A stretch of DNA of 64,000 nt, taken from positions 8,320 through 72,319 of the forward strand of contig JBASRN010000270.1 in assembly GCA_049273855.1 (NCBI GenBank). Direction: 5' to 3'. A model generated the notes under the pieces. That model saw only the letters and a list, made by a program, of their open reading frames with translations. It was not told the origin of the DNA and searched no databases. Made by a program: the position numbers and the translations under genes. Source of the stretch: Blastocatellia bacterium. GTDB lineage: Bacteria > Acidobacteriota > Blastocatellia > UBA7656. Shown piece after piece: positions 1 to 64,000 of this stretch; positions within the stretch are counted from its first letter, which is position 1, and each line of letters begins with the position of its first letter.

Positions 1-563
1 TTTCGGCGGTCCGGTGGCTGACGGCGGGCGCCGTGGAAGACTCATCGTCGATGTGGCAGGACTCGATGCCGAGCGAAGGCTGGGGGCTTTATTCTGAGGC
101 GTTGATGGCCGAGCCTCTGCCCGGTGCGCCGCAGGGCTTCTACACGCCGGAGGAAAGACTTTATCAATTGCAGGGCAAGCTCTACCGCGATCTCCGCGTG
201 CGCATAGACACCGGCATTCACACCGGGCGGATGAGCTTCGAGGAGGCGGTTGATCTATTCTCGCAGGTGGTCGATTTTCTTCCGGGCTCGTGTCGGGATA
301 CGGCGGCGACCTCGAAGGACGATAAGCGAGCGAGCTGCAAGTCGGCCGAGGGCGCGATCTTTCGCTACTCGAAGTGGCCTACACAGGCTATTACCTATCG
401 CCTCGGAAAAGACCAGATCTACGCGCTTCGCGAGGAAGCATCAAAGCTCCTCGGCGATCGGTTCTCGGCCAAAACGTTTCATCTTCTCTTTATAAAGCAG
501 GGGACTATACCTGCCGGATATTTTCGCGATGAGTTGCTGCGCGAACTCCGCGAGCAGAACTGA
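1..563 (+). CDS. DUF885-family protein, C-terminal fragment (5' end lies upstream of window)
   Basis: The ORF runs to the window edge. C-terminal motifs ([27 protein letters not shown]...[16 protein letters not shown]) resemble the conserved C-terminus of DUF885 proteins. Confidence 0.5.
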
Positions 564-570
564 ACCAACT

Positions 571-951
571 ATGCCGACAAGCATAGAAGACAAGCTCATC
601 AACAAAGCCGAGGCGATGGGTGTGCCAAAGATCCGCCGGCACGTCTTTCTTTGCTGCGACCAGACCAACCCGATGTGCTCGGACAAAGAGAAGAGCCTCG
701 AGTCGTGGGAATATCTGAAGCGAAGGCTGAAGGAGCTGAAGCTGGTCGGCGACGGCGGTGTTTATCGAACAAAGGCGAACTGTCTTCAAATCTGCGAGAG
801 TGGCCCGACCGCGGTCGTCTACCCCGACGGAACCTGGTATCACTCGTGCACGCCTGAAGTGATCGAGCGAATTATTCAGGAGCATTTGATCGGAGGCCGG
901 CCGGTCGAAGAGTTTCTGATCGTTAGCCATCCGCTAGTCACCCCCGAATGA
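571..951 (+). CDS. thioredoxin-like [2Fe-2S] ferredoxin domain protein
   Basis: Start taken at ATG 571 (MPTSIEDKL). Cys pattern HVFLCCDQ...C...CLQICESGP and an [10 protein letters not shown] motif are typical of Trx-like ferredoxins. Overlaps rnhA start by 4 bp. Confidence 0.6.
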
Positions 952-1433
952 GTGAGCCCAAGAAAGTCACGATCTACACCGACGGAGCGTGTCTGGGAAA
1001 CCCCGGGCCGGGCGGCTACGGCGTGGTGCTGTTGTACGGCGGACATCGCAAAGAACTCTCCGGCGGCTTCCGGCTCACGACCAACAATCGAATGGAGTTG
1101 CTGGCTGTGATCGTCGGCTTGCGCTCGTTGAAGGAGCGGTGCTCCGTCAAGGTTTATTGCGACTCGCAGTACGTCGTGAATGCAATCGAAAAAGGCTGGG
1201 CGGCGCGCTGGCGAGCGAACGGCTGGAGGCGGAACAAGAAAGAGAAAGCTATCAACGCCGACTTGTGGGAACAATTGCTCGATTTGTGCGAGAAGCACGA
1301 AGTTGAGATGGTCTGGGTGCGCGGCCACTCAGGAGTAAAAGAGAACGAACGCTGCGATGTCTTGTCGGTAGCCGCCGCCAGTCAACCCGAACTTGCTATT
1401 GACGAAGCGTATGAGAAGACACTAGGTCGCTAA
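948..1433 (+). CDS. rnhA: ribonuclease HI
   Basis: [17 protein letters not shown]...NNRMEL...VRGHSG...ENERCD catalytic motifs of RNase H1; length about 160 aa. Confidence 0.9.
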
Positions 1434-1538
1434 ATGGTCTCGCCCGAGTGGCCCGACCCTCCCAAATATTCTCGTAGCAACCTAACCGGGCCTGTTTACC
1501 CTCTCGCATTTGTGCCGCGTCATCATTAACATCCTCGT

Positions 1539-3452
1539 ATGGCCATGCGTTTCTCCTTGGGCGGGTCGCATCCCGGCAATGAGCGGCCAACGCTTCACCA
1601 ACGGTTTGCCGCGCTTCGCTACATCCGTCCCCTGATCAGCCTCGTGTGGGAAGCCCATCGCGGATACACGACGACGATGGCGCTGTTACGTCTGATGCGA
1701 GCCGGCATTCCGGTGGCGATGCTTTGGGTCGGCAAGCTGATCATCGACGCGGTGGTCGCTTCGCGCGAATCGTCCCCCGACTTCGCACGGCTGTGGAAAC
1801 TGGTTGCGCTCGAAATAGTCATCGTGACTGCGAACGAGGTTCTTGCAAGAGCATCGTCGCTTGTTGAAAGCTTGCTGGGCGATCTTTTCTCAAATCATAC
1901 AAGTGTGCGCTTGATGGAGCATGCTGCGACGCTTGACCTTGCGCACTTCGAAGATCCGGCGTTCTACGATCATCTCGAACGGGCGCGACGGCAGACAACC
2001 AGCCGAATCGGGTTGCTGGCGCAGCTTCTGGCTATCGGGCAGGACGGCCTCACATTGATGTCGTTGGGCGCAGCGCTGGTGGTGTACAACCCGTGGCTTT
2101 TGCTCCTGCTTGCGGTCGCAGTGCTGCCGAGCTTTTTTGGCGAGACTCACTTCGCGTCCCTCGAGTATTCGATGCAGTTCCGCTGGACCCCCGAGCGAAG
2201 ACAACTCGATTATCTGCGCTATGTCGCCGCGAGCGATAGAACCGCGAAAGAAGTGCAGTCGTTCGGTTTGTCGCCCTGGTTAATCGAGAGGTTCCGCAAG
2301 CTCTCGTGGAAGTTCTACGACGAAAACAAGAAGCTCTCGATCCGCAAAGCTAACGTCAGCACATTGCTTTCGCTCGTAGGGACCCTGGGCTATTACAGCG
2401 CGTACGCGATCATACTTGTGCGCGCCATGCGAGGGGAGATGTCGATCGGTACGCTTACTTTCCTGGCAGGCTCATTCGCTCGAAGCCGCCAGTTGATCCA
2501 GGGACTGTTGCTGGGTGCAGGCGGGATTTATCAACAATGTCTCTACCTTAAGGACCTCTTCGATTTTTTTGAAATGAAACCATCGATCGCGTCGACTCCG
2601 GGCGCGCCTCCAGTGCCCAATCCGATAAGTGAAGGGTTCGTGTTCGAAGACGTCGGGTTTCAGTATCCCGGAAGCGATGCCTGGGCAATACGGCATGTGA
2701 GTTTTGCGCTACGGCCCGGCGAGCGCGTCGCGTTCGTGGGCGAAAACGGTGCCGGCAAGACGACTCTTACCAAGCTGCTCGCGCGGCTTTACGATCCAAC
2801 CGAAGGCCGCATCCTGCTGGACGGGATAGACCTTCGAGACTATGACATTCATTCTGTGCGTCGCGCGATCGGAGTGATCTTCCAGGATTTCGTCAAGTAC
2901 GACCTGCGTTTCGACGAAAACATCGGCGTCGGCGAGATCGACGAAGTTCGCTCGTACCTCGACGCCTCCGGCGCAAGCGAACGAGAGCGCGATTCAACCG
3001 CGCCGTTTGATGGCAACGGCGAAGTGCCCGGGGCGATCATTGAAGCTTCAGAGAAGTCGCAGGCGTCGAGCCTGTTGCCCCGATTCTCAAAAGGGTACAA
3101 GCAAATGCTCGGCCGGCGTTTCGACGAGGGGGTCGAGTTGTCGGGCGGTGAATGGCAAAAGATTGCGCTCGCCCGCGCTTACATGCGCGACGCGCAGGTG
3201 CTGATTCTGGACGAGCCGACGGCCTCGCTCGATGCGCGCGCCGAGTACGAAGTTTTCATTCGTTTCTCGCAGTTGATAGCGGGACGAATGGCGGTGATCA
3301 TCTCGCATCGTTTCTCGACTGTGAGGATGGCGGATCGGATCGTCGTTCTGCAAAACGGCATGGTGATCGAAGATGGTTCGCACCAGGAGCTCGTCACGAG
3401 AGGCGGGTTGTACGCTGAGCTGTTCGCGCTGCAGGCGGAGGGTTATCGATAG
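1539..3452 (+). CDS. ABC transporter, fused permease/ATP-binding protein (exporter type, MsbA-like)
   Basis: N-terminal 6-TM region followed by an NBD with Walker A GENGAGKTT, signature LSGGEWQKIALARA and Walker B LILDEPTASLD. An unusual insertion of about 70 aa sits between the Q-loop and the signature motif. Confidence 0.85.
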   Translation: MAMRFSLGGSHPGNERPTLHQRFAALRYIRPLISLVWEAHRGYTTTMALLRLMRAGIPVAMLWVGKLIIDAVVASRESSPDFARLWKLVALEIVIVTANEVLARASSLVESLLGDLFSNHTSVRLMEHAATLDLAHFEDPAFYDHLERARRQTTSRIGLLAQLLAIGQDGLTLMSLGAALVVYNPWLLLLLAVAVLPSFFGETHFASLEYSMQFRWTPERRQLDYLRYVAASDRTAKEVQSFGLSPWLIERFRKLSWKFYDENKKLSIRKANVSTLLSLVGTLGYYSAYAIILVRAMRGEMSIGTLTFLAGSFARSRQLIQGLLLGAGGIYQQCLYLKDLFDFFEMKPSIASTPGAPPVPNPISEGFVFEDVGFQYPGSDAWAIRHVSFALRPGERVAFVGENGAGKTTLTKLLARLYDPTEGRILLDGIDLRDYDIHSVRRAIGVIFQDFVKYDLRFDENIGVGEIDEVRSYLDASGASERERDSTAPFDGNGEVPGAIIEASEKSQASSLLPRFSKGYKQMLGRRFDEGVELSGGEWQKIALARAYMRDAQVLILDEPTASLDARAEYEVFIRFSQLIAGRMAVIISHRFSTVRMADRIVVLQNGMVIEDGSHQELVTRGGLYAELFALQAEGYR

Positions 3453-3466
3453 GCTCTTTATGGTCG

Positions 3467-4084
3467 CTAGCGCTGCGCTCTGGATGCGATTCGCTGAGTC
3501 AGGTGAGGCAGAAACGTGTTGAGCACCCGGTAGCCCAACAAGACCGCGACAGCCACACCAAAGAGGATTGGCTCGCGAGTATCCGCCTTCACAAGCATGT
3601 AGTAATGAATCACTCCGCCGATTGCCGCGAGGTAAACCAGCCTGTGTACCTGGTTCCACCGCTTGCCACCCAGCCGCTTGATGCTCTTTTGAGTTGAAGT
3701 AAGAGCGAGCGGCACCAGCATAACAAAGCTCGCCATCCCGACGGTGATAAACGGGCGCTTGACGATGTCTTCGCCGATGAGCCTCAAGCCGAAAAACTTG
3801 TCGAACCAGACGTAGGTCAACAAGTGAATGCAGCCATAGAAGAAGCCGTACAGTCCGAGCAGGCGGCGGAACTTGATCATCCACGGAAGCACGAGCGTTT
3901 TGCGGAGCGGCGTAACGGCCAGCGAGAGTATAAGGAACAGCAACGTCAGCGCGCCGGTCGTGCGAGTCGCGAACTCGGTTGGGTTCGCGCCGAGGCGTTG
4001 ATGATACCAGTCCCAGCCAAGCATCGAGAGCGGCACCGCGCTGTTAACGAAAATCACGAACTGTGCGAATCTGGTGTCTTTCAT
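3467..4084 (-). CDS. msrQ: protein-methionine-sulfoxide reductase heme-binding subunit MsrQ (YedZ family)
   Basis: Multi-TM ferric-reductase-like protein (about 205 aa) immediately downstream of msrP on the same strand. Start assigned to ATG at 4084 (MKDTRF); the listed ORF extends further upstream, probably spuriously. Confidence 0.75.
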   Translation of the reverse strand: MKDTRFAQFVIFVNSAVPLSMLGWDWYHQRLGANPTEFATRTTGALTLLFLILSLAVTPLRKTLVLPWMIKFRRLLGLYGFFYGCIHLLTYVWFDKFFGLRLIGEDIVKRPFITVGMASFVMLVPLALTSTQKSIKRLGGKRWNQVHRLVYLAAIGGVIHYYMLVKADTREPILFGVAVAVLLGYRVLNTFLPHLTQRIASRAQR

Positions 4085-4089
4085 ATGGA

Positions 4090-4201
4090 AACGTGATTCG
4101 TCATTCGTAATTCGTGCGTGACCGCATCTAAATATTCCCTCATCACGAATCACGAATCACGAATCACGGCTCACCCGTCACGCATCACGGCTCACGCATC
4201 A
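4090..4201. repeat. heptad TCACG(A/C)A-type tandem repeats arranged as an imperfect palindrome (msrP-msrQ spacer)
   Basis: catcacgaatcacgaatcacgaatcacggctcacccgtcacgcatcacggctcacgcatcac lies on one side, with the inverted arm acgtgattcgtcattcgtaattcgtg on the other. A related copy is at 42163-42235. Confidence 0.5.
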
Positions 4202-4205
4202 CTCC

Positions 4206-5198
4206 TCAATAGTACCGCCGCAAATCCATGCCTTCGTACATCTGCGCGACTTGATCAGCGTAGCCGTTGAACAGAAGCGTGTCTCGCATCCCGAACTCGC
4301 CGATCCTGCGCTCGCGTGCCTGGCTCCATCGCGGATGGCTCACCGCCGGGTTCACGTTCGAATAGAATCCGTACTCGTTGGATGCGGCGAGATTCCACGT
4401 AGTCGGCGGCTCGCTGTCAACCAGACGAATCTTGACGATCGACTTGATCCCCTTAAAGCCGTACTTCCACGGCACAACCAGCCTGAGCGGCGCGCCGTTC
4501 TGAGGCGGCAGCGTCTCGCCATATAACCCGGTCGCCAGAATAGTCAGCGGGTGCATGGCTTCGTCGAGCCTCAGTCCCTCGACATAAGGCCAGTCCAGAA
4601 CACTAGACCGGATGTTTGGCATCCTCGCCGGATCGGCCAGCGTCTCGAAAGCGATATACTTCCCTTGGGAGTTCGGCTGCACCTGGTCCAGAAGCCTGCT
4701 CAGCGGGAATCCCACCCACGGAATCACCATCGACCAGCCTTCGACGCAGCGCATGCGGTAGACGCGCTCCTCGGGCGGCGCAAGCTTGATTAGTTCGTCG
4801 ATGTCGAAGACCTTCGGTTTGTTCACGAGGCCCTCGACCGAGACCGTCCACGGACGAGTTATGAAACCCCTCGCCTTGTCGGCCACCCCGCGTTTGTCGG
4901 TCGAGAACTCATAGAAGTTGTTGTAGTGAGTAATATCCTCGAAGGGAGTGTTCTTTTCATCGAGCTGGGCAATGGCCGGGGCGGACTGAACGTCGGCGAT
5001 CTTCTCGCCCGACGGCTCGGCAAGTTGTCCCTTCTCGTTAGTGCGGGTGAAGCTTCGATAGAGCAGGCCTGTCGCAGTCGTCGAAGCGGCCAGCACCACG
5101 CCGCGCATGAAGGTTCTGCGGTTCAGATAAATGCCCTGAGGTGTGATCTCGTTGCTTTTGATATCGTCCGGCTTCTTGACCAACATGGCTGCTTCCAA
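4206..5198 (-). CDS. msrP: protein-methionine-sulfoxide reductase catalytic subunit MsrP (YedY, molybdopterin-dependent)
   Basis: Twin-arginine signal ([14 protein letters not shown]) and sulfite-oxidase-fold molybdoenzyme motifs; length about 330 aa; followed by msrQ. Confidence 0.85.
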
Positions 5199-5533
5199 TC
5201 TTACAAGCGGCCGCCGCGATTAGCTACGACGCGAGGTAGCGTCAATGTCTCTCAGCATACCCTTACGGCCCCGAGGCTCTGTGGTTCGTTAGCGTCGAAA
5301 TCCTGCTAACCGCTAGAGTCGCGAGGACGGCTCACCTCTGTTAAATCTCATGTGAGTCGGGTTCTATTCCAGGACGCGTTTGGGTGAAGGTCGCGCACCG
5401 GCATCCTTGTCGATCGCTCGATCCGTGGGGCCGCTGCTTACAGGTTTGGCTTTCGCCAGCGACAGGCACAGCCGACGAAGCTGCGAAACGAGTTTCAATC
5501 GCGCCGTAACGGCCTTGGCTGACATATCGACGT

Positions 5534-5992
5534 TCATACAAGCTCTCGCAACCGTTTAATGTCGTCGAGGTCCTGGCCACTTCCTCGAAAGGATTTTAGT
5601 TCGATCAATCCCTTTGGAGCCAGAACGCTCAGCACTCCCTCCTCCCAGTTAACGAGTGAGCGAGATGCCCAGATCTCCGCTGTCTGCGGAGTCACCAACA
5701 AGAGATCGAGCGAAAGCACAATGCCGGTCTCGGGATCTATCTTCGACACCCGCCGTATTTCTATCGCTCCTTTTGCGAACGTCATCGGCATCGCGTCGAT
5801 TACGTAGCCCAATTTCTTCGCTAAGGCTCTAACCGCTTCCAGATCATCGGCTCGTATCAGCAAGTCGATATCTACCGTGGCGCGCGGCAGTCCGTGAACT
5901 GCCATCGCAAGTCCGCCGCACACAGCGTACTCTATCCCTTCCTCTTCGAGAGCAGAGACGATTGATTTGAACTCTTCGTATAGATCAAACAC
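5534..5992 (-). CDS. small nucleotidyltransferase-fold protein (Pol-beta superfamily, MNT-like)
   Basis: A G[GS]x9-13Dh[DE]h-like motif (YAVCGGLAMAVHG...VDIDLLI) in a 152-aa protein. No HEPN partner was detected nearby. Confidence 0.4.
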   Translation of the reverse strand: MFDLYEEFKSIVSALEEEGIEYAVCGGLAMAVHGLPRATVDIDLLIRADDLEAVRALAKKLGYVIDAMPMTFAKGAIEIRRVSKIDPETGIVLSLDLLLVTPQTAEIWASRSLVNWEEGVLSVLAPKGLIELKSFRGSGQDLDDIKRLRELV

Positions 5993-6043
5993 TTCATCCT
6001 ATCCCCCCGAATTGTACCACCGCGAAACGCGATCCAGGATTAG

Positions 6044-7567
6044 TCAACCGGTGCACTGGTCCAGCAGCTCCCGCGCCCGGCCAAGCGTTTCCGAGAGAAC
6101 CTCGTCCTCGGTCATCGATTGCTCCACTACCACCACCCGCGTCTCCGCCTTTCCCGTTGGCCGCCATCGATCCAGCATTCGCCGTGAGCTGAACCCGGCA
6201 AACACATCGATGCAAGGCACGCCAAGCGCAGCCGCAATGTGTTGGCCTGCTGAATCGTAGCCAATGTAAAGGTCGCTCTCACCGATCAACGCCGCAAGCA
6301 AACCGATCCGCCCGCTCCATACAGCAAGCTCCGCTTCGATTCGATCCTCTCCCAGCAGCCGCGGCAAGCTCTCCTCGTCAAGCTCGATCATGCGGAGCCT
6401 ATCGTTCGAAGAACGTTTCGCAAACTCGAATACCGCTTCCGCACGCTTTGCTTCGCCCGCGCCCGCACCTTTGTCGAGGAAGACCGTTGCGCCGTCACGC
6501 AATAGGCTGCTGACGAGTTGTCGCTCGAAGCCGTCGCCCACTCGCTTCGACGGGTTGCCGCCGACGCCGAAGTTGATGGCGATGACCGGATGCCGCTCGC
6601 GTCTGATCCGCCCGGCGAGGGAGCGGGCCGTGTCGACGTCCGCCGGCGTAAGACTCACGACGGGGTAGGCCGGGAGCTTAGGGCCGAGCACCTCGTCGAG
6701 CCATGCCGAGGTCAGCTCCGACAGCGAGGCCATCGAGTCGTGGCGGTACTCACGGCTGGGAAAGAACAGATAATCAGCTCCATCAGCGCGCGCCTTGCCC
6801 GCGACGCCGGATGACAACGGCAGCAGCCCAAGCTGCGACAGCCGCGAATCCGGGTCGATGATCAAGGACCGCTCGACTCCTTCTGTCAGCTCGCGCACAC
6901 AATCGACAAGCGGAAGCCACGCGAGCAGCCTATCGAGCGCCGTTGCCGCACGCGGATAGTTGATCTCTTTGAACGCGAGCCGCCGGTCGCCGCCGAAAAG
7001 CTCCGAAGCTTTGCGTCCGCCGACCAACACGATCTCGGCTGATGGGAAAGTCGTCTTGAGCCTCTCGATGATCACGCTGGTTATGGCTACGTCCGCGCCA
7101 AGCGTCACCCGCGAGAGCACCATCACGCGGCCGGGCTGGAAGCGCTCAGGTCCACTCTGCTCGGTATGATCAACGCCAGACAGCCAGGGATGGCTGTGCT
7201 CCCACGAGGTGCGCAGGTCTTCCGCGCGAGCAAGCACGTCGGCTTCGGTTCGCAGACCAAACTCTCTCAGCTTTTCGTCGAGCGGCCGGCCCCTCTCTGT
7301 GTTGCGGCAAACTTGAATCAGTTGCGCGCAGGCTTGATTGCAAAGCGACACGGCGGCAGGTTCGAAGGAGTCGGCGAGAGTCTCGACCAGCGACCCGAAA
7401 AAACACTCAGAGGCTCGTTCTGCGACTTGCCTGTCTTCTGAGATGGCGAGCTTCGTGAGGCGTTCGACATGATTACGCGGGTAAGCACCGCCTGCTTGAA
7501 AGTGAGTCAGGATCTCCGAGACCAGTTGCTCGGGCTCGGCATCAGTCGAATGCGGCTCGCTGTTCAT
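6044..7567 (-). CDS. glycosyltransferase family 9 (heptosyltransferase-like) with about 150-aa N-terminal extension of unknown function
   Basis: GT9 hallmarks: RVTLGADVAITSVII...VLVGG at domain start and YIGYDSAGQHIAAALGVPCIDVFAG near the C-terminus. Confidence 0.65.
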   Translation of the reverse strand: MNSEPHSTDAEPEQLVSEILTHFQAGGAYPRNHVERLTKLAISEDRQVAERASECFFGSLVETLADSFEPAAVSLCNQACAQLIQVCRNTERGRPLDEKLREFGLRTEADVLARAEDLRTSWEHSHPWLSGVDHTEQSGPERFQPGRVMVLSRVTLGADVAITSVIIERLKTTFPSAEIVLVGGRKASELFGGDRRLAFKEINYPRAATALDRLLAWLPLVDCVRELTEGVERSLIIDPDSRLSQLGLLPLSSGVAGKARADGADYLFFPSREYRHDSMASLSELTSAWLDEVLGPKLPAYPVVSLTPADVDTARSLAGRIRRERHPVIAINFGVGGNPSKRVGDGFERQLVSSLLRDGATVFLDKGAGAGEAKRAEAVFEFAKRSSNDRLRMIELDEESLPRLLGEDRIEAELAVWSGRIGLLAALIGESDLYIGYDSAGQHIAAALGVPCIDVFAGFSSRRMLDRWRPTGKAETRVVVVEQSMTEDEVLSETLGRARELLDQCTG

Positions 7568-7582
7568 CTCAGGCCGCTCTTC

Positions 7583-8608
7583 TCACAAAACCAGTTCGGC
7601 CATCACGCGAACCGACTGGATCCCCGAAGCGCCGCAGATCAAAGTGGTCACGCCGCTTTCCCGCCAGGCGGCAAGCTGGTCTTTGATTCGCTCGCGAGGT
7701 CCGCAAAGCGCAACTTCATCCACAAGCTCGTCTGGCACGGCGGCGATGGCTTCATTCTTTTTGCCTGCGAGGTAGAAGTCTTGAATCGTCTTTGCCGCTT
7801 CTTCGTAGCCGTAGCGGCAGGCGAGGTCATTGTAGAAATTCTTTCCGCGCGCGCCCATCCCTCCTATGTAGAGCGCGAGGTTCGGCTTTACGTGCATTCG
7901 GCACGCATTCACATCGTCTCCGATTACGACCGCAACGGTCGGAGCAATGTCGAAGTCGGAAATCGTTTTGCCGTCCTTGCGACGCGCGAAACCTGCATCC
8001 AGCGACTGACGAAACACGCCCACTCGCTTCGGCGAGAAAAAGACCGGCAGCCAGCCGTCGGCTATCTCGGCGGCGAGCGCGACATTTTTTGGCCCGATCG
8101 CCGCAAGGTAAATCGGGATGTCCGCGCGCAGCGGATGCACGATAAGCTTGAGCGGTTTGCCAAGACCGGTCCCCCCTTGCACCGGAATGTCGTAGTACTC
8201 GCCGTGATAATCGAGCGCGCGTTCGCGCTTCAAGATCGTGCGCAGTATCTCGACATACTCGCGGGTGCGGGTAAGCAGCTTGCCGTAGACAACGCCATGC
8301 CAGCCTTCGACAACCTGCGGGCCGGAAGCCCCGATACCTAAAAGGAAGCGGCCGCCGGTCAACAGGTCAATCGTGGCGGCGGTCATTGCTGTCATAGCCG
8401 GAGTCCGCGCCGGCATCTGCATGATCGCGGTGCCCACGTTAATTCGTTCGGTGTGAGCCGCCAGCCATACCAGCGGCGTCACCGCGTCCGACCCGTAAGC
8501 CTCAGCCGTCCACAATGAGTGATAACCGAGCCGCTCGGCTTCCTGGGCGATAGCGATGTTGTCTGAAGGGCCCGAACCCCAATACCCGAAATTCAATCCC
8601 AGTCGCAT
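7583..8608 (-). CDS. LLM-class flavin/F420-dependent oxidoreductase (luciferase-like monooxygenase family)
   Basis: [11 protein letters not shown]...[16 protein letters not shown]...[17 protein letters not shown] pattern of luciferase-like TIM-barrel oxidoreductases. Confidence 0.8.
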
Positions 8609-8955
8609 TATGCCTCCTCGCCAATTATCTTTCGAATCTCGTTAGGTGAAATATCTCCCTGCTCGAGCTTCGAATAGATTTCAACCAGCAGCACCGCCCC
8701 GGGATTCTTTAGCTGGTAGATAAGCCGATAACCAGAGCTCTTACCTTTCTGGGCATCCCGATTTCTTACTCGCACCTTGAATACGACATATTCGATTCCA
8801 TGAATCCGGTCACCAGGAAACTCACCGCTGTGGATTGTCTCAATAACCGGCTGTACGTCAGAGCGAATATGATGGTATTTCTTTGACAGTGCTCTGAGGT
8901 GACGTTTGAACGTGCGTGCGAACTTGATTGAAACCTCGGACGATTCATTCAGCAT
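8608..8955 (-). CDS. type II toxin-antitoxin system toxin, RelE/ParE superfamily
   Basis: A 115-aa basic protein with RelE-like core (YRLIYQL...LLVEIYSK). Overlaps the upstream small antitoxin gene by 11 bp. Confidence 0.65.
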
Positions 8956-9160
8956 CTATGCCATCCCACAACTCAGACACGGGGAATGTTTCGCCATGCT
9001 GCGCGTCCCGCCAGGCTTCACGAAAGCTCTCCGCGGCGGGCTTCAACGCAATGCTGTCGCGATAAAGACGAACTATCTGCAACAGGTTGGGCAAGTACTC
9101 ATCCGGGATGCTCCGAATTTCGCGGACGAACTGCTGTTCAATCGAAGCCTGCTTACTCAT
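8945..9160 (-). CDS. putative antitoxin (addiction-module component) paired with RelE-like toxin
   Basis: A 72-aa acidic protein (start at MSKQASIEQQF) immediately upstream of the toxin, overlapping it; classic TA gene order. Confidence 0.45.
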   Translation of the reverse strand: MSKQASIEQQFVREIRSIPDEYLPNLLQIVRLYRDSIALKPAAESFREAWRDAQHGETFPVSELWDGIDAE

Positions 9161-9346
9161 TGGTTCTCCTTCGGATTCGCAAATCTGAAGACAGTGTAGT
9201 CGGGAGTGGGTATCCAATCAACGTAACTCGGCCAGGTATCGGTGATTCGGAACCGAGGTTATTCGTTCGCGATGCAAGCATCACATGAATTTCCGTCGTC
9301 TGAACGCCTTGACGTCCGCGGCGCTGAGTTCAAACCACCTGCCGTT

Positions 9347-10036
9347 TCAGCGCTTCGACTCGAATCTCTTATGCCAGTACGCTTCTATGCCGACGGGATC
9401 ATCAGTGCGAATTACGTGCACCGTGTTCGCTTTCTCCGGAAGTTGAATCGCGAGCTCGCGCTCTCGGCGCCCCAATGCGTTGCTCCTCCCGATTTTGTAG
9501 AACTCTCTTGCCTTTAGAAGATAAACAACCCCAATTTCCTCGGCGCTCGCGTTCTCATCATCGAGATTCGCCTTGTCCTCTTGCGCAATCGCCTTGCACA
9601 TAGCGAGCACATCCTCGAATCCCTCGCGTTCTCGGCAGTGTTCAGCGACCTTCGAAACTAGCTGACTCTTTGGGCCTAACCGGCGGAAAGTCTTGTCACT
9701 CGGGAACCCGCCCTGTTCATGCGCCTTGAGGCGCAGGTCGCCGGAAACCGGGAAGTGGCCAAGTTCGCGGCAAATAGCGATGAGTTTCCCTATCAGCAGT
9801 TCGTCGGAGTAAGCCTTTTGCTTCTGATTCGGAGCAAGGCCAGCTTCCCGAACCGCGTCACTCCAGCGAGCCCAATATTTACCGTACCAGTCGGACTCCT
9901 TGATCCCGGTCTCCGTGAAGAATCTCAGCCTACCAAGCGGAACACCCCCGTTCGCTTTCGCAGCGCGTCTTATCTCGTCCAGGATATGCTTCTTGTTCAT
10001 GCTGATCGGTATTTTGCGCATCGCGAGAGGAATCAA
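9347..10036 (-). CDS. T5orf172 (MUG113)/GIY-YIG-superfamily domain protein with N-terminal helical repeat domain
   Basis: C-terminal GVVYLLKAREFYKIGRSN...RRERELAIQLPEKANTVHVIRTDDPVGIEAYWHKRF matches the T5orf172 domain signature. An alternative start is at 10000 (MNKKHILDEI). Confidence 0.5.
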   Translation of the reverse strand: MIPLAMRKIPISMNKKHILDEIRRAAKANGGVPLGRLRFFTETGIKESDWYGKYWARWSDAVREAGLAPNQKQKAYSDELLIGKLIAICRELGHFPVSGDLRLKAHEQGGFPSDKTFRRLGPKSQLVSKVAEHCREREGFEDVLAMCKAIAQEDKANLDDENASAEEIGVVYLLKAREFYKIGRSNALGRRERELAIQLPEKANTVHVIRTDDPVGIEAYWHKRFESKR

Positions 10037-11256
10037 CGAGAATCAGCCACCTTTTCCGATGTCCGATCGTTAAAGGTCAGAGCGAAGAACAATGTGATGA
10101 CTGCGGCGAATATGCACGGGATCAACCAGAACATTCGCCAATCCATGACTTCGTTGGTTTTCACAGCATCGCCCACCTTCCCGGAAACGATCGAGCCAAG
10201 CCCGATACCGACGCCATAGGTGATCAGCGCGATGAACCCCTGGGCACTGGCGCGAATCTCCCGCGGCGCTTTCTTGTCGACATAAATCTGCCCGGTGACG
10301 AAGAAAAAGTCATAGCAGATGCCGTGCAAAAGAAGGCCGCCGTAAATCATCCACGCCGCCGAGTCGAGGTTGCCGTACGCGAACAACGCATATCGCGCAG
10401 CCCATGCCAGCATCCCCACCAGCAGCATCTTTTTCACGCCCAGGCGAATAAAGAAAAACGGCATCAGAACCATGAAGACGACTTCCGACATCTGCCCAAT
10501 GCTCTGCTTGGCCGCCGCGTTCTCCATTTCCAAATAGTTGAGAAACGGATTCGTGAAATTGTAGTAGAAGGCCAACGGGATGGAGATTAGCAATGAACAG
10601 AGCACGAATACGAAGAACGACCTCTCCTTCAGCAACCTGATTGCTTTGAGGCCCAGCACTTCGCCGACACTGACCTTCTTGCCGACATTTTGCGGCGGCG
10701 TGTCCGGCAGCGTGAATGAATAGAGCCCCATCACAATGGAAGCGATCGCAGCCATCTTCATCGGAATTGCCGTCTCTTCGACCTGAGGATAAAACTTGCC
10801 CAGAATAAAAGAGATACTCAACCCGGCCGCTATCCAGCCGATTGTCCCCCAGACGCGTACCTTGGGGAACTGCGAGTCCGGGGTTTCCATTTGATGAAAT
10901 GAAATATTGTTGACCAGCGCCAGCGTCGGCATATAGCTCAGGTTGTAAAGCAACAGGCCGAAGATCAACCAGCCAACCGTTGCAACGTCTGCGGACAGGT
11001 AGAGGATGATGGCGCCGAGCAGATGAAGCGCACCCATCACTTTCTGCGAGGCGAAGAATCTGTCCGCGATCATGCCGATAAAGAAGGGGGAAATGATGGC
11101 GGCGATGTTGTTCATCAGGAACGCATAGCCGATTTGACTATTTGTGAAGCCGGGACCCTTCCCCAGGTACGTGCCAAGCGTCACAAACCACGCGCCCCAG
11201 ACAAAGAACTCGAGAAACATCATCACGCTCAGCCGAGTGTACGTCTTCGCATCCAT
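10033..11256 (-). CDS. MFS transporter, NupG/XapB nucleoside:H+ symporter family-like
   Basis: 12-TM protein with N-terminus (LSVMMFLEFFVWGAWFVTLGTYL...IAAIISPFFIGMIADRF) closely following NupG family topology and motifs. Confidence 0.7.
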   Translation of the reverse strand: MDAKTYTRLSVMMFLEFFVWGAWFVTLGTYLGKGPGFTNSQIGYAFLMNNIAAIISPFFIGMIADRFFASQKVMGALHLLGAIILYLSADVATVGWLIFGLLLYNLSYMPTLALVNNISFHQMETPDSQFPKVRVWGTIGWIAAGLSISFILGKFYPQVEETAIPMKMAAIASIVMGLYSFTLPDTPPQNVGKKVSVGEVLGLKAIRLLKERSFFVFVLCSLLISIPLAFYYNFTNPFLNYLEMENAAAKQSIGQMSEVVFMVLMPFFFIRLGVKKMLLVGMLAWAARYALFAYGNLDSAAWMIYGGLLLHGICYDFFFVTGQIYVDKKAPREIRASAQGFIALITYGVGIGLGSIVSGKVGDAVKTNEVMDWRMFWLIPCIFAAVITLFFALTFNDRTSEKVADSR

Positions 11257-11383
11257 TCAACGAGTCTCCACGTTCGTAGTACCGCCCTCAGCACGTTTCG
11301 TAGTACCGCCTTCAGTCAGGCGGAAGTTCGCGAGGCTGCAACAGTCCGTCATGAACTTCCGGCTGAAGGCCGTACTATGAACG

Positions 11384-11998
11384 TTACTGGATCTCTCTTA
11401 CTCGCACGCGGCGGAACGAGACGCGCGAGATCAGATCGTGGTTTTGCAAACCAACGAAGCCTTCGGTGGCGCGAGTGCCCTCGAACTCGTTTACCTTCTC
11501 GCCGTTCAGTTCGACAGTGTAGCGCTGACCCACGACTGTTATCTCAAAAAGATTCCACTGGCCTGCAGGCTTGGAAGCCACTCTGGTAGCTGGATGAAAA
11601 CTGTAGATCGAGCCCGTCTGAAACATCAGACCCTTTTCCGCGCAGTCGTCGATTTGAATCTCGTAGCCGTTGTTCACCGCGTACCATGGGTCGTCGCTTT
11701 TGTCGGGGAAGCGAACAAACACGCCCGAGTTGTTGCACTTGTGGTTGGCCTTCCACTCGACTTGCAGCGTGAAGTTGCGAAACTTTCGCCCTTCGTACCA
11801 CAGCATTCCCATCCCGCCGTGAGTAACCAGCGCCCCGTCTTCGACGGTGAAGTTGCCTTTGCCGGCCATTCGCCAACCAGTCACGTCTTTGCCGTTGAAC
11901 AGATCGATCCACTTGCCGTCCTTCTTCCGCGGCACCGCGAGCGCAGCAAGCGAAAGGAATAGTATCAACCCGCCAGTTATCATTGTTCTTTCTCTCAA
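11384..11998 (-). CDS. DUF1080 (3-keto-disaccharide hydrolase-like, concanavalin-type fold) secreted protein
   Basis: Signal peptide and the IDLFNGKDVTGW...GYEIQIDD...GLQNH motif pattern characteristic of DUF1080 / PF06439. Confidence 0.8.
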   Translation of the reverse strand: MRERTMITGGLILFLSLAALAVPRKKDGKWIDLFNGKDVTGWRMAGKGNFTVEDGALVTHGGMGMLWYEGRKFRNFTLQVEWKANHKCNNSGVFVRFPDKSDDPWYAVNNGYEIQIDDCAEKGLMFQTGSIYSFHPATRVASKPAGQWNLFEITVVGQRYTVELNGEKVNEFEGTRATEGFVGLQNHDLISRVSFRRVRVREIQ

Positions 11999-12057
11999 TG
12001 TTGTTCCCAGCCTTTCAAGACAAGACGAGGTTCGAAATCAATCCGCAATCCGCAATC

Positions 12058-13758
12058 CTATAGGTTTCCCTTCTTGTGTTGATCCACAACGTACTCACAA
12101 GCCCGAACCGTCAGCGCCATCATCGTCAGCGTGGGATTCTGACACCCGATCGAAACAAAACAAGAGCCGTCGGTCACAAACAGGTTCTTCACGTCCCAAC
12201 TCTGATTGAACTTGTTGAGCACCGAGGTCTTGCGGTCGTTCCCCATTCGCGCGGTGCCGACCTCGTGAATGCACAGCCCCGGCGAGGCGAGAAACGGACT
12301 GCCGAAGTTGACCTGGAACTTCGCTTCGTGAGCCATCTCATTCAACGTTTCCAACATGTCCCGAGCCATGGCCTTCTCGTTGTCGCCGTGACTGCAGTCG
12401 ATGTGCGCTACGGGAATTCCCCACGCGTCTTTCATTTCCTTGTCGATCGTCACCCGGTTCTCTTTGCGCGGCAACATCTCGCCCCAGCCGCCAAGCCAGA
12501 ACGGCGCCGGATCGTTAGTTTCCCGCACTCTCTTCTTGTACTCCGAACCGAAGCCAGGGATCGACTTGAGCGTCGTCGGCAGCATCCCTCGCTGCACGCC
12601 ACCCTGCATGCCGTAGCCGCGAATGAAGTTGGGATGGCGGTCGTGGACGTTTCTAAACTTCGGTATATAGATGCCGTTCGCCCGCCCGTCGTCGAAGTTG
12701 TAGCGGTAATTAGCAACAGCCGGAACGACTCCCCCTATTGCAATCTGAAAGATGTGGTCCATCAGGTAACGACCCAGCACTCCCGATGAGTTTCCCAACC
12801 CGGCCGGATGCTGGCGAGTCGCGCTGTTCATCAACAGCCGTGTTGATTCAATCGTCGAAGCGCACAACATCACGACTTTGCCGAACACCTCGAAAGTGTT
12901 CTTTGTGACTTGATCTATGCAGGCGACGCCCCTGGCTTTGCCAGTTCTGGTGTCTACGATGACGTGACTCGCGACTGCGTTAGTGCGCAGCGTAAGCCTG
13001 CCAGTCTTAGCCGCAGCCGGAAGCGTCGAGCCGGGGCTGCTGAAGTACGACGAAGTCGTGCAGCCCCGATCGCAGTGACCGCACCAGTGACACGCGGCTC
13101 GCCCGTTGTGCCGCTGAGTCAGTATCGCCGCGCGGCCGATCATCACGCGGCGATCTTTCCACTTTCGCTCGACGCTTTTCTTTAACAGCCACTCGCCGCA
13201 TGTCATCTTCATCGCCGGTAAGAACTTTCCATCGGGGAGATTCGGAACGTTCTCGTACGAGCCGCTGACGCCGATGAACTCTTCGACCTTGTCGTAGTAC
13301 GGAGCAAGCTCGGTGTAACTGAGTGGCCAATCCTCGCCAAACCCGTCACGGCTCGCGGCCTTCAGCTCGCAGTCCGAAAGCCGATACGTTTGCCGTCCCC
13401 AGGTGATCGTGCGCCCGCCGACCTGGCGGCCGCGAATCCAGTCGAACTGTTTGCGATCGGGCGTGGTGTAGGGATTGTCGATGTCGTCTACAAAGAATTG
13501 ATGTCCGTACTCGTTACACGCGTAGCACTTCGACTGAACGGGCTGGCGCGCGCGAAAGACTTCGCGGTTGCCTAAAGTGCCGCGGTACTTAACTTCGTAG
13601 GGCCAGGTGTGCTCGTTGAAGTCTCTATCGGGATCGAGCTTGCGTCCGGCTTCGAGCACGATCACTCGCATGCCTTTTTCGGTTAGCTCCTTCGCGGCCC
13701 ATCCGCCGGTCGCGCCTGAACCGACCACGATTGCGTCGTAGATTTCTTCCTTAGGCAT
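12058..13758 (-). CDS. GMC family oxidoreductase (FAD-dependent, glycoside/sugar 3-dehydrogenase-like)
   Basis: N-terminal FAD fold [19 protein letters not shown]-terminal GMC motifs ([17 protein letters not shown]). Paralog of 16467-18176. Confidence 0.85.
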
Positions 13759-13781
13759 TGATGACCTCTCGAGCAGCGCCG

Positions 13782-14276
13782 CTATCGGTTAGCATCGATC
13801 TCATGTATCTGCTGCGTAATCGTCTCGTGATTGACTCCCAACTGCTCGAACAGTGTTACTGAATCGCTCCGGGCATTGGCGAAGATTCCAATGAGAACAT
13901 CCTCGGCTTCAATTCTTCCACGTCCATTCTGGCGAGCGTGTTCGAGCGCAGCCGCTAGCGTCGCGCGGAATTCTTCTGAGACCTTTAAGGCGTCGCCCGC
14001 ATGACTGCCCTGACCTAACCCCTCGGATATTGCATGCAGGGCAACTTCCGGATCGCGGTTCAGCTTATGCAGCAGGCTTTCAAACTTTAGCGATTCGATT
14101 TTGGCATACGCGATTAACGCATGTTCTGGAACCAGTTGCGAGTGCTTCAACGCTCTTGCTTGTCTGTAAGCCCCGCGTACAATCCTTTGACCACTTTCAG
14201 CAACTTTGCCTGTGTAAACTTCAAAGCTAATATCGCTTGGGCGTAACCCAAAGTGAGCAAGTAGGGTCTTCATCAA
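13782..14276 (-). CDS. Clp N-terminal (Clp_N repeat)-like domain protein
   Basis: Two helical repeats resembling Clp_N (EHALIAYAK..., [10 protein letters not shown]...). Sits between the GMC and TIM-barrel genes; function unknown. Confidence 0.4.
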
Positions 14277-14325
14277 CTTCGTTGACGCTCCACATCCCGA
14301 GACTTCTCATTGCCGGAATCAACTC

Positions 14326-15192
14326 TTAGGCGGTGCTCATCTTCAAAACTTCCCTGAGCGTTTCATCCGCCATTCGAGACGGTTTGTACTCCAGTCCCAC
14401 AAACCCCTGATACCCCGAAGCCGCGATCGCGCGAAACACGTTGGCGTAGTTGATCTCGCCCGTGCCCGGCTCGTGACGGCCGGGCACGTCCGCTATGTGA
14501 AAGTGCGCGATCTTCGCGATGTTCTTTGTGATGTCCGCGATCACGTTCCCCTCCATGATCTGATGGTGATAGATGTCGAACAACATCTTAAGCGCGGGGC
14601 TTCCGACTTCATCGATCATCTCGAAGCCCTCCTTCGCTGTCTGCAAATAGTAGCCCGGGTGATCGACTTTTATGTTGAGCGGTTCGAGCACAAGTGTTAC
14701 CTGGGCTTGCTCGGCCAGCGGAACGGCAGCCTTCAAAGCCGTGACGTAGTTCGCGTGTTGTTCGGCGCGCGCGATGCGCTTGTCCTCGAAGCCGGTGGTC
14801 ACAATCAGAGTCTTCACCCCCAACCGTTTCGCGGTTACCAGTGACGCTTGAATCTCTGCCACGAAAGTCTTGCGCGCTTCCTCGGAGTTCATATGCTTCC
14901 AACCCGAACCCATGATCGTAGCGATCTCGAGACCGAGCTCGTTCTTCTTCCGAAGGATTGCCTCGACGTCTTTGTTCTTCCACTCCCAGAACTCGAATGC
15001 GGGGTAGCCAAGCTTTTTGATCCGCTCCATTCGGTCGACGAATGGGACCTCGGTGAGGATCATGTCGATGCAGACCGACAGCCTTATCGGGTTGGGTTTC
15101 GATTGCGGCAGCGACCTGACAAGCAGCGGCGCAGCGGCGACAAACGCCGACGCGCCTGCTGCCTGCCTGAGAAAGTGCCTGCGACTGAGCAT
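14326..15192 (-). CDS. sugar phosphate isomerase/epimerase (xylose isomerase-like TIM barrel), Tat-secreted
   Basis: Twin-arginine signal MLSRRHFLRQAAGASAF followed by an AP-endonuclease-2/xylose-isomerase-like TIM barrel. Confidence 0.8.
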   Translation of the reverse strand: MLSRRHFLRQAAGASAFVAAAPLLVRSLPQSKPNPIRLSVCIDMILTEVPFVDRMERIKKLGYPAFEFWEWKNKDVEAILRKKNELGLEIATIMGSGWKHMNSEEARKTFVAEIQASLVTAKRLGVKTLIVTTGFEDKRIARAEQHANYVTALKAAVPLAEQAQVTLVLEPLNIKVDHPGYYLQTAKEGFEMIDEVGSPALKMLFDIYHHQIMEGNVIADITKNIAKIAHFHIADVPGRHEPGTGEINYANVFRAIAASGYQGFVGLEYKPSRMADETLREVLKMSTA

Positions 15193-15390
15193 GGTTTCTT
15201 GGTCCGGGTTTGATGCCCCGCCTTAGGGAGTCTGTCGGATTAATGGTCTTCTCTGCGCTCCGCGGCCTTGTATCGCGGCGGTGAGATATTTTTCGCGACC
15301 AGCTAACCGCGGACGCCAAGACGCAGAGGTTCGCCCAGAGAGCGACTAAACCTTCCACTGACCTGAAACGCGGAACTACGAACTGTTCAC

Positions 15391-16263
15391 TCAGGACAGC
15401 GTGCGCTTCAAATACTCAAACGCCTCCCGCACCGATGGCGTCGGGTTTTGGGGTTCGGGCTCGTACTCGATGTTTGCTGCATATTTGAACTTGAGCTTCT
15501 TGATCAGTTTCATCGTCTCGACGATCGGAGTCGCGCCTTCTCCAAGCTTGTGCTGTGTGCGTTCTGCGTCCTTCGCGCGGTCTTTGATGTGCAGGCTCAC
15601 GATCCGGCTGTGATGCTCGCGTATGTAGGCGACCGGATCGAACCCTGAGGCGAAGAAGTGCCCGATGTCCAGGTTGATACTCATATACTCCGAAGCGCCT
15701 TTGAGCGCGCTTGCGAAGTCCTCCGGCGTTTCAAACTCCTGAGTGCGGTCGCCCTTAAACCACTTCTCGCCGAACCAGTGGTTGTGAAGCCCCATTTTGA
15801 TCTTGTACTTCTGGCACCATTGATCGAGCTTCGGTACGATTGGTTTCTTGACCGACGCGGTCATCACGCTAGTCCCAAGCAGCAGCGCTCCGTTGAAGCC
15901 GCGATCCAGATGTTCGTCCGTGGCCGTGATCGGGAAGTTTACGCAGTAGGCATTGACTCGAATCCCGGCACCGTCGAACTTCTTTCGGGTCGTCATGAAA
16001 TCAGCTTCCGAAGCTTTCATGGGGTTGAGGTGCCCGTCCCACAGCTCGATGCTGCTCAAGCCGATCGAGACCATAGCCTCGATCATTTTGTCGACGCTGA
16101 AAGTCCGAAACGTGTAGCTCTGCACGCCCACTTGAATGCCACCAAAGACAGACGGCTTCAGCTTGTCACCCGGTTGGCCGGAGGCGATGCCCCGCATTGA
16201 AATGCCGGCCGCGCTTGCGAGCACGCCCTTGCCAAAGTCTCTTCGTGTTAGGCGATCGTTCAT
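15391..16263 (-). CDS. sugar phosphate isomerase/epimerase (xylose isomerase-like TIM barrel), Tat-secreted
   Basis: Twin-arginine signal (LTRRDFGKGVLASAAGI) followed by a xylose-isomerase-like TIM barrel (IELWDGHL..., LHNHW..., NLDIGHFF). Confidence 0.8.
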   Translation of the reverse strand: MNDRLTRRDFGKGVLASAAGISMRGIASGQPGDKLKPSVFGGIQVGVQSYTFRTFSVDKMIEAMVSIGLSSIELWDGHLNPMKASEADFMTTRKKFDGAGIRVNAYCVNFPITATDEHLDRGFNGALLLGTSVMTASVKKPIVPKLDQWCQKYKIKMGLHNHWFGEKWFKGDRTQEFETPEDFASALKGASEYMSINLDIGHFFASGFDPVAYIREHHSRIVSLHIKDRAKDAERTQHKLGEGATPIVETMKLIKKLKFKYAANIEYEPEPQNPTPSVREAFEYLKRTLS

Positions 16264-16347
16264 TGATCCCCGACGTGCGGCGAAATGCGGCCCGCGCCTC
16301 AGGCCTGCGCCGCATCGGGTCGCATCATACCGACAACCCGGGAGAGT

Positions 16348-16382
16348 GACAAGTAACGATCAGTGGCGGACAAGTGACGATC
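16348..16382. promoter_or_regulatory. tandem 14-bp direct repeats GACAAGTAACGATC / GACAAGTGACGATC in divergent promoter region
   Basis: Two near-identical 14-mers, 21 bp start-to-start, in the 203-bp spacer between the divergently transcribed TIM-barrel and GMC genes. Candidate operator. Confidence 0.35.
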
Positions 16383-16466
16383 TTGCTTCGCCGCTGAACG
16401 CTGTGATAACTTCCGCGCGCCGAAGTAGCACAACCTGCCAGCTTTTGATCTCAGGGCGGAGGGCCA

Positions 16467-18176
16467 GTGGCGAAGCAGAAAATCTACGACGCAATCATCA
16501 TCGTCTCGGGCGCTTCCGGAGGCATGGCGGCCAAGGAGCTCACCGAGCGCGGCATGGAAGTGCTAGTTCTTGAAGCCGGCCCGCCCGTTAATCCCGAACG
16601 CGATCTCAGCTCGCATCGCTGGCCTTATGAATCGCTTTACCGTGGATTTGGAGCTCCGGGTTGGAAAGACCAGGACCAGTGGATGCAAGCGACCGCCGGG
16701 GAGTTCAGCCGCCAGTTCTACGTCAAAGACTCCGAACATCCCTACACCACCGAGCCAGGCAAGCCGTTCCTCTGGGTGAGGGCGCGGATCGCCGGCGGCA
16801 AGACGCTTCACTGGGGCCGGATGTCGTATCGACTCTCCGATCTCGATTTCAAAGCGGCAACACACGACGGTTTCGGCGACAACTGGCCGATCAGCTATGA
16901 GGAGCTTGCGCCCTACTACGACAAAGCCGAAGAGTTCATCGGCGTCAGCGGCTCGCGAGACGGCTTGCCGAACTTGCCCGACGGAAGCTTCCAACCGCCG
17001 ATGAAGCTGAACTGCGGCGAGCAGATGCTTCGCCGAGGCGCGCAGAAGACCGGTCGCCACGGCATCCCCATGCGCGTCGCTATGCTGACAGCGCCGCCTA
17101 AGCCGTGGATGAAAAAGCGAAACCGGTGTCACTTCTGCGGCAACTGCGGAGACGGCTGCGACGTGGGCGCGATGTTTAACTCGCTTTCCTCCACTCTTCC
17201 GGTCGCCGAGGCCACCGGCCGCATGACTCTGCGGACCGATTCGATCGTTCGCCACATCATAGTCGACACCAACACCGGCAAAGCGAAGGGCGTCGCGCTT
17301 GTGGACCGCGTGACTCGCCAGGAGCGCGAAGAGTTCGCCAGGGTGATCGTGCTAGGAGCCTCGACGCTCGAGTCGACCCGAATAATGTTGAACTCGAAGT
17401 CGCGCCAGCACCCGAACGGGCTGGGCAATTCGTCGGGCAAGCTCGGGCACTACCTGATGGATCACTTCGGCGGGATCTTCATAAGCGGCTACTTCAACGT
17501 GCTGGCCGATCGCGAACCGGTGAATGAAGACGGCAAGACTTCGGGCTTGCTGGTACCCCGCTTTCGGAACATCAACAAAGAAACGAAGCAGCAGCGATTC
17601 GTTCGCGGCTACGGGTTCGAGTGCGGATCGGGTTCGCGTCAGTTCCCGGCCTTCGCAAAGAACGCGCAACTCACGCCGGGCTTCGGCTCGGAGTACAAGA
17701 AGCGAGTGCGCCACTACTACTCGACGCCGGTGAGCATGACGGTGCGAGCCGAGATGTTGCCGCGCTTTGAGAACTACGCGGAGATTGACCCGGATGGCGT
17801 GGTAGACGCGTGGGGCATCCCGGTGCTCAAGATTCATTGCCAGTACTCGGACAACGAGCGCGAGATGGCTCGCGACTCGATCGAGACCATGCAAGAGATC
17901 ATGAAAGCTGCGGGCGCCGAAATGGCGTCGATGGGCACGCGCATGAGCGCACCTGGCCGGATCATTCACGAGTTGGGAACCGCTCGGATGGGAACCGACA
18001 GAAAGACATCGATCCTGAACAAGTTCAATCAGAGTTGGGATGTGAAGAACCTGTTCGTGATCGACGGCGCGGCTTTTGTTACGAGCGCGAATCAGAATCC
18101 GACTTTGACGATACTCGCATTGACGATGCGGGCTTGCGATAAGCTGGTGGATGAGTTCAAGCGAGGAAACGTCTAG
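16467..18176 (+). CDS. GMC family oxidoreductase (FAD-dependent), second paralog
   Basis: DAIIIVSGASGGMAAKEL Rossmann motif and GMC C-terminal motifs (HELGTARMG, NLFVIDGA). Same architecture as 12058-13758. Confidence 0.85.
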   Translation: MAKQKIYDAIIIVSGASGGMAAKELTERGMEVLVLEAGPPVNPERDLSSHRWPYESLYRGFGAPGWKDQDQWMQATAGEFSRQFYVKDSEHPYTTEPGKPFLWVRARIAGGKTLHWGRMSYRLSDLDFKAATHDGFGDNWPISYEELAPYYDKAEEFIGVSGSRDGLPNLPDGSFQPPMKLNCGEQMLRRGAQKTGRHGIPMRVAMLTAPPKPWMKKRNRCHFCGNCGDGCDVGAMFNSLSSTLPVAEATGRMTLRTDSIVRHIIVDTNTGKAKGVALVDRVTRQEREEFARVIVLGASTLESTRIMLNSKSRQHPNGLGNSSGKLGHYLMDHFGGIFISGYFNVLADREPVNEDGKTSGLLVPRFRNINKETKQQRFVRGYGFECGSGSRQFPAFAKNAQLTPGFGSEYKKRVRHYYSTPVSMTVRAEMLPRFENYAEIDPDGVVDAWGIPVLKIHCQYSDNEREMARDSIETMQEIMKAAGAEMASMGTRMSAPGRIIHELGTARMGTDRKTSILNKFNQSWDVKNLFVIDGAAFVTSANQNPTLTILALTMRACDKLVDEFKRGNV

Positions 18177-18204
18177 GAATTTCGGATTGCGGATCGAGGG
18201 AGCG

Positions 18205-18813
18205 ATGTTCGGAATTGAACAGAAACGGGCAATGACAAGAGCGGCCGCAAAAGCGGCGAAACTTCACTCGATCGCGGCGGTGATGCGCGGGCGGAGCTTC
18301 GCAGGCAATTTCGAAGCAGGTGGGGTCCCCTACGGTTTTACTTACGACCCCCGGAAGTCATCGCTGATCGGCCGTAGACTTCGACTCAACGGAGGTCTGA
18401 CCGTCGTCGACGGGCGGCCTGACGCTAGAGTCCCTCCGCACAGTCTCAACAATGTGCGTGCGACACTGGTGAGCGCCCAGGGTGGAATAGGAACCGCTCC
18501 GCCGCGCAAGAAGATGCCCGCTGATCTTTCGCCCGTCCGGCCCGACTTGCCCGTAGTTGAGAGCACCGGCGCGCTTTCGTTTTGCGGCGTGCTTTACTTT
18601 AAGCTTTCGCCGCTCGATGGACGCGCTCTCGGAGTTCCAGCGGTCATGGGCCCGTTGCAACTAAACGTACGGCTCGCACCAGCGAACGACGCGGAACGCA
18701 ATCTTCAGGGTGTTTTCAGCTCGATCGTTGATGCCCTGTTCGGCAAGCAGATGGACATCGCCACGGCTTCCGCCCACATACGTGACTTGAACAAGATTCT
18801 CGCTTCGGGCTGA
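18205..18813 (+). CDS. hypothetical protein
   Basis: ATG at 18205 preceded by a GAGGGA Shine-Dalgarno; no recognisable domain. Overlaps the GMC stop if the longer listed ORF is used. Confidence 0.3.
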   Translation: MFGIEQKRAMTRAAAKAAKLHSIAAVMRGRSFAGNFEAGGVPYGFTYDPRKSSLIGRRLRLNGGLTVVDGRPDARVPPHSLNNVRATLVSAQGGIGTAPPRKKMPADLSPVRPDLPVVESTGALSFCGVLYFKLSPLDGRALGVPAVMGPLQLNVRLAPANDAERNLQGVFSSIVDALFGKQMDIATASAHIRDLNKILASG

Positions 18814-19002
18814 GGACTCGGCGCGCTCCGAGTGTCATCTGATCTAACACACCTCGCGCTGGTTCCAACAATCAACCGGGGCCCGTCCGATCTTCCGCTT
18901 CGTGATAAAACAGCCGAGCTATCGCTGGTCTTCGCAAGATGCCCTCGCAGTTGAGCCGTGCTAATATCCGAGTTGAAAAGACGAGGATAGAAAGAGGTTA
19001 TC

Positions 19003-20310
19003 TTGCCTCAGCGAAACTATCGAGACCCGCTTCACAACATCATCTCGCTCGACGAGGCTTTGCCGGACGACCGCCTGATCGTCGAGTTGATCGACTCACT
19101 GGAGTTCCAGAGGCTTCGGAGAATAAAGCAACTGGGGTTGGCGATGTTCACCTATCAGGGCGCGGAGCACAGCCGCTTCACCCACTCCCTCGGCGTGATG
19201 CATTTAATGACTCGCGTGCTTGGTCTGCTAGGCTCCCATCACAAGATCAGCGATGAGGCGCGGGTGGTCGGGCGCGCCGGCGCGCTTCTTCACGACCTTG
19301 GTCACGGCCCGTTTTCTCATGTAATAGAGAAGGTGTTTGGCTTTCATCACGAGGATTGGACGTGCCGCATAGTCCTGGATGAAACAACCGAAGTCAATCG
19401 CGTGTTGCGCGCATTTGACGGGCAGCTTCCCGAGAAACTCGCGTTGCTTTACAAACACAGTTACTCGCCGGCGTTCGTTTCGCAGCTCGTCTCGTCGCAG
19501 CTTGATTGCGACCGAATGGACTACCTGCTGCGCGACAGCCTTATGACCGGCGCGAAGTATGGGGTCTTCGATTCGGAGTGGGTGCTTCATGCGCTCAAGA
19601 TCGATGCGGAGTCGGATAGGGTTTACGTGGAAGCGAAGGGCCTATACGCCGTCGAGGAGTATTTGCAAGCCAGATACTACATGTTCCGTCAGGTTTACTT
19701 TCATCGTACGCTGAGATCGGCTGAAGCGGTGCTGATCGCTACACTCAATCGCGCTCGCGCGCTGCTGATGCGCGGAGAGCTTTGCTTTCGAATGCCCGGC
19801 TCGGCTTTCGAAAAGCTGTTGGTGGGGGAGGCGGTAAGCACACCGGAGTATCTTGAACTCGACGACACCGATCTGACTTTTCATTTGAAGCAGTGGTCGC
19901 GGGATCCAGACCCGATGCTAGCCGACCTGGCCGGGAGGTTTATGGCTCGAAGGCTGTTCAAGGCTGCGGATGTTCATCTGTCGGGCGCCGCCTTTGATCG
20001 TTTCTGGAAGCGGGCACAGGAGGCGGTTCAGCAGGCAGGCTTTGATCCCGAGTACTACTTGCTTATGGACCGGGCGACCGATGTCCCGTACTACGGGTAC
20101 TACTCTCCGGCCAGCGTCGACCCGCGCGGATTGATCTATGTCGAAGCGGGGGAGACCGGGTCACCCATAAAGGAGATCAGCGAGATATCAGACGTCGTCC
20201 GAGGAATGCGCGGCTACAAGATCGATCGAATGTGCTTCCCGGTCGAAGTGGCCGACCAGTTGTCGGCCTTGATGAGTGAACACGAAGGACAGGCGAATAC
20301 GGCTCCTTGA
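19003..20310 (+). CDS. HD-domain phosphohydrolase (dNTP triphosphohydrolase/SAMHD1-like family)
   Basis: [10 protein letters not shown]...[12 protein letters not shown]...[12 protein letters not shown] motifs. TTG start at 19003 with an AGAGG RBS. Confidence 0.75.
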
Positions 20311-20586
20311 GATGCGATCCTTGGTTTCGCCGAGTTCGAATCGGGTAGCCCTTCTCTTGAGTTAGCGGAAGCTTGAGAGCCTGAGACGATTCGCTCGTTT
20401 GTCACCCTTATCAGTGACACGCCGACTATACTTCAATCCCCGGGCGCTGGGGAAGTCCCCAGACAGGTAGGCTCCCTGGGAAGCAGGTCCGTCGCTGTTA
20501 AGTTCAAAATACTGATTGTGGCTGCAATTCTGGCGTGTGTAGGTTGCCGATGAGTCGCGTCCGCACGGCAACCGCGGGGTGACTTC

Positions 20587-22398
20587 TTACTTGTTGCCCG
20601 GCGAGTAAACTTGCTGGAATCGCGCGAGGTTCTCCCTGAAACGCTCTGCCTCGGATCGAGCGACTTTGAACTTTTGCGAACTCTGAAACTGGACGCTCAT
20701 CTCGTCTTTGGAGATTCGCACGCTCACGCCCACCAGGTTAGCCGAAAACTGGTGCTCGTTTCCCTCGTAGCGGACCCCGGTCGAGTTGACCGTCAGCGGC
20801 CCAGCGCACGAGCGGCCTAGCAAGCCCCCGTGAAGATGCCTGACCTGAATCGTCAAGGGGATCGGTTCCGCAGCCCTCTCTCTTTCCCGCCTTTCTATTT
20901 TCTCGATCTTATCGTTCAAGGCTGCGATCGTATAGAGGGTGCTTCCGCCCAATCGGCGGGCTTCTTTGTATTTTTCGGCTGCCGCAGCTGCGTTACCCTG
21001 GTTTTCCAATATTTCACCAAGCGCGGCGATCGATGATCGGTACGAAGCATCGGCCGACTCTGGCACTCTTCGAAAGTAGGAGGCCGCCTTGTCGAGCTCG
21101 CCGATTTTCATATAGGACCGAGCGAGAGCAAACACGACCTCCGGCCCGCCCATCCCGTTGACCATCGCGGTTTGAAGCTCAGGTATCGCAGCACCAAAGT
21201 CGTCCTTTTGGTAGAGATCGAGCCCCCGAACGCGGTGAGTGTTAGGGTCGATCGCCTTTGCCAATTCAGCAGTGCGAAGGGCGTTCATCTCGCGAAGCCG
21301 CGTGCGGAGTTGTTTGTCGTCCTTGAAGAGTGGTGTGATCTGTTCAAGTTGTTTGATCGCACCTTCGGCATCACCGCGCGCGAATGCCTGTTCGCTTTGC
21401 GCGACCAGCCTGTCTCTGACCTGGTTGTGGACCCGGCGCGCTTCAGCATCCTGGGTGATCGCGAGCGCCTGCTTGGAGTAGTAGTATGCGCTGGCGCCTT
21501 TGGGTTCTATCAGATTTCCAGCTTGAAGCGCCTCTTCGGCTTTGCGCACCAGCCCTCGGAGTTCACCTCGACGGTTGGACAACTGGGTTTCGATTTTCGT
21601 CGCGGCGGCTCGCGCCTCTTCGTCATCCGCATAGTTCTCGGTCAGGAACTTATAAATCTCCTGGGCCTGCGCCAGGTCAGCGCGTGAAACAGCGGCTTGA
21701 GCAGACTGGTGGGCGGTCTTGCGCACGCGCTCGCGCATCTCGAGCGCGAAAGGGTTCGCGCCGTCGAGTTCGATGATAAGGTCCGCGTAGTTAAGCGCGC
21801 TTCCTTCATAGATGAGGCCGTAGTATCCCCGCGCGAGCGCCTCTTCAGCCTGTTGCTGATATTGCCTTACTGCTTCTTCCGGAGGAAGTTCCGCCGTTCC
21901 GGAAGGTGGAAGCGGCTTGAGCTTGAACTCGAGCGGTTGAGATTCGGAGATCGTCACTTGCTTGACGATTGGCTCAAAGCCCTCCTTCGTTATTGTGAGC
22001 GTATACGTACCGATCGGGAGCTGTTCCAGCTTTACAGGAGAATGGCCGTAGTCCTTCGAGTCAAGGCTTATCTCGGCGCCGGACGGCACCGTCAGGATAA
22101 CGAGTTGATCCACAGTGGATGGCTTCTTGGTGAGCAAGTAGACGCCGGCTATCGTCAACGCGGTGAGGATCAGCGCAGAGATAGCGGCCAGCACTCGCCA
22201 ATGCGCGCCCGCTTTGCGCGGTCGGGCTGGCGCAGCGATCGCCTCCGCCCGCTCGACGGCCGACGGGCCGTCCACGGCGGTGTCCGGCAGGTCGTTCCCG
22301 GATGGCTCGGGCGGCGCCAGTTCGGAATCGAACTGGCCGTCCGCCGAGCCGCTCTCACGCGTGCCGGCTTGGCCCAAATCTTGATCTCCTAACAACAT
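20587..22398 (-). CDS. membrane-anchored PEGA-domain / TPR-repeat protein
   Basis: Single TM segment, PEGA-like beta domain (LTVPSGAEISLDSKDYGHSPVKL...YTLTITKEGFEP), then multiple TPR-like helical repeats. Start assigned at MLLGDQDL (22398) to avoid overlap. Confidence 0.6.
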   Translation of the reverse strand: MLLGDQDLGQAGTRESGSADGQFDSELAPPEPSGNDLPDTAVDGPSAVERAEAIAAPARPRKAGAHWRVLAAISALILTALTIAGVYLLTKKPSTVDQLVILTVPSGAEISLDSKDYGHSPVKLEQLPIGTYTLTITKEGFEPIVKQVTISESQPLEFKLKPLPPSGTAELPPEEAVRQYQQQAEEALARGYYGLIYEGSALNYADLIIELDGANPFALEMRERVRKTAHQSAQAAVSRADLAQAQEIYKFLTENYADDEEARAAATKIETQLSNRRGELRGLVRKAEEALQAGNLIEPKGASAYYYSKQALAITQDAEARRVHNQVRDRLVAQSEQAFARGDAEGAIKQLEQITPLFKDDKQLRTRLREMNALRTAELAKAIDPNTHRVRGLDLYQKDDFGAAIPELQTAMVNGMGGPEVVFALARSYMKIGELDKAASYFRRVPESADASYRSSIAALGEILENQGNAAAAAEKYKEARRLGGSTLYTIAALNDKIEKIERRERERAAEPIPLTIQVRHLHGGLLGRSCAGPLTVNSTGVRYEGNEHQFSANLVGVSVRISKDEMSVQFQSSQKFKVARSEAERFRENLARFQQVYSPGNK

Positions 22399-22438
22399 CT
22401 TTGTCGCCGCACGAATCTGAATCACCAGTCGCTTGGGG

Positions 22439-23461
22439 CTAAGCGGTGCAAGCCATCCTCCGTTCAACAACATTCGACGCTATATAGTCTACAACCTGCC
22501 TGCCCGTCAGGATAGCATTCTTGATGTGGACTTCACGAGTAACGTGCCCGGCAACGAAGAGCCCGGGAACTGTGGTTTCAAACGTCTCAGGAGAGTATAC
22601 CGGCCGGCCATCATCGGCGATCCTAGCTCCGGCCGTTTCAAGGAGTCGGGTATCCGGGTCGGCACCAATAAGCGCGAATATGTGGTCGCAGTCGACCTCC
22701 CACGTGGTTATATCGCCGCGCGTGCTCCGAAGAAGCGCGCTTCGCGGCCGAATCTCGATGATCTCGGTGGAAGTCAGTACCCGGAGATCGCCGGACCTGG
22801 AGGCCGCCTCGAGAGGACCGAGGACCCAAGGTTTGATCCTCGCGCGCGCGATTAATCGCCCCGAGCTCTCATCCCTGTTTGGTTCTACGGGCGGGCTGAG
22901 CTCGGTTCGGCGAACGCATAGAGTAACGTCCGCGCCGGCTTGCGAAAGGAACAGGGAGGCCTCGGCAGCTGAGTTACCCCCGCCAATCACCAACACTCGC
23001 TTGAAAACTAAAGGATGCGCTTCGAGGAAGCGATATGTGACTCGACAAGGGTCTTCGCCGGGGACACTCAGAAGCCGTCGGCGGCCAAACCCGCCAGTCG
23101 CTGCAAGCACCGCGCGCGCGCGGTAGACTCCGTCACTTGTGCGCACAAGGATTTGACCATCCGTGTTCACCAGCTCATAGACCTCTTCCCGGGTTCGCAG
23201 ATCGATGTTGTGACGCATCACCAGACGTCGATAGTGCCGCAGCAACTCTTCGCGGGTGGGCTTCCGATCCGTTGGGAGGGAACCTGAGTCTATTTCAATC
23301 TCGTCGGAGCTCGAAAACAATACGCCTCCGATCGGATAGCTGTACACTGTGTTGGCGATCGCCTCTCGCTCAAGTATGAGATAGTCAAGTCCGTGATATC
23401 GAGCCCTAACGGCAGCCGCCAACCCGGCGGGACCGCTGCCAACAATGATCAGGTCGTACAT
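22439..23461 (-). CDS. FAD/NAD(P)-binding pyridine nucleotide-disulfide oxidoreductase (thioredoxin-reductase-like)
   Basis: MYDLIIVGSGPAGLAAA dinucleotide-binding motif and a second Rossmann motif VLVIGGGNSAAE. Confidence 0.7.
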   Translation of the reverse strand: MYDLIIVGSGPAGLAAAVRARYHGLDYLILEREAIANTVYSYPIGGVLFSSSDEIEIDSGSLPTDRKPTREELLRHYRRLVMRHNIDLRTREEVYELVNTDGQILVRTSDGVYRARAVLAATGGFGRRRLLSVPGEDPCRVTYRFLEAHPLVFKRVLVIGGGNSAAEASLFLSQAGADVTLCVRRTELSPPVEPNRDESSGRLIARARIKPWVLGPLEAASRSGDLRVLTSTEIIEIRPRSALLRSTRGDITTWEVDCDHIFALIGADPDTRLLETAGARIADDGRPVYSPETFETTVPGLFVAGHVTREVHIKNAILTGRQVVDYIASNVVERRMACTA

Positions 23462-23664
23462 GCGCTCTCCCGTGCGGCTTTAACATCCGGCCTTTAAGGA
23501 TACAATATCGAATCACCCACAGCAATACTGGCACTTGGAGTGGCAGGTTTGACCTTCTTCTCAATTCATACGCCGACTCATCGATCTGCTCCACCAAAAA
23601 CCGTCCAGCTTTTCGGGCCGTCGATTGTTCCTCGGCGGGACTCAGGGTAGCCTTGCGAAGCCTT

Positions 23665-24396
23665 CTACGACGGCAACGATTCGTTGAACTTGTATCCAAC
23701 CCCCCACACGGTTAAGACATACTTTGGATCCTTCGGGTTCTCTTCGATTTTTGTTCTCAGCCTGTTCACGTGCGGATCGATATTACGCTTGTAACCCTCG
23801 TAAGCGGTGTCCCAGATGGCAGTCAGGATATCCTGCCGGGAATAAACATGTCCCGGATTGGACGCAAGAAATTTGAGGATGCTGAACTCGATAGGAGTAA
23901 GGGTGACTTCCCTGCCACCGAGTTTGACCCTATGCCGCTTCAAGTCAACCTCCATCTCTCCTCGTGTTATTATGCTTTCGACTGCCTTGTGAGAATCACC
24001 GGATGCGCGCCGCCACAACGCCTGAACTCTCATCTCCAGTTCTATCGGGTTGAAGGGCTTGCCAAGGTAGTCATCAACACCTTTCGAAAAGCCATCAACC
24101 TTGTCTTCAATGCTGATTCTCTCAGTCAGCATGATGACCGGCGTCGTCACGCCCTTCTCCCTCAGTAAGTGACAAACCTTGAAGCCGTCCATGCCGGGCA
24201 TCACCACATCGAGAACTATAACCCCCGGGTTTTCCGAGAGGGCCATCTCCAAACCCTGAACCCCGTTCGCGGCCTCGATAACAGCATATCCCTTGTCGCT
24301 CAAGCAGTCTTTGACCATCGAACGTATCGAGTCACTGTCGTCCACTACCAGAACCAACTTATTCGACATCTGATTTGCGTAGGAACCGTCACTCAA
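23665..24396 (-). CDS. OmpR-family two-component response regulator
   Basis: Receiver domain (LVVDDSDSIR...VLDVVMPGMDG...K) plus a winged-helix trans_reg_C domain (VWGVGYKF). Confidence 0.85.
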   Translation of the reverse strand: MSDGSYANQMSNKLVLVVDDSDSIRSMVKDCLSDKGYAVIEAANGVQGLEMALSENPGVIVLDVVMPGMDGFKVCHLLREKGVTTPVIMLTERISIEDKVDGFSKGVDDYLGKPFNPIELEMRVQALWRRASGDSHKAVESIITRGEMEVDLKRHRVKLGGREVTLTPIEFSILKFLASNPGHVYSRQDILTAIWDTAYEGYKRNIDPHVNRLRTKIEENPKDPKYVLTVWGVGYKFNESLPS

Positions 24397-24408
24397 GTCA
24401 TTTGCCCA

Positions 24409-25527
24409 TTAAAGAAGGCGCATCGGCATGACTACATACCGGTAGCTATCGGCCTCTTCTCCAGCGGGCCTCATCAGCGCTGGGCTTTGCTCGTCCTTTA
24501 GTTCAAATACGGTTTCTTCGGTCGCTACCACTCCCAAGAAATCGAGTAGATACTGGGCGTTGAAACCGATCGTCAGATCGTCGCCGCTATAATCCACGGC
24601 GATCGCTTCTCTGGACTCGCCCACATCGGCGCTCTGTGAGCTGATGTTCAATCTCCCCTGACCAAGCTCGTATTTGATTCCATGACTCCTCTCGTCGGCC
24701 ATCAGAGCAGCGCGCCTGACTGCTTGCGCAATTTTTTCTGTATTGAGCGTCACTAGTTTATCATTGCCCTTTGGCAGCACGAGATCGTAATTTGGAAACT
24801 GTCCTGCCAGCATCCGCGATGTGAGGTGACGCTGTCCTTGTTTGAAATACAAGTGGTTTGCGTCCGTGGAGAACTCAATATCCTCCTCTGCGGCCGCGGT
24901 CAACTTCAATATCTCGGTCAGCGCCTTTTTTGGAATGATTACTCTCAACTGCTCCTTTTCACTAACAGGTACCTCTTCGATTTCGCAGTCGGCCAGCGCA
25001 AGCCTATGCCCGTCGGTTGCGACCATTCGAAGCCTGCCGTCCGAGAAGGTCAGGAGCGCCCCGCTTAGGGCGTAGCGCGACTCTTCTTGAGTGATCGCGT
25101 ACACGGTCCTGCTGATGAGATTGTGAAGCGCAGTTGACGGAATCGACATTTCAGCTTTACCGGGCTTTGGCGTCGACGGGAAGTGCTCCTTGGCTTGCCC
25201 CGCCAGTCTGAACTCTGAGGATGCACATGTAATCTTAGTCCAGTCGTTAGCTTCCTTGACGAAATCTATATCGGCATCCGGCAAGTACCGCACAAGATCA
25301 AACAGTCGCCTTGCCTGCAGCACTACCGAACCCGCTTCGGAAACGTCCGCTGCGCACTCCGTTTGAAACGACACGTCCAGATCCGTTGCCACAAGTGAGA
25401 CCAGTGATTCATTTACGGTCTCTATTAGGAGGCTGGACAGCACTGGTATTGTTGTCTTCTTCTCGACAATTCCCTGGAGTAGGTTCAACTCCTTTAGGAG
25501 TGATGCTCGGTTCAGGCGGAATCTCAT
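24409..25527 (-). CDS. dnaN: DNA polymerase III beta sliding clamp
   Basis: 372 aa, MRFRLNRASLLKELNLLQGIVEKK... canonical DnaN; immediately downstream of dnaA. Confidence 0.95.
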   Translation of the reverse strand: MRFRLNRASLLKELNLLQGIVEKKTTIPVLSSLLIETVNESLVSLVATDLDVSFQTECAADVSEAGSVVLQARRLFDLVRYLPDADIDFVKEANDWTKITCASSEFRLAGQAKEHFPSTPKPGKAEMSIPSTALHNLISRTVYAITQEESRYALSGALLTFSDGRLRMVATDGHRLALADCEIEEVPVSEKEQLRVIIPKKALTEILKLTAAAEEDIEFSTDANHLYFKQGQRHLTSRMLAGQFPNYDLVLPKGNDKLVTLNTEKIAQAVRRAALMADERSHGIKYELGQGRLNISSQSADVGESREAIAVDYSGDDLTIGFNAQYLLDFLGVVATEETVFELKDEQSPALMRPAGEEADSYRYVVMPMRLL

Positions 25528-25788
25528 TTTGGGTCAACCCTTTCATTTCTGTCGCAATCAGGGTGCTACTATACCAATAACTTTCATAATAAAACTAGTA
25601 GTAGTAGTAGGCTGTGCATAAGTGGAAAACCTGATCAAAAGTACTGATTTCTCTATTAACTACCTCGACTGGACTCGGAAGATAAATGGAGAAAAAGGTA
25701 AGTCCGACGAATAAGTTCAGAACAAATCATATAAAGAGCCTAATTCCACAACGACATCAAAAGGAGATCTGTGGAATACGTCGCTAAC
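25528..25788. promoter_or_regulatory. AT-rich dnaA-dnaN intergenic region, candidate oriC / DUE with DnaA-box-like 9-mers
   Basis: About 35% GC versus about 60% flanking. Contains TGTGGAATA (25770-25778), AGTGGAAAA (25621-25629), the TTCCACAAC complement (25745-25753) and a (TAG)5 microsatellite at about 25588-25602. Confidence 0.45.
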
Positions 25789-27171
25789 TCATTTCATGCT
25801 AGTAATTAGATTGTCTATAACGCTGTGGAAAACTGAGTCTTTATCTCGTAAGTTTGAGATCTTATTAATGCTGTGCAACACGGTGCTGTGATGTTTTCCT
25901 CCAAACTCCCTTCCTATCTCTGGCAAGCTGGCCGATGTAAGCGTCTTACAGAGATACATTGCGACTTGGCGCGGAAATGCTATTACTCTTGTGTTGCTCT
26001 TTGACTTGAGATCGGCAGCCTTCAAACTGTAATGTCCAGCAACAATTCTCTGGATCGATTCGATCGAAGGTGCGTCGGATTCAGACTCGATGATGTTTCT
26101 GAGAATGTCCTTAGCCAAATCGATTCCTATCGGGAGCGCTTTAAGTGATGCATATGCAAGAAGCCTTACCAGCGAGCCTTCCAGTTCTCTGATGTTCGAT
26201 TTAATTTTGCTCGCGATGAATATCGCGACATCATCCGGGAGATCGATTCTCTCCAGTTCGGCCTTTCGCTTTAGGATTGCGACCTTCGTTTCGAGATCAG
26301 GCGGCTGAATATCGGCAATCAGACCCCACTCGAATCTCGAATGCAATCGCTCCTCGAGCGTCGGGATTTCTCGCGGCGGACAGTCGCTTGATATGATTAT
26401 TTGCTTTTGAGAGTCGTAGAGCGCGTTAAAGGTGTGAAAAAACTCCTCCTGAGTACGTTCCTTTCCAGCCAGGAACTGAATATCATCGATAAGCAGAACG
26501 TCGATGTTTCGATATCTGTCCCGAAACTTGATCGTCTGGTCGTATCTGATCGCATTTATCAGCTCGTTCATAAATCTCTCGGATGAGATATATGTGAGGC
26601 GCAGCGACTTATTCCTGGTCTTGATTGCATACCCAATGGCGTGCATCAAATGAGTCTTTCCCAGACCCACCCCGCCATAGATATAGAAAGGGTTATAGGT
26701 TTTGGCGGGCATGTCCACCACCGCCAGGGAAGCGGCGTGTGCGAACTGGTTACAGGAGCCCACAACAAAAGTCTCGAACTTGTATTTTGGGTTGAGCGGC
26801 AAATCTGACTGTTCGGGGACCACCGGCCTGGGCGGATCCAAGGCTTGTGAAGATCGCGGCGAGCTAAGCGGCCTATCCAGACCCGGTACAGAATCTGTGT
26901 TCGACGTTTGCCTCCTATTGTCCCCCAGAAGGAACTCGACCTTATAGCCAACTAAGCCCAGCTCCTCAAGAGACTCTTCGATTACGTCGAAATAGTTGGT
27001 GCGGATCCAATCGCGAAAGATTTCGTTCGGAACCGTTAAATAAAGGGTAGAAGAGTCCTTGGCCGCGCGCAAAATCGGTCTAAACCACGTATCGAAGCTC
27101 TCGTGGTTTAATCGCTTTGAAATCGCTCTTAGGACAGAAGAGAGGAGGTCTATCTGGACACCCGTCGTCAT
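25789..27171 (-). CDS. dnaA: chromosomal replication initiator protein DnaA
   Basis: AAA+ Walker [16 protein letters not shown], DnaA signature and C-terminal DNA-binding domain. Start taken at MTTGVQ (27171); the listed ORF extends to 27210. Confidence 0.95.
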
Positions 27172-27432
27172 TTCACGCCTCCCTATTAGGCACAGAGCAT
27201 TCGCCAACAAAAGGACGAGGTTAGCCGAGCACCGAATGGGCGACCGCGCTCCTCGATAAAGCAGACGACAACAAAGGACCGGCTGTTGAAACTCGCGAAC
27301 AGTATCACAAGTACCGAACTGTTTTCAATCCCGTCGCCTTGCGCTATATGAATAACTGCACCTTAATTAACCCAATAACAGGGTTATACCTGTTTTAATC
27401 AAAATCTGGCCCAGATCACCGCGCAATGTAGA

Positions 27433-27448
27433 CGTTTCACGTGAAACA
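27433..27448. promoter_or_regulatory. parS centromere-like site (perfect palindrome cGTTTCACGTGAAACa)
   Basis: Exact match to the tGTTNCACGTGAAACa ParB-binding consensus, located in the dnaA-parA divergent spacer. Confidence 0.7.
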
Positions 27449-27540
27449 GTGTTTGCCGTTATGGTAAAAGCTCGGGGTCTAGAGTTCAGAGATAGTTGCG
27501 ACTGTTGGTCTGGGTTCGGTTTGTGGTATGTTACCAAGCC

Positions 27541-28323
27541 ATGCCCAGAATAATAGCCATCGCCAACCAGAAGGGTGGCGTTGGCAAAACGACTTCCGCC
27601 ATAAACCTGGCAGCCAGCCTGGCAATTGCCGACCGACGGGTCTTGTTGGTTGACGCGGACCCACAGGGCAACAGCACCAGCGGACTGGGGTTACGGGGCA
27701 CATTTCAGAATAGCCTTTATCACTCGTTGGTCTCGAACCACTCGCTTGATTCAATCGTTTTGGCGAGTGAGTTATCGGGGCTATCGGTCATTCCCTCCGA
27801 GAAGATACTGGTGGCGGCCGAAATCGAACTTGTTGGAGTTGAAGAGAGGGAATTCAAGCTCAAAAAAGCACTGGAGCCGGTCGCCGCGAATTATGATTAT
27901 GTGCTGATCGACTGCCCGCCGAGCCTGGGACTCCTAACTTTGAACGCATTGGCTGCGGCCCACTCGGTGCTGGTTCCGATTCAATGCGAGTACTTTGCTC
28001 TTGAGGGAGTCTCGGAGCTTTGGGACACTCTGGTCAAAGTGCGTAGAAGTTTGAACCCAGCCTTGGCCATCGAGGGTTTTCTGCTTACGATGTTTGACGA
28101 AAGAACGAACCTCTCAAACCAGGTCGTATCCGATTTGAGGGGGTTTCTAGGGTCTCAAGTTTTTTCCACCGTGATACCAAGGAACGTTCGACTTGCCGAG
28201 GCACCCAGCCACGGCAAGCCGATTGTGCTGTACGATGTCCGATCTAAGGGTGCCGAAAGTTACCTTCGATTGGCACGGGAGGTGATCGACAATGTCAAGA
28301 CGGGCATTGGGCAGGGGGCTTGA
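27541..28323 (+). CDS. parA: chromosome partitioning ATPase ParA (Soj)
   Basis: Deviant Walker A IAIANQKGGVGKTTSAINLA; start at ATG 27541. Confidence 0.9.
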   Translation: MPRIIAIANQKGGVGKTTSAINLAASLAIADRRVLLVDADPQGNSTSGLGLRGTFQNSLYHSLVSNHSLDSIVLASELSGLSVIPSEKILVAAEIELVGVEEREFKLKKALEPVAANYDYVLIDCPPSLGLLTLNALAAAHSVLVPIQCEYFALEGVSELWDTLVKVRRSLNPALAIEGFLLTMFDERTNLSNQVVSDLRGFLGSQVFSTVIPRNVRLAEAPSHGKPIVLYDVRSKGAESYLRLAREVIDNVKTGIGQGA

Positions 28324-29155
28324 TGCGCTCTTCCCCCAGGCTAATCCTATCAACAACGATCTGATTGATTTGGATGTTGAGAGCATCGATCCAGGGGTCG
28401 AGCAACCTCGACGCGACTTCAACGAGGAGAAACTGACGGAACTGGCCCGATCGATAGAAGCGAACGGTGTCATTCAGCCAATCGTGGTGCGCCGAGTCGG
28501 CGAGCGATTCCAAATAATCGCCGGCGAGCGCCGCTGGCGAGCTGCGAAGAAGGCCGCTCTGAAGCGGATCCCAAGTCTGATTCGCAATGTTCCGGAGGAG
28601 AATATCCTCGAGTTGTCCCTCATTGAGAACATACAGCGCCAGGAGCTAAACCCGATAGAAGAGGCGAATGCGTATCGCAAGCTTCAGGAACAACTAGGCA
28701 TTACTCAGGAGGCAGTGGCGCAGCGAGTTGGAAAAGACCGTTCGTCGGTGACGAACTCTTTGAGACTTCTAAAGCTGCCCGAGGACGTCCAACGACTAGT
28801 CGAGGACGCCAGGCTTTCAATGGGGCACGCTCGAGCGTTACTCCCTATCGAATCCGCCGACAGGCAAAGAGACTTGGCCGAAGAGATTGTGACCAAACTG
28901 CTTTCGGTGCGACAGACTGAGAAGTTGGTTAAGAATGAACTTGCCACAAATACGCCGCGTCAAACAAAGCCCGAGCCAAAAAACGATGGTGAAACTGCCA
29001 ACATACTCGCGGCCGAGGCAAAGCTGAGCAGGAGGCTTGGAGCGCCAGTAAGGATCAGGTCCCTGAAAGCCGGGGGCGTGGTTGAAATTAGGTTCTCGTC
29101 GAGAGACGAACTTTCACGGATCTTCGATCTACTAATACGGAGGCCGCTGGAGTGA
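28292..29155 (+). CDS. parB: chromosome partitioning protein ParB (Spo0J)
   Basis: MSRRALGRGLDALF N-terminus, ParB box GERRWRAA, HTH; overlaps parA by 32 bp. Confidence 0.9.
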   Translation: MSRRALGRGLDALFPQANPINNDLIDLDVESIDPGVEQPRRDFNEEKLTELARSIEANGVIQPIVVRRVGERFQIIAGERRWRAAKKAALKRIPSLIRNVPEENILELSLIENIQRQELNPIEEANAYRKLQEQLGITQEAVAQRVGKDRSSVTNSLRLLKLPEDVQRLVEDARLSMGHARALLPIESADRQRDLAEEIVTKLLSVRQTEKLVKNELATNTPRQTKPEPKNDGETANILAAEAKLSRRLGAPVRIRSLKAGGVVEIRFSSRDELSRIFDLLIRRPLE

Positions 29156-29541
29156 AAAACTCTCTCAAACTGAGCCACTAACCCCAAAGTCCCTTTGCTA
29201 CAACAAATGAGATTTTCTGCTCTCCTCGACTCATCGTTCTAATTACAACGATGACCGTCCTCCGCTGTTGTGATGACTTCCGAAACCTCTTCGTGAAAGT
29301 GATATCAACTACGCGAGTACTTTCGTGGATAGGACCGCCAATATTCCAGCAGCAGTGGTGCAAACAAGTTGATGTGGTCTGTTAGCACTTGTTTGACGTG
29401 AGCAGCGCCGAGTGGCTTCCAATGCAGTCCAGTCAATCCAGGTAGCGACGCGTTGCGAAAGCCGTTGGTAGTGTCCTAATTCTGTGTTGCTAGCCCTGAG
29501 ATACTTGTTTCGCCTTGCATCGGTCGTGCTAACATTGGTTC

Positions 29542-29805
29542 ATGCCAAAGCGCCCAAGCAAGAGCGACCCGAGCCTTTTCGCAAAGAACGTTCTGGATCA
29601 CATCATCAGCAAGTACGATCCAGAGGCAGTTGAATCGGTCTTTGTAGCTGATAGTGCTAGCGAGAAGCCCGCCAAGAACCCCGCTGCCGTCGCCCTGGGC
29701 AAGCTCGGAGGCTCCAAGGGCGGTCGCGCTAGGGCCGCTAGTCTTTCACCTCGCAAGCGCAAGCAGATCGCCAAGAAAGCAGCTAAGGCGCGATGGAGCA
29801 AATGA
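29542..29805 (+). CDS. small lysine/arginine-rich protein (putative nucleic-acid binding), low-GC islet
   Basis: 87 aa; C-terminal NPAAVALGKLGGSKGGRARAASLSPRKRKQIAKKAAKARW. Overlaps the next ORF start by 13 bp (ATGGAGCAAATGATGA). Confidence 0.4.
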   Translation: MPKRPSKSDPSLFAKNVLDHIISKYDPEAVESVFVADSASEKPAKNPAAVALGKLGGSKGGRARAASLSPRKRKQIAKKAAKARWSK

Positions 29806-30152
29806 TGAATATAGAGAACCGAACCGTCATAACGGGCTTCGCTCAGCAGACCCATACAGTCGAATATAGCCCAGCGCAACTGATGTTAGGATTCAGTCAA
29901 CTCTCAGGACGCATTACAGGCACTGATCGCGAAGAAAGTGTGAGAAGTACCGTTATACTTCTTGCGAGCAGTATAACCGCTTGGAGCATTGATAATACAC
30001 CACTGCTAGTCACGGAAGCAGAAATAGGCAAATTACCGGACAACCTTATCGGCTTCATTTTTAGTGAGATCAGCCAAGATACGGCACGCTTCATGGAGCA
30101 GTTCGCTGCCAACTTTAACATACTCCTCAAAGGCGATCCCGACGGCGGCTGA
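29793..30152 (+). CDS. hypothetical protein (translationally coupled to upstream small basic protein)
   Basis: 119 aa with no recognisable domain; lower GC than the genome average. Confidence 0.3.
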   Translation: MEQMMNIENRTVITGFAQQTHTVEYSPAQLMLGFSQLSGRITGTDREESVRSTVILLASSITAWSIDNTPLLVTEAEIGKLPDNLIGFIFSEISQDTARFMEQFAANFNILLKGDPDGG

Positions 30153-30189
30153 TGGCCCTGGCCCCGGTTCTGACGATTGCTTAATCACT

Positions 30190-31305
30190 TGAAACCTCAT
30201 TCTTACCCCCTCCTTTTTTTCTTACGTAGCAACGCAATTTTGTTGACAATGCTTAGGCGTCTATGCTAATCTCGTGTTGCTCGGAAAGGGGCAACGAAAT
30301 GAACTGCCAAGATTGCAAAGCGCCGTCAAAGAAATTCGGGAAAGACCGCAAGGGAAATCAGCGTTTCCGCTGCCTGTCTTGCGGAAAGACGTTTAGCGAG
30401 CCGCGCCCGCGTCTCTTGGGGAACATGACGCTAGACGAAAACAAAGCGATTGATTGCCTCAGGCTCTTGGTCGAGGGCAATTCGATTCGGAGCATAGAGA
30501 GGTTTACCGGCGTTCATCGCAATACGATTATGAGCCTTCTTGAGCTAGCGGGCGAACGATGCGAAAAGCTGATGGAAGATCGCATCAAGCACCTATCTGT
30601 TAATGACGTTCAATGCGATGAAGTTTGGGGCTACGTTGGAATGAAAGAGCGAACCAAGGCTCGCAAGGGCGTTGATGACGATAACCTTGGCGATGCTTGG
30701 ACGTTCACCGCGATTGAACGCAATACCAAAATGATTCTTGCCTTTCACCTTGGCCGAAGAACGGAAGCCGATACGATTGCTTTCACTGAGAAGTTGGCCC
30801 ACGCAACTAAGGGCAGTTTTCAAATCACAACAGACGGATTCAGACCGTATCAACACGCAGTTGTTATGAGTCTCGGAGCGCAGCGCGTAGACTTCGCGCA
30901 ACTTGTTAAGCTCTACTCCAGCACACCGGAAGGGCCGCAGACTCGCTACTCCCCGGCTGAGTGTACTGGAGCCCGTAAGGTTCCGATCTACGGTAGTCCT
31001 GATATGGACAAGGTTTCCACTTCGCATATCGAACGCCACAATCTTTCGATCAGAATGAGTACTCGAAGAATGACAAGACTCACTAATGCGTTCTCAAAGT
31101 CTTGGAAGAATCATCAAGCGGCTCTTGCAGTTTATCTTGCCTACTACAATTTTTGTCGCGTACATCAAACGCTAAGAATCACTCCAGCAATGGAGGCAAA
31201 CATTACAGATCACGTCTGGACAATGCGCGAGCTACTAGGCTAAAGCGCGCTTGCCTTTGTTGCCAATATGATATAATAACAGAACCTCTCATTTAGGGGG
31301 TTTAG
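30190..31305 (+). mobile_element. IS1-family insertion sequence (boundaries approximate)
   Basis: Single-ORF IS1-type transposase within the low-GC islet. Flanking AACCTCATT / AACCTCTCATT and ACCCCCT / AGGGGGT motifs are noted, but terminal inverted repeats could not be resolved confidently. Confidence 0.4.
30299..31243 (+). CDS. IS1 family transposase (fused InsAB-like single ORF)
   Basis: N-terminal zinc finger CQDCKAPS...CLSCGK, then DEVWGYVG, TTDGFRPY and C-terminal YNFCRVHQTLRITPAME motifs typical of IS1 transposases. ATG 30299 with a GGAAAGGGG RBS. Confidence 0.8.
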   Translation: MNCQDCKAPSKKFGKDRKGNQRFRCLSCGKTFSEPRPRLLGNMTLDENKAIDCLRLLVEGNSIRSIERFTGVHRNTIMSLLELAGERCEKLMEDRIKHLSVNDVQCDEVWGYVGMKERTKARKGVDDDNLGDAWTFTAIERNTKMILAFHLGRRTEADTIAFTEKLAHATKGSFQITTDGFRPYQHAVVMSLGAQRVDFAQLVKLYSSTPEGPQTRYSPAECTGARKVPIYGSPDMDKVSTSHIERHNLSIRMSTRRMTRLTNAFSKSWKNHQAALAVYLAYYNFCRVHQTLRITPAMEANITDHVWTMRELLG

Positions 31306-31308
31306 GCC

Positions 31309-31545
31309 ATGTTTAAAGACGAACTAGAATACTTTGTTGCTCATCAAGAAGAACTAGTCGAAAAGTATCAAGGTAAAGTATTGGTTATAAAAGGAAACGA
31401 GCTATTAGGCGTCTATGATGACGCTCTCGAAGCGTATCTTGAAGCGCAAAAACGGTATGAGCTTGGGACGTTTATGATCCAAGCTTGTGAGCCAGGACCA
31501 CAAGCGTATAGCGTTACCATTGGTTCGATACAATCGTTTACCTAA
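31309..31545 (+). CDS. small protein, DUF5678-like (putative partner of downstream aspartic protease)
   Basis: 78 aa; ELVEKYQGKVLVIKGNELLGVYDDALEAYLEAQKRY pattern. Stop TAA is directly followed by the ATG of the next gene. Confidence 0.4.
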   Translation: MFKDELEYFVAHQEELVEKYQGKVLVIKGNELLGVYDDALEAYLEAQKRYELGTFMIQACEPGPQAYSVTIGSIQSFT

Positions 31546-32151
31546 ATGACTAATCCGCAGATTCGTCATATTCTTGCTTTCACTACCACGTTCCCCGGTC
31601 TTACAGATCGCATTATCACCGAAGTAAAGCTAACCCAAGCGTTTGATCCAAACACGCCACCAAATCCCATACCGGCGCTCATAGCAACAGCTGCATTATG
31701 GGATACAGGGGCAACTAGGAGCGTCATCACCCCGAGTATTGCGGCAGATCTGAAACTTGTTCCAACGGGAACCGTGATGATGAATTCTGCGCATGGTTCC
31801 AAACAATGCAACACGTATCTAGTTAACCTTTACTTGCCCAACGGCGCTGCGATTTATGGTGTTCCCGTTAGCGAATGCACGGACACTGCTCACTTTGGAG
31901 CGATCATCGGAATGGACATTATTGCGATGGGCGACTTCTCGATTACGAATGTAAATCGCAAGACGATAGTTTCCTTCCGCATCCCGTCTATTGCCACCGT
32001 GGACTACGTCGCCGACGTCAAGAAACTGAAGGCAGAACAAGAAAGGCTGGAGAACGCAAAGCCGATTCGCAATAAGGGTCCGCGTGTCGGGCGCAATGAC
32101 CCATGTCCCTGCGGATCGGGGAAGAAGTACAAGAAATGCTGCGGCGGCTAG
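31546..32151 (+). CDS. retropepsin-like (clan AA) aspartic protease with C-terminal SEC-C zinc-binding motif
   Basis: [10 protein letters not shown] catalytic D-T-G-A, downstream IIGMDII flap/dimer motif, and a C-terminal [18 protein letters not shown] that exactly fits the SEC-C motif. Confidence 0.65.
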
Positions 32152-32293
32152 CAACACAGAATTAGGACACTACCAAGCCGTTGGCAAACATCTCTGCGCT
32201 GCTGTATAAATGACTGGCTCTAGAACTTTCGTCATTCTCCAGCGTAGATTGGCTTGAGTTCCGACACTAACCCCGTTTACCAGGAGACAAAAA

Positions 32294-33049
32294 ATGCGCG
32301 CACGAATGATGATGACTCTGCTGTCAATTGCGCTGCTGGTGACCTTCTCTTCGGTCGCATCAGCGCGAGCGTTTAGTAATGAATCTAATCAAGCCTCGCC
32401 TACGGACAACCTTTCTGGCAAGTACGAGGGAGTAGCGAAGAGCGATCAGCTTGGAGACATCCCTCTTACGGTTGAGATCAAGAATGACAACGGCAAGTTG
32501 TCGGGCAAGATCGACACGCCGCAGGGTCCGGCGGCGATCACAAGCGGCACTTACGCGGACGGAAAGGTCACGATGAAGTTTGACGCCGGTGGAAACGAAG
32601 GCACCGTCACCGCAACAGTCGCCGGCGACAAGATCACCGGCAAGTGGGAGCTTGCTGGACAGGGCGGACCGCTCGAGCTGAAGCGAGCAAGTATGGTCGC
32701 AGCCTCGCCTTCGGCGAGCGCCGCGAGCGGAGGCTCAGCCGCGGTCCCAGCGGCAGGCGACGTGGTATCCGGAGACTGGGACGCGTCAGCCGACGCGCAA
32801 GGCACGGCCATACCGTTCACTCTGAAACTCAAGCTGGACGGCGACAAGGTGACCGGCACTTCCGACTCGGCCCAGGGTTCGGCGCCGCTAAGCAAGGGGA
32901 CTTATGCCGCTGGCAAACTGAGCTTCACGCTTGACACCCCGAACGGCGCTATCGGAATGACCGGGATGATCAAAGACGGCAAGATTGTCGGCGAGTTCGA
33001 CTTTGCCGGTCAGATGACTGGGAAGTGGGAAGCGACCAAGAAGAAGTAG
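32294..33049 (+). CDS. secreted protein with two internal ~100-aa repeats (lipocalin-like/DUF repeat)
   Basis: Signal peptide; repeated G-K-x-S/T-G-K-I-D-T-P-Q-G ... GTYADGK ... G-D-K-I/V-T-G-K/T-W/S modules. Confidence 0.5.
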   Translation: MRARMMMTLLSIALLVTFSSVASARAFSNESNQASPTDNLSGKYEGVAKSDQLGDIPLTVEIKNDNGKLSGKIDTPQGPAAITSGTYADGKVTMKFDAGGNEGTVTATVAGDKITGKWELAGQGGPLELKRASMVAASPSASAASGGSAAVPAAGDVVSGDWDASADAQGTAIPFTLKLKLDGDKVTGTSDSAQGSAPLSKGTYAAGKLSFTLDTPNGAIGMTGMIKDGKIVGEFDFAGQMTGKWEATKKK

Positions 33050-33095
33050 GCGAGGGGTTGATGTTTGAGTGATGCGTGAGCGCGGTTCTCACGCA

Positions 33096-34784
33096 TCACC
33101 CATCACCTCTGAAGACCACTTCGCCGCCGATCACTGTTATCACGCAGCGAGTCTTCAGTATCTCTTTTTCGGCAATTCTCATAATGTCCGCGGACAAGAT
33201 CGTCAGGTCGGCGAGCTTCCCCACCTCTATCGAGCCCTTCACGTTCTCTTCAAACGCAGCGTAAGCCGCCCAGATCGTAAACATTTTCAAAGCCTGTTCG
33301 CGTGAGGCCGCTTGCTCCGGGTGCCAGCCCTCACCGCTGAATCCGTCCAGACCTTTTCGCGCGACTGCGGCGTAGAACTCGATCATAGGCTCGCCTCGCT
33401 CCACCGGCGCGTCCGAGCCACCCGCGATGATCGACCCCGACTTGATGAAGCTCTGCCACGCATATGCTCCTTCCAGCCGCTTGATTCCAAGCCTGCTTGG
33501 AGCAAAGAACAAATCGCCGATCGCGTGGGAAGGCTGCATCGACGGAATCACGCCGAGCTTCGCGAAGCGCGGAATGTCGACCGGGTTGACGATCTGCGCG
33601 TGCTCGACCCGCCACCGAGGCTCGCGAATCTTTCGTTGATCCGGCGGCACTATGTTGAAAGCCTTCTCATACAAATCGAGAATCACTCTATTCGCGCGGT
33701 CCCCGATCGCGTGAGTCTCGAGTTGTATGCCACGTTTGAGAGCGTCGATAAACATCGGCAGCAGCTCTTCTTCTTTGCGCGTTAGAAAGCCGGCGGTATC
33801 GTAGTCGGAATACTTCTCGAGCAGCGCTGCTCCCTTTGAGCCAAGGGCGCCGTCAAACACCACTTTGATCGTGCGAAGCGTGAAACGGCCGTCAAACTCG
33901 CCCGAGCTCGCGCCGTCGGCCAACAACTTTGCCGAAGCCGGGCTCGGACCGTGCACCGCCTTGTAGATCCGGAGCTTGATCTTTCCTTCACCGTATAGCT
34001 TCCTTATAGACGTGACATCACCATAGCTTCCGCCGGCGTCTTGAATCTGGCACCAGCCAAGCTCGATGCTTCGCTTCACCCCAAGTAGTATCGCCTCCTC
34101 ATCGCTGCGATTGGCGTTGGGAACATATCTCTCAATCAGTCCCTGCGCGGCGTCCAGCAGCATTCCGTTAGGCTCGCCGGTCTGTTTGTCCTTCATTATC
34201 TCGCCGCCGAACGGGCTCGGAGTGCTCTTGTCCACGGATGCCACCTTGAGCGCCGCGCTGTTGACGACCAGGCCGTGGCCGTCCGCGCGACCAAGCGCGA
34301 CGGGGTTATTTGGCGAAATCTTGTCAAGATCCCAGCGCGTCGGGAAGAAAGGCGGCTTCCAGTGAGTCTCGATCCATCCACGCCCTGTTACCCACTCGCC
34401 AGGCTTCGCGCGATCGACTCGCTCTCTTACCTTTGCGAGAAACTCTTCGAGGCTCGCGATGCCTTCGAGGTTGAGCGTGATTTCCCGGGCGCCAACTCCG
34501 GACAAGTGATAATGCGAGTCAGTCAAGCCGGGCACCACCGTGCCGCCTTTAAGATCGACCACGCGAGTGTTCTTACCCTGGTAAGGCTTCGCCTGTTTGT
34601 TCGATCCCACGAAGATTATCTTGCGACCTTTAACAGCAATCGCTTCGGCGCGAGGCTGACGTTCGTTGACCGTATAGACGTTGCCGTTTATGAAGACCGT
34701 ATCGGCTTGCTCGGCAGGTCGCGGATTGGCTCCAAGACTGACGTTGATCAGCGAGAGAGCAACAAGCAGTGTGGCAATTCTCAT
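33096..34784 (-). CDS. amidohydrolase-family metal-dependent hydrolase, secreted
   Basis: Signal peptide; GLTDSHYHL metal-binding motif and ...HAIGD... / ...GSDAPV... of amidohydrolase 3 family. Confidence 0.85.
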   Translation of the reverse strand: MRIATLLVALSLINVSLGANPRPAEQADTVFINGNVYTVNERQPRAEAIAVKGRKIIFVGSNKQAKPYQGKNTRVVDLKGGTVVPGLTDSHYHLSGVGAREITLNLEGIASLEEFLAKVRERVDRAKPGEWVTGRGWIETHWKPPFFPTRWDLDKISPNNPVALGRADGHGLVVNSAALKVASVDKSTPSPFGGEIMKDKQTGEPNGMLLDAAQGLIERYVPNANRSDEEAILLGVKRSIELGWCQIQDAGGSYGDVTSIRKLYGEGKIKLRIYKAVHGPSPASAKLLADGASSGEFDGRFTLRTIKVVFDGALGSKGAALLEKYSDYDTAGFLTRKEEELLPMFIDALKRGIQLETHAIGDRANRVILDLYEKAFNIVPPDQRKIREPRWRVEHAQIVNPVDIPRFAKLGVIPSMQPSHAIGDLFFAPSRLGIKRLEGAYAWQSFIKSGSIIAGGSDAPVERGEPMIEFYAAVARKGLDGFSGEGWHPEQAASREQALKMFTIWAAYAAFEENVKGSIEVGKLADLTILSADIMRIAEKEILKTRCVITVIGGEVVFRGDG

Positions 34785-34856
34785 CGGTGTCCTCCGGACG
34801 AAGGGATTGAGGCCACGATACTAGCAGATCACGAGAGGGTTGGATCAAGCAGAAGC

Positions 34857-36860
34857 TTACGGTGCTGCTGTGATCTTCACGAGGTCAACGAAGTGTTTCC
34901 ACTTGCCGCTCGTCACTCTCGTGGTACGAATCCTCACTCGCACTTCACCTGAAGCTGACAAGTAACGCGCAGCATCTGCGACAACGCAAACGGTCGTAGT
35001 GTCATCTGTGCTTGTGACCCTTCGGTCGTCGATCAGATCCCATTCCGCGGTTGAGGGGTTGAACAGAAAGACCTGCTGACTCACAGGTGAGCCCGATGAA
35101 CGCGACTCAGAAGTCATGGTCAGGCTCGATAAGCTTGCAAGTCCGACCTCGAAGACATAGTTCAGCAAGCTGCTGAACTGGCCTTCCAGCTTGCGGGCTT
35201 TGATCTTCAGATACGAATTGTCGGAAGCCCGAACGCTTTGTTGATCGCCCTTCAGCCACTGGCCAATCTCAACGGTCGCCGAGTTGCAGAAGCGATCGGT
35301 GGCTTGCGCAGTAGTCACGGTAATATAGCCGCTTCTTGTTCGACTCGCCTGACCGTCAACATTCGTCGCTGTAAGCCTCACCACGAACGTGCCGACGCTG
35401 TTGTACGTGTGCAAAGGGTGGCGCAAGGTTGACGTCTCACCGTCCCCAAAGTCCCACAACCAAGAGGTGGGGCCGCCAGCAGACAGGTCCGCAAACTGGA
35501 CCACCAACGGAAGAGCCCCCGAGCGTGGGTTCGCGGCAAAATCGACAAGCGGAACAGCCGACGGAGCGGCGGCTTCGTAGCAGCCGATGTCGAAGCCATT
35601 GCGCTGCGGCCGCGTGAAACCGCTAATGTCGTCCGGCACATTGCTGCCTAGCGCCAGCCCAAAGTCGATCGCAGGCGAACCGGTCCTCAGTGAATAGTCG
35701 TTGCCCGCCGCGTTGGCGAACAATTGGCTCGGCGTCGCGATGATCGAATGCTGGTCGTAACCCAGCGCCTGCCACGAGGCAAGAGACATGTTCGAGTTTC
35801 CATCACTGATACTGAAGCGGTTCACCACAACGTTGTAGTTACACGAAAAACCCGCAACCGCGTTGCCATATGTGCTGACCGAGCCGCGGAACGTGTGAGG
35901 CGTGTAAAGAATGTTGTTCCTTACCTCGTTGCCTACCGGATCGGGCTGACCCTCGAAGGCAGCCGGGATGTTTATGCACCATCGCCCGTCGGCTGCCATC
36001 ACAATAGTGTTGTTGTAAACCTTGTTTCTGCTCGAGCCCTCAGCCCCGTCGATCGCGTAAAGCGAGATGCCGCTTGCGTGGTTGTTGTAGAGCAGATTGT
36101 TTCGAATGAGGCTGTCCGACACCCCGTCGCAGTTGATCCCGGAACCGCCGCCCGGAGGAGCGCCGTTCTCCCATACGATGTTCTTCTCGACTAAAGCGAA
36201 CGAGATAATGCCGTCGCCGGGTGTAAAGTTCCGGTCGCCGTTCATATGAACCCCAGCCGAAAAGTTGTGATGGAGCTTGTTTCCTCGGATCATCGGAAAG
36301 TCGCCGCTGTTGCTGTGATAGATACCGTGCTCGCCGTTCGAATACGCTTCGTTGTTCTGAATCAGCGGATGGTAGCAAAAGGCCAAGAAGATGCCGGTGA
36401 CAACGCTGTCGTGGACTGTGCAATTCTGCACAGTCACGAAGTCAGTGTCGCGTAGATCGATTCCGTAGCGTTGCGCCCCTGAAACCTCGAAGCCTTCAAT
36501 TATCCAGTACCGCACTGTGTCGTCGAAGTTCTCGACCTCAATCAGGCTCTGATGTCTATTCTCCGGGCTGAGCGTGTCAATAAGAACGGCTCCAGGGGAT
36601 GAAGCCTTGAGGGTGCAAGGCGCTCCGGCCATTCCCGAGTTCTCGATTCGACAGCCCGCGTAGCTGCCCGGTTGGACGATGATCGTGTCACCGGGCGCGA
36701 CCGTATCAACCGCGTGCTGAATGGTAAGCCAGGGCTGCGCCTGTGAACCGGGGTTCGAGTCAATGCCAGAAGTCGCAACATAGTAGGTGTTCGCCAAGTC
36801 GGTGCTCGAAAGAGGCAAACCCGCCACGAGCGATATCAGGATTAGCCTGAGAGCTTTCAT
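34857..36860 (-). CDS. right-handed parallel beta-helix repeat protein with PKD domain, secreted
   Basis: Signal peptide (MKALRLILISLVAG), multiple NNxxxxN/G beta-helix rungs, and a PKD domain (WLWDFGDGETSTLRHPLHTYNSVGTFVVRLTATN). Confidence 0.7.
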   Translation of the reverse strand: MKALRLILISLVAGLPLSSTDLANTYYVATSGIDSNPGSQAQPWLTIQHAVDTVAPGDTIIVQPGSYAGCRIENSGMAGAPCTLKASSPGAVLIDTLSPENRHQSLIEVENFDDTVRYWIIEGFEVSGAQRYGIDLRDTDFVTVQNCTVHDSVVTGIFLAFCYHPLIQNNEAYSNGEHGIYHSNSGDFPMIRGNKLHHNFSAGVHMNGDRNFTPGDGIISFALVEKNIVWENGAPPGGGSGINCDGVSDSLIRNNLLYNNHASGISLYAIDGAEGSSRNKVYNNTIVMAADGRWCINIPAAFEGQPDPVGNEVRNNILYTPHTFRGSVSTYGNAVAGFSCNYNVVVNRFSISDGNSNMSLASWQALGYDQHSIIATPSQLFANAAGNDYSLRTGSPAIDFGLALGSNVPDDISGFTRPQRNGFDIGCYEAAAPSAVPLVDFAANPRSGALPLVVQFADLSAGGPTSWLWDFGDGETSTLRHPLHTYNSVGTFVVRLTATNVDGQASRTRSGYITVTTAQATDRFCNSATVEIGQWLKGDQQSVRASDNSYLKIKARKLEGQFSSLLNYVFEVGLASLSSLTMTSESRSSGSPVSQQVFLFNPSTAEWDLIDDRRVTSTDDTTTVCVVADAARYLSASGEVRVRIRTTRVTSGKWKHFVDLVKITAAP

Positions 36861-37120
36861 TTTTTGCGCCGACCGGCCTTCCGCTGGAGGTTGTTGGGGG
36901 AGCAAGTGAAGTGTCGCCGCTCTCTCTTAGAGCCGTTTGTCTTTTTACGATGGTTGAGTAAATCAAACCAGAGGGGCGAATACAAAGCCTGATTCTAGCG
37001 CGGGCATTACCGGCTGCTCAATACAAAACATGGTTGCCCTGGAACGCTTTCAAGCGCCGGGCCCACGGCCCGATGCCGTCGACGAAGGTTGTGAACGATT
37101 GCCTTGAGTCGTCCTTGTCT

Positions 37121-37525
37121 CTAGCCGTCGGCTGCGCCGTCGATCAACTCACGCAGTATCGAGCGATGACACGCAGATTCGTTCTCGCAGTAACATCCTA
37201 TGCTGACCGGAGTCCGGCTGGCTAACTCTGCCAGAAGCTTGATCGCCTGGCGCGCGTCGGTTTTCTTCATCTCGGCTGTGTAGCGCTCTTTGAACTTCGA
37301 CCACCTGACTTGTTCGCTTGGCCAGTCGCGACCCTTGACCCACTTGAGCAACGCGGGGCTCGGAGCTAACAACGGAAACCAGACGTCGAAGTAGTCTAAC
37401 CGAGCGTAGTCTTCTTTCTTCACTCCGCGCGGCAGAAAGCGGACTGTGCCCACTCTCAAGCCCTCGCCTGATTTGCGTGGGGTACCGACTCGGAAGGTTC
37501 CCAGATTTGTTCTCGGGTTTGGCAT
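37121..37525 (-). CDS. DUF488 family protein
   Basis: FDVWFPLLAPSPALLKW...W..F.ERY..EM...CYC.E...CHRSIL pattern of DUF488 (PF04343). Confidence 0.55.
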   Translation of the reverse strand: MPNPRTNLGTFRVGTPRKSGEGLRVGTVRFLPRGVKKEDYARLDYFDVWFPLLAPSPALLKWVKGRDWPSEQVRWSKFKERYTAEMKKTDARQAIKLLAELASRTPVSIGCYCENESACHRSILRELIDGAADG

Positions 37526-37600
37526 TTCAGGAAGCGTCGCAACGGCGCGGCTCTCTCAGTTCGTGACACGGTGCTCATTCTAGGCGGTGCCTTGCAGTCA

Positions 37601-37920
37601 TCATATCTCACGGATGAGACGAATCCTGGCAAGTTTATCCTCACCCAGTCCGGCCAACTCGCTTTCGCTGAGCCAGCCTTCGTTAATCAGTCGCGCGAAG
37701 ACGAAGATCAAGACTGAATAGCGATAGTCATACTTCTCATCGACGGCTTTCGATTCTTTGTCAGAAAGTCGTGCAATGCCCACATGTCACTGGGCTCGGC
37801 AATACCCTTCGTGCGGCGGCGAACCTCGTCTACAAGGGCCGCGCACTCGCGATTATATGCCTCGTCGAACGCTCGTCGCGCGATTGCCTTTTCGCCCCTG
37901 GACCATTGCTCGTTGTGCAT
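37601..37920 (-). pseudogene. fluorescence-recovery-protein (FRP)-like gene, disrupted by a frameshift in an A-run
   Basis: Two overlapping ORFs in different frames together reproduce the FRP family pattern (W..E.A..AF.EAY.RE...L...V......I....DMWALHDFLTKNRK / AVDEKYDYRYSVLIFVFARLINEGWL..ELAGLGEDK). The frames join at cgaaagccg (around 37745-37755). Confidence 0.55.
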
Positions 37921-37975
37921 TTCAAACCTCGGGTTTCGCCAGGTACTTCACCGCAGAGCCGCTGAGGCGCAGAGA

Positions 37976-39763
37976 TTACGCCGAGAGGGAATACTTACCC
38001 GCCTTTATGACAGCATCGGCGATGTGGCGACGGGCTGCGATGGCTTTGATCGGAACGTGCTCAGCAAGCTGTTCGATAAGCTCCGTGCTCTTCTCATCCT
38101 CCGTCTCGGTTACCACTGCTCGCGCGGCGCACTCGATACGCAGAGCCGCGTCACGCGCGAACACGCGTGTGATCTCGGTTTGAACCGAACATTTCTCCAG
38201 GCCTCGTTCCTCGAACAGCCTGCGCGTTCGAAGCAGCACGCTCTCCATCGCGTACACATCCATAACCATATCGGCGATCAAACCAAGCGCTTCCTGTTGG
38301 TCGCGGGCGCTCTCACCGTAAGCGCGCGCGAAGCTTTCGATCGCAAGCAACGTCATGCTCTTCGCGCCTGTGAGCATCACGATTTCTCGCTTGAACGCCT
38401 TGTTCGCCACGTTCATTTCAAGCGTGTCCGAAGCGGGCGGTTTGACCGGAGTAACTCGGGATGCCGTTTCAAACAACCCGAGCTCGCCGGCCTTCGCTCG
38501 TCTCAGCAACTGCGTCGCGATCACGATGCGATTGATTTCATTTGTGCCTTCGTAGATTCGAGCTATCCGCGCGTCCCGGTAAGCTTGCTCGGCCGGATAG
38601 TCTTTCGAATAGCCATAACCGCCGAACACCTGCACCTCTTCGTCCACCACGTACGCGAGCGCCTCGCTCTCCCAAACCTTGATGATCGAGCATTCCATCG
38701 CGTACTGCTCCAGCACTGCGAGCACTTGCTTCGGGTCGTCCTTATCGACCTGTTCGAGCGCGTCGTCGATCATCCCAAGCGTGCGATACAGGATCGATTC
38801 GCCAACGTAAGTCCGAATCGTCATTTCCGCGAGCTTGTGTTTGATCAACCCGAAGTTGGCAATCGCCTGGCCGAACTGATGCCGTTCCTTCGCGTACTGA
38901 ACGGATTGTTGAAGCGAGAGTTTCATTGTCCCAACCGAGCGCGCGCCGAGTTTCAAGCGGCCGATGTTCAGCACGTTGAAGGCGATCTTGTGGCCGCGAC
39001 CGATCTCGCCCAGCAAGTTCTCGACCGGCACGCGGCAGTCTTCAAGCATCAGCGCGGTAGTAGATGAGCCATCGATCCCGAGCTTCTTCTCTTCATGCCC
39101 GCTCACAAGCCCCGGTCCGCGCTCGACCAGAAACGCTGTGAATTTCTCGCCGTCCACCTTTGCGAAGACGGTGAACAGATCGGCAAAGCCGCCGTTTGTG
39201 ATCCACATCTTCTGGCCGTTGAGGATGTAATCTTTGCCGTCTTCGGAAAGCACGGCTTTGGTCTTCGCCGCGAGCGCGTCCGAACCCGACTGCGGCTCGG
39301 TCAACGCATACGCGCCGATCCACTCGCCGGTCGCAAGTCTTGGCAGGTACTTCTGTTTCTGTTCCTCGGTTCCAAAGAAGACCAACGGCAGCGTGCCGAT
39401 GTTGACGTGCGAGCTGTGCGTCCCGGCAAACGAAGCTTGAAGCGCAAATTGCTCTCCAACTACGGCGGAGCTGACTTTGTGCAAACCGAGTCCGCCATAC
39501 CGCTCGGGAATGTCGATCATCAGCAGGCCAAGCTCGCCCGCTTTGCGCATCAACTCGCGATGCACCGCGTAGTCTTTGGCGTAGATTTCGGCTTCGCGCG
39601 GAATGACCTCTTTTCGAAGGAACTCCTCGGCAGTGCGCGCAAACATCCGTTGTTCGTCGGTGATGTCTTCGGGTGTGAACACTTCTGAAGGCTCACGGTC
39701 TTCTATAAGGAAGCTGCCGCCCATTGGCGATTGGACCGCTGAGGGTTTGCTGGTCATAAGCAC
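37976..39763 (-). CDS. acyl-CoA dehydrogenase (long form with C-terminal extension)
   Basis: ACAD N-terminal, middle beta-barrel and C-terminal helical domains (YALTEPQSGSDA..., GGYGYSKDYPAEQAYRDARI). 595 aa. Confidence 0.9.
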   Translation of the reverse strand: MLMTSKPSAVQSPMGGSFLIEDREPSEVFTPEDITDEQRMFARTAEEFLRKEVIPREAEIYAKDYAVHRELMRKAGELGLLMIDIPERYGGLGLHKVSSAVVGEQFALQASFAGTHSSHVNIGTLPLVFFGTEEQKQKYLPRLATGEWIGAYALTEPQSGSDALAAKTKAVLSEDGKDYILNGQKMWITNGGFADLFTVFAKVDGEKFTAFLVERGPGLVSGHEEKKLGIDGSSTTALMLEDCRVPVENLLGEIGRGHKIAFNVLNIGRLKLGARSVGTMKLSLQQSVQYAKERHQFGQAIANFGLIKHKLAEMTIRTYVGESILYRTLGMIDDALEQVDKDDPKQVLAVLEQYAMECSIIKVWESEALAYVVDEEVQVFGGYGYSKDYPAEQAYRDARIARIYEGTNEINRIVIATQLLRRAKAGELGLFETASRVTPVKPPASDTLEMNVANKAFKREIVMLTGAKSMTLLAIESFARAYGESARDQQEALGLIADMVMDVYAMESVLLRTRRLFEERGLEKCSVQTEITRVFARDAALRIECAARAVVTETEDEKSTELIEQLAEHVPIKAIAARRHIADAVIKAGKYSLSA

Positions 39764-39999
39764 CTCCTGCTGTCGAGAGGTTTGACAATACCACTCACGA
39801 AATCGCGGGGTCTACCTGCTTTCGTAGTACTCGGTTTGAGAGGGCCGTTTCTTAGCGGGCTGCTGAAAAAGGGAGGGCGCCACCGACACAAACAGGCAAA
39901 GCTGCACAGTGGTCTGGCTCGGTCACGACCGGATTATACACACGACCGACTTCGAATCGCACAGCGGAGCGCGCGTCAGGAGATGAATCCGTGATTCTT

Positions 40000-40431
40000 T
40001 CAGTCAAACACATGGCCCTCTAATCCCGCGATGCGCGCGCGAAGATCATCGGGCACACGAATCTTCTGGAGCGACTTCGGGTCCACGCAAACGTAGAGCG
40101 ACTGAGCTGTGCCGATCAATCGTTCGTCGCCTTCCGGGTAGATTTCAAACTCGAAGATGATGCTGGTGTTTCCGATCTTGGACACGCGGGTGTGGACCTC
40201 GAGCACCTCGTCGAACTTTGCCGGCGATTTGAACTCGATCGTTGTGCGAGCCAGAACCGTGTCAACGCCGCTGTCGATCATCGCTTTCCAGGTCAGACCG
40301 ATCTCGCGGAAATACTCGGTCCACGCCACATCATAGAAAGTCAGATAGTTGCCGTTGAATACAATGCCTTGAAGATCGGTGTCAGCGAAGCGCACGCGAA
40401 TCTTGTGATGGAATCGGAAGTCGGATTTCAC
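40000..40431 (-). CDS. acyl-CoA thioesterase (hotdog fold, YbgC/4HBT family)
   Basis: VRFADTDLQGIVFNGNYLTFYDVAWTEYF motif typical of 4HBT thioesterases. Confidence 0.8.
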   Translation of the reverse strand: MKSDFRFHHKIRVRFADTDLQGIVFNGNYLTFYDVAWTEYFREIGLTWKAMIDSGVDTVLARTTIEFKSPAKFDEVLEVHTRVSKIGNTSIIFEFEIYPEGDERLIGTAQSLYVCVDPKSLQKIRVPDDLRARIAGLEGHVFD

Positions 40432-40561
40432 GCGGCTTATGATGAACTAAAGCTTCCTGGTTATCAAACCCGCCGTCGAGTTGCTCGACTACACCACAAC
40501 TTTCGCTTTGTGCTATGCTGACCCGCGCCCGGATTGAACCAGGGTTCAGGAGGGTTTCTTC

Positions 40562-42160
40562 GTGATCGTTCCGCTTAATGAATACGACTTTCTCAAACGC
40601 GCGCTGGTGGTGCACGCAAACAAAGAAGCCGTCGTCTGCGGCGACTTGCGACTGACTTATCGCCAGTTCGGCGAGCGAGTGAATCGGTGGGCTAACGCGA
40701 TGCGGGAGCTCGGCGTCGAGAAAGGCGACCGGGTAGCGATCCTCTCACAGAACTGCCATCGCATCCTCGAAGCCTTCTTCGGCACGCCGCTTCTCGGTTC
40801 GATCCTGATGCCGCTCAACTTCAGACTCGTCTCCGACGACTTTGATTACATCCTCAATCACGGCGGCGCGAAAGTCGTGATCGTTGAAGAAGGGCTGACG
40901 CATCTGATCGATCCGATTCGTTCGAAGCTCGGCAGCGTCAAACATTTCATCCTGGCCCGTGACAAGCCGGACGCTGCAACTCAAGAATGGTTGGACTACG
41001 AAACAACAATTGCCGCCGCCTCAAGCGAGCCACCGCCGTGGGTCGCGATAGACGAGGACGAAACGTCTGCGTTGCTTTACACCTCGGGCACAACCGGGAG
41101 TCCCAAAGGCGTGATGCTCACCCATCGCAATCTCTATATCAACGCGATCAACTCGATCTGCGAATTCGGCATCCGCGACACGGACGTCTACCTGCACACG
41201 CTCGCCCAGTTTCACTGCAATGGATGGGGCGTGGGCTACGCGGTCACCGGGATGGGCGGAACGCATGTGGTCATCAAGAAGTTCGAACCGGCTGCGTTCT
41301 TCGATCTGGTGGGACGTGAACGGGTAAGTTTCGCCTGCATGCCTCCGACGATGATCAACATGGCCTTGAATCATCCGCTTGATGAAAAGACGCTGGCGAA
41401 GCTGCCAAGAGAAGTTCGAGTGGGGACCGCGGGTTCGGCGCCGCCAATGGCGACCATTCAGGGAGCGCAGGAGAAGTTTGGCTGGAAGGTGATTCAGATC
41501 TATGGACTGACCGAGACCTCGCCGTTCATGACCGTCTCCAAGATCAAACCTCATATGCAGGACTGGCCGGAAGAGCAGAAGATTCGCGTTCAAACAAAAA
41601 CCGGCTATCCGATGATCGGCGTCGACATACGCGTGGTAGGCGACGAAGGTCAGGACTTGAAACCCGACAGCGGCGAAGTCGGCGAAGTCATCACGCGGGG
41701 CAACGTCGTGATGGCGGGCTACTGGCGGCAACCTGAAGCTACCGCCGCGGTGATTGTAGACGGATGGTTTCACACAGGCGATATGGCGCTGATGGACAGC
41801 GAAGGCTACATCGAAGTCGTCGATCGCAAAAAGGACTTGATCATCTCGGGCGGCGAAAACATTTCATCCATCGAAGTCGAAGGCTTCTTGTACAAGCACC
41901 CCGCGGTTCTTGAAGCAGCGGTGATTGCAGCGCCGGACGAACGCTGGGGCGAGACCGTGTGCGCGCTTGTGGTGTTGAAGCCTGGCGCTTCAGCTACCGA
42001 GCAGGAGTTGATCGACTTTTGCCGCGAGCACCTCGCTCACTTCAAGTGCCCGCGCCGAATACAGTTTATTGAGGCGCTCCCGCGCACGGCTACGGGAAAG
42101 ATTCAGAAGAACCTGCTGCGCGAACGGTTCTGGCAAGGCAAGTCCAAACAGGTAGGGTAA
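40562..42160 (+). CDS. acyl-CoA synthetase / AMP-dependent ligase (fatty-acid--CoA ligase)
   Basis: AMP-binding signature LLYTSGTTGSPKGVMLTHRNL, YGLTET, and C-terminal domain lysine. GTG start. Confidence 0.9.
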   Translation: MIVPLNEYDFLKRALVVHANKEAVVCGDLRLTYRQFGERVNRWANAMRELGVEKGDRVAILSQNCHRILEAFFGTPLLGSILMPLNFRLVSDDFDYILNHGGAKVVIVEEGLTHLIDPIRSKLGSVKHFILARDKPDAATQEWLDYETTIAAASSEPPPWVAIDEDETSALLYTSGTTGSPKGVMLTHRNLYINAINSICEFGIRDTDVYLHTLAQFHCNGWGVGYAVTGMGGTHVVIKKFEPAAFFDLVGRERVSFACMPPTMINMALNHPLDEKTLAKLPREVRVGTAGSAPPMATIQGAQEKFGWKVIQIYGLTETSPFMTVSKIKPHMQDWPEEQKIRVQTKTGYPMIGVDIRVVGDEGQDLKPDSGEVGEVITRGNVVMAGYWRQPEATAAVIVDGWFHTGDMALMDSEGYIEVVDRKKDLIISGGENISSIEVEGFLYKHPAVLEAAVIAAPDERWGETVCALVVLKPGASATEQELIDFCREHLAHFKCPRRIQFIEALPRTATGKIQKNLLRERFWQGKSKQVG

Positions 42161-42162
42161 AG

Positions 42163-42235
42163 GTGACTCGTGTGATCCGTAACCGGATAGCTCACGCGTT
42201 TTTGGTCACGGATCACGCGTCACGCATCACTCTCA
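42163..42235. repeat. heptad TCACG-type palindromic element (second copy), includes T-run; probable bidirectional terminator
   Basis: gtgactcgtgtgatccgtaacc ... ggtcacggatcacgcgtcacgcatcac with gcgttttt. Lies between the convergent acyl-CoA synthetase and OMP genes and shares the TCACGCATCAC units with 4141-4201. Confidence 0.45.
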
Positions 42236-42850
42236 GAATCGCAGCACGATGCCCGCCGAAATAAGCGCGTTGTGCTGGCGCTCGCTTAGCGCGCGGACGT
42301 TCAACGGCGGAAGGTCGGAATAGAAATCGCGCACTTCACCCCTGATGCTTAAGATGGAACGCACTTTAACGTCCAGGCCAAAGCCGAAGGCGAAAACAGC
42401 CTCGGTCTTGGTCGTACGGTTCGGATTGGGTTGATTATCAATGGTCGTATCGCTTTCCCGGAAGTGCGCAAGCCCCCCTCCTATCAGCGCAAACGGAGAG
42501 TACTTGCCGCCAGGCAGCAGCTTCACCTTTATTCCCGGAGTGAAGAATATCGACGAATAGCTCCTCGGTGAAAGCGCGTTTGTGGTCGTGACCTTGGTGC
42601 GCGGCGTGCCTGCAAGTGGAACCTCAAAATACAGCGCGGCAACCCGGGCATCAAGGAACCGTCGCGCATAGCCTAGTTCGTAAGTGAAGCCCGTGCCGAA
42701 GCGCAGAAAGCCGGGGCGCGGCAGATCGAATCCCCGCTCTCCGATCTTCAGCCCTCCCGAAGTGAATGCAACTTCATGCTTTTGCGCGGAAGCGGATTGC
42801 GCTCCCAACAACGTCACTCCAAGCATAAACAGAAGTCTTAGTTTCATCAT
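42233..42850 (-). CDS. outer-membrane beta-barrel protein (OmpW/OmpA-like small porin family)
   Basis: Signal peptide, alternating hydrophobic beta-strand pattern, C-terminal aromatic (…IVLRF). Confidence 0.6.
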   Translation of the reverse strand: MMKLRLLFMLGVTLLGAQSASAQKHEVAFTSGGLKIGERGFDLPRPGFLRFGTGFTYELGYARRFLDARVAALYFEVPLAGTPRTKVTTTNALSPRSYSSIFFTPGIKVKLLPGGKYSPFALIGGGLAHFRESDTTIDNQPNPNRTTKTEAVFAFGFGLDVKVRSILSIRGEVRDFYSDLPPLNVRALSERQHNALISAGIVLRF

Positions 42851-43648
42851 TCATACCCCTTGAAAGAAATCAATCAGAGCGCGGTTCACGTCTTCCGGCT
42901 TCTCGGTGAAGAACACGTGGCCGGTCTGGGGGAACTCGATAAGGCGCGCGCCGGGGATGCGCTCGGCAATCAAGCGCGAGTTCCCCGGGTCTACAAGCGT
43001 GTCTTCGGTTCCCGTCATCACCAGGGTTGTGTGTCGGATCTGAGGCAGCCGGTCAAAAGTGTCGTGCAGCATTACCGCGCCGAGTTGAAGAAGATAGGAA
43101 GATTTGGGCTGGTTGTTGTCAGCCATAAGTTTCAGGGTTTCTTCGACAAGCTCGGGTTGCTCTTCGACGGTCTTAGCCGCGAACAGAAGCGGGATCGAAT
43201 GTCTGAGCGCGTCCGGACGCGGCATATCGCGCGACTCATTGAATATCTGCACCGCCCATTCCGGCGCGCGAGAAGCGGTTCGCGGACCGGCGTGCGTGCA
43301 ACCCAGCGCCAGCCGCCTCACCTTCTGAGGGTGACGCAGCGCAAGCTCCTGCGCGATCATACCGCCAAGCGACACGCCGAATACGTGCGCGCTCTCGACT
43401 TCCAGCGCATCGAGCAGCGCTGCGGTGTCGTCAGCCATATCCGCAATGGTGAAAGCAAGCTGAGGTTGTTCGCTCCTGCCCACGCAGCGATTGTCGAACG
43501 CGATCACCTGGAAGTGTGGCGCGAGTCCTGCGACTTGATCAGCGAAACCTTCGCACGTCGAGCCGAGCCCGCGAATCAACAACAGCGGCTCACCCTCGCC
43601 GTGCAGCTCGTAGTACATCTTGAGTAGGTTGGCTTGAACTGTAGGCAC
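42851..43648 (-). CDS. alpha/beta hydrolase fold protein
   Basis: GVSLGGMIAQ nucleophile elbow (GxSxG) and a downstream His motif; adjacent to the OMP gene with no gap. Confidence 0.85.
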   Translation of the reverse strand: MPTVQANLLKMYYELHGEGEPLLLIRGLGSTCEGFADQVAGLAPHFQVIAFDNRCVGRSEQPQLAFTIADMADDTAALLDALEVESAHVFGVSLGGMIAQELALRHPQKVRRLALGCTHAGPRTASRAPEWAVQIFNESRDMPRPDALRHSIPLLFAAKTVEEQPELVEETLKLMADNNQPKSSYLLQLGAVMLHDTFDRLPQIRHTTLVMTGTEDTLVDPGNSRLIAERIPGARLIEFPQTGHVFFTEKPEDVNRALIDFFQGV

Positions 43649-44051
43649 TGATTCTCGACGGTTCCTTTATAGACCTAGGTTGAACCCGATTGAAGTGTGT
43701 CCCGTTTCGCGCTGAGTGGTCAACACTAGAGCGTTCCAGCAAACAGAATATTTTCACTTTGTGTCGGGCGCTCCAGAGCGATGGGCGCTCGGATTGACGG
43801 CGGTATGATCGACACGCTTGACCAATCGAATTCGTGCAGCGCATCTACAGCCTCACCCTCCTTGATCAAGCAGCGACTTCACGACCCACAAACATTCTTC
43901 TCCAAACAAGACTTTCTGTGTAGAATCAGCTCACCCCCTCAACAAAAAGCATGGAGCCCCGCGCGAGCATCACTATAGTCAGCTAACAGAGAGTTGCTCC
44001 TTCAAGCGTCGTTCCGGACAAGAGAATACTCCGAAGTAGAGCGGGGGCGCA

Positions 44052-46106
44052 GTGCAGGCGGCCGGCTCCTGCCTAAATAGGGTGACACCGGTGACAACAA
44101 CAGACCCAAACGAAACTCCGTCAATTGCCCCTCAATCTGAGGCCGTCGCCGCTTCCTCCAGACCGCTATGGGCCAGCTCGGCACTCATCGTTGTCGTCGG
44201 GGTTCTTGTCTACGTCAACAGTTTCGGCGGGCAAATAGTGTTCGACGACGTGGTGATAACGGACGACTCCTCGATCCGCCAGCTTTGGCCGCCGTGGGGA
44301 GCGATGTCCTCGCCGAAGCAGGTCTCGCGTCCGCTGGTCGGGCTGTCGCTTGCGATCAACTACGCGATGAGCGGCACCGGCCTCTGGAGCTACCATCTGT
44401 TTAACCTCGTTATCCACATACTGGCCGCGCTGACGTTATTCGGGGTGGTTCGTAGAACACTGCTCACCGACGGGTTGAAAGACCGATTCGGAAAGGCATC
44501 GACCGGTCTCGCTCTCGCGGTTGCGTTGATCTGGATGGTACATCCAGTGCACACCGAGTCGGTGACCTACCTGATACAGCGTTCGGAGGCGATGTGCGGG
44601 TTGTTCTATCTGCTTACGCTCTACTGCGTAATTCGGGGACGCTCGGGGCAGCACGGTGCGCTCTGGTACAGCGCCGCTGTCTTAAGCTGCGCGGCGGGCA
44701 TGGCGAGCAAGCCGGTGATGGTCACGGCCCCGATCATGGTGCTGATCTACGATCTGGTTTTTTTCCGGGACTCGTTGAAGGAAACACTCCGACGGCGGGC
44801 AATTCTCTATGGGGGTCTCGCTTTCACCTGGATAGTCATAGCGGTCACGGTTCACGCCGCGAGTCCTTATCAGGAGTCTGCGGGCTTCCATCTCGAGCGG
44901 ATGACGCCGCTCAGTTACTTGGTTTCGCAGTTCGGGGTGATTGTTCACTACTTGCGACTGTCGGTGTGGCCTTACGATCTGTGTATTGATTACGGCTGGC
45001 CGCTTGCTGACGACGCCACCAGGATCGTCCCGTTCGCGGTGGTCGTCGGCGCTCTCGGGCTGCTGACGCTGATGGCGCTCAAGCGCCGACCCGAGGTTGG
45101 GTTTCTCGGCATTTGGTTCTTCTTGATCCTCGCGCCAACATCGAGCATCATGCCGATCCTCGACGTGGCGGTTGAGCATCGTATTTATCTCTCGCTTGCT
45201 GCCGTTGTGGCGCTTGTAGTGTTGGGGTGCTACCGATTTGCGCCTTCGCCGCGGCTGAGGAATTCTGCTACCACGCGCTGGCTGGGGGTCGGCGCGGTCG
45301 CGATAGTCGTGGCGTGGTTCGGCTCGCTTACGGTGGAGCGCAATGGTTACTACCAGAGCAGGACAGCGATGTGGCTGGACGTTGTCAGAAAGCGGCCCGA
45401 CAATTGGAGAGGTCACAACAACCTTGGTTTTTGTCTCACGGAGAAGGGCGACCGTGAAGGCGCGCGGGAGCGGTTTGCCGAAGCGCTCAGGCTGAGACCA
45501 GGCGCCATCGACGTTCTGGATAACATGGGGATGTGGCTGTTGAATTCGGACACGCCCGGTGAGGCACTGCCCTATTTTCAACAGGTGCTTAACGTGGATC
45601 CCGGCAGGAAGAGATTGCATTTTAACATCGGCCGAGCTCTGGAGAATCAGGCCCGATTGGATGAAGCCGTCCACGCGTACAACGAGGAGTTAAGGCTTAA
45701 CCCTGGGTCTGCGGAAGCTCGCATGCAACTTGGTTGGGTGCTCGAGCGGCAGAAGAAGTTCAGTGAGGCGGCCGCGGCTTATCAGGATACGCTGGCTGTC
45801 GCTCCAGAGTGGCCTCAACCTCTTTGCCGGTTTGCTCTATTGTTAGTCGACGCCGAGGCGAAGGAACTTCGGAATACGGGCGAGGCGATTCGAATGGCGG
45901 ACAAGGCGGTGAGCGTCTCCAGCCGTGAACCGGTCACGCTGGACGTCCTGGCTTCGGTCTACTCCTCGACCGGGCAATTCGAGCAAGCAATCGCCGTCGC
46001 GACGGAAGCAATCGACATGGCCAAATCCGGAGGCGCGGATCAACTGGCCGCGGCGATCGAGGGCCGCCTGGAGATGTATAAGCAAGGCCGCTCGGCAAGG
46101 CCTTAG
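44052..46106 (+). CDS. TMTC/PMT_2-like multi-pass membrane protein with C-terminal TPR repeats (putative protein O-mannosyltransferase-like)
   Basis: An N-terminal region of about 400 aa with more than 8 TM helices (DUF1736-like) followed by TPR repeats. Confidence 0.65.
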   Translation: MQAAGSCLNRVTPVTTTDPNETPSIAPQSEAVAASSRPLWASSALIVVVGVLVYVNSFGGQIVFDDVVITDDSSIRQLWPPWGAMSSPKQVSRPLVGLSLAINYAMSGTGLWSYHLFNLVIHILAALTLFGVVRRTLLTDGLKDRFGKASTGLALAVALIWMVHPVHTESVTYLIQRSEAMCGLFYLLTLYCVIRGRSGQHGALWYSAAVLSCAAGMASKPVMVTAPIMVLIYDLVFFRDSLKETLRRRAILYGGLAFTWIVIAVTVHAASPYQESAGFHLERMTPLSYLVSQFGVIVHYLRLSVWPYDLCIDYGWPLADDATRIVPFAVVVGALGLLTLMALKRRPEVGFLGIWFFLILAPTSSIMPILDVAVEHRIYLSLAAVVALVVLGCYRFAPSPRLRNSATTRWLGVGAVAIVVAWFGSLTVERNGYYQSRTAMWLDVVRKRPDNWRGHNNLGFCLTEKGDREGARERFAEALRLRPGAIDVLDNMGMWLLNSDTPGEALPYFQQVLNVDPGRKRLHFNIGRALENQARLDEAVHAYNEELRLNPGSAEARMQLGWVLERQKKFSEAAAAYQDTLAVAPEWPQPLCRFALLLVDAEAKELRNTGEAIRMADKAVSVSSREPVTLDVLASVYSSTGQFEQAIAVATEAIDMAKSGGADQLAAAIEGRLEMYKQGRSARP

Positions 46107-46368
46107 CCCCAATCGGCTTCCGGGTGTTGGAAGGCAGCAGTTCCCCTTGTGCGACCACCATGCACCCGAAGATGGACTGGGCCCAGGAGTTGTTGCTCGT
46201 GCGAAATAGGCTGTGCGATACTCCACCGAAAGGGAAGCCAAAGTTCAGAGGGCCAGCCGCAGCGGAATCGTTTCCCGCTTCTGCGGGCTCTAAGCTCGGA
46301 GTCGCGGTGGTCTTGAGATACTAACCTGCGCAACTGGCTGGCAAGATTCAGCACTACGGGGTGTCAAA

Positions 46369-48609
46369 ATGCATCGCAGAGTTCTTTCTGTCTTTCTAAG
46401 TTTTTGCTTGTTTGCTTCGTTCGCGGCTGCAGGCCCTCACCAAAAACCAGCGGCACGCAAGGCGAAACCAGCCCCGCAGAAGCCGCCGGCTGCGAAGCAG
46501 GAAGTAAAGACTGGGCCGACCGCCGCAAAGCCGGCCGAACCCTCGAAAAAGCCGCCCCGGGCCGACAACCAGTGGGCGTTGGTGGTCGGGATCAGCAAGT
46601 ATCCGGGTCAAATTCAGAGTTTGAATTTTCCGCGCGACGATGCGCGCGCGGTCAAGGACATGCTCGTTACCGACGCAGGGTTCGCTGAAGATCACATCCG
46701 ATTGCTCACCGACGATGGGGCCGGGGAGGCTAAGGCGACGAGGCAGAACATTCTTGCTGCAGTGGACGGCTACCTGGCGCCGCGTGTGCAGCCGGGGCAC
46801 GAGGTAATCGTTTTCTTCGCCGGCCACGGGATCGCTCGTGGCCTGGGCCAGCAAGCGAAGAGCTACTTCCTGCCGGTCGACGTCGATGCGCAGTCAAAGG
46901 AATCGCTCGAGCGAACGGCTGTCGATCTGGAGGATCTTGCGCGCCGGCTCAGCGTATTGAAGGCGTCTCAGTTTTCGATATTCATAGACGCCTGCCGCGA
47001 AGACCCCTTTCCGGGCCGCGGCATCAAGGGCAACACGATGACCGATGTTATGAGCCGCGGCTTGCGGATAACGCGCGGCGGTTCCACGGCTGCCGAAGCG
47101 GCGCCGGCGACTTCGATCATCTTTTACGCCTGCAAAGTTGGCGAGCGCGCTTACGAAGATCCTGAACTCAAGCACGGCGTCTTTACTTATTTTATTCTTT
47201 CCGGAATTCGAGACCTGGCGAACAGGCCGGACGGCCGGGTGGACGCCGGCTTTCTAGCAAATTTTTTGCGCGACAATATGCAAAAGTGGAGCTCGGAGTA
47301 TCAGAAGCGCGCGCGCTATGCCGTAGAGCAGACGCCGATGATGGTCGCGACTGAGGTGCACGGCCCGCTGGTCATCGTTCGATTGGCTCAGATTGCGGCG
47401 AACCCTCCGGCGCCGCCGGCCACCGGCTCGATCGCTCTGTTCACCTCGCCGAAGGACGCTACGTTGAGCTTGAATGGCAAAACGTTGGGCACCGCGCCGA
47501 TCGAAAAGGAAATCCAGGCTGGTGAGTACACCGTTCGAGCCGAGTCGCAGGGCTTTCAACCCACCGAAGCAAAGATCACGGTTGTGCCCGGCTACCAGCA
47601 GGAATTTACGATCACGTTGAAACCAACCGCAACCAACGCCAGTTACGAGAAGGGTGTGCAGTTCGAAGCTCAAAAGCTGTGGCCGCAAGCGGTCGCTTCC
47701 TACGAACAGGCACTGCGCGAAGACCCGAGCCTGACCGCCGCACTGGAGCGTCTGGCAAACGCATACACCGCAGCCGGACGTTTTCGCGATGCTGCCGATC
47801 TGCTAACCACGGCTTCTGAGAAGGCTCCCGACAATGCAGTGTTGCTTGCGCGGCGCTCGCGGGCTCTTGGCCAATGGTCGCTGCAAGACGAGACCCTGGA
47901 CGCCTCGATAAACCCGCGACCGGATAAGGCGACCAGGTACAAGGACGCCGCCAAGGAAGCGGTTAGAGCGGCGGAGCTGGCCACCAAGAAAGCACCCGAC
48001 CTTGCGGTTGTTAATCTCGCGCTCGGGTATGCGTACACGCTTCAGGAACGCGACCGGCCGAAGGCGATCCCGGCGTTTGTCCGCGCCTCGACGATCGCGC
48101 CCGAAGACCCGGAAAGCTACTATGGAGTTGGCTACGGCTATCGGCTGATGAAGCAGTACCCGCAGGCGATTCCTCAATTAAGGAAGGCCATCGAGCTGCG
48201 GTCTGATTACTACGAAGCGCATCGCGAGCTGGCTTATTGCTATCACGCGACAGGCGACACCGATCAAGCGATCAAAGAGTACAACACCGCGAGCGGTTAT
48301 CAAGGAGAGACCAGCAACTCTGGCGACATGGCGGGCAATCATCTCGCGCTCTCCGCGCTCTACGCCGAGAAGGGTCAGCAGGTGGGTGGCGCAGAAGGAG
48401 AAGAGATCTCGAAAGCAGGGAAGGGTCACGAGACTGAAGCCCGGGGCTACGATCCAACGTTGAAAGCGGCCCTCAAGATACTGCAAGGCAGCGGCGTGGC
48501 GTATCGCATGCAAAGTTACTTGCCGTCAGAGTTACGCAACGTTATCAACACCCCGGGGGTGCCTGTGCCCGGCGGCGTTAAGATACCGTTTCCGAGGAAG
48601 CGTCCGTAG
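46369..48609 (+). CDS. caspase-like (peptidase C14) domain protein with PEGA domain and TPR repeats
   Basis: Signal peptide. C14 core WALVVGISKY...VIVFFAGHGI (catalytic His) ... SIFIDACRE (catalytic Cys). PEGA-like TLSLNGKTLGTAPIEKE...YTVRAESQGFQP, then TPR repeats. Confidence 0.7.
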   Translation: MHRRVLSVFLSFCLFASFAAAGPHQKPAARKAKPAPQKPPAAKQEVKTGPTAAKPAEPSKKPPRADNQWALVVGISKYPGQIQSLNFPRDDARAVKDMLVTDAGFAEDHIRLLTDDGAGEAKATRQNILAAVDGYLAPRVQPGHEVIVFFAGHGIARGLGQQAKSYFLPVDVDAQSKESLERTAVDLEDLARRLSVLKASQFSIFIDACREDPFPGRGIKGNTMTDVMSRGLRITRGGSTAAEAAPATSIIFYACKVGERAYEDPELKHGVFTYFILSGIRDLANRPDGRVDAGFLANFLRDNMQKWSSEYQKRARYAVEQTPMMVATEVHGPLVIVRLAQIAANPPAPPATGSIALFTSPKDATLSLNGKTLGTAPIEKEIQAGEYTVRAESQGFQPTEAKITVVPGYQQEFTITLKPTATNASYEKGVQFEAQKLWPQAVASYEQALREDPSLTAALERLANAYTAAGRFRDAADLLTTASEKAPDNAVLLARRSRALGQWSLQDETLDASINPRPDKATRYKDAAKEAVRAAELATKKAPDLAVVNLALGYAYTLQERDRPKAIPAFVRASTIAPEDPESYYGVGYGYRLMKQYPQAIPQLRKAIELRSDYYEAHRELAYCYHATGDTDQAIKEYNTASGYQGETSNSGDMAGNHLALSALYAEKGQQVGGAEGEEISKAGKGHETEARGYDPTLKAALKILQGSGVAYRMQSYLPSELRNVINTPGVPVPGGVKIPFPRKRP

Positions 48610-48660
48610 CGCCGAAGCTTTCTCGTGACAGGGGAGCGATCGGGTGTTCGTCCGATTTGA

Positions 48661-49635
48661 TCAGAACAAAGAAGGCTGACTGACAGCCAGGCCCGATCGA
48701 CTCTTCATCCAACTCAGCAGGTCGTCGATGTCTTTCAGGTCAGACTCGGCAACCGGCGAGGCCCCTTTCCTGATCAACGCGTGGTTGCCGGCGGGCACTT
48801 CGTCGCCCATTCTCACAAACACCGGACACGAGCCGGACTTCAACGCCTCCGTAGCCCCCGCCCAGGTCCCGCCTTTCTCGACGTCGCTCGAAACCACTAC
48901 CGCGTAGTCCGCGAAACCGTAGATCAACTTGTTGCGACCCATCGCAGCGCCGATCGAAAACCCTGCCGAAGGTGAATAAGGAGTCACCAACGCCAGCTTC
49001 CTGTCGGAAAGCGCGTCGCGCAGGTTGGGCGCGCGAACCGCCCGCTCCAGGCTGTCGGCGAGCACCCCCAGCGACGTGCCGCCCGCGGAAAGCGACGCTC
49101 CCATCGCAATCGCGTCCGTGCCGCGAGCGCCGCCCGAGATAACCGTCACCGAAAGCCCGGCGCACTTCTGGCCGATTTCCTCGGCGAAACTCTTTCCGCG
49201 TTCGTCAACGCTTCGGGACCCCACAACCGCAACCCCGCCCTTGTTCAACAGTGCGAGTTTGCCGGCCGCGAACAAGACGGGCGGCGCCACATGCTTGAGC
49301 GACTCACGAAGCCGCGACGGATAGTCTTCATCGACGCAGGTCACCGGCGTTATGCCGAGACTCGTGAGTCGCTCGACTTCTATTGCAACCGACTCGCTGT
49401 CTTCGAGTAGATGGTGGATTCGCTCGGCGTCAACCGGCGGAATCTCGAGCTCGGCGGCTATCTCCGACGCCCCAAGTCCGAGCAACGCGCCTGCGGCACC
49501 TAGCGCGGACGAGCTGATCTTTCGCGACAGCTCATTCCATTCTCTGGCCGACAGAGGCCGCACGCCGTCAGCCGGATCTGAATCGCCAGCAGTTGAACAG
49601 AGCAGCAGCACCGCCTGACTATCATCGTTTAACAT
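48661..49635 (-). CDS. dprA: DNA processing protein DprA (Smf/DprA-SLOG Rossmann family)
   Basis: VAVVGSRSVDERG ... VISGGARGTDAIAMGASL ... LALVTPYSP ... FSIGAAMGRNKLI motifs of DprA. Start abuts the stop of the upstream RecQ fusion gene. Confidence 0.85.
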   Translation of the reverse strand: MLNDDSQAVLLLCSTAGDSDPADGVRPLSAREWNELSRKISSSALGAAGALLGLGASEIAAELEIPPVDAERIHHLLEDSESVAIEVERLTSLGITPVTCVDEDYPSRLRESLKHVAPPVLFAAGKLALLNKGGVAVVGSRSVDERGKSFAEEIGQKCAGLSVTVISGGARGTDAIAMGASLSAGGTSLGVLADSLERAVRAPNLRDALSDRKLALVTPYSPSAGFSIGAAMGRNKLIYGFADYAVVVSSDVEKGGTWAGATEALKSGSCPVFVRMGDEVPAGNHALIRKGASPVAESDLKDIDDLLSWMKSRSGLAVSQPSLF

Positions 49636-51738
49636 TCAACTGCTCCCAACAGTCGCGCTCGCCAGGGCGAACGGATAGACAGGGCCGCTTCCGTTCTTCC
49701 GCAGCAGCCACGACACCACGGTCAAGGTCCACCGCGAGTCCACCACGTCGTCGATCAACAGAACGGGGTCGTTCGGCACTTCGCCGACAACCTCGAAAGC
49801 ATCAATCACGTTCCGCAGTTGCTGCGCGCTGTTCTGCATACTCTTCTGCGCGGGTCGTTCAATTGTCTTTCGTAAGACGGGTATAAACGGCAAACCCAAC
49901 CTCTGGGCGAGACGCGCCGCGAAAGTATACACCAGCGTTGGATCACGCAACGAAGGCACGGCGGTGACCCACGCCGGGGGAGGGTCGGGTTGCCACCGCC
50001 GTTGAATCATCTCAGCCGAAGCGTCGGCGAGCGTGTCGCCGAACTGTCGGGTTTGATACTTGCAGCGGGCGACTTCTCGCCCCCAGCCGGCGTCGCCGTA
50101 GACGCTCAGCACGCGGCCGGCGCTCGCCCTCAGGTCTTCCGGTATGCGCCCCGACACAAGCGGCGATGCCCCGCTTTGCCATTGTTTTCTCGGCTCGATC
50201 ACCAGCGCCGCTCCACGAAGGTACGCGACTGCGCGTTGTTTGAGCCGCTCGTCCAGATCGCGTTTTGGAAGCTTGCCCGTGCAGTTCATACATCGTCCGC
50301 ACCTTGCCGCCGCGGGGTCGTCGAGCGCCTGCGCCAGAAACTCCATCAAGCAGCGGTCGAGCGCGACGTAGCGGCGCATCTCTTCCAGCTCGCGCAGTCT
50401 CAACGCGGTCACCGCTTCGGTGCGAGCCGTGTCGGGCTGCCAGTGGTTCGGTGTACGAGAGTAACGCCTTTTGTCTCGCGAAACCGCGCCGTCGAGTTCC
50501 AGCAGCTTCAGCGCTTTTTCGATCGTCCCAAACGAGTAGTTGAGCGCGTTCATGATCTCGAAGATGGTCAAGCCAACGGTCGGCTCGACCAGATCGATGA
50601 TCTCCTGCATAGCGCGTTCGGGTGGAAACGCGGACCGGATGAAGTACTCCTGTATCTCGTCGTCTTCGCGGCCGCTGAGCAGAATGCCAAACGCGCTGTC
50701 GACTGCGCGACCCGCGCGTCCGACCTGCTGATAGTACGCGATGACCGAGCCGGGCCGCTGGAAGTGTATGACGAACCCCAGGTCGGGTTTGTCGTAGCCC
50801 ATCCCGAGCGCGGTCGTCGCTACCAGACACTTGATCTGGTTTCCGAGCAAGGCTTGCTCTGCGCCGGTCCGCTCTTCCTCCGGAAGATCGGCGTAGTACG
50901 GGCGAGCTTCGATGCCGTTCTCACTCAGCCAGCTTGATACCCGTCGCACGTCGTTGACGGTCAGGCAGTAGACGATTCCGCTTCCTTCAAGGTTTGGCAG
51001 ATGTTGCGCGAGCCATGCGAGGCGTTCGCTCTGATCGGCGAGCTGGATGTTGAACAACCGCAGCGAAGGTCGCGTGAGCGCTCCACGCTGCACCTTGAGG
51101 TCCGAGCCGATCTGAGCGATTACATCATCGATGACCCGGGTGTTTGCGGTGGCTGTCGTGCACAGCACCGGCACTTTCGAAGGCAGCGCTTGAAGCACGC
51201 GCACGATTCGCCTGTAGTCGGGCCGGAAATCGTGACCCCAATCAGAGATGCAGTGCGCTTCGTCGACTACTAACAGGCCTACCCGCTCTCGAATTTTCGC
51301 AAGCACGTTGTTTAAGAAGCGCTCATTGTTGAGTCGCTCGGGCGCGATCAACAGGATGTCGCACTCGTCTTGCTGCAACTGCAATTCGACGCCGTCCCAC
51401 TCTTCGGTATTGTCGCTGTTGATCGTCGCCGGCCGGATGCCAAGGCCCCGAGCCATGTCCAGCTGATTGCGCATCAGCGCGCGTAGCGGGCTGACCAGAA
51501 GTGTGGGTCCCGCACCCGCGTCGCGCAGCAGCCTGGTTGACAAGAAATAGACGAGACTCTTTCCCCAACCTGTGCGCTGCACAACCAGGAGCCGTCCGCG
51601 ATTGACCGCGATCTCGCTAATGGCATCCCATTGACGTTCGCGGAACCGTGCATTCCTGCCATACATTTGTTTGAGTAGCGCCTCGGCTTTTGCCTGGTGA
51701 GGATCCGACATCGAAACCTCCGACGCGCCCGCAGGCAA
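49636..51738 (-). CDS. RecQ-family DNA helicase fused to C-terminal ComFC/GntX-like phosphoribosyltransferase (PRTase-fold) domain
   Basis: Helicase motifs (QRTGWGKSLVY, VVDEAHCISDWGHDFRP, RQC zinc motif RCGRCMNCTG). The final ~200 aa (...R..R...Q..L...RNVIDAF.V......PVLLIDDVVDSRWTLTVV...) match the ComFC-type PRTase signature. Confidence 0.85.
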   Translation of the reverse strand: MPAGASEVSMSDPHQAKAEALLKQMYGRNARFRERQWDAISEIAVNRGRLLVVQRTGWGKSLVYFLSTRLLRDAGAGPTLLVSPLRALMRNQLDMARGLGIRPATINSDNTEEWDGVELQLQQDECDILLIAPERLNNERFLNNVLAKIRERVGLLVVDEAHCISDWGHDFRPDYRRIVRVLQALPSKVPVLCTTATANTRVIDDVIAQIGSDLKVQRGALTRPSLRLFNIQLADQSERLAWLAQHLPNLEGSGIVYCLTVNDVRRVSSWLSENGIEARPYYADLPEEERTGAEQALLGNQIKCLVATTALGMGYDKPDLGFVIHFQRPGSVIAYYQQVGRAGRAVDSAFGILLSGREDDEIQEYFIRSAFPPERAMQEIIDLVEPTVGLTIFEIMNALNYSFGTIEKALKLLELDGAVSRDKRRYSRTPNHWQPDTARTEAVTALRLRELEEMRRYVALDRCLMEFLAQALDDPAAARCGRCMNCTGKLPKRDLDERLKQRAVAYLRGAALVIEPRKQWQSGASPLVSGRIPEDLRASAGRVLSVYGDAGWGREVARCKYQTRQFGDTLADASAEMIQRRWQPDPPPAWVTAVPSLRDPTLVYTFAARLAQRLGLPFIPVLRKTIERPAQKSMQNSAQQLRNVIDAFEVVGEVPNDPVLLIDDVVDSRWTLTVVSWLLRKNGSGPVYPFALASATVGSS

Positions 51739-52169
51739 GCTAACTACCAGACCGATGTAACAAAGTCAACGATGTGGGCAGGAGTTTAGTGGTGGAATAG
51801 CGTGTTGAGGCGGCGGATGCTGTCTTGCCACAAAGGCGCTAAGTCACAAAGCTACACAAAAACAGGCTTTGTGGGGGCTTTGTGTCCTGGTGTCGTAGTG
51901 GCGAGCATTCACGCGCAATTCCACCACGACGGGCAGGAGTCCTGGTGTCCTCACTTCATTTGTCTGCCGTCGCCGCCTGCTCCAAGACTCTCGCGGTGTG
52001 ACTTCGGCCCTGGGTTCACCGCTGCGCCGGGGAGGACGCAATGGTTACGCAGATAGAACATTCGAATTCGGACATCACCATCGGGAAATGGAATGGCCAA
52101 GAATCGACTGTCTCGAACTAATGGATGATCATCGGGAGCTTTCCGCGGCGTTCCTTCGAACAAAACTGC

Positions 52170-52598
52170 TTAGCCAGCGAGCTTCGCCTGCAGTCTTATC
52201 TCGGTTCCCGTCAATGCTCGCGAGACCGGGCAATTCTTCTTGGCCGCCTCGGCATGCTCCAGAAAAATCCTCTCGTCGATGCCGGGCACTTCAGCCGTCG
52301 TTTCAAGCTCGATCAACGTTATCGCAAAGCCTCCCTCGGCTTGCCCGAGATGGACCTTCGCCGTAGTGGCAATGCGCCTGGGAGATATGTGAGCCTTCGC
52401 TAGCCCCGCCGCAAGCGCCATCGAGAAGCACCCGGCATGAGCCGCGCCGATCAACTCTTCGGGATTGGTCCCCGCGCCATCTTCGAACCGCGAGGCGAAA
52501 GAGTATGGGCCTTCGAACGCTCCGCTCCCCAGTTTGACTGTGCCCTTGCCTTCTCTGAGGGTTCCTTCCCAGACGGCGCTGCCATTGCGTGTTGCCAT
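52170..52598 (-). CDS. OsmC/Ohr family peroxiredoxin-like protein
   Basis: ELIGAAHAGCFSMALA and C-terminal KNCPVSRAL cysteine motifs of OsmC. Start taken at MATRNG. Confidence 0.8.
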   Translation of the reverse strand: MATRNGSAVWEGTLREGKGTVKLGSGAFEGPYSFASRFEDGAGTNPEELIGAAHAGCFSMALAAGLAKAHISPRRIATTAKVHLGQAEGGFAITLIELETTAEVPGIDERIFLEHAEAAKKNCPVSRALTGTEIRLQAKLAG

Positions 52599-52805
52599 TA
52601 CTTGAGCCTCCCATGAAGAAGTTAGTGAACCCGCCTTCAGGCGGAGTTGTGACCGGCCCGCCAAAACAGCGGCCCGTTACAACTTCCGGCTGAAGGCGGT
52701 ACTACGAACATATATGTGCGGATGCTTGTTTTCAAACAATTGGCGGAAATGAACGCGCCCGTCGACTAAGCGAGTAGGGACGAAATTCAATCGGGAGGCA
52801 ACGAA

Positions 52806-53159
52806 ATGGAAGTCACTCTTTCGTGGTATCAGGTAGGGGATCTCGAGCGCGCGAAAAAGTTCTACAGCGAAGTGCTAGGGTTGAAAAAGACAATCGAGAT
52901 CCCGGGCTGGGTTGAGTTTAGTCACGCGGAGGGCGCCGCGTCGATCGGGCTGAATCAAATGCGTGAGAACGACGACGAGCGCGGGGCTACGGTTGTACTG
53001 CGGGTTGATGATCTGGCGCGCGCGCGGGAGGATTTGAAGAAGAAGGACGTCAAGTTCGAAGGCTCGGTCGAAGAGATCCCCGGCGTCGTTCGCATCGCTA
53101 CGTTTCGAGATCCGGACGGGAATCGATTGCAGTTGGTTCAAGTACTCGCAGTGCAGTAG
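52806..53159 (+). CDS. VOC family (glyoxalase/bleomycin-resistance fold) protein
   Basis: 117 aa, WYQVGDLERAKKFYSEVLGL ... TFRDPDGNRLQLVQ typical VOC. Confidence 0.8.
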   Translation: MEVTLSWYQVGDLERAKKFYSEVLGLKKTIEIPGWVEFSHAEGAASIGLNQMRENDDERGATVVLRVDDLARAREDLKKKDVKFEGSVEEIPGVVRIATFRDPDGNRLQLVQVLAVQ

Positions 53160-53203
53160 AGTGCTTTCGAAAGAGAGGGCACGATTCGAAATCACCGCGC
53201 GCC

Positions 53204-53761
53204 GTGACTGCGGCGGCGTTGTGCAAGGAGCCGACTGTGAGAAGACCTGCTGTCACCATAATGATGGTTTGGCTTAGCCTTCTTTACGCACCCGTAAACA
53301 CTGATGCACGCAATGCAACGATTCAGGAGGATGCAATCCTTACACGGCTTGCAGGAAGCTGGTCTGGCGAGGGTCAGCATTTGGGAAAGAAGGCGAACCA
53401 GCAACTGAAATGGGAGCGCGTACTGGAAGGCAAGTTTGCCCGCCTGAGTTTGCGGGTCGAGACGAAGTCGGCAGGGGGAGGCAACCAGATCTTCGAGGGG
53501 CATGCCTACTACCGCCAGACCGAAGCAGGTCACTACAAAGCGAATTGGTTTGACTCGCAGGGCAACGCTTTTCCGATCAATGCACAACAGGGAGGCGATA
53601 CGTTGACCGCACTGTGGGGCGAACCGGGAAAGGAAGAGGGGCGCTCCACCTATCGGCTGCTTGATGCGGGGAAAAAGCTGGAGGTGGTCGATGCCTTCCG
53701 CGCAAAGGACGGCTCGTGGAAAGAGTTCGGGCGATTCGTGCTGAGCCGCGCGGGAGATTGA
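53204..53761 (+). CDS. hypothetical secreted protein (beta-barrel/lipocalin-like, DUF-type)
   Basis: Hydrophobic N-terminus (likely true start MMVWLSLL at about 53261). No enzymatic motif recognised. Confidence 0.4.
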   Translation: MTAAALCKEPTVRRPAVTIMMVWLSLLYAPVNTDARNATIQEDAILTRLAGSWSGEGQHLGKKANQQLKWERVLEGKFARLSLRVETKSAGGGNQIFEGHAYYRQTEAGHYKANWFDSQGNAFPINAQQGGDTLTALWGEPGKEEGRSTYRLLDAGKKLEVVDAFRAKDGSWKEFGRFVLSRAGD

Positions 53762-53933
53762 GCGTTGTTCTTAGAACTTCAGCGTTACCTGGCGGATGCT
53801 GGAAACCCGGTTGCGCCACAAACTCTCGAAGACACGAAGCCACACCGAGTCACCCAACACTGGACTCTACGTGCTTCGTGCCGTTCGTGCTTTGGTGTCT
53901 TGGTCGCAAGAAAGCAGTTTTCCGGCAGCCTGC

Positions 53934-53965
53934 TAGGGGCGGCGGCGCTCCGTGGCCCCTTACAT
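53934..53965. repeat. REP-like GC-rich palindromic element (copy 1)
   Basis: TAGGGGCGGCGGCGCTCCGTGGCCCCTTACATG; related to the elements at 54535-54622. Confidence 0.45.
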
Positions 53966-53998
53966 GATGGGCTGGAATGATCGAGGAGGAAACGCGCG

Positions 53999-54529
53999 AT
54001 GCTGCTGATGACAAAAGGGGCTGCGAAGTTCATCGCCCTCATTCTGACGGCTGTTGCTGTCAGTGTTGCGAGCGGGGATCCGGTTCTTTCGCAATCAGCT
54101 TCAGTGGAAAAGGCCTCTCTGGCCGACCTGGCGTTCATCGCCGGCCAGTGGCGCGGCGAGCTGCAAGGTGGGATCACCGAAGAGAACTGGAGCTCGGCAG
54201 CCGGCGACAACATGATGGGCGTGTTCCGGTATGTAAAAGACGGAAAAGCGGTCTTCTACGAAATGCTGCTGATCGAGACGACGTCGAGCGGTCCGGTGCT
54301 GCGGTTGAAGCACTTTAATCCCGGTCTCAAAGGCTGGGAAGAGAAGGACGAGGTGCACAGCTACCCGCTGGTCGAGCTGGGAAGAAACCGGGCGGTGTTC
54401 GAACGACCGGACAAGCAGAGCCGGCTGATCTTTCATCGAACCTCCGAGGCGGAAATGTCGATATGGCTCGAACAAACCAGGAACGGTAAGCCGTCGGCCC
54501 AAGAGTTCAAATACCGGCTCGCGAGGTAG
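53999..54529 (+). CDS. hypothetical secreted protein (DUF-type, related in size to 53204-53761 product)
   Basis: Signal peptide (FIALILTAVAVSVASG). Flanked on both sides by REP-like palindromes. Confidence 0.45.
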   Translation: MLLMTKGAAKFIALILTAVAVSVASGDPVLSQSASVEKASLADLAFIAGQWRGELQGGITEENWSSAAGDNMMGVFRYVKDGKAVFYEMLLIETTSSGPVLRLKHFNPGLKGWEEKDEVHSYPLVELGRNRAVFERPDKQSRLIFHRTSEAEMSIWLEQTRNGKPSAQEFKYRLAR

Positions 54530-54534
54530 GTTAT

Positions 54535-54622
54535 GTAGGGGCGGCGCTCCGTGGCCGCCCCTCATTGGTGATGACCGTCAATCCGCGGCGAGGGGCGGCC
54601 ACGGAGGGCCTCCCCTACATGA
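54535..54622. repeat. pair of REP-like GC-rich palindromic elements in inverted orientation (BIME-like)
   Basis: GTAGGGGCGGCGCTCCGTGGCCGCCCCTCAT, then 18 bp, then GAGGGGCGGCCACGGAGGGCCTCCCCTACATG (reverse complement of a near-identical unit). Each unit is a 9-bp-stem hairpin. Confidence 0.5.
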
Positions 54623-54641
54623 CCCTGGAGTTGGAGAAGAT

Positions 54642-55478
54642 ATGCTGCCACAGATTTCAATCGAACACGAGATTACTCTTGTTGACCGCGCGCTCTCTGG
54701 AGACGAGCGAGCGTTCACCGATCTTGTCGAACCGCTTCGACGGCCGCTGTTTGCTTACGTCTACCGAATGGTCACTCACCGCGCGGACGCGGAAGATCTG
54801 ATGCAGGAGGTGTTGGTTCGCGTGCTTGAGAGCCTCCGGACGTATCGGGCGCAGGCGAGCTTCAAGACCTGGGTGTTCGGCATAGCGACTCACGCGTGTC
54901 TGGATCACTTGCGCTTGAAGAAGCGCTGGCGCGTCGAAGCTCAACTTGAGGGTGAGCGCGAGCACGACGCCAATCCCGAACAGGTGGAGGCCCTCCGGTC
55001 GCTGGTGAGTCAGGCCGATTTCGTGTACGAGGTTCGCGAGCACATCGCGTTTTGCTTTGCGTGCATAGGCCGGACTCTCGATCCGGAAGAACAAGCGGCG
55101 ATAATGCTCAAAGAAGTGATCGGGTTTACGGCTCAGGAAGCCGCCGCCGTCCTGGGAGTGTCCGAGCCGATCTTCCGGCATCGCTTGTCATCGGCTCGCT
55201 CGAAGATGATCGGCAGTTTCGATGGCTTGTGCCAGTTGATCAACAAGTCGGGCGCGTGCTGGCAGTGCACGGGACTACACGAGCACGTCCCTGAAGGTCA
55301 TCGCGGCACTCCTCTTGTGCAGATCGAACTCGCGCCTGGAATGGCGGTGACTCCCGAGAACTTGTTTGAAGCGCGGCTTGCGATCGTGCGTGGGGCGGAT
55401 CTGGAGGACGGCAAGACTCGCGCAATGCACGACTTGTTTTACGAAGGCATCTCGGAGCGCGAAGAGAAGAGGGAGTAA
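54642..55478 (+). CDS. ECF-type RNA polymerase sigma-70 factor with ~100-aa Cys-containing C-terminal extension
   Basis: Sigma-70 region 2 (DLMQEVLVRVL) and region 4 (TAQEAAAVLGVSEPIFRHRLSSARSKM), then an extension with CQLINKSGACWQC. No separate anti-sigma gene adjacent. Confidence 0.8.
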   Translation: MLPQISIEHEITLVDRALSGDERAFTDLVEPLRRPLFAYVYRMVTHRADAEDLMQEVLVRVLESLRTYRAQASFKTWVFGIATHACLDHLRLKKRWRVEAQLEGEREHDANPEQVEALRSLVSQADFVYEVREHIAFCFACIGRTLDPEEQAAIMLKEVIGFTAQEAAAVLGVSEPIFRHRLSSARSKMIGSFDGLCQLINKSGACWQCTGLHEHVPEGHRGTPLVQIELAPGMAVTPENLFEARLAIVRGADLEDGKTRAMHDLFYEGISEREEKRE

Positions 55479-55591
55479 GCAGGACTTAGGTTGCGACGTT
55501 GATCGAAGCAACAACAGATCAGCCGCCTTAGCGCCCTTCAAGCGTTTCATGTTTCGCCCGCAAAACGGCTTCGTGCAATAATCCTCGGGAG

Positions 55592-58117
55592 ATGTTCGCC
55601 GAAGTCGCCGTTCCCGTTCACGTCCGACAAAGCTTCACCTACAACTTGCCGGGCGATCTCGCCTCGCGAGCGGCGGTTGGCTCTCGAGTCACCGTTCCGT
55701 TTGGCCAGAAGACCCTCACCGGGTTCATCGTCGCGCTGCACGACCAACCTGCCGGTGAAGTCGCGGAGTCCGATATTAAAGACGTCGATCAGTTGATCGA
55801 CGAAGCCCCGGTCATCAGCAGCGAGATTCTGGAGTTGACCAGATGGGTATCCGACTACTACTTCGCGCCGTGGGGTGAGTGCATCCGTGCCGCGCTCCCG
55901 GCGGGCGCCGCCGTGGTCAGCGAGCGCATTCTGACCATCACCGAAGCCGGCCGCTCCGAGCTCGTTCACCTCGACCGCTCTTCTCCAAAGCGGTTAGCTC
56001 TCGAGCTTTTCTCGCAGTCGGACACCGTTACCGTCCGCCAGCTTGAACGGCAGTTCTCGAAGCCGCGCGCCCTGGCAATGATAAAGCAGCTCGAACGCGC
56101 GGGCTTGATTAAAACCTCGCAAAGAGTTGGCGAAACCCGCATGAGGCCCAAGCTCCAGAATGCGGTGCGGCTCACCGGTTCGGGGTTCGGAGTTCAGAGC
56201 TCAGAGTTAATCGAGGAGGGAACGATTGAAACTTCAAGCCACAAAGCTCGAACCCCGAACCCCGAACCCCGAACCCACAACGTTGTTAAGCCGCTCAACG
56301 ACAAACAGCAGCGAGTGATTGAACTAATAAGGCTTAAGGCTGAGCCTGTATCGCTTAGCGAGCTGCTGGATGAGGCCGGGGTCACGGCGTCAGTCGTACG
56401 CACGCTCGAGAAGCGCGGGGTTGTCGAAGTGTTCCCACGCGAGGTGCGTCGCGACCCGCTCGCACACATCGCGAGTCACCCGACGGAATCAATCAAGCTC
56501 AACGGCGAACAGCAAGCTGCGCTGGATCAGATAGTCTCGCAAATGGTTGAAGGCAAGTACGGAGCCTTCCTGCTGCACGGCGTGACCGGCAGCGGCAAGA
56601 CTGAAATCTATCTGCGCGCGATGCGCGAGGCGGTCACCGGCGGGCACGGCGCGTTGATGCTGGTGCCCGAGATTTCGCTCACGCCGGTTCTCTCTCGAAG
56701 GCTGCGCTCGAACTTCGGCGACTCCGTCGCGATCCTGCATTCGAGCTTGTCTGAAGGCGAGCGCACCGACGAGTGGCGACGCATCAAGCAAGGAGACGCC
56801 CGAGTGGTGATCGGCACTCGCTCAGCGGTCTTTGCGCCGGTCGAGAATCTTGGCCTGATCATCGTCGACGAAGAGCACGAGTCGTCCTACAAGCAGGACG
56901 ACTCGCCTCGTTATCACGGCCGCGATACGGCGATCATGCGGGCCGTCCAAGCCAACGCTGTTGCCGTGCTTGGCTCGGCTACGCCGTCCGTCGAGTCGTA
57001 TCACAACGCCCGCACTGGCAAGTACACCTACGTTCAACTCCAGGCGCGCTACGCCGATCGCGCGCTTGCCGCGGTTGAGATCGTGGATATGCGCGAGGTC
57101 TTCAAGCGTCACGGCAAGCAGCAAACCTTCTCGGACGAACTAAAGGCAGCGATAGGCGAAACGCACGCGCGCCGCGAGCAGTCGATGATCCTGCTCAACC
57201 GCAGAGGTTTCTCGGCGTTCGCGTTGTGCCGCTCGTGCGGGCTTGCCATTCACTGTCCCGATTGCGATGTGACGCTGACGTTCCATCGCTACAACGAAAG
57301 CCTTCAGTGTCACTACTGCGGTTATATTCGCCCGGCGCCGCGCGCGTGCCCTGCCTGCGAAGGACAGTACATTTATTACGTCGGCTACGGGACCGAACAG
57401 CTCGAGGCGAAGCTTCGCGAGATGTTCCCGGCGATGAACATCGCGCGGCTGGATCGAGACACGACGCGAAGACGCGGGAGCTTCGAGCAGATCATCATGG
57501 AGTTTGCCGCGGGCGGGATCGACTTGCTGGTAGGCACACAGATGATCGCCAAGGGTCACGACTTTCACAACGTCACGTTGGTTGGAGTCGTGTCAGTTGA
57601 CGCGGGGCTTGCGCTGCCCGACTTTCGCGCGGCGGAGCGGACCTTTCAGTTGCTAACCCAGGTCTCAGGCCGCGCCGGGCGCGGTGACCGGCCCGGCCGG
57701 GTGATCATCCAGACTTATCACCCGCAGCACTACTCGATAGTGTGCGCGCAGGAGCAGAACTACGAAGAATTCTACCGCCGCGAGTCGAACTTCCGTCGCT
57801 CTATGCATTATCCGCCGTTCAGCGCGCTGGTGAACGTGCTGGTTCACGACAAGGACCTTGAAAAGACAAACGTGACGGCGTCGCAGTTTGCTCGCGAGTT
57901 GCGCGACGCCGCAAGCGGAACAGGCTTGAGAGTGCTTGGACCCGCGCCGGCGCCGATCTCGCGAATCAAGGGCGAGCACCGGGTTCAAGTGTTGATCAAG
58001 GCGAGCACCCGGTCGCAGGCTCGTGAAGCTCTGGAGCGGGCGATGGATCGAACTCTTGCCGGCGGGGCAACCGCGCGATCGATCAACGTCGAAGTGGATC
58101 CGATGAACTTGATGTGA
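55592..58117 (+). CDS. priA: primosomal protein N' (PriA helicase)
   Basis: Walker [19 protein letters not shown] box [13 protein letters not shown], Cys4 zinc-binding cluster ([15 protein letters not shown]...CHYCGY...CPAC). 841 aa. Confidence 0.9.
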
Positions 58118-58136
58118 TAGGGAAGCGCGCTTTCAA

Positions 58137-58901
58137 CTAAGGGAGCGAACCTTTCGGCACCGACCAGGGATGAACCTCGGCGACCAATCGACCGGCCTTC
58201 ACGGTCGGGTCAGCTTCGGTTAATGACTTCGCCTCTTCCAGGGAGCCAACCTTGAAGACAAACACACCCGCGTAAGGAGGCGATTTCGTGAACGGACCCG
58301 CGATTACCAGTTTGCCCGACGCAGCCATCGACTGAATGTTAGCCATATGCGCTGCCTGCAACGCAGTCGTCTCAGGCGTGCTTTCGGGCGTCCACTTCGG
58401 ACCGCGCTTAAGGAAAGCGAAGTAATACGTCACAGGAGTCAGCGGCGTGTCAGGCTTCTTCATCACGTTCCTGGCCGCAAACCACTGAAGCACTTCGACC
58501 GCAAAGTGGCCTGCCTTGACCGCGGGATCGGCTTCGGCAAGCGACCGGGCCTCGTCCGCTGACGCTGCGGTCGTCACCAGCACCCCCCGGATGCGATCGT
58601 CGTCGGTGAACGGACCCGCGATCGCGACGCGCCCCGATTCGATTAGAGAGGAAACGTGCCTGGCGTGCCCGAGTCCCCAGCCGGCGTTCTGAGGCGTCTC
58701 GGCGGGGTTGAATCTCGGCCCTTTGACGAGAAGGCAAAGATAAAACGTGCCCATCTCGAATTTAGGCTCCTGCACCTTTCCGCCCGCCGGAGCGCCGGGC
58801 GCCATAAGGCACAAGACAGCGGCGGCGATCAGCTTTGTAAGGCTCCGCCGGATCCCCGCCTGCTTCTCACCGAACCCAACTCCAACCACTTGTTTCGACA
58901 T
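58137..58901 (-). CDS. secreted protein with tandem YciI-like domains
   Basis: Two copies of the YciI-like pattern (…KGPRFNP/KRGPKWTP…GKLVIAGPFT…) after a signal peptide. Confidence 0.5.
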   Translation of the reverse strand: MSKQVVGVGFGEKQAGIRRSLTKLIAAAVLCLMAPGAPAGGKVQEPKFEMGTFYLCLLVKGPRFNPAETPQNAGWGLGHARHVSSLIESGRVAIAGPFTDDDRIRGVLVTTAASADEARSLAEADPAVKAGHFAVEVLQWFAARNVMKKPDTPLTPVTYYFAFLKRGPKWTPESTPETTALQAAHMANIQSMAASGKLVIAGPFTKSPPYAGVFVFKVGSLEEAKSLTEADPTVKAGRLVAEVHPWSVPKGSLP

Positions 58902-59137
58902 TCTGCTGCTCCTTTGCCCATTCGTCCTGATCTTCTATTAAACTCCCGCTCGGCCCTCTTTACTCGGCGATCACACGACCGCTCTCGTACGGATTAGCCC
59001 AGTTAAGTTTTCGTCCCGTTGCGCGCGGCTAGCGCGCCTGCTCATTATCGACTCGGTCTTAGACTCTGGCAAACAAAAGCAGGGTTGCGGCTTCGCGAGA
59101 AGGGCTTCGAAGGTTTACACTTGCCGTCGGAGGCAGA

Positions 59138-59692
59138 ATGGACCCCGAAGGCCACCGCCGTCACCTCATACAGATTCTTCAATCCGCGTACTCGGGAGAG
59201 CTTGCCGCCGGACTTGCTTATCGCGGCCACTGGAAGTCCTTGAACGATGCGAGCGAATGCGCTGCGGTTCAGAAAATCGAACACGAGGAATGGGTCCATC
59301 GCGCGCGCGTCGGCGAAATGCTTGCCAGCCTCGGCGCCGCGCCACTCAAGTACCGAGAAGCCAAGTTCTGGCTAATCGGGAGAACGATCGGGCTTGCGTG
59401 TCACGTGATCGGGTGGTTCTTGCCGATGTACTTCGCCGGGAGGCTCGAGAGCGGGAATGTGGTCGAGTACGAGGTTGCGGCTTCTCACGCCGGCGCATTG
59501 GGACTGAGAGAGTTCGAAGCCGACCTGCTGGTGATGGCTGGAGTCGAAAAAGAGCACGAGATATTCTTTTTAAACGCTGTTACCGGGCATCGTCTGTTGT
59601 CACTGGTTTCAACGTTCTTTGACTGGGGACGGCCTCTACCACCTCAACAAGCCAACCCGGCTGAGAATGCTTCCATCGAAGCCGCCGACTGA
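59138..59692 (+). CDS. ferritin-like superfamily (four-helix bundle di-iron-like) protein
   Basis: E..H / E...H-like pairs (EHEEWVHRARVGE, EKEHEIFF) spaced as in a ferritin-like fold. Weak call. Confidence 0.4.
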   Translation: MDPEGHRRHLIQILQSAYSGELAAGLAYRGHWKSLNDASECAAVQKIEHEEWVHRARVGEMLASLGAAPLKYREAKFWLIGRTIGLACHVIGWFLPMYFAGRLESGNVVEYEVAASHAGALGLREFEADLLVMAGVEKEHEIFFLNAVTGHRLLSLVSTFFDWGRPLPPQQANPAENASIEAAD

Positions 59693-59696
59693 AACA

Positions 59697-60152
59697 TCAC
59701 TTTCGCATCAGTTCAGACTTCAAGAACTCTTTGACGTCCTTCCCGCCAGTGAGCCGCAGCCAGACGGGCTCGGCAGTCCCGCCTACTGCAAGCTCAAACC
59801 TGAAGAACGGGCAGCAGAGTCGTTCGAGCGTGACGAACTCGGCCGCGGCAAGAATAGTTGCTGCGGTCGCGGGCAAGCCTATCGCGTAGCCGTCCGGGAG
59901 CTCTCGCACGTCTCGGCCGGTTTCGAACAGTAAAGTGCGCAGTTCCTGCTGGCGCTTGCGTTGTTGTTCAGTCAATCCGAAGAGGTTGCAGGCGATCGGT
60001 TGGTCGGGCATTGACTTGTTCTCCGTTTTCACCCAGGGCCTGGGCTCTTCTTTGACTGACTGGTTCTGTCGCGCGGAAGTTGAAATCGGCGCCAGCAGCA
60101 TTGAGCTGAGCGCCCACGCCGCCACTGCTGCGTTTGTCCTCTTGTTGTTCAT
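59697..60152 (-). CDS. hypothetical secreted protein with CC motif (adjacent to MerR regulator)
   Basis: Signal peptide; LERLCCPFF motif. Possibly a metal-related target of the adjacent MerR-family regulator. Confidence 0.3.
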   Translation of the reverse strand: MNNKRTNAAVAAWALSSMLLAPISTSARQNQSVKEEPRPWVKTENKSMPDQPIACNLFGLTEQQRKRQQELRTLLFETGRDVRELPDGYAIGLPATAATILAAAEFVTLERLCCPFFRFELAVGGTAEPVWLRLTGGKDVKEFLKSELMRK

Positions 60153-60178
60153 GATGTCTCCTTAGCGTCCTAGTGTCA

Positions 60179-60586
60179 TTAGCGTCCTAGATTCATTTTT
60201 CCTTCGAAGAGCCGAACAAACACACAAGCCGGAAACTCCTCGGGGCAGCCGCAGTGATTGAGGCCGTGCTCGATCGCTTCGCGCATCGCCTGAAGCTGTT
60301 GAATCTTCTGGTCTATAGCCAGTAGTCTGGCCTGAGCGATCGCGCGCATATCCGCCATCGTGTGCGAGCCCTTCTCGCGCATATCGATCAGCGACTTGAT
60401 TTCGTTCAAAGTGAAACCAAGCGACTTGGCTTGTCTTATGAATCGAATAAACGTCACGGCGTCGTCGGTGTATTCGCGATAGCCCGACTTGCGCCGCCCT
60501 GGCTTTTTGAGCAGACCGAGCCGCTCATAAAGCCGAACTGTCTGGACGTTGACCTCCGCCTGTTCCGCTACCTGACCGATCCGCAT
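60179..60586 (-). CDS. MerR-family transcriptional regulator (metal-responsive subtype, C-terminal Cys cluster)
   Basis: N-terminal HTH MRIGQVAEQAEVNVQTVRLYERLGLL, coiled-coil, and C-terminal HCGCPEEFPAC metal-binding loop. Confidence 0.85.
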   Translation of the reverse strand: MRIGQVAEQAEVNVQTVRLYERLGLLKKPGRRKSGYREYTDDAVTFIRFIRQAKSLGFTLNEIKSLIDMREKGSHTMADMRAIAQARLLAIDQKIQQLQAMREAIEHGLNHCGCPEEFPACVFVRLFEGKMNLGR

Positions 60587-60871
60587 CGCAACCTCCGCCT
60601 GACTGAAAAAGAATTATCGACCTTGTACCCAAGTATAGAGTCAAGAAGATTCTCCTTGGTTAGCTTTCTAAGTCCAATGCTCTCTCTCTGGCGCAATCTC
60701 TGCGGCTCGGCGTCTTTTGCGGTTAATTAGCCTCGAAGCCCAGGTAACCGCAGAGGCGCCGAGACGCGGAGACCAAGCCGAGAATTGAAGTTAGGGCATC
60801 ACCACCTTTGTTCTCCCTGCCAGTCTCGAACACGCTGGCTCGTGCTATGATTTTCGCTTCGAGGCCAACTG

Positions 60872-61666
60872 GTGTACATCGACTCACACGCACACATCGA
60901 AGGGCCCGAGTTCGACGCCGACCGCGAAGCCGTTATCCGGCGCGCGCTCGACGCCGGGGTCGAGATCATCGTGTGCGTGGGCGACGGCGAAGCGGCCGGC
61001 GACTCGCACGCCAAAGCCTTTCGACTCGCCGATCAGTATCCCTTTATCTACACAACGGTGGGAGTTCATCCGCACGAAGCCCGTCTGCTCGATAGCGATA
61101 TGTACGCGAAGCTTGCCGACCTGTCGCAACACCCAAAGGTGATCGCGTGGGGTGAGATCGGCCTGGATTATCACTACGACAACTCGCCTCGCAAGGTGCA
61201 ATGCGAAGCCTTCACAAAGCAGTTGAGAATGGCGCGCGAGCGTCGGCTGCCGGTTGTTATTCACACTCGCGAAGCCGAAGCCGATACGCTGGCTGTTCTT
61301 GGCGAAGAGTGGAGGGACTCGGAATTAGGCGGGATAATTCATTGCTTCACCGGCACACGCGGGTTTGCAGTAGCGGCGGTCGAGCTTGGCCTTTTGATTT
61401 CGTTTTCGGGTGTGGTGACCTTCAAGAAGGCTGAAGACCTGCGGGACACGGCCAAACACCTGCCGCTCGACAGAATCTTGATTGAGACCGACAGCCCGTT
61501 TCTCGCGCCGGTTCCTCATCGCGGCAAGCGAAACGAACCAGCTTACGTGGTTGAGACTGCACGCACTATCGCCGAGCTTCGGGGTATCAGCATCGATGAA
61601 CTCGCCCAGGTGACTTCGACGAACTTTGTGCGGCTGTTCGGGCTTTCGGGTGTCGCGGCCGAGTAA
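60872..61666 (+). CDS. TatD family metal-dependent hydrolase (DNase)
   Basis: MYIDSHAHIEGPEF ... GEIGLDYHY ... IHTREAE ... IETDSPFL motifs. Confidence 0.9.
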   Translation: MYIDSHAHIEGPEFDADREAVIRRALDAGVEIIVCVGDGEAAGDSHAKAFRLADQYPFIYTTVGVHPHEARLLDSDMYAKLADLSQHPKVIAWGEIGLDYHYDNSPRKVQCEAFTKQLRMARERRLPVVIHTREAEADTLAVLGEEWRDSELGGIIHCFTGTRGFAVAAVELGLLISFSGVVTFKKAEDLRDTAKHLPLDRILIETDSPFLAPVPHRGKRNEPAYVVETARTIAELRGISIDELAQVTSTNFVRLFGLSGVAAE

Positions 61667-62031
61667 CTCAATCGCTTGTTGGATTGCGGGTCCTGCTTGA
61701 AGAGGGAAAGGGCAAAGGTCCTGATACCGCTTGACCCGAGGGTAAGCACCCTGTTCTTAAGCCTGGAGAAGTGACGGGGATCCTAAAGAGACTCGGCTTG
61801 TTGAGGTGCGTCAGCGCGGCTCCCACAAGCAGTATAGGCATCCCGACGGTCGATGCACTACAGTTCCGTTCCACGCCGGAAGAGACGTCTCGCCAATTCT
61901 TCTTAGGCAGATCGCTAAGGACATTGGGCTAGCAGTCGACGACTTTCTGAAACATTGTTGATAGTCCGATGACACCATTTCTTTTCTTTTGCTGTGATGG
62001 CTGTGCTTGCTTCCGGATCTAGAGATCGACA

Positions 62032-62490
62032 ATGAATGATGCTGCAACAACACTCTCGCACGATGAAATCAGCCTGCTGCTCTTCGCGCTGCATGGCGGA
62101 GAGGCCGCGCCAATGCCTGACGCATCTTCGTGCGAAGAGGCTTGTCCTGTTGTTGAAAGCGTCGAAGACCTGCTTTGCGGCGGCAAGCTCGACCCTGAGC
62201 AGCACCTCGTCCGTCATCTCAACAACCACGTCCGCGAAGCCTTGATCGAGAGCGGCATGTTCGAACTAATGGCAGCCGCGCGCAACGGCAACGGTGAAGC
62301 GCTCAGCGCGGAGCAGCAATCGCAACTCAACCAGGCCAATCAGCGGTTGAAGCAGTGGAATTCCGACGTAAAACTCAGCAATGACGAGCGAAAGTTACTT
62401 GCTGATGCGTTAAGGAGGCGCGTGCCACGTTCGGCGTGGCTGATGATGCCGCGAACATTGTGGCGTTTGAGGAAGAAACTGCGCGACTGA
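62032..62490 (+). CDS. hypothetical protein
   Basis: 152 aa, acidic N-terminus and basic C-terminus, with no recognisable domain. Immediately upstream of the methyltransferase. Confidence 0.3.
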   Translation: MNDAATTLSHDEISLLLFALHGGEAAPMPDASSCEEACPVVESVEDLLCGGKLDPEQHLVRHLNNHVREALIESGMFELMAAARNGNGEALSAEQQSQLNQANQRLKQWNSDVKLSNDERKLLADALRRRVPRSAWLMMPRTLWRLRKKLRD

Positions 62491-62552
62491 TCATTTGATA
62501 ATCATTCAATCCAGTCGCGCTATACTCTAACCATAACAAGGAGCAACCAACG

Positions 62553-63569
62553 ATGACTGCACAGATGACTCAACCATCACCAGCACTTTTCTTTGAAACC
62601 ATCACAGCTTATCAACGCAGCGACGCCATGAGAGCGGCGATAGAGCTTGACCTGTTCACCGCAATCGGCGAAGGCAATCTCACCGCCGCCCGGATCGCCG
62701 TGCGTTGCGACGCTTCGGAGCGAGGGACGCGGATACTCTGCGATTACCTGACGATGATCGGCTTTTTGACAAAGGAAGGAAGCAATTACGCGCTGACTCA
62801 GGACTCGGCGGTGTTTCTGGACCGGCGCTCGCCCGCTTACATGGGAGGCGCAATCGAATTCATCTTGTCCGACCAGGTTAAAGAAGGGTTCAAGCACTTG
62901 ACCGAAGCGGCCCGCAAAGGCGGGACTGCGGTGCCAGACAACGGCACGCTCGCGCCCGAACATCCCGTATGGGTCAAGTTCGCGCGAGCGATGGCGCCGA
63001 TGATGCGGCCGGTGGCGCAGGCGATCGCTCAGTTGGTAGACCCGGAAGCGACTCGCAAACTCAAGGTTCTGGACATCGCCGCAAGCCACGGCTTGTTCGG
63101 ACTGGCCTTCGCCACGCGAAACCCGCATGCCGGAATTGTAGCCTTAGATTGGGAAAACGTCCTGGAGTTGAGCAAAGAGAACGCGAAAGCAGCGGGGGTC
63201 GTCGATCGCCACAGTACGATTGCCGGCAGCGCGTTCGAAGTCGATTACGGAACGGGCTACGATGTGGTGCTTCTAACGAACTTTCTGCATCACTTCGACC
63301 CCCCGACCAACGAGAAGCTGTTGAGAAAAGTTCACGCGGCGCTTGCCGAAGGCGGTCGTGCGGTGACGCTCGAATTCGTGCCGAACGAGGACCGTATCTC
63401 ACCGCCAGGAGTGGCCGGGTTCGGTCTTACGATGCTGGCGGGCACGCCGAGCGGCGACGCGTACACGTTTGCGGAGCTCGATGCGATGTTCAAGAACGCG
63501 GGTTTTGCAAAGAACGAGCTTCACGAAATTCCGCCGGCGATTCAGCAGTTGATCGTGTCGCAGAAGTGA
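62553..63569 (+). CDS. class I SAM-dependent O-methyltransferase (family 2, with N-terminal dimerisation domain)
   Basis: VLDIAASHGLFGLAFA (motif I, GxGxG-like), VVLLTNFLHHF, and an N-terminal helical dimerisation region as in plant/bacterial OMTs. Confidence 0.8.
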   Translation: MTAQMTQPSPALFFETITAYQRSDAMRAAIELDLFTAIGEGNLTAARIAVRCDASERGTRILCDYLTMIGFLTKEGSNYALTQDSAVFLDRRSPAYMGGAIEFILSDQVKEGFKHLTEAARKGGTAVPDNGTLAPEHPVWVKFARAMAPMMRPVAQAIAQLVDPEATRKLKVLDIAASHGLFGLAFATRNPHAGIVALDWENVLELSKENAKAAGVVDRHSTIAGSAFEVDYGTGYDVVLLTNFLHHFDPPTNEKLLRKVHAALAEGGRAVTLEFVPNEDRISPPGVAGFGLTMLAGTPSGDAYTFAELDAMFKNAGFAKNELHEIPPAIQQLIVSQK

Positions 63570-63605
63570 CGCAAGCCCGGCGCAGTGGAGTCATAACAAC
63601 CTACT

Positions 63606-63696
63606 GGCGGGGGCAAGCCCACCCGATCTGAAAATGCTCCGACCGCCTGAAGTCAGCCGCACATTTTCAGGTTGGGAAGGTGGGCTTGCCCCCGCC
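63606..63696. terminator. long imperfect palindrome between convergent genes (probable bidirectional terminator)
   Basis: GGCGGGGGCAAGCCCACCCGATCTGAAAATG ... CATTTTCAGGTTGGGAAGGTGGGCTTGCCCCCGCC with a loop of about 25 nt. Confidence 0.35.
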
Positions 63697-63768
63697 GGTC
63701 AAGCTCAGCACGCATCGCATGCTAAGGCTTAGTTGGGCGCGGATGGGCAGTAACGTGATGAGCCATGG

Positions 63769-64000
63769 TTACTGCCGGGCAGCCTTGGCAGATCTCTCCG
63801 CGCGAGCCTTAGCTACCATCTCCTTGATCTCCTTCATCAGCGAAGGCCCGTGATAAGGAACCCCGTCTTTGATCGTCCACTCTACTCCGCCGGTGCGAAC
63901 GGTCTTGTCTTCTCGAATCTCATCCACGCCGGTCGGATAGAGCACCTTCAGGTTCTCAAGCGGGTTTCCGTTCACCACTATCAAGTCAGCAAGCCAGCCC
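63769..64000 (-). CDS. amidohydrolase-family protein, C-terminal fragment (5' end beyond window)
   Basis: The ORF runs off the window end. The C-terminal sequence (GGVEWTIKDGVPYHGPSLMKEI) resembles metal-dependent amidohydrolase C-termini. Confidence 0.45.
   Translation of the reverse strand, partial: GWLADLIVVNGNPLENLKVLYPTGVDEIREDKTVRTGGVEWTIKDGVPYHGPSLMKEIKEMVAKARAERSAKAARQ

Follow-up and report, generated by a model that had tools for sequence, protein, structure and literature searches.

A conserved two-operon cluster in Blastocatellia as a candidate system for oxidative keto-sugar processing

A 64 kb segment of a Blastocatellia MAG, analyzed over its whole length and referred to below as the window, encodes two divergent operons that include a pair of GMC oxidoreductases. 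At roughly even odds (a probability of about 0.5), this cluster of soil Acidobacteria processes a sugar or glycoside oxidatively by way of keto-sugars, as a variant of the 3-keto-glycoside pathway. The combination of a sugar-oxidizing flavoprotein, exported TIM barrels and an exported DUF1080 protein fits documented 3-keto-glycoside systems. A preliminary description of the locus had proposed a 3-keto-glycoside or C-glycoside pathway; the family combination and the conserved unit described here support the first of these.

Organization and conservation of the cluster

All open reading frames (ORFs) named in the preliminary description are present where it had placed them, and the family of each was confirmed by Pfam. 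Six co-directional genes occupy the minus strand from 16263 down to 10033: the xylose-isomerase-like TIM barrels TIM2 (15391-16263; AP_endonuc_2, PF01261, E 5e-15) and TIM1 (14326-15192; PF01261, E 5e-44), a stand-alone Clp N-domain protein (Clp_N; 13782-14276; PF02861, a weak match at E 8e-6), GMC1 (12058-13758; GMC_oxred_N and GMC_oxred_C), a DUF1080 protein (3keto-disac_hyd; 11384-11998; PF06439, E 1e-45) and an MFS:H+ symporter of the NHS family (10033-11256; Nuc_H_symport, PF03825, E 1e-119). Seven genes had been announced for this interval, although six were listed; a seventh ORF belongs to an insertion. GMC2 (16467-18176, plus strand; homology to 6a2u) was rightly recognized as a second, divergently transcribed paralog and is about 52% identical to GMC1. 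In 16 related loci from Blastocatellia/Acidobacteriota, 15 of which underlie some of the counts below, the conserved unit consists of orf202 and GMC2 diverging from TIM2, TIM1, GMC1, DUF1080, the permease and an F420-dependent luciferase-like (LLM) oxidoreductase of the Rv3520c subfamily, with TIM1 and DUF1080 facultative. Because this unit includes LLM (7583-8608, minus strand; Pfam and NCBIfam) and orf202 (18205-18813, plus strand, downstream of GMC2), the cluster reaches past the limits of 10033 and 18176 originally assigned to it on both sides.

Of 15 orthologous loci, 14 have TIM2 upstream of GMC1 and 10 have the GMC2-orf202 pair divergently adjacent; in L003 TIM1 and GMC1 are separated by only 3 nt. 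In 12 of 16 loci the permease is found at most 10 kb away, and LLM, its conserved downstream partner, is adjacent or near in 11 of 16; TIM1 is present in 10 of 15 loci and DUF1080 in 8 of 16. That these genes are mere neighbors without a shared pathway, their synteny reflecting recent common ancestry, is very improbable. Full clusters were found only in Blastocatellia or close Acidobacteriota, and because all strong synteny thus lies within one class, inheritance rather than selection may explain part of it; TIM1, DUF1080 and GMC2 are also sometimes missing. Nevertheless, gene order is retained down to 76% GMC1 identity despite the turnover of unrelated genes in the spacers, the LLM-permease-DUF1080 block has moved elsewhere in two loci (L009 and L083) and is still together, L061 and L062 have TIM2 upstream of a GMC paralog at 62%, and permease-GMC pairs occur in other phyla.

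Conserved promoters likewise argue against chance proximity. The putative promoter region between the TIM2 operon (minus strand) and GMC2-orf202 (plus strand), at 16264-16466, contains a predicted promoter TTGTCA-17-TATGAT at 16352-16324 on the minus strand (10 of 12 matches), and this TTGTCA/TATGAT -35/-10 pair is conserved across nine aligned divergent spacers. The nine aligned spacers also conserve a second -10-like block on the opposite strand, where the window has TGTGATAAC and both L059 and L010 have TATAAT. Synteny over 16 loci and back-to-back promoters together support the interpretation of the cluster as a real functional unit.

Two insertions interrupt this arrangement. The Clp_N protein, previously counted as a component of the cluster, aligns over its whole length to a two-repeat ClpC N-domain, and only two relatives were found, namely itself and one at 76%. 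Its gene has a GC3 of 0.51 versus 0.70-0.78 and a dN/dS of 0.33, compared with 0.065 and 0.008 for its flanks, and none of the 16 orthologous loci, L087 and L088 included, carries it. In the closest relative (L002) its slot is occupied by a RelB-like gene that cannot be aligned with it. The Clp_N gene is a foreign, fast-evolving and variable insertion in the TIM1-GMC1 spacer, outside the pathway. A strain-specific insertion of 1.4 kb (8619-10046, minus strand), recognized by comparison with L002, where the LLM gene follows the permease gene immediately (13809 to 13812), separates these two genes in the window. It holds a RelE-like ORF (8608-8955; Pfam; GC3 of 0.52) and an HNH_repeat/MUG113 ORF (9347-10036, minus strand; Pfam) that is co-directional with the permease gene and overlaps its stop by 4 nt. 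Like the Clp_N gene, the RelE and HNH genes are later insertions with no part in the pathway.

The GMC oxidoreductases

By sequence, GMC1 and GMC2 are assigned to the Fe–S flavoprotein dehydrogenase clade of FAD-glucose and fructose dehydrogenases, in which GMC1 is a predicted sugar dehydrogenase catalytic subunit. GMC1 matches fructose dehydrogenase (7w2j) and FAD-GDH (6a2u) over its full length with E about 5e-35, and GMC2 matches 6a2u, also over its full length, with E 1.5e-39. The invariant residues of GMC1 are C223/C226/C229/C233, H498 and N541; in BcGDH three cysteines (C212/C218/C222; PMC6719666) ligate the 3Fe-4S cluster, and all three align with cysteines of this CxxCxxCxxxC motif, as does the His/Asn pair with its counterpart. 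In GMC2 the cysteine cluster reads CHFCGNCGDGC and the covalent-FAD histidine, replaced by threonine in GMC1, is kept; compared with 10 orthologs, the first glycine of the GMC2 GxGxxG motif is changed to valine (G13V) in this window only.

A placement with CarA and the glycoside 3-oxidases, raised in the preliminary description, was rejected, given the Fe–S cysteine cluster and the extent of the matches: CarA (7dve) and PsG3Ox (7qf8), both at E 1e-8 to 1e-14, and pyranose oxidase align with the GMCs only over about 130 C-terminal residues, versus full-length matches to the Fe–S dehydrogenases (E 1e-35 to 1e-39). C-glycoside deglycosylation of the CarA/CarB/CarC type follows the same general recipe of a GMC flavoenzyme and a xylose-isomerase-like TIM barrel, but we consider it highly unlikely here, as neither TIM1 nor TIM2, profile searches included, matches any solved chain bearing the name of a C-glycoside deglycosidase subunit and a small CarC/DgpC-like partner is not conserved in the cluster; this half of the original proposal found no specific support.

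The homologs of GMC1 number more than 7999, and several of them (77-80% identity) are named 'glucoside 3-dehydrogenase (cytochrome c) catalytic subunit' by JGI. Because C1-, C2- and C5-specific sugar dehydrogenases all occur in the same GMC clade, oxidation at C3 can be proposed but does not follow from clade membership. No signal peptide was seen on GMC1 or GMC2, and neither a Gluconate_2-dh3 homolog (the Tat "hitchhiker" subunit) nor a cytochrome c candidate (a CxxCH ORF of at least 100 aa) is encoded anywhere within the 64 kb. GMC paralogs of 65-70% identity have cytoplasmic-looking neighbors, one of 69% lying between OMP-decarboxylase-like and Zn-ADH genes. On these grounds the oxidation might be cytoplasmic, in which case, with periplasmic downstream enzymes, the step order proposed below would break. 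The same features, and the fact that fructose and glucose dehydrogenases are the best solved relatives, favor a possible, though rather doubtful, alternative in which a free sugar, polyol or sugar acid is oxidized without glycoside cleavage. The GMCs would then resemble fructose, sorbitol, gluconate or glucose dehydrogenases, possibly acting in the cytoplasm after MFS uptake, with the TIM barrels as Hyi/OtnI/IolE-type isomerases or epimerases and DUF1080 optional. The nearest GMC1 paralog (75%) speaks against it, being grouped with ThuA, Gfo/Idh/MocA and a Tat small subunit, which are genes of the 3-keto-disaccharide type.

The product of orf202 belongs to an unnamed family of proteins of about 200 aa whose genes always lie directly downstream of GMC2-type genes; a role as an accessory or electron-transfer adaptor subunit is speculative.

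TIM barrels, DUF1080, permease and LLM

The Tat signals first described for the two TIM barrels are borne out: the twin-arginine motifs of TIM1 (SRRHFL) and TIM2 (TRRDF) are conserved in orthologs as RR-x-F-L/I-K and TRR(D/E/Q)F, respectively. DUF1080 has a hydrophobic Sec-type leader that is conserved as well, and, judging from these motifs, all three proteins would be exported. TIM1 resembles hydroxypyruvate isomerase/OtnI (TIGR03234, 183 bits, under the cut-off); the family models it fits best are those of hydroxypyruvate and 2-oxo-tetronate isomerases, and its PDB relatives are 3ngf, 1k77 and the 3-keto-D-glucoside 4-epimerase 6wn6 (E 4e-12). We propose that it is a keto-sugar isomerase/epimerase or lyase and a facultative member of the cluster. 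TIM2, which is found upstream of GMC1 more constantly than any other gene, represents an uncharacterized PF01261 subfamily that weakly matches IolE and whose only PDB relatives, also with a 12-sequence profile, are the structural-genomics proteins 3lmz, 3p6l and 4kw2; it may be a 3-keto-glycoside lyase. The PDB relatives of DUF1080 are 3h3l, 4jqt, 8rr2, 8tda and 8v31 (E 1e-15 to 1e-9), and by analogy with the activities of its family (PMC8121099, bioRxiv 10.1101/2024.03.25.586180) this facultative member is proposed to be a 3-keto-glycoside lyase/2-hydroxy-3-keto-glycal hydratase. The lyase/hydratase components of the characterized pathway come from the DUF1080 and PF01261 TIM barrel families (bioRxiv 10.1101/2024.03.25.586180), and in Caulobacter DUF1080 and IolE-like TIM genes cluster with the LacABC glucoside 3-dehydrogenase (PMC9007349, PMC8121099). 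As DUF1080 and TIM1 are each absent from a third to half of the orthologous clusters, the lyase/hydratase steps would there depend on TIM2 alone.

The isomerase models matched by TIM1, the IolE resemblance of TIM2 and the half of clusters that do without DUF1080 would also suit oxidation of a free sugar without cleavage; however, exported TIM barrels and DUF1080 would not be fed by a purely cytoplasmic oxidation, and the only activities linked to DUF1080 so far are glycan hydrolysis and the chemistry of 3-keto-glycosides (PMC8121099, PMC9007349, bioRxiv 10.1101/2024.03.25.586180). We retain the 3-keto-glycoside variant as the preferred reading.

The permease, formerly assigned to the NupG family, is by sequence YegT-like rather than NupG-like: it scores 331 bits (E 7e-98) against E. 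coli YegT (8zoj) and 219 bits against NupG (7dl9), carries the GxxxD motif of TM10 and reaches 385 bits on TIGR00889, under the cut-off of 446. YegT lacks the residues with which NupG contacts uridine and has no established substrate (PMC11979927), which weakens the hint at a nucleoside-like substrate previously seen in this gene. A pathway for a nucleoside or nucleoside-like (ribosyl) compound, signaled by an NHS-family permease, is thus improbable, even though the PF03825 match is strong and the sources of permease homologs call them 'nucleoside permease'. An HD-domain protein is encoded nearby (19003-20310; Pfam), but its gene is kept only in L002, no nucleoside-metabolizing gene is conserved in the cluster, and in three phyla the permease has sugar genes of the GMC and DUF1080 families as its neighbors. 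Its pairing with GMC genes, once thought unusual, is not confined to the 12 loci noted above and recurs in KSB1 (GMC and permease), in Woeseiaceae, where one contig has GMC, permease and DUF1080 together, and in another acidobacterial lineage. Import of a sugar or keto-sugar may be its function. LLM matches Bac_luciferase in Pfam (E 2e-80) and TIGR03559 (469 bits versus a cut-off of 335), and no signal peptide was seen on it; it may be a cytoplasmic keto-sugar reductase.

Proposed pathway and related systems

No enzyme of the cluster has a characterized close homolog, and the solved relatives of TIM2 are proteins without known function. From the families and their arrangement we infer the substrate class, regiochemistry, compartments and order of steps as follows. 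GMC1 and/or GMC2 would oxidize a ring hydroxyl of the substrate, most likely at C3, to a ketone, with electrons passing from the FAD and Fe–S dehydrogenases to a respiratory acceptor and not to O2. TIM2, along with TIM1 where present, and DUF1080 would then act on the keto-glycoside by beta-elimination, epimerization and hydration, freeing a keto-sugar together with the aglycone or the partner sugar. The product would be taken up by the YegT-like symporter, and in the cytoplasm LLM would convert the keto-sugar to an ordinary sugar.

Among known systems, CarA/CarB/CarC and PsG3Ox resemble the cluster in having the fold of the GMC superfamily and partners from a TIM-barrel family, but they represent another GMC clade with C-terminal similarity only, their enzymes are oxidases without an Fe–S cluster, and the window has no CarC-like subunit. 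With the E. coli YegT/NupG NHS family the strongly YegT-like permease shares the PF03825 fold and the TM10 GxxxD, although it falls under the NCBIfam nucleoside-permease cut-off and its genes stand in a setting of sugar oxidation instead of nucleoside salvage. The catalytic subunits of the Burkholderia cepacia FAD-GDH gamma-alpha-beta complex (6a2u, PMC6719666) and of Gluconobacter fructose dehydrogenase (7w2j) are homologous to the GMCs over their full length, have the 3Fe-4S cysteines and His/Asn pair in common with both and the covalent-FAD histidine with GMC2, and likewise have no signal peptide. They differ in their cysteine motif (CCx4Cx3C, versus the four cysteines of CxxCxxCxxxC), in the cysteine of the gamma-subunit disulfide, which is histidine in the GMCs, in the covalent-FAD site, which is threonine in GMC1, and in having gamma and beta subunits, whose genes are absent at the locus.

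The AL/BT 'alternative glycosidase' pathway of Alistipes/Bacteroides (BT2156-BT2159; bioRxiv 10.1101/2024.03.25.586180; PMC8121099) likewise combines a DUF1080 lyase/hydratase with a 3-keto-beta-glucoside lyase that is a periplasmic TIM barrel, with the same predicted compartments for the TIM and DUF1080 proteins and an extra cytosolic oxidoreductase. Its oxidant, in contrast, is a Tat-exported, NAD-bound Gfo/Idh/MocA protein that recycles its cofactor, versus an Fe–S/FAD GMC needing an external acceptor; its cytosolic enzyme is Gfo/Idh/MocA instead of LLM, and no sequence similarity of TIM1 or TIM2 to a solved lyase from that pathway could be detected. Compared with the LacABC clusters of Caulobacter crescentus and Pedobacter (PMC9007349, PMC8121099), the window lacks a Tat small subunit and a cytochrome c gene, near the GMCs or elsewhere in the 64 kb, and a Gfo/Idh/MocA gene in the cluster, and has instead two GMC paralogs, a protein of about 200 aa coupled to GMC2, the F420-dependent LLM and the YegT-like permease. 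By gene content rather than LacA sequence, both bring together in one cluster the genes for a GMC catalytic subunit, xylose-isomerase-like TIM barrels and a secreted DUF1080, and both would first oxidize the substrate to a 3-keto-glycoside and then cleave it outside the cytoplasm.

Extent and conservation of the cluster

The minus strand of the cluster encodes, in order of increasing coordinate, an MFS permease of the NHS family (10033-11256; PF03825, E 1e-119), a DUF1080 protein (11384-11998; PF06439, E 1e-45), an oxidoreductase of the Pfam GMC family (GMC1, 12058-13758), a stand-alone Clp N-domain protein (13782-14276; PF02861, E 8e-6) and two PF01261 TIM barrels (TIM1, 14326-15192; TIM2, 15391-16263). 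A second GMC enzyme, 52% identical to GMC1, is transcribed divergently on the plus strand (GMC2, 16467-18176). ORF coordinates, Pfam and NCBIfam confirm the positions and families given in the preliminary description, except that the stretch it credited with seven co-directional genes holds six. Two flanking genes belong to the same arrangement: one for an F420-dependent luciferase-like oxidoreductase (LLM, 7583-8608, minus strand; TIGR03559, 469 bits versus a cut-off of 335) and an ORF located 3' of GMC2 on the plus strand, orf202, which is delimited as 18205-18813 since homology among its relatives starts at Met19. Export signals are predicted by motif for three of the products, with twin-arginine motifs in TIM1 (SRRHFLRQAAG...) and TIM2 (TRRDFGKGV...) and a hydrophobic Sec-type leader on DUF1080, all kept in orthologs; LLM has no signal peptide. 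Pfam detects no Gfo/Idh/MocA family among the cluster genes at 7583-20310. Across the window there is no Rfam family and no tRNA, and a terminator scan gave only weak intragenic matches.

The conservation of this arrangement was explored by mapping the window's proteins onto 80 fetched genome loci with a GMC alignment (designated L001, L002 and so on), plus several contigs retrieved by exact protein look-up; loci with a GMC at least 76% identical to GMC1 were taken as the orthologous set (n=16). The recurrent order in this set is [orf202 - GMC2] <> [TIM2 - (TIM1) - GMC1 - (DUF1080) - permease - LLM], and all eight genes occur together in L002, L087 and L088. TIM2 lies upstream of GMC1 in 14/15 loci, TIM1 is present in 10/15 and GMC2 with orf202 is divergently adjacent in 10/15; the permease is found within 10 kb in 12/16, LLM in 11/16 and DUF1080 in 8/16. 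The LLM-permease(-DUF1080) block of L009 and L083 is relocated 7-9 kb away on the other strand, its members still together, and the TIM2-GMC adjacency recurs with a 62% GMC paralog (L061, L062). The pairing of permease and GMC, previously described as unusual, is itself recurrent, being found (in part with DUF1080) in a KSB1 contig, a Woeseiaceae contig and another acidobacterial lineage. The 203-bp divergent spacer contains a promoter-like TTGTCA-17-TATGAT site which, together with a -10-like block on the opposite strand, is conserved in an alignment of nine orthologous spacers. The conserved arrangement thus defines a unit of about 7583-18813, wider than the 10033-18176 first proposed.

The nearest GMC1 paralog (75% identity) has ThuA, Gfo/Idh/MocA and a Tat small subunit as neighbours. 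Its cluster (L052:7163-13183, L039, L015), composed of Gfo/Idh/MocA, a PF13618-like gene, ThuA (PF06283), GMC and a Tat-Gfo/Idh/MocA, is another, equally conserved, module of the 3-keto-disaccharide type in the same bacteria; ThuAB has been linked to 3-keto-disaccharide formation (PMC8121099). Elsewhere in the window, a pair encoding MsrP (NF003767, 469 bits; Tat motif NRRTFM) and an MsrQ-like protein (Ferric_reduct) occupies 3467-5198 on the minus strand, and the same pair follows the cluster in L087. Genes for dnaN (24409-25527, minus), dnaA (25789-27210, minus) and parA/parB-like proteins (27496-29155, plus) lie in a stretch of lower GC content (0.48-0.53 between 24 and 32 kb), which probably places the cluster some 7-17 kb from the chromosomal replication origin; an ORF encoding a DDE transposase domain of the IS1 type (30263-31243, plus) is in the same low-GC stretch.

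The GMC enzymes: affiliation and compartment

In a search of all solved structures, GMC1 aligned over residues 7-564 with Gluconobacter fructose dehydrogenase (7w2j, E 5e-35) and GMC2 over residues 7-563 with the FAD-glucose dehydrogenase of Burkholderia cepacia (BcGDH; 6a2u, E 1.5e-39), each of the two matching both catalytic subunits over the full length (E 1e-35 to 1e-39). CarA (7dve), the Pseudarthrobacter glycoside 3-oxidase (7qf8) and pyranose oxidases matched only the C-terminal ~130 residues, about 430-560, with E-values of 2e-12 to 6e-8 for GMC1 and 1.5e-14 to 2.4e-12 for GMC2. This comparison excludes the CarA/oxidase clade, one of the affiliations initially considered, in favor of a full-length likeness to respiratory Fe-S flavoprotein dehydrogenases. 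C-glycoside deglycosylation, which the preliminary description had named as a candidate function, is accordingly difficult to sustain: in addition to the C-terminal restriction of the CarA matches, none of the solved chains matched by TIM1, TIM2 and a TIM2 profile bears the name of a C-glycoside deglycosidase, and we consider this reading highly improbable. The cluster contains no conserved gene for a small beta-subunit of the CarC type.

The residue-level comparison supports the same affiliation. The 3Fe-4S ligands of BcGDH, C212, C218 and C222 (PMC6719666), all align with cysteines of a CxxCxxCxxxC motif in GMC2 (CHFCGNCGDGC; [11 protein letters not shown] in GMC1). The four cysteines are invariant in GMC1, GMC2 and 8 homologs, as well as in 10 GMC2 orthologs with sequence over the region. 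Likewise invariant among ten aligned homologs is the catalytic His/Asn pair in IHE(L/V)GTARMG and QNPTLT (H498 and N541 in GMC1 numbering), and the histidine that binds FAD covalently in BcGDH is retained in GMC2 and is a threonine in GMC1. Judged by sequence, GMC1 and GMC2 belong to the clade of respiratory Fe-S flavoprotein dehydrogenases and are predicted to carry a 3Fe-4S cluster. Because this clade also holds C1-, C2- and C5-specific enzymes, C3 regiochemistry is something that we infer for the GMCs, indirectly, from genomic context and from homolog names, several proteins 77-80% identical to GMC1 bearing the automated JGI name "glucoside 3-dehydrogenase (cytochrome c) catalytic subunit". 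In line with PMC8121099, the clade takes in the LacABC/G3DH glucoside 3-dehydrogenases.

The main rival to a keto-glycoside pathway would be one acting on free sugars, polyols or sugar acids, with the GMCs possibly cytoplasmic. The best GMC matches are indeed fructose and glucose dehydrogenases, the TIM1 profile resembles hydroxypyruvate/2-oxo-tetronate isomerases, and DUF1080 appears dispensable; we regard this alternative as unlikely, while giving it more weight than any other.

The first glycine of the GxGxxG FAD-binding fingerprint, at residue 13, is present in GMC1 and in each of the 10 GMC2 orthologs whose N-terminus is intact; in the window's GMC2 it is replaced by valine (GTC, 16503-16505; IIVSGASGG versus IIGSGASGG), which could be a loss-of-function allele or a consensus error in the metagenome-assembled genome (MAG), which derives from a member of the Blastocatellia (Acidobacteriota).

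Neither GMC ORF can be extended at its 5' end and each starts directly at the FAD fingerprint, so that neither protein has a signal peptide. Members of the clade are usually accompanied by a Tat-signal "hitchhiker" small subunit (PF13618, here also called gamma) and a cytochrome c subunit (PMC6719666). Pfam finds no PF13618 small subunit in the cluster, tblastn searches of the 64 kb with four gamma subunits from related loci returned nothing at E<0.07, and no ORF of at least 100 aa in the 64-kb window contains CxxCH, a count that applies to the window and leaves room for such genes elsewhere in the genome. More distant GMC paralogs do have a small subunit (L057, L081, L052/L039/L015 and KSB1 L086). 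Since both hitchhiker and cytochrome c subunits are absent from the window, the GMCs may be exported, travelling with either a Tat-TIM barrel or a carrier whose gene lies elsewhere, or they may be cytoplasmic.

A more speculative possibility, which we consider quite doubtful, is a new dehydrogenase-complex architecture in which Tat gamma and cytochrome c are both replaced. GMC1 would piggy-back on the upstream Tat-TIM barrel to form a dehydrogenase-lyase complex, GMC2 would be wired via orf202 to the membrane quinone pool or another acceptor, and the F420-dependent reductase would carry out the final, cytoplasmic step. In a third GMC clade, the gene upstream of GMC encodes gamma in L057 and Tat-TIM2 in L061 and L062. 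A general rule that a Tat-signal protein always lies directly upstream of a signal-less GMC fails in L060, a locus of the same clade, which has a Sec-signal ThuA in this position and no gamma within 10 kb.

Permease, orf202 and inserted genes

The permease, introduced as NupG-like, is much nearer to E. coli YegT (331 bits against 8zoj, versus 219 bits against NupG), keeps the GxxxD motif and, with 385 bits, falls below the cut-off of 446 for nucleoside permeases in NCBIfam TIGR00889. The uridine-binding residues of NupG are not conserved in YegT (PMC11979927), and the nucleoside family name is therefore a poor guide to substrate. A pathway for nucleosides, suggested at first by that name, consequently seems very improbable, to about the same degree as one for C-glycosides. 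The window permease shares 94% identity with the L087 permease (8001-9224) but only 73% with the one in L002 (12602-13822), even though the genes flanking the latter are 88-96% identical to their counterparts in the window, a pattern suggestive of allelic replacement or of recombination affecting the permease gene inside the cluster.

The orf202 product has no match in Pfam or NCBIfam, and HMMER, run in full against 1.84 billion representatives, yielded 104 relatives of ~200 aa. The gene lies 3' of GMC2 in 13/13 loci whose GMC2 is at least 69% identical, and the family HMM also detects proteins encoded downstream of the third GMC clade, which have Sec signal peptides. An AlphaFold model built with the family alignment (pLDDT 86, pTM 0.81) consists of a beta-meander followed by two helices, a confidently predicted fold that appears essentially novel, with only faint similarity to YceI. 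An assignment as divergent gamma subunit or cytochrome was considered and is not supported, as orf202 has no Tat motif, CxxCH or Pfam match and its predicted fold is unlike the all-helical gamma subunit.

The Clp N-domain gene had been singled out as an oddity between GMC1 and TIM1. Both the gene and its two-repeat Clp domain are confirmed: the ORF encodes 163-164 aa without attached AAA+ modules, of which residues 18-159 align to residues 5-146 of the ClpC N-terminal domain (E 2e-5). A role in the pathway is not upheld, the insert being missing in orthologous loci. The DNA of the close relative L002 is colinear with the window except for segments 13750-14338 and 8619-10046; at the equivalent of the former, L002 has an unrelated RelB-like gene of 66 aa instead of Clp_N. 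The TIM1-GMC1 spacer is empty in L087, L088, L003 and L007 and holds a methyltransferase in L008, while response regulators or DUF7689 are found upstream of more distant GMC paralogs. The GC3 of Clp_N is 0.51, versus 0.70-0.78 in its neighbours. The sole other copy found, in L001, is 76% identical, versus 94-99% for the flanking genes, and between the window and L001 dN/dS is 0.33 for Clp_N, 0.065 for GMC1 and 0.008 for TIM1, at similar dS. A pathway subunit or a substitute small subunit was thus rejected, given the absence of Clp_N from 16/16 orthologous loci, its foreign GC3 and its relaxed constraint. By composition and context, Clp_N is genuine as a gene but accessory: it was acquired horizontally, occupies a variable slot and lies outside the pathway. 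Another Blastocatellia MAG has a stand-alone Clp_N-like ORF (31% identity; L028:9268-9834) directly upstream of a GMC1 paralog of 68% identity. This only recurrence of the adjacency is probably a coincidence, although it may reflect a loose association.

The second segment, an insertion of 1.4 kb at 8608-10046 (minus strand), is absent from L002, in which the permease and LLM genes are joined directly. It contains a RelE-like ORF (PF06296, weak; GC3 0.52), a 90-aa ORF without matches (8945-9217) and an HNH_repeat/MUG113 (GIY-YIG-like) ORF. As a RelE-like homolog with 69% identity is found at the permease-LLM junction of L009, this junction is a recurrent landing site.

A putative oxidative pathway and its known counterparts

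Oxidative, non-Koshland glycoside breakdown has been worked out only recently in gut Bacteroidota, and its spread in soil phyla is poorly charted. In the pathway that we propose, GMC1 and/or GMC2 would oxidize the substrate, TIM2, TIM1 and DUF1080 would eliminate, epimerize or hydrate the resulting keto-glycoside, the YegT-like permease would import a product, and LLM would reduce the keto-sugar in the cytoplasm. We assign this scheme of oxidation, elimination or hydration, import and reduction a probability of roughly 0.5 as a whole. The sequence data establish the protein families, the residues for cofactor binding and catalysis, the export signals, and the conservation of gene linkage and promoters; oxidation at C3, the substrate, the order of steps, the localization of the GMCs and the roles of LLM and orf202 are all parts that we infer by analogy. 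If the scheme is correct, abundant uncultured soil Acidobacteria would keep a respiratory Fe-S/FAD version of the keto-glycoside toolkit. The TIM2 subfamily, the orf202 family and the YegT-like permease have no characterized relative, and the cluster places YegT-type transporters, which in E. coli still lack an assigned substrate, in a specific genomic setting. It also raises the question of whether, and how, an Fe-S flavoprotein with neither signal peptide nor hitchhiker reaches exported partners. Literature searches on DUF1080 with GMC, on acidobacterial GMC with xylose isomerase, and on gluconate 2-dehydrogenase subunit 3 with GMC found nothing relevant.

Several components have counterparts in characterized systems. 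Caulobacter uses LacABC for the periplasmic C3 oxidation of glycosides, lactose among them, and requires DUF1080 proteins for what follows (PMC9007349). In Bacteroides and Alistipes, the 3-keto-glycoside is formed by a Tat-exported oxidoreductase, a secreted TIM barrel acts as 3-keto-beta-glucoside 1,2-lyase, DUF1080 combines 3-keto-alpha-glucoside lyase and 2-hydroxy-3-keto-glycal hydratase activities, and a fourth enzyme, another oxidoreductase, is cytosolic (bioRxiv 10.1101/2024.03.25.586180; PMC8121099). The exported DUF1080 of that pathway is shared by the window, although it is missing from half of the orthologous clusters. The window's TIM barrels, candidate lyases, carry PF01261 and an export signal, with no detectable similarity to a characterized lyase. 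The oxidant in Bacteroides and Alistipes is a Tat-exported, NAD-dependent Gfo/Idh/MocA enzyme, whereas in the window GMC enzymes take its place. Oxidative keto-glycoside catabolism by a LacA-type flavoprotein, DUF1080 and TIM barrels is a known kind of system; what is new here, in an uncultured soil class, is that the Fe-S GMCs are duplicated, come with neither hitchhiker nor cytochrome subunits and are joined by the TIM2 subfamily, the orf202 family, the YegT-like permease and the F420-dependent reductase. The cluster extends a known type of pathway while overturning nothing in its current understanding.

Follow-up and report, generated by a model that had tools for sequence, protein, structure and literature searches.

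A probable IS1-family element with passenger genes between parB and a 251-aa gene in a Blastocatellia genome

What kind of insert separates parB from the gene of a 251-aa protein (p251, at 32294), and where exactly does it begin and end? Within the window, that is, the whole 64-kb stretch of DNA analysed here, the original prediction had placed a 3.1-kb low-GC islet at 29160-32290, bordered by a 10-bp direct repeat (CACTAACCCC) that was read as a duplicated attachment or target sequence. We consider it highly probable (about 90%) that the insert is instead a single IS1-family transposable element with passenger genes, a transporter IS (tIS) of 2708 bp spanning 29467-32174. Five genes lie between its left and right terminal inverted repeats (IRL and IRR), namely the transposase gene and four passengers, orf87, orf119, orf78 and orf201 (Table 1). 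The gene content had been recognized correctly, comprising an IS1-family transposase, a retropepsin/SEC-C gene and the overlapping small ORFs at 29542-29805 and 29793-30152. For annotation, a mobile element whose ends are defined to the base takes the place of a vague islet with 10-bp att repeats.

Table 1. Features of the element and its flanks (window coordinates)
Feature	Position	Strand	Remarks
Left CACTAACCCC, native spacer	29176..29185	+	21 nt after the parB stop; 282 bp outside IRL; partly similar sequence at the same place in L019
Left target-site duplication copy, AAGCCGTT, 8 bp	29459..29466	.	Same as 32175-32182; abuts the inverted repeat; relatives have 8-bp duplications at the same position
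IRL, left terminal inverted repeat, GGTAGTGTCCTAATTCTGTGTTGCTAGCC, 29 bp	29467..29495	+	100% complementary to 32146-32174
orf87, small basic helical protein, conserved passenger/accessory gene adjoining IRL	29542..29805	+	C-terminal motif KGGxARAxxLSxxxRxxIAKKAAxARW
orf119, ORFan in variable slot	29793..30152	+	13-nt overlap with orf87
Internal copy of the inner inverted-repeat part, CTAATCTCGTGTTGCT	30266..30281	+	13/16 matches; the likely transposase start follows about 18 nt downstream
Single-ORF IS1-family DDE transposase	30299..31243	+	Longest ORF from 30263; alignments with homologues begin at the Met at 30299
Extended -10-like sequence, TGATATAAT, upstream of the cargo pair	31269..31277	+	Core positions invariant in alignment with L108, L117 and L118
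orf78, DUF5678-like small protein encoded by the leading gene of the cargo pair	31309..31545	+	Pfam DUF5678 weak, E 0.0039, below cutoff
orf201, retropepsin-like aspartic protease (DTGA motif) with C-terminal SEC-C zinc motif	31546..32151	+	Stop codon within IRR
IRR, right terminal inverted repeat	32146..32174	-	Pairs with IRL, 29/29
Right target-site duplication copy, AAGCCGTT	32175..32182	.	Read from the sequence
Conserved leader/promoter region of the 251-aa gene	32202..32293	+	Block conserved in L018-L021; contains the right CACTAACCCC (32265-32274); no Rfam match

Ends, transposase and IS1 affiliation

Terminal repeats of IS1-family elements, as known from ISfinder, end in GGnnnTG, and the target-site duplications of the family measure 8-9 bp. 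In the window, the 29-bp inverted repeat occurred twice, at the two ends of the element, and never in shuffled sequences. Both ends begin with GGTAGTG and follow the GGTnnTG pattern of E. coli IS1A (NC_000913, 19796-20563; GGTGATG and GGTAATG), and the 8-bp duplication is likewise within the IS1 range.

The transposase matched the NCBIfam IS1 equivalog transpos_IS1 (NF033558; 104.6 bits, cutoff 100), the IS1/IS1595 zinc domain NF050000 from the same collection, and Pfam DDE_Tnp_IS1 (PF03400; 8.8e-11). In pairwise comparison with IS1A, its N-terminus aligned with InsA (zinc finger and HTH, 28% identity) and its C-terminus with InsB (DDE domain with the IERHNLxxR motif, 26% identity), the second D-to-E spacer being about 40 residues longer here than in IS1A according to the blastp alignment. 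Residues C6, C25 and C28 were invariant, as were D107, D179 and E245, the latter three across 9 homologues. The best plasmid matches were genes annotated as 'IS1 family transposase' (40-44% identity), and the protein look-up returned no exact record of the 314-aa version. Transposase homology, ends of the GGnnnTG type and an 8-bp target duplication were thus all found and, on sequence grounds, identify the element as a member of the IS1 family.

In the classical IS1 subgroup, insA and insB are joined by a -1 frameshift, elements measure 0.7-1.2 kb, and passenger genes are lacking. Assignment to this subgroup was ruled out by the single continuous ORF (314-326 aa), the length of 2708 bp and the four extra ORFs; IS1 itself, with its frameshifted insA/insB, is only 768 bp long. 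The element resembles, by description, single-ORF/ISMhu11-type IS1 members and passenger-bearing IS1595 elements in its one-ORF transposase, inverted repeats, short duplication and internal passengers (Siguier, Gagnevin and Chandler 2009, as cited in PMC3129680 and PMC7986276). A full-text literature search for ISMhu11 found no paper.

The N-terminal zinc finger and HTH of the transposase are equivalent to InsA and its catalytic domain to InsB. Under the proposed mechanism, the protein would recognize the 29-bp terminal inverted repeats and cut at their GG termini, and the whole unit would have been inserted with staggered cuts 8 bp apart, giving rise to the AAGCCGTT duplication in the parB-p251 spacer. 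Everything between the repeats would move together, that is, orf87, orf119, the transposase gene and the cargo pair with its own putative promoter. The window holds one copy of the element, which may still be active. Logan contig L001, which is 100% identical and comes from another sample, stops one base past IRR, at 32175, hinting at more than one genomic context; exact-protein look-ups of the transposase, ParB and p251 returned short Logan contigs only, with neither a second copy nor a conspecific empty site among them.

The internal copy of the inner repeat part upstream of the transposase gene is a candidate transposase binding site or operator. In two related elements (L095 and L004; shuffle p 0.00-0.02), a comparable match, of the ..GTGTTGCT type, precedes the transposase gene by the same distance; four more distant elements lack it. 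The 13/16 copy in the window could also be a vestigial left end, in which case the locus would have been assembled by separate events. An IS of shorter extent, running from about 30255 to the IRR at 32174, would have inserted beside, or later captured, an unrelated orf87/orf119 segment, and the 2708-bp unit would not be ancestral as one element. Such a history, although compatible with the clear exchangeability of cargo between related elements, appears improbable, given that the internal site lacks the GGTAGTG terminus, that the duplication accompanies the outer repeats, which are perfect, and that the order IRL, orf87-like gene, transposase recurs in L004, L005 and L095 (transposase identity 56-82%). 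This recurrent order implies that orf87 already belonged to the element when those lineages diverged.

Native flanks and base composition

The insertion occupies the intergenic spacer between parB and p251, at a point 111 nt before the p251 start and a short way ahead of the conserved leader of this gene. In four relatives (L018-L021; ParB 60-66% identical), parB is directly followed by a homologue of p251, and the sequence compared from these relatives yielded no match to any of the five genes of the element, nor was any of these genes present in the 80 parB loci examined. In the three closest ParB relatives (L015-L017; 74-78%), the gene that follows parB is a giant one and not the p251 homologue. 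An rRNA operon had been suspected after parB in L015-L017, but a giant ORF was found instead, and Rfam at gathering thresholds gave no RNA family match in 24000-34000, L016 or L017. Because an exact 26-mer search of JGI metagenomes for the reconstructed empty site (GTTGCGAAAGCCGTTGGCAAACATCT) returned no match, the empty site is represented solely by synteny in the relatives with 60-66% identical ParB. The proposed presence of foreign mobile DNA between parB and the gene at 32294 was upheld, with the predicted borders 29160 and 32290 giving way to 29467 and 32174. The location beside parB had been deemed unusual; the insertion is in fact of an ordinary kind, a routine IS event in an intergenic spacer near the origin.

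The two copies of CACTAACCCC are indeed where they were predicted, and this specific word occurs exactly twice in the window, against 0.04 occurrences expected. As a post-hoc pick, however, the pair is not remarkable: the same 3.7 kb holds six longer exact direct repeats (11-13 nt), and by our estimate about 6 chance 10-mer pairs are expected there. The leader of p251, about 90 nt, is conserved in the four relatives, containing ACACTAATACCC or ACGCTAATACCC, with ACGCCAATACCC in L018, and the right copy of CACTAACCCC, being within this leader, is native DNA. Of the claimed islet, the leftmost stretch of about 290 bp and the rightmost of about 110 bp are native spacer sequence, and the sequences beside parB and upstream of the 251-aa gene belong to the host locus.

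These observations make it very unlikely that site-specific recombination or insertion introduced a 3.1-kb genomic islet at 29160-32290 and duplicated CACTAACCCC as its attachment or target site. The rarity of the word and its presence at both borders speak for this possibility, as does a GC content that is lower between the two copies than further downstream. Against it, the leader that harbors the right copy is conserved in four relatives without a match to the element genes in the sequence compared, and a sequence partly corresponding to the left copy is found in L019. Chance direct repeats of greater length abound in the region, and the perfect inverted repeats with their 8-bp duplication are reached 282 and 83 bp inward from the two copies. 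Moreover, Pfam and NCBIfam detected no integrase or recombinase domain in any ORF, and there is no tRNA in 27000-34000. An integrase-mediated genomic island, which would bring a tyrosine or serine recombinase gene and att direct repeats and often sits at a tRNA gene, was therefore rejected, with no recombinase gene, no tRNA and a proposed repeat that is native conserved DNA. The true ends are the inverted repeats flanked by AAGCCGTT.

The claimed drop in GC content was upheld in part. The element, atypical in composition (GC 0.494), is lower in GC than most of the window (mean 57%), but parA and parB are at 53.7% and 54.6%, not at about 62%, and the interval 29160-32290 is at 49.4% overall, not 42-48%, falling to 41-43% only at 31000-31600. 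Among 2708-bp windows, 4.3% are at or below the GC of the element, and the lowest starts at 25204, in the neighboring dnaN-dnaA region, which is equally low. The transposase gene has the lowest GC3 (0.54) of 32 long ORFs (mean 0.694, sd 0.053); GC3 is also low in dnaA (0.575), parB (0.606), dnaN (0.608) and parA (0.622). That the low GC is ordinary origin-proximal compositional variation and the genes are residents that were not recently acquired, as could be argued from dnaN, dnaA, parA and parB all having GC and GC3 values under the window mean and from the lowest 2708-bp window being near dnaN-dnaA, can be dismissed in view of the inverted repeats and target duplication, the lack of the five genes at 80 parB loci together with parB-p251 adjacency in relatives, and the occurrence of the same cargo and IRR in a different genomic context (L107-L109).

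Passenger genes

On the left side of the element, orf87 has more than 5400 homologues and no Pfam family match. An orf87-like gene comes first after IRL in L004, L005, L095, L097 and L098, and L007 and L010 have one as well. The AF2 model of the protein consists of four helices (mean pLDDT 78), and Foldseek comparison of this model with the PDB gave no fold match, with nothing below E = 3.9; in PHROGs, the match was to the N-terminus only of an uncharacterized 338-residue profile. The overlapping orf119 matched only itself among 5.8e9 proteins, and an exhaustive phmmer search of 1.84e9 representatives added nothing except one weak match. The ORFs that take the place of orf119 in L095, L097 and L098 show no relationship to it or to one another, and the single-sequence AF2 model of orf119 was unusable (pLDDT 37).

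The right side is occupied by the orf78/orf201 pair, in which the stop codon of the first gene abuts the start codon of the second (TAAATG at 31543-31548). In Pfam, orf201 matched Asp_protease_2 (28.5 bits, cutoff 24.3) and SEC-C (1.6e-10), and it has more than 7300 homologues; a sequence search of the PDB matched its tail to the C-termini of SecA and YchJ and to nothing else, and gave no match for orf78. A 77-78-aa ORF lies directly upstream of, or overlaps the start of, every examined orf201 homologue (L007, L107-L114, L117-L118); the calls are longer for L007 and for L107, whose copy is cut by the contig end. The pair is carried as IS cargo in L007, L107-L109 and L117 and occurs in a prophage-like setting between DNA methylases in L110-L114; the placement of the orf201 stop codon within IRR is conserved in L107-L109 and L117.

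A two-hexamer sigma-70 promoter scan of 29100-32400 found none, and promoter proposals are accordingly drawn entirely from conserved -10-like blocks. On this basis, TGATATAAT is a putative promoter of the cargo pair; its exact sequence is common only to this element and L108.

Two small genes that abut, run in the same direction and stay together across varied, often mobile, contexts have the layout of type II toxin-antitoxin or small defense modules, and orf78 and orf201 show this layout. Searches for homology of the two proteins to known toxin, antitoxin or defense families (Pfam, NCBIfam, PADLOC) identified only the generic aspartic protease domain and the SEC-C tail, the PADLOC match being to the latter alone, and literature searches on DUF5678, on retropepsins with SEC-C and on aspartyl protease/SEC-C proteins as toxin-antitoxin systems found nothing relevant. 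The gene arrangement, from which this reading derives, suggests that the pair could be an addiction or defense-like two-gene module favoring retention of the element. With more than 7000 homologues and no literature found, the retropepsin/SEC-C and DUF5678 pair gains, through its status as IS cargo, a handle for testing its function.

Transposons of the Tn3 family can carry toxin-antitoxin passenger pairs (PMC9330008). The element is similar to these carriers in combining a transposon backbone with a compact two-gene module under its own, here putative, promoter, which could favor maintenance, and differs from them in the transposase family, in having no resolvase, and in a cargo without similarity to known toxin or antitoxin families.

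Related elements and their cargo

Ends of this type flanked by an 8-bp duplication were also seen in six related elements from other phyla, namely L004 (GGAAGAAG), L005 (TAACTTTC), L007 (CGGGGTGG), L008 (GGGGATCC), L095 (AAAAAGAA) and L115 (CTGAATGG), and their cargo is mostly different. The orf78/orf201 cargo occurs at another site in L107-L109, where an IRR again overlaps its stop codon and the DNA beyond is different. A tIS is defined by passenger genes unrelated to transposition inside the inverted repeats (PMC3129680, PMC9330008). Passengers inside the ends, the orf78/orf201 pair with IRR at another locus, and the different cargo of relatives are the sequence features by which we assign the element to this class. 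The family includes a transposase-less derivative on a viral contig.

Among the relatives, L115 has inverted repeats identical to the IRL described here at 24/24 nt, an 8-bp duplication and cargo, and lacks a transposase; it is a non-autonomous derivative. In its ends, duplication, cargo and missing transposase, it is comparable to mobile insertion cassettes (MICs), such as IS231-MIC231 (cited in PMC3129680). The window element differs from a MIC in being autonomous, as predicted from its intact transposase gene.

The wider interest of the locus is modest and lies in a family that shares one end type and 8-bp duplications across several phyla, a conserved uncharacterized small protein adjacent to IRL, and a swappable protease-containing cargo; no description of the orf78/orf201 cargo or of the conserved orf87 partner was found in the literature. 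Tentatively, and with considerable doubt, these elements might represent an undescribed cross-phylum clade (Acidobacteriota, Nitrospira, Planctomycetota and a viral contig) of IS1-derived cargo shuttles with a fixed backbone of IRL, orf87-like gene, transposase and IRR. The clade would have two slots open to exchange, a hypervariable one for ORFans behind orf87 and one for cassettes that begins immediately past the transposase stop codon and would prefer protease-containing two-gene conflict modules. If so, the clade would be a dedicated vehicle spreading defense or addiction cassettes, with non-autonomous MIC derivatives on phages. The cassettes seen in the family are retropepsin/SEC-C with DUF5678, HTH-ImmA/IrrE alone or with DUF4411, and a trypsin-like protease with an HTH protein.

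Ends and insertion site of the element

The suggestion that foreign DNA interrupts the region downstream of parB held up, both in the transposon ends with their target duplication and in relatives where parB is followed by a homologue of p251, the 251-aa gene starting at 32294. A repeat search paired 29465-29495 with 32146-32176 as perfectly matching inverted repeats; counting from the GG, the unit occupies 29467-32174 (2708 bp), and the 29-bp ends, GGTAGTGTCCTAATTCTGTGTTGCTAGCC, occur in only two copies in the 64 kb and in none of the shuffles. Both ends are directly flanked by the same 8 bp, AAGCCGTT (29459-29466 on the left, 32175-32182 on the right). Terminal inverted repeats combined with a target-site duplication are the signature of transposition.

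The original prediction had instead drawn the borders at a 10-mer, CACTAACCCC (29176-29185 and 32265-32274), read as a duplicated attachment or target sequence. This 10-mer does occur exactly twice in the window, but the true ends are the inverted repeats at 29467 and 32174, and the mechanism is transposition, with inverted repeats and an 8-bp duplication. The left copy is found 21 nt past the stop codon of parB, at a distance of 282 bp from the outer edge of the left terminal inverted repeat (IRL), and the right copy is native DNA because it falls in a block, 32202-32293, that is conserved in relatives. As a repeat, the pair is unremarkable, since exact direct repeats of 11-13 nt also occur in the same 3.7 kb, and by our estimate a stretch of that length should hold several 10-mer pairs by chance. 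No tRNA lies near the element, and a domain search found no recombinase domain in any ORF.

Scanning metagenomes for ParB yielded 80 loci, none of which carries any of the element's five genes. Among them, four relatives (L018-L021, ParB 60-66% identical) have the direct adjacency, with parB, ~200-450 bp, then a p251 homologue (65-72%), followed, where the contig reaches (L019, L021), by an amidohydrolase gene, as in the window. Once the element and a single copy of its target duplication are subtracted, the window spacer measures 422 bp, within the range of these relatives; a search of JGI metagenomes for the reconstructed empty site returned no exact match. In the three closest ParB relatives (L015-L017, 74-78%), an ORF of >1500 aa that runs off the contig replaces p251 after parB, so that the neighborhood is not fixed in this lineage.

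The element sits 111 nt 5' of the p251 start, just 5' of the block, which covers the ~90 nt preceding the start codon; opposite the window's ACACTAACCCC, the block reads ACACTAATACCC or ACGCTAATACCC in the alignment of L018-L021 (ACGCCAATACCC in the case of L018). From orf201 to p251, the + strand showed no terminator-like site, so that read-through from the element into p251 would be possible. The block reads CTGTATAAAT...AGAACTTTCGTCATTCTGCCAGCGTAGATTGGCTTGAG...CAGGAGA, an unusually strong intergenic conservation at 65-72% protein identity; it has no match in Rfam and could be a promoter with a structured 5' leader. On the other side of the element, the ~270-bp spacer from the parB stop (29186-29458) gave no alignment with relatives, and a 61-aa minus-strand ORF (29178-29363) has no family match. 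This spacer is probably plain intergenic DNA, a reading that we favor over that of an older remnant.

An independent sequencing run (Logan SRR28062668) includes a contig, L001, that corresponds to window 29633-32175, is 100% identical to the element, and stops one base past its right end, while a flanking contig from the same run, L014, begins at ~32198, as placed from gene coordinates. Together, these suggest that the right end occurs in more than one context in that sample.

Transposase, family assignment and proposed mechanism

The transposase passes the NCBI curated IS1 equivalog model (104.6 bits, cutoff 100) and also matches the IS1/IS1595 zinc-binding domain and Pfam DDE_Tnp_IS1; its best plasmid matches are genes annotated 'IS1 family transposase' (40-44% identity). 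The likely true start is the Met from which homologues align. Compared with E. coli IS1A (read from NC_000913), the N-terminus aligns with InsA (28% identity; zinc finger and HTH) and the C-terminus with InsB (26% identity, including the DE.WGYVG, TDG and IERHNLxxR motifs), and the element ends in GGTAGTG where IS1A has GGTGATG and GGTAATG. Nine aligned homologues all retain the zinc cysteines, D107, D179 and E245. In contrast to classical IS1, the transposase is encoded by one uninterrupted ORF, within an element of 2.7 kb; ISfinder includes members of the IS1 family that have one ORF and extend to several kb. Insertion sequences that enclose passenger genes between their ends already form a recognized category, transporter IS (tIS), which PMC3129680, PMC9330008 and PMC7986276 all cite with reference to the work of Siguier et al. 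(2009) on IS1 and IS1595. Given its features, the element is therefore a further tIS, of a known kind.

The element combines a gene for a DDE transposase of the IS1 family with matching ends and an 8-bp staggered-cut signature, and the whole unit, cargo included, appears to have moved within the lineage. By analogy with IS1, the zinc finger/HTH part of the window transposase would bind the inner portion of the repeats and its DDE core would cleave at the GG termini; insertion would proceed via copy-and-paste or cointegrate formation. An internal 13/16 copy of the inner repeat is found at 30266-30281, ~18 nt 5' of the likely transposase start, with counterparts in L095 and L004 and none in more distant relatives. 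Whereas classical IS1 has its promoter embedded in IRL, passenger genes here separate IRL from the transposase gene, and the internal copy is a candidate operator for autoregulation that would replace the IRL-embedded promoter; alternatively, it might be a vestigial left end.

Related elements and their cargo

Genes, slot ORFs, protease cargo and related elements (window positions for the window, locus positions elsewhere)
Locus	Feature	Coordinates	Length	Duplication	Remark
Window	orf87	29542-29805			overlaps orf119
Window	orf119	29793-30152			overlaps orf87; slot ORF
Window	transposase	30263-31243 (longest ORF)			IS1 family; likely true start Met at 30299
Window	orf78	31309-31545			small ORF just before orf201
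Window	orf201	31546-32151			retropepsin/SEC-C; protease cargo
L004	element		3093 bp	GGAAGAAG	Nitrospira
L004	protease cargo	2737-3924
L005	element		3127 bp	TAACTTTC	Gemmatales
L005	protease cargo	1832-3109
L007	element		4377 bp	CGGGGTGG	Acidobacteriota
L008	element		3145 bp	GGGGATCC	Planctomycetaceae
L010	element		2490 bp	none	Gemmataceae
L095/L096	element		3261 bp	AAAAAGAA	metagenome; transposase 82% identical
L095	slot ORF	1836-2111
L095	protease cargo	3729-4679
L097	slot ORF	5287-5613
L098	slot ORF	5252-5563
L115	unit	10897-13795	2899 bp	CTGAATGG	viral contig IMGVR_UViG_3300042731_003053
L115	protease cargo	11936-13114

The gene content named in the original prediction (an IS1-family transposase, a retropepsin/SEC-C gene and an overlapping pair of small ORFs) is all present. 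Related elements, collected by a transposase scan of one genome per species together with contigs encoding close orf87 homologues, share the type of ends and the 8-bp duplications, except for L010, which lacks the duplication. Their cargo comprises an HTH and ImmA/IrrE-like protein plus an unknown 170-175-aa protein (L004/L005), a trypsin-like protease plus an HTH/Cox-like protein (L095), a P63C-domain protein (L010), an unknown 257-aa protein (L008) or, 3' of the transposase as in the window element, a DUF5678-like and retropepsin/SEC-C pair (L007). The L115 unit has an IRL equal to that of the window over 24 nt and no transposase, and carries DUF1508, HTH-Peptidase_M78 (392 aa) and DUF4411/PIN (158 aa) genes; it is a non-autonomous derivative resembling a mobile insertion cassette (MIC). 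L007 (2524-6900) has two nested inverted-repeat pairs, the outer (GGTAGTGTCC...) with the duplication CGGGGTGG and the inner (GGTAGCGGTGC..., 2565-2590 and 6757-6782) without one, and may represent one IS1-like element within the ends of another. Predicted proteases are found among the cargo of five elements, the window's included, in most cases with a small partner gene; they fall into three catalytic classes, namely, trypsin-like serine, retropepsin-like aspartic and HTH-ImmA/IrrE-type metalloprotease, the last called in L005 from an M78 domain below the Pfam threshold and in L004 from the HExxH motif only.

An orf87-like gene comes first after IRL in L004, L005, L095, L097 and L098 and is also present in L007 and L010; such genes also occur outside IS elements, adjoining Peptidase_M78 genes. 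The product of orf87 has >5400 homologues and falls outside the Pfam families; the AF2 model shows four helices (mean pLDDT 78), with no fold match in PDB. It may serve as an accessory protein that binds DNA or as the partner of the variable ORF that follows. In every element examined, that ORF is a different one, unrelated to the others (orf119 here and ORFs of 91, 108 and 103 aa in other elements show no significant similarity in pairwise comparisons), and the position is a hypervariable slot. No homologue of orf119 was found among 5.8 billion proteins, and exhaustive phmmer against 1.84 billion representatives returned only itself and one weak match.

The orf78/orf201 genes are tightly coupled (TAAATG), with an extended -10-like TGATATAAT (31269-31277) 5' of orf78 whose core positions are invariant in aligned relatives. 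The orf201 product combines a retropepsin fold, bearing the DTGA active-site motif, with a SecA/YchJ-type zinc tail. The pair turns up again in IS cargo and, between DNA methylases, in a prophage-like region. An addiction or defense-like two-gene module is the role that we consider most likely, albeit tentatively; neither database models nor the literature found lend it support.

At the loci of a 70%-identical orf201 homologue (L107-L109), orf78-like (~78%) and orf201-like (68%) genes are accompanied by a right terminal inverted repeat (IRR) whose overlap with the stop codon exactly matches that of the window element, and the DNA beyond IRR differs, with a glycosyltransferase gene and pdxJ. 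The same tIS lineage, with the same cargo, is therefore present in a second genome at a different site. At the nucleotide level, homology of the window element with L095 stops at the transposase stop codon, and three independent assemblies break just 5' of orf78. Two loci downstream of pnp (L117, about 2162-3081, and L118) hold an orf78-like gene, an orf201-like gene and IRR, without IRL or transposase, in a segment that begins exactly at the point matching the transposase stop codon and has an 8-bp direct repeat, AAACTTTT, on either side. The site directly 3' of the transposase stop therefore acts like a junction for cassettes. As an insertion, the element is routine; of note are the family's modular cargo and the protease pair, which is uncharacterised.

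Base composition of the origin region

The predicted drop in GC was only partly reproduced: parA and parB, put at ~62%, measure 53.7% and 54.6%, and the dip across 29160-32290 is present (49.4%, against a window mean of 57%), but 41-43% is reached only around 31000-31600. Among 2708-bp windows (mean GC 0.570, sd 0.030), the element (0.494) is low, yet 4.3% match or undercut it, the minimum starting at 25204, within the dnaN-dnaA region next door. GC3 across 32 long ORFs is 0.694 ± 0.053, the transposase being lowest (0.54), and is likewise low in dnaA (0.575), parB (0.606), dnaN (0.608) and parA (0.622). Therefore, the dip is genuine yet modest, within a broadly low-GC origin region. The origin-proximal housekeeping block of dnaN, dnaA, parA and parB (24400-29155) is itself compositionally atypical, all four genes lying clearly under the mean of the window in GC (0.49-0.55 versus 0.58) and GC3 (0.575-0.62 versus 0.69). 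Its dnaA-parA intergenic region contains a parS-like palindrome, CGTTTCACGTGAAACA (27433-27448), one mismatch from TGTTTCACGTGAAACA and the sole such site in the 64 kb.

Follow-up and report, generated by a model that had tools for sequence, protein, structure and literature searches.

An FRP-like gene carrying a single one-base frameshift in DNA of probable blastocatellial origin: young pseudogene or sequence error

The FRP (fluorescence recovery protein) family is known from the photoprotection of cyanobacteria, for which the structures of the Synechocystis protein Slr1964 (Protein Data Bank [PDB] entry: 4JDX) and of the Fremyella diplosiphon protein (PDB entry: 5TZ0) are available, and the positions of Synechocystis FRP that contact OCP are F76, K102 and L106 (Steube et al. 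2023, PMC10172135). The FRP-like (FRPL) homologues have been reported to occur "mainly in proteobacteria and acidobacteria", with a sporadic distribution, and in genomes that contain neither OCP nor HCP nor CTDH (Steube et al. 2023, PMC10172135). In the same study the structure of the FRPL of Pseudomonas borbori (PDB entry: 8AG8) was solved, a role in OCP recovery was excluded for FRPLs in general, and a stress-related function that is unrelated to OCP was suggested. The partner of FRPL in non-cyanobacteria cannot be OCP. The presence of FRPL in acidobacteria that do not have OCP is therefore already published (PMC10172135), and this context is not new.

The FRPL gene described here lies on the minus strand of a 64-kb stretch of DNA (referred to as the window), and the coordinates of its parts and of its two flanking genes are collected in Table 1. 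Two overlapping minus-strand ORFs in different frames are indeed present, as listed in a first-pass annotation of this DNA: the N-terminal ORF (37708..37920, 70 aa) begins with ATG, and the C-terminal ORF (37601..37783, 60 aa), with a GTG at 37783, is in the -1 frame relative to the N-terminal ORF. The two frames meet at the string CGAAAGCCG (37752-37744, minus strand), where the G at 37747 is shared, being the last base of AAG (K58) as well as the first base of GCC (A59). When one base is restored at this junction, a continuous ORF of 106 aa is obtained (MHNEQWSRGEK...FLTKNRK/AVDEKYDYRYS...LIREI), in agreement with the protein of about 110 aa that had been anticipated. The restored junction reads CGAAAGGCCG or CGAAAAGCCG when the extra base is a G or an A, and the protein is the same either way (...NRK-AVDEK...). 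A second, intact FRPL copy was not found by tblastn in the 64-kb window.

Table 1. Coordinates of the disrupted FRPL gene, its parts and its flanking genes in the window
Feature	Coordinates	Strand	Detail or basis
Whole disrupted FRP-like (FRPL) gene	37601..37920	-	ATG 37920-37918 to TGA 37603-37601, the latter in the second frame
Codons 1-58 (M1..K58), starting frame	37747..37920	-	tblastn segment 1-58, 100%; Pfam profile 1-52
Codons 59-106 (A59..I106), -1 frame	37604..37746	-	second tblastn segment, to 37604; Pfam profile 53-96
Frameshift site CGAAAG/CCG, one base short compared with relatives	37744..37752	-	1-nt alignment gap; junction codons of relatives
Premature TGA, starting frame	37708..37710	-	12 aberrant codons (PSMRSMTIAIQS) beyond K58
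Shine-Dalgarno-like GAGG	37927..37930	-	6 nt 5' of the ATG; read from the sequence
Long acyl-CoA dehydrogenase (ACAD), upstream neighbour	37976..39763	-	Pfam Acyl-CoA_dh_N/M/1/C; stop 55 nt before the FRPL ATG
DUF488-N3a protein, downstream neighbour	37121..37525	-	Pfam PF22751, 130 bits; 75 nt past the FRPL stop

The profile search that the first-pass annotation had proposed as a check of family identity gives a score of 104.3 bits (E=5e-30) for the repaired protein against the Pfam FRP family (PF18032; cut-off 26.6 bits), covering positions 1-96 of the 99 positions of the profile. The N-terminal ORF alone scores 48.1 bits (profile positions 1-52) and the C-terminal ORF alone scores 46.0 bits (profile positions 53-96), and since these halves abut in the profile without gap and without overlap, the match is not due to chance. 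Against a profile made of 44 homologues, from which the repaired protein itself was excluded, the score is 178.7 bits, which ranks second among 121. In the alignment of 45 sequences, the repaired protein retains all 16 invariant and all 18 near-invariant columns, and the family-invariant residues W6, E10, W47, K63-Y-D-Y-R-Y-S69, L78 and G91 (numbering of the repaired protein) are present; the KYDYRYS motif (K63-S69) falls in the part that is encoded by the second frame, in the C-terminal head domain.

The same identity is found when considering the solved structures. A sequence search against these structures finds the FRP of Fremyella (5TZ0, 5.8e-28), the FRPL of P. borbori (8AG8, 3.5e-24) and the FRP of Synechocystis (4JDX, 2.6e-20), and all three alignments run end to end and are gap-free over the junction. 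The AlphaFold2 model of the repaired protein, calculated with the 45-sequence alignment, has a mean pLDDT of 94.7 and helices at residues 8-38, 43-63, 71-80, 86-89 and 94-105, arranged as in the FRP fold, an all-helical fold that combines a long antiparallel two-helix stalk with a small head domain at the C-terminus. Codons 1-58 encode helix 1 together with the greater part of helix 2, and the remainder of helix 2 and the complete head domain are encoded by codons 59-106. In the comparison of this model with the PDB using Foldseek, the TM-scores are 0.91 (5TZ0), 0.93 (8AG8) and 0.83 (4JDX), and the significant matches are FRP and FRPL chains only. The intact protein is thus predicted by the model to be a small all-helical protein with the FRP fold, and by analogy with P. 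borbori FRPL and cyanobacterial FRP it presumably is a homodimer. The FRP-family identity that had been proposed on first reading is therefore well founded, both in the Pfam score and sequence matches to 5TZ0 and 8AG8 and in the TM-scores (0.91-0.93) of the model. The only family characteristic of FRP/FRPL proteins that the locus fails as sequenced is a continuous ORF (about 100-115 aa), which here is split at 37747. In sequence, fold and motifs alike, the locus is therefore a coding sequence wholly typical of the FRP family, apart from the one lesion.

The similarity to P. borbori FRPL (8AG8; Steube et al. 2023, PMC10172135) concerns the Pfam family (PF18032), the 106-aa length class, the fold (TM-score of 0.93) and the sequence (40% identity). 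As for the FRPL genes of the P. borbori type, the host is non-cyanobacterial, there is no OCP, HCP or CTDH in view, and the gene stands alone, with no neighbour that is conserved throughout the family. It differs from P. borbori FRPL by the 1-nt deletion and by its position in a Blastocatellia sub-clade (best matches 72-79%), in which the gene is often found beside DUF488-N3a. The homology with cyanobacterial FRP (Synechocystis Slr1964, 4JDX; F. diplosiphon, 5TZ0) also extends over the full length, with 48% identity to 5TZ0 and TM-scores of 0.83-0.91, and includes the KYDYRYS-type core and the phenylalanine corresponding to F76 of Synechocystis (F73). When the OCP-contact triad F76/K102/L106 is aligned, it corresponds to F73, R99 and I103, such that the phenylalanine is kept and the other two positions are conservative substitutions. 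In contrast with cyanobacterial FRP, the host is not a cyanobacterium, an OCP partner is not present in the window and the gene is disrupted. Functionally, the gene does not qualify as a cyanobacterial FRP, as neither the host nor, within the window, the partner corresponds to that of the cyanobacterial system.

In agreement with what the first-pass annotation had said about the partner, no OCP, HCP (Carot_N) or CTDH (NTF2-like) gene was identified by Pfam among the approximately 55 ORFs of the 64-kb window. A search of a large protein database yields 316 homologues, the best of which is 79% identical; the named homologues are from Acidobacteriota, Tectomicrobia and Nitrospirota metagenome-assembled genomes (MAGs). 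Among contigs selected as one genome per species, the closest loci are from Acidobacteriota/Blastocatellia MAGs (66-73% aa identity), and remoter FRPL loci are from Terriglobia, Desulfobacterota, Methanothrix, Methylococcales, Planctomycetota and others. Exact-protein look-ups for the DUF488 protein, DnaN and the 70-aa ORF gave no match. These nearest loci, together with the gene order that they have in common with the window, point to a Blastocatellia-like acidobacterium, and not a cyanobacterium, as the host. The non-cyanobacterial context that had been highlighted at first is thus upheld as regards the host, for which both the Blastocatellia/Acidobacteriota relatives and the synteny argue, but it is not an oddity, being published (PMC10172135) and shared with hundreds of homologues.

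The genes on both sides of FRPL are also found in the related loci. The ACAD of the window is about 80% identical at the amino acid level, as one continuous segment, to that of three related loci (L001, L002 and L004), the DUF488-N3a protein is 85% identical to that of L002, and the gene order is common to the window and its relatives. The neighbourhoods were surveyed by clustering the ORFs within 3 kb of FRPL in 128 loci, including the window. In this survey DUF488-N3a adjoins FRPL in eight loci of relatives (nine with the window), all of these belonging to the Blastocatellia clade. DUF488 is absent downstream of FRPL in L128, which is the contig of the closest relative, and in L129, which suggests that the pairing of FRPL with DUF488 reflects common descent and not a functional module. 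The tendency of Blastocatellia FRPL to lie upstream of DUF488-N3a is a weak lead, from one lineage, for the function of FRPL. Other neighbours in the 128 loci are a HEAT-repeat protein, in nine Methanothrix-type loci, and ACAD, in seven. A family-wide operon partner of FRPL was considered and rejected, as across the 128 loci the synteny is only lineage-specific. In the Methanothrix-type loci, which are archaeal (L008, L017, L018, L020, L027, L047, L113, L114 and L116) a conserved protein of about 315 aa is encoded upstream of FRPL; by eye it resembles HEAT/PBS-lyase-type repeats, and its lineage-specific occurrence is comparable to the DUF488 pairing of the Blastocatellia. The DUF488 orthologue that adjoins FRPL in L001 (Acidobacteriota MAG, JBBPIH010000029.1) is also interrupted, its two frames lying at 10776-10925 and 10897-11157, a further isolated frameshift in this neighbourhood.

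The integrity of the reading frame was compared across the family. All 316 homologues are single polypeptides, having lengths of 99-153 aa (median 109) among the 120 that were retrieved. At the DNA level 127 loci were fetched (47 genomic and 80 metagenomic), and in 124 of these the match is uninterrupted over 90 residues or more. A break at the site of the window copy was found in none of the 127 loci, and the 20 closest relatives are in frame at the junction. Damage of other kinds is seen in L042 (9900-10204; Sedimentisphaerales chromosome OY970194.1), where FRPL is frameshifted near residue 26, in L046 (3392-3589; Acidobacteriaceae MAG), where it has two in-frame stops, and in L047 (4319-4453; Methanotrichaceae MAG), where the N-terminal half is lost and residues ~56-100 remain. 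Damaged FRPL copies thus make up about 2-3% of the loci sampled, as would fit an accessory gene that is dispensable. In these comparisons the frameshift is private to the window sequence. The kind of gene is already described, and the only particular feature of the window copy is its private 1-nt deletion.

The alignment of the DNA with four related loci shows a single gap of 1 nt in the window copy, which is located at the junction, and no further indel within the gene; the single-base nature and the position (CGAAAG/CCG) of the frameshift are thereby confirmed. Codon 57 is CGN (Arg) in each of the 20 closest relatives, and since this codon is conserved throughout, the starting frame up to CGA AAG is ancestral. 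G is the last base of codon 58 in 19 of these 20 relatives and the first base of codon 59 in 15, such that their junction codons read ...CGR ARG GCN... (for example CGA AAG GCG ATC in L056). The most parsimonious ancestor would be CGA AAG GCC GTC, from which one G of the GG pair would have been lost, and this event is at least as likely as the loss of an A. An ancestral CGA AAA GCC that lost an A is a less likely possibility when these codons are considered. In either case the run at the lesion is short (2-4 nt), and the A-run is only AAA. Consequently, of the earlier proposal that an A is missing from an A-run, the loss of one base stands, but a homopolymer of A is doubtful, given a run of no more than AAA and relatives whose codons point to a G of GG.

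The first-pass annotation had left three options for this frameshift, of which two are left, namely a young pseudogene and a sequence error. The young pseudogene is preferred, at about even chances; it would have been generated by a very recent deletion that was not programmed and that inactivated a dispensable, sporadically distributed accessory gene. In this course of events an ordinary FRPL orthologue of the Blastocatellia type would have lost one base between codons 58 and 59, most likely a G of AAG/GCC. In the present sequence, the frame that opens with the ATG at 37920 contains 58 native codons and 12 aberrant codons before the TGA at 37710-37708 is reached, and the C-terminus of the truncated product reads KPSMRSMTIAIQS. 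This product would be without the end of helix 2 and without the entire head domain and should be non-functional, and the second ORF has no ribosome-binding site of its own: inspection of the sequence before the GTG at 37783 reveals no Shine-Dalgarno-like signal. The loss of and damage to FRPL in other genomes, which is consistent with the sporadic distribution, fits a real lesion.

It is also quite possible, at somewhat under even chances, that the real gene is intact and that base-calling or the polishing of the consensus omitted one base, either a G of GG or an A of AAAA. No decay is seen other than the missing base: the conserved residues are kept, the profile score is among the highest of the family, and the Shine-Dalgarno-like sequence and the ATG are undamaged, all of which is equally compatible with an error of base-calling or assembly. 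Young bacterial pseudogenes, however, typically carry a single lesion, and the otherwise intact gene does not, therefore, discriminate between an artefact and a real deletion. The location of the gap at a short run (AAA/G) is in favour of an artefact, but the run is very short (three A, or a GG pair if the ancestor was AAG/GCC) and is not a classic site of homopolymer errors. Comparable isolated frameshifts exist in related MAG assemblies, as in the DUF488 orthologue of L001 and in the FRPL of L042, and these too favour an artefact. One indel per 64 kb is within the range of consensus errors of long-read data, and a lone indel in the window is, from this general knowledge, compatible with such an error. 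Against an artefact, no further frameshifted gene was found among the approximately 55 window ORFs that were checked. A codon-usage frame plot was too noisy for finding other frameshifts, and the end-to-end coverage of the ORFs by Pfam families was used for this purpose. The other window ORFs that match a Pfam family (approximately 55) have end-to-end matches, none of these being frameshifted, and the ACAD and DUF488 genes of the window align to those of the relatives as single segments, from which it follows that the assembly is not indel-ridden. An independent copy of the junction from the same strain or species was not found, the best matches being 79% identical in the protein database and 72-75% identical among the loci of the genome and metagenome collections.

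Programmed frameshifting, the third option of the earlier annotation, is not supported. According to this explanation the tRNA-Lys on AAG slips to AAA (A_AAG), GCC is the next codon, and a fraction of the ribosomes makes the 106-aa protein by programmed or tolerated -1 frameshifting, which is very improbable. A -1 slip at the junction codon would yield the same protein as the repair (...NRK-AVDEK...), and the C-terminal frame is open and perfectly conserved. The motif A_AAG is shift-prone in the A-site in E. coli, and its presence at the junction is a point in favour of recoding by this established precedent. As in the genes with programmed -1 frameshifts (dnaX with A_AAA_AAG, and the IS transposases), an AAG lysine codon preceded by A is found at the junction, and a -1 slip restores the family protein. 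Unlike in these genes, a tandem slippery heptamer and a stimulatory Shine-Dalgarno sequence or hairpin are lacking, and orthologues do not share the shift. At the shift point the sequence is U_CGA_AAG, in which a heptamer of the type X_XXY_YYZ is absent, as only the A-site half (A_AAG) fits, and by the established rules of frameshifting CGA in the P-site would not be able to re-pair with UCG. No Shine-Dalgarno-like or GGAGG-like stimulator is present in the 20 nt upstream of the shift site, and the downstream RNA, in segments of 55 and 85 nt, folds no better than shuffled sequences (z-scores of -0.27 and 0.48). The A-run is also too short for transcriptional slippage. Programmed frameshifts are conserved among orthologues, but this shift is absent from the 20 nearest relatives, from the 127 loci and from the 316 proteins. 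A lineage-private variant, in which the base is truly missing and a few ribosomes slip by -1 on A_AAG, giving a low and possibly stress-tuned level of FRPL, is extremely improbable.

That the gene is a functional split gene, whose helical-hairpin and head-domain fragments are made separately and act separately or reassemble, is hardly credible, as the finding that either ORF by itself exceeds the Pfam cut-off for FRP (48 and 46 bits) and the GTG at 37783 in the second ORF are outweighed by the lack of a Shine-Dalgarno-like sequence 5' of this GTG (compared with the GAGG located 6 nt before the true start), by the position of the break within helix 2 (43-63) and not at the boundary between stalk and head, by the 12 nonsense residues on the first product and by the lack of a split FRPL among the 316 proteins and 127 loci.

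With the young pseudogene and the sequence error as the two explanations to be considered, the locus is best labelled as a frameshifted FRP-family pseudogene, or flagged for a check of the reads, and not annotated as two hypothetical proteins. It is no evidence of carotenoid-based photoprotection or of recoding. The window copy adds one more FRPL orthologue, a broken one.

Several other features of the window can be described. A cluster of the replication-origin type is located at 24409-29155, with dnaN (24409-25527, minus strand) and dnaA (25789-27210, minus strand), and, divergent from dnaA, parA (27496-28323, plus strand) and parB (28292-29155, plus strand), all four being full-length by Pfam; the presence of these genes shows that the window is chromosomal. 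A cluster of DnaA boxes of the E. coli type was not found around dnaA, and scans of the window with Rfam and for tRNAs gave no match. The GC content is 0.50 across 24-32 kb, compared with 0.57-0.60 elsewhere in the window. Beside parB, in this low-GC stretch (30263-32151), there is an IS1-family DDE transposase-like ORF (30263-31243, plus strand), whose match to the IS1 domain is confined to the C-terminal part of that domain, followed by an ORF (31546-32151, plus strand) that combines a retropepsin-like aspartyl protease domain with a SEC-C motif at its C-terminus.

Closer to the beginning of the window, a RelE-like toxin ORF (8608-8955, minus strand) overlaps a small upstream ORF (8945-9217, minus strand), which together look like a toxin-antitoxin pair. 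In the adjacent ORF at 9347-10036 (minus strand) the MUG113/T5orf172 domain ends at position 51 of the 73 positions of the profile; this ORF is probably truncated at its C-terminus and is the only other gene in the window that looks damaged. A DEAD/Helicase_C protein (49636-51738, minus strand), having a weak C-terminal match to phosphoribosyltransferases, abuts a DprA/DNA_processg_A gene (48661-49635, minus strand), and this region (48661-51738) is similar to a ComFA/ComFC-DprA competence set in which helicase and PRTase are fused. Large TPR proteins are also encoded in the window, namely a PEGA-TPR protein (20587-22473, minus strand) and a PMT_2-like protein with TPR (44052-46106, plus strand), as well as a caspase (Peptidase_C14)-PEGA-TPR protein (46369-48609, plus strand).

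Follow-up and report, generated by a model that had tools for sequence, protein, structure and literature searches.

A soil Blastocatellia bacterium encodes, in neighboring genes on the same (+) strand, a caspase-family protease and a membrane sugar transferase of the PMT/TMTC type. Both open reading frames (ORFs) lie within the 64,000-nucleotide stretch analyzed here (the window), at the positions reported in a preliminary description (44052-46106 and 46369-48609, both +), and the Pfam domain matches of both products have E values far beyond chance. On balance, we favor the view that these are two independent cell envelope genes that became neighbors by chance in one Blastocatellia lineage, the protease being periplasmic and the transferase dependent on a polyprenyl-phosphate sugar.

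Domains and active site of the caspase-like protein

The gene at 46369..48609 (+), supported by its ORF, Pfam matches, orthologues, and an AlphaFold model (pLDDT 82.7), encodes a putatively exported 746-amino-acid (aa) protein with caspase-family (C14), PEGA, and TPR domains. This layout and the His/Cys dyad had been proposed previously, and both are confirmed by the Pfam matches and by the motifs AGHG (residues 151 to 154) and DACRE (residues 207 to 211). The C14 domain (46567..47403, +) matches PF00656 over residues 68 to 327 (66.9 bits versus a cutoff of 21.4; E = 2.7e-18) and has a caspase/hemoglobinase fold by Foldseek. It is followed on the + strand by a PEGA beta-sandwich (47416..47628; PF08308, residues 353 to 420, E = 2.5e-12; strands at 352 to 416 in the model), a TPR/helical-repeat domain (47635..48558; matches to several TPR families over residues 440 to 645, helices at 424 to 727 in the model), and a short tail, VPGG..PFPRKRP (48559-48606), that is kept in close orthologues. 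Extracytoplasmic proteins of this type were previously considered largely uncharacterized, and so is this one, its database label being just “caspase family protein.”

The N terminus (46369..46431, +) resembles a signal peptide without a lipobox. MHRR is followed by a hydrophobic segment (residues 5 to 23 by hydropathy, with 14 hydrophobic residues) that closes with AAA|G, and residues 2 to 14 are helical in the model. Its conservation in orthologues agrees with the export signal proposed in the preliminary description. A disordered Pro/Lys/Ala-rich linker (residues 22 to 66; 46432..46566, +) follows, with pLDDT of <50 over residues 15 to 52 and 11 Pro and 11 Lys plus Arg per 45 residues.

His153 (46825-46827, +) and Cys209 (46993-46995, +), the catalytic residues, are invariant, together with the acidic residues D91 and D207, in homologues down to about 25 to 30% identity. 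In the model, His153 follows strand 145-152 and Cys209 follows strand 201-208. The loop behind the catalytic Cys (46996..47109, +), REDPFPGRGIKGNTMTDVMSRGL..., is kept in homologues with as little as about 30% identity and is partly disordered in the model (pLDDT of <50 at residues 219 to 229).

The protein shares the Pfam C14 domain and caspase/hemoglobinase fold, the His-Gly and Asp-x-Cys active-site motifs, and the acidic pocket Asp after strand 1 with metacaspases and bacterial orthocaspases (MEROPS C14B; AtMC4, AtMC9, yeast Yca1, and Microcystis MaOC1). The sequences align through the catalytic His, its GHG being aligned with that of the plant metacaspases AtMC9 and AtMC4, and Foldseek matches metacaspases with an E value of 1e-8. 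Unlike metacaspases and orthocaspases, the family has Pro or Ala in place of the pocket Cys (AtMC9 C29) and a specific conserved post-Cys loop (PGRGxKGNxxTDVxxRGL); in addition, PEGA follows the catalytic domain and the protein is predicted to be extracytoplasmic. Prokaryotic C14 homologues with TPR fusions and N-terminal signal-like helices have already been catalogued (PMC3501461), while no description of a caspase-PEGA protein was found in the searched literature. Structurally, the catalytic domain is closest to that of the MALT1 paracaspase (caspase plus Ig3; 3v4o_A, TM score of 0.77 on target), in which a beta-sandwich also follows the catalytic domain, and caspase-Ig3 structures align over 410 to 430 columns. 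Sequence identity to MALT1 is 13 to 17%, and the two domains are oriented differently relative to each other (root mean square deviation of about 23 Å over both domains). MALT1 is a cytosolic protein carrying death and Ig domains, whereas the caspase-like protein is predicted to be exported and has its TPRs at the end.

Three other readings of the protein were considered. Disordered Pro/Lys/Ala linkers are characteristic of envelope proteins that are tethered, and the presence of such a long linker behind the hydrophobic segment in this family would fit an uncleaved signal anchor holding the protease to the inner membrane, rather than a soluble periplasmic or secreted enzyme. The segment is short, however, and its AAA|G end is a canonical AxA-like site, making an anchor rather unlikely. 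The C14 domain could instead be an inactive binding scaffold or pseudoenzyme within a PEGA/TPR envelope protein. Protease activity is not assured, because the pocket Cys, which is needed for full metacaspase activity and whose loss reduces it, is replaced by Pro or Ala, and an intact dyad is no proof of activity (PMC5756287). Nevertheless, invariance of the His, the Cys, and both pocket Asp residues at such low identity is the pattern of a working active site and MALT1 is an active protease, so that loss of function is unlikely. An effector role in anti-phage defense or another conflict system is suggested by the known caspase-plus-TPR architectures of such systems, a match to the PADLOC “caspase” model (E = 1.2e-19), a weak TPR-S match, and adjoining defense genes: PsyrTA lies directly downstream in the window and in locus L005, and the same junction contains AAA_15/21 genes in L005 and L006. 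This role is nonetheless most improbable. The predicted export signal places the protein outside the cytoplasm, orthologue loci contain no conserved NTPase or sensor partner, and most orthologues sit amid housekeeping genes. Moreover, PsyrTA is a convergent, self-contained two-gene system, and the EACC1-type caspase model scores 44.8, far under its cutoff of 140.

The GT-C glycosyltransferase gene

The upstream gene (44052..46106, +; longest ORF, 684 aa) was described previously as TMTC/PMT-like, and the evidence agrees: its product has a GT-C fold nearest yeast Pmt4 and Pmt2, 11 membrane helices, a DD motif in periplasmic loop 1, and a TPR domain at the C terminus. The 100% identical NCBI homologue (P0084) starts at a GTG at 44091 and has 671 aa. 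The membrane domain (44052..45362, +) has at least eight hydropathy peaks versus 11 helices in the model, and the N terminus and Arg/Lys-rich loops are predicted to be cytoplasmic. The periplasmic TPR domain (45363..46103, +) has strong Pfam matches over residues 455 to 660 (TPR_2, E = 2.6e-24, and others) and helical repeats at 424 to 664 in the model. The FDD motif (D65 and D66 of the 684-aa form; 44241..44249, +) lies directly behind membrane helix 1 and corresponds to the catalytic DD/DDx motif defined for TMTC and other GT-C enzymes (PMC7801869). Its first Asp is invariant and its second nearly so among 50 relatives, and both are invariant in the membrane domain alignment (n = 11 sequences).

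Like eukaryotic TMTC1-4 O-mannosyltransferases, the protein has 11 membrane helices, a cytoplasmic N terminus, a DD motif in its first outer loop, and a noncytoplasmic C-terminal TPR domain. The periplasmic loops of the family contain invariant D, R-P, RxE, K, DYxW, and ExRxY motifs that correspond to TMTC motifs M1 to M5 and M7, with counterparts of M2 (..SRP), M3 (RxE), M4 (Lys plus Thr), M5 (DYxW), and M7 (ExRxY). Unlike in TMTC1-4, Pro replaces the metal-binding Glu of M4, M6 (PxxP) as written is not matched, and Pfam DUF1736 has no match in the protein or its examined relatives. The host is bacterial, and the donor would therefore be polyprenyl-phosphate linked, rather than dolichol linked as for TMTC1-4. 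PMT_2 matches are significant in 6 of 11 relatives (best E = 7.3e-8), linking the family to protein O-mannosyltransferases (yeast Pmt4 and Pmt1/Pmt2), but the window protein falls below the Pfam cutoff (22.7 versus 26.1 bits) and is only 11 to 12% identical to PMTs. It also lacks their MIR domain, having instead a TPR array after the last helix. Among bacterial GT-C enzymes, the Pseudomonas aeruginosa pilin arabinosyl-/oligosaccharyltransferase TfpW (646 aa) is, by its description, of similar size and likewise combines 11 membrane helices with a DDx motif on the periplasmic side and a TPR domain in the periplasm at its C terminus.

Linkage of the two genes across genomes

The preliminary description placed both genes in an envelope proteolytic/glycosylation module, a proposal that the distribution of the pair does not support. 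Adjacency is confined to one narrow clade, comprising the window and four other assemblies (loci L005, L006/L010, L008/L009, and L089). These loci form a single clade in the protease tree that also includes L011, in whose genome (assembly DATMCM01) the two genes lie on separate contigs with other neighbors. A TMTC-like gene occurs near the protease gene in only 1 of 31 informative acidobacterial species-level loci (L010) and in none of the Armatimonadota/Abditibacteriota protease loci. Neighbors of the protease family are variable; in Abditibacteriota, the protease gene shares an operon with a CHASE2 cyclase. TMTC-like orthologues have GT2-(MT)-GT2 genes upstream in six of seven contexts but the protease downstream in just five. 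The upstream GT2 (311 aa) has its greatest similarity to synthases of polyprenyl-phosphate sugars, such as AglJ, PpgS, and Dol-P-hexose transferase.

A functional pair, in which O-glycosylation of the protease by the GT-C/TPR enzyme, at the Pro/Thr/Ser linker or the PEGA sandwich, controls protease stability, localization, or activation, would account for a shared strand and adjacency in five assemblies. Within the clade, both flanks are rearranged around the intact pair, with loss of the GT2 genes upstream in the window and SecA, AAA_15/21 genes, or PsyrTA downstream, a pattern that would fit weak selection for linkage. Predictions place both TPR domains and the DD site in the periplasm, and folded beta-sandwich domains are targets of mannosylation by eukaryotic TMTC and TMEM260 enzymes. 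TfpW provides a precedent, as its gene adjoins that of its protein substrate, pilin; tfpW-pilA adjacency is, however, conserved across species (TfpW paper), and that of the protease and GT-C genes is not. It traces to a single event in one clade and has since been lost inside it. The TMTC-like family is very large (>3,800 matches) and the closest protease subfamily is small (83 matches in a word-indexed search; 175 clusters at E ≤ 1e-30), and there is therefore no specific codistribution. The 262-bp spacer (46107..46368) has its own promoter-like block (TTGCTC-N18-GATACT preceded by TG; 46193-46222), conserved in an alignment of four pair-bearing loci, which also counts toward independence; a consensus scan of the spacer found neither promoter nor terminator. 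The window contains no GT2-methyltransferase-GT2 donor synthesis genes. A functional pair is consequently quite improbable, and we infer that the two genes are independent.

A second PEGA/TPR membrane protein was also described previously, and it exists, but the reported end (22398) is an internal ATG of an ORF spanning 20587-22473 (-). Its product has one membrane helix directly before a PEGA domain (residues 123 to 185; E = 1e-15) that shares 29% identity with the PEGA domain of the caspase-like protein, and weak TPRs. The gene lies 21.6 kb from the pair on the opposite strand, and nothing was found to link it to the protease and GT-C genes.

Predicted functions in the cell envelope

The GT-C protein would be an inner membrane glycosyltransferase of PMT/TMTC build that uses a polyprenyl-phosphate sugar as the donor at its periplasmic DD site and passes the sugar to an acceptor in the periplasm, bound by its own TPR domain. 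The GT2/methyltransferase/GT2 genes directly upstream in related genomes probably make this donor. The 746-aa protein would leave the cytoplasm by the Sec pathway and function as a periplasmic cysteine protease of the metacaspase/orthocaspase/paracaspase type, with His153 and Cys209 as its putative dyad. An acidic pocket is the reason that noncaspase C14 members cut after Arg or Lys (PMC5756287); D91 and D207 would form such an S1 pocket, and the same P1 preference is therefore expected. The protein is thus probably a periplasmic, Arg/Lys-specific C14 protease. Its Arg/Lys-rich post-Cys loop is a candidate autoprocessing or regulatory site, and the PEGA sandwich and TPR array may serve to position the protease or recruit its substrates.

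A C14 peptidase with PEGA and TPR domains

The 746-aa protein encoded at 46369-48609(+), hereafter the protease, is a member of peptidase family C14 by its profile match, the positions of its His and Cys residues, and its caspase/hemoglobinase fold. Peptidase_C14 (PF00656) matches residues 68-327 at 66.9 bits (gathering threshold, 21.4; E = 2.7e-18) and covers profile positions 2-225 of 233. Pfam also bears out the other domain calls of the preliminary description, with PEGA (PF08308) at residues 353-420 (46.9 bits versus a cut-off of 20.8; E = 2.5e-12) and TPR repeats at residues 440-645. The motifs AGHG and DACRE begin at residues 151 and 207, respectively. An AlphaFold model derived from 50 sequences (mean pLDDT, 82.7; catalytic core, >90) puts His153 at the end of the strand formed by residues 145-152 and Cys209 at the end of that formed by residues 201-208, as in the caspase topology. 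The two residues of the proposed C14 dyad are predicted to close neighboring strands in a p20-like core. The core is followed by the PEGA domain, modeled as a beta-sandwich (strands 352-416), and then by a long helical-repeat domain.

His153, Cys209, Asp91, and Asp207 are all invariant in alignments reaching homologues of ~25% identity. The GHG motif aligns in HMMER with the catalytic His of Arabidopsis AtMC4 and AtMC9 and with yeast Yca1. Alignments of the C14 domain with PDB sequences, both profile based and single sequence, stop at the catalytic His, so that alignment of the Cys rests on Pfam, conservation, and fold. Foldseek matches the protease to MALT1 (E = 3e-10; TM score of 0.77 on the caspase-only chain) and to the metacaspases Yca1, AtMC4, AtMC9, and that of C. 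glabrata (E = 1e-8 to 1e-7). Assignment to the EACC1-associated caspases (NCBIfam NF047832) was rejected, as the score of 44.8 bits is under the cut-off of 140. A search for the exact sequence of the protease returned no record.

Apart from the animal caspases, all characterised members of C14 cleave after Arg or Lys, with an acidic pocket as the cause (PMC5756287). Given the two invariant Asp residues (D91 and D207), this rule makes Arg/Lys specificity a reasonable expectation for the protease. The pocket Cys of metacaspases (C29 in AtMC9) is tied to activity (PMC5756287), and its position is occupied by Pro88 in the protease and by Ala or Pro in relatives. With this residue replaced, catalytic activity appears likely but is not assured. 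It is possible that the C14 domain is a pseudo-enzyme, as would fit the missing pocket Cys, but the catalytic dyad is strictly conserved. The loop following the catalytic Cys, REDPFPGRGIKGNTMTDVMSRGL, is Arg/Lys rich, partly disordered in the model, and kept down to ~30% identity. Its position is where caspases and metacaspases are processed, and we propose it as a candidate autoprocessing or regulatory loop.

The N terminus, MHRR followed by 14 hydrophobic residues and AAA|G, is common to orthologues and is a predicted export signal, either cleaved or serving as an anchor, in agreement with the signal peptide read earlier. The possibility that the protease is a lipoprotein was rejected, since it lacks a lipobox and has Phe before Cys13. 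The signal segment is followed by a 45-residue Pro/Lys/Ala linker. At the opposite end, a tail of the form VPGG..(I/L)PFP(R/K)KRP (residues 731-746; window positions 48559-48606) is kept in close orthologues and modeled with low confidence, and no match of this tail to any sorting signal was recognised.

A TMTC/PMT-like transferase and its usual neighbors

The upstream gene (44052-46106(+)) encodes a 684-aa protein, hereafter the transferase. Its sequence matches, at 100% identity, that of [quoted passage not shown], an NCBI entry from a 73-kb contig. The transferase is rich in hydrophobic helices and is matched weakly by PMT_2 and strongly by TPR families in Pfam; 6 of 11 relatives also match PMT_2. 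The model (pLDDT, 89.6; pTM, 0.85) has 11 membrane helices followed by TPRs and contains the GT-C membrane fold of the PMT/ArnT/STT3 class. Arg/Lys-rich loops alternate in the sequence as expected for a cytoplasmic N terminus and a periplasmic TPR domain. An FDD motif lies directly after helix 1, in the first extracytoplasmic loop; its first Asp is invariant and its second nearly so among 50 relatives, and both are invariant in an 11-sequence alignment. Invariant positions among the 50 relatives, in predicted periplasmic loops, comprise F-D-D, S-R-P, HPxxTxSVTY..QRxE, the Lys of SKxVMVT, D-Y-x-W, and E-x-R-x-Y.

TMTC proteins are defined by eleven membrane helices, an inside N terminus, and a C-terminal TPR domain on the outer side, and their published motifs M1 to M7 are DD, SHKSYRP, RxD, KE(T/Q)xxT, DW, PxxP, and ERxxY (PMC7801869). 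The modeled transferase resembles them in helix count, N-terminal orientation, and outer-side C-terminal TPR domain. Visual comparison with the published motifs, rather than alignment to TMTC sequences, gives counterparts of M1, M2 (RP), M3 (RxE), M4 (Lys and Thr), M5 (DYxW), and M7 (ExRxY). However, the Glu of M4 is Pro in the transferase, and M6 has no match. DUF1736, the Pfam family for the TMTC loop between helices 7 and 8, is absent from the transferase and its 11 relatives even at E ≤ 1. A sequence search with a profile limited to the membrane domain returned no relative of solved structure. The label “TMTC/PMT-like” given in the preliminary description is therefore fair for the build of the transferase and probably also for how it works, while it is not firmly placed within the TMTC family proper. 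To our knowledge, bacterial TPR-bearing PMT/TMTC-like transferases form a huge family with almost no characterised members.

Seven distinct contexts of orthologous transferases (66 to 100% identity) were compared. In six, the window being the exception, the transferase gene is directly preceded by a GT2-(methyltransferase)-GT2 cluster, with one or more methyltransferase genes (L005:2129-4747, L006:4211-6954, L008:4348-6966, L089:540-4266, L090:2166-5940, and L091:3717-5952, the L numbers denoting homologous loci in other assemblies). The cluster is often itself preceded by a Tricorn-type protease gene. The caspase-like protease gene lies downstream of the transferase in five of the seven contexts. 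A 311-aa GT2 of these loci is closest to polyprenyl-phosphate sugar synthases (AglJ/PpgS/Dol-P-hexose transferases), and, in concept, synthases of this kind usually make the donor for GT-C enzymes (PMC11127046). The GT2 and methyltransferase genes are a better-supported functional lead for the transferase. In the window, the cluster's place is taken by an oppositely oriented alpha/beta-hydrolase gene, and searches of the window found neither GT2 or methyltransferase genes, nor a second TMTC-like gene, nor CHASE2 genes. A three-component system of the Gtr type was also looked for there; no donor-synthase GT2 was found, and no flippase was seen.

Adjacency of the two genes and its genomic setting

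Close homologues of both proteins come nearly all from Blastocatellia MAGs, and the window itself is part of the chromosome of an uncultured member of the Blastocatellia (Acidobacteriota). It adjoins the replication origin, as it contains dnaN (24409-25527(-)), dnaA (25789-27210(-)), parA (27496-28323(+)), and parB (28292-29155(+)). The interval from 24 to 32 kb has a GC content of 0.48-0.53, down from ~0.58. This low-GC stretch by the origin genes also carries an ORF with an IS1-type transposase DDE segment (30263-31243(+)) and another for a small protein that combines a retropepsin-like aspartyl protease domain with a SEC-C motif (31546-32151(+)). The remaining genes serve ordinary metabolism and transport, and no Rfam families or tRNAs were found within the 64 kb. 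The coordinates first noted for the protease and transferase genes stand, both on the plus strand, while the ORF of the second PEGA/TPR membrane protein extends over 20587-22473(-) instead of 20587-22398. Its product is indeed a single-pass PEGA/TPR protein; a link to the protease was rejected, as their only shared part is a PEGA domain of 29% identity and the second gene lies far away on the opposite strand.

The preliminary description proposed that the protease and the transferase may form an envelope-associated proteolytic/glycosylation module, which the distribution of the gene pair does not support. A scan of species-representative genomes with the protease gave 79 loci, which were searched by tblastn with the transferase membrane domain. 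A TMTC-like gene was found near the protease in only one, L010 (on the same contig as L006). Upstream sequence could be judged in 31 acidobacterial loci, and the neighbor is missing in 30 of them; none was found in the protease loci of Armatimonadota/Abditibacteriota. Protease neighbors elsewhere vary and include an amidohydrolase with a bactofilin and a PQQ dehydrogenase with a short-chain dehydrogenase, among others. In a neighbor-joining tree of the protease, the five pair-bearing loci fall with L011 in one clade. In the assembly of L011 (DATMCM01), the transferase orthologue is on another contig, where an unrelated gene for 1,761 aa comes after it. The adjacency therefore has a single origin and has since been broken once. 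Between the two genes, the spacer of 262 bp contains a block kept among pair-bearing loci (46193-46222; TTGCTC-N18-GATACT, the second hexamer preceded by TG). The block resembles a -35 and extended -10 element and may be the protease gene's own promoter. A consensus scan of 43600-48800 was uninformative: it called no promoter anywhere, its terminator-like sites did not exceed background, and it placed no promoter or terminator in the spacer.

That the two proteins nevertheless work together is improbable. Within the clade the adjacency has outlasted rearrangements on both sides, both products are predicted to meet in the periplasm, and TfpW of Pseudomonas, a GT-C enzyme with TPRs, is encoded beside its own protein substrate; against this, the adjacency is not conserved across independent lineages, being confined to one clade and lost within it (L011/L092). 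More specifically, the transferase would capture the protease through its periplasmic TPR domain and would O-glycosylate the linker or the folded PEGA beta-sandwich of the protease, thereby gating protease maturation. We consider this scheme highly improbable; if true, it would be a prokaryotic counterpart of the domain-specific O-mannosylation by TMTC/TMEM260 and would provide the first glycan-controlled bacterial caspase homologue. The genes on the other side of the protease might suggest a role as a defense-system effector. PADLOC identifies PsyrA (DprA-like; 48661-49635(-); E = 8e-100) as the first gene downstream, followed by PsyrT (49636-51738(-); E = 8.6e-289), a RecQ-like helicase with a C-terminal phosphoribosyltransferase-like part, which together we take to be a PsyrTA toxin-antitoxin/anti-phage pair. 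They are convergent with the protease gene and lie 52 nt from its stop codon, and the protease itself has a PADLOC “caspase” match. This role is unlikely, and was rejected, because the protease carries a predicted export signal and lacks any conserved partner of the NTPase or sensor type. The PsyrA/PsyrT pair is also present in L005, and AAA_15/AAA_21 genes occur at the same junction in L005 and L006, so the junction looks like a variable defense-gene spot.

Overall, the annotation of both genes is right and the module proposal is unsupported; each gene belongs to a known kind. A real link would give both proteins a function, but the evidence argues against it, and the practical value of the analysis lies in a clean annotation of the two genes.

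The wider protease family

An exhaustive HMMER search gave 175 cluster representatives at E ≤ 1e-30 and weaker C14 relatives in the thousands, and many of these align over both the C14 and PEGA parts. The subfamily is therefore sizeable, and it is unstudied. Prokaryotic C14 proteins with TPRs, and others with N-terminal signal-like helices, have been catalogued (PMC3501461), and no description of a caspase-PEGA protein was found in the literature searched. Some genomes contain two tandem or nearby caspase/PEGA/TPR copies (L035:5540-10916, L036:4124-10817, L045, and L046). In two metagenome contigs (L003:7403-9656 and L004:8001-9753), the orthologous gene is in two ORFs; since neighboring L004 genes are also fragmented, these are probably frameshift errors of long-read assembly rather than real splits. 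We know of no exported bacterial caspase homologue with a known substrate.

In Abditibacteriota/Armatimonadota, homologues of 34 to 43% identity are encoded at the third and final position of a compact operon, preceded by a CHASE2 sensor with a class III nucleotidyl cyclase and then a 315-aa secreted protein without a Pfam or NCBIfam match. The middle gene is present in 12 loci and the cyclase in 9, with gaps of -4 to 61 nt (L043, L044, L046 to L048, L051, L054, L055, L062, and others; e.g., L054:4992-6956 and L062:5837-6784). Nothing comparable to this arrangement is found within the window. Caspase-CHASE2 fusions are on record in cyanobacteria, and together with the operon they suggest that the protease family may act in extracytoplasmic signaling. 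The CHASE2-cyclase operon of Abditibacteriota is a better-supported functional lead for the family, whose architecture of signal, C14, PEGA, and TPR with a conserved post-Cys loop defines a subfamily suited to biochemical work.
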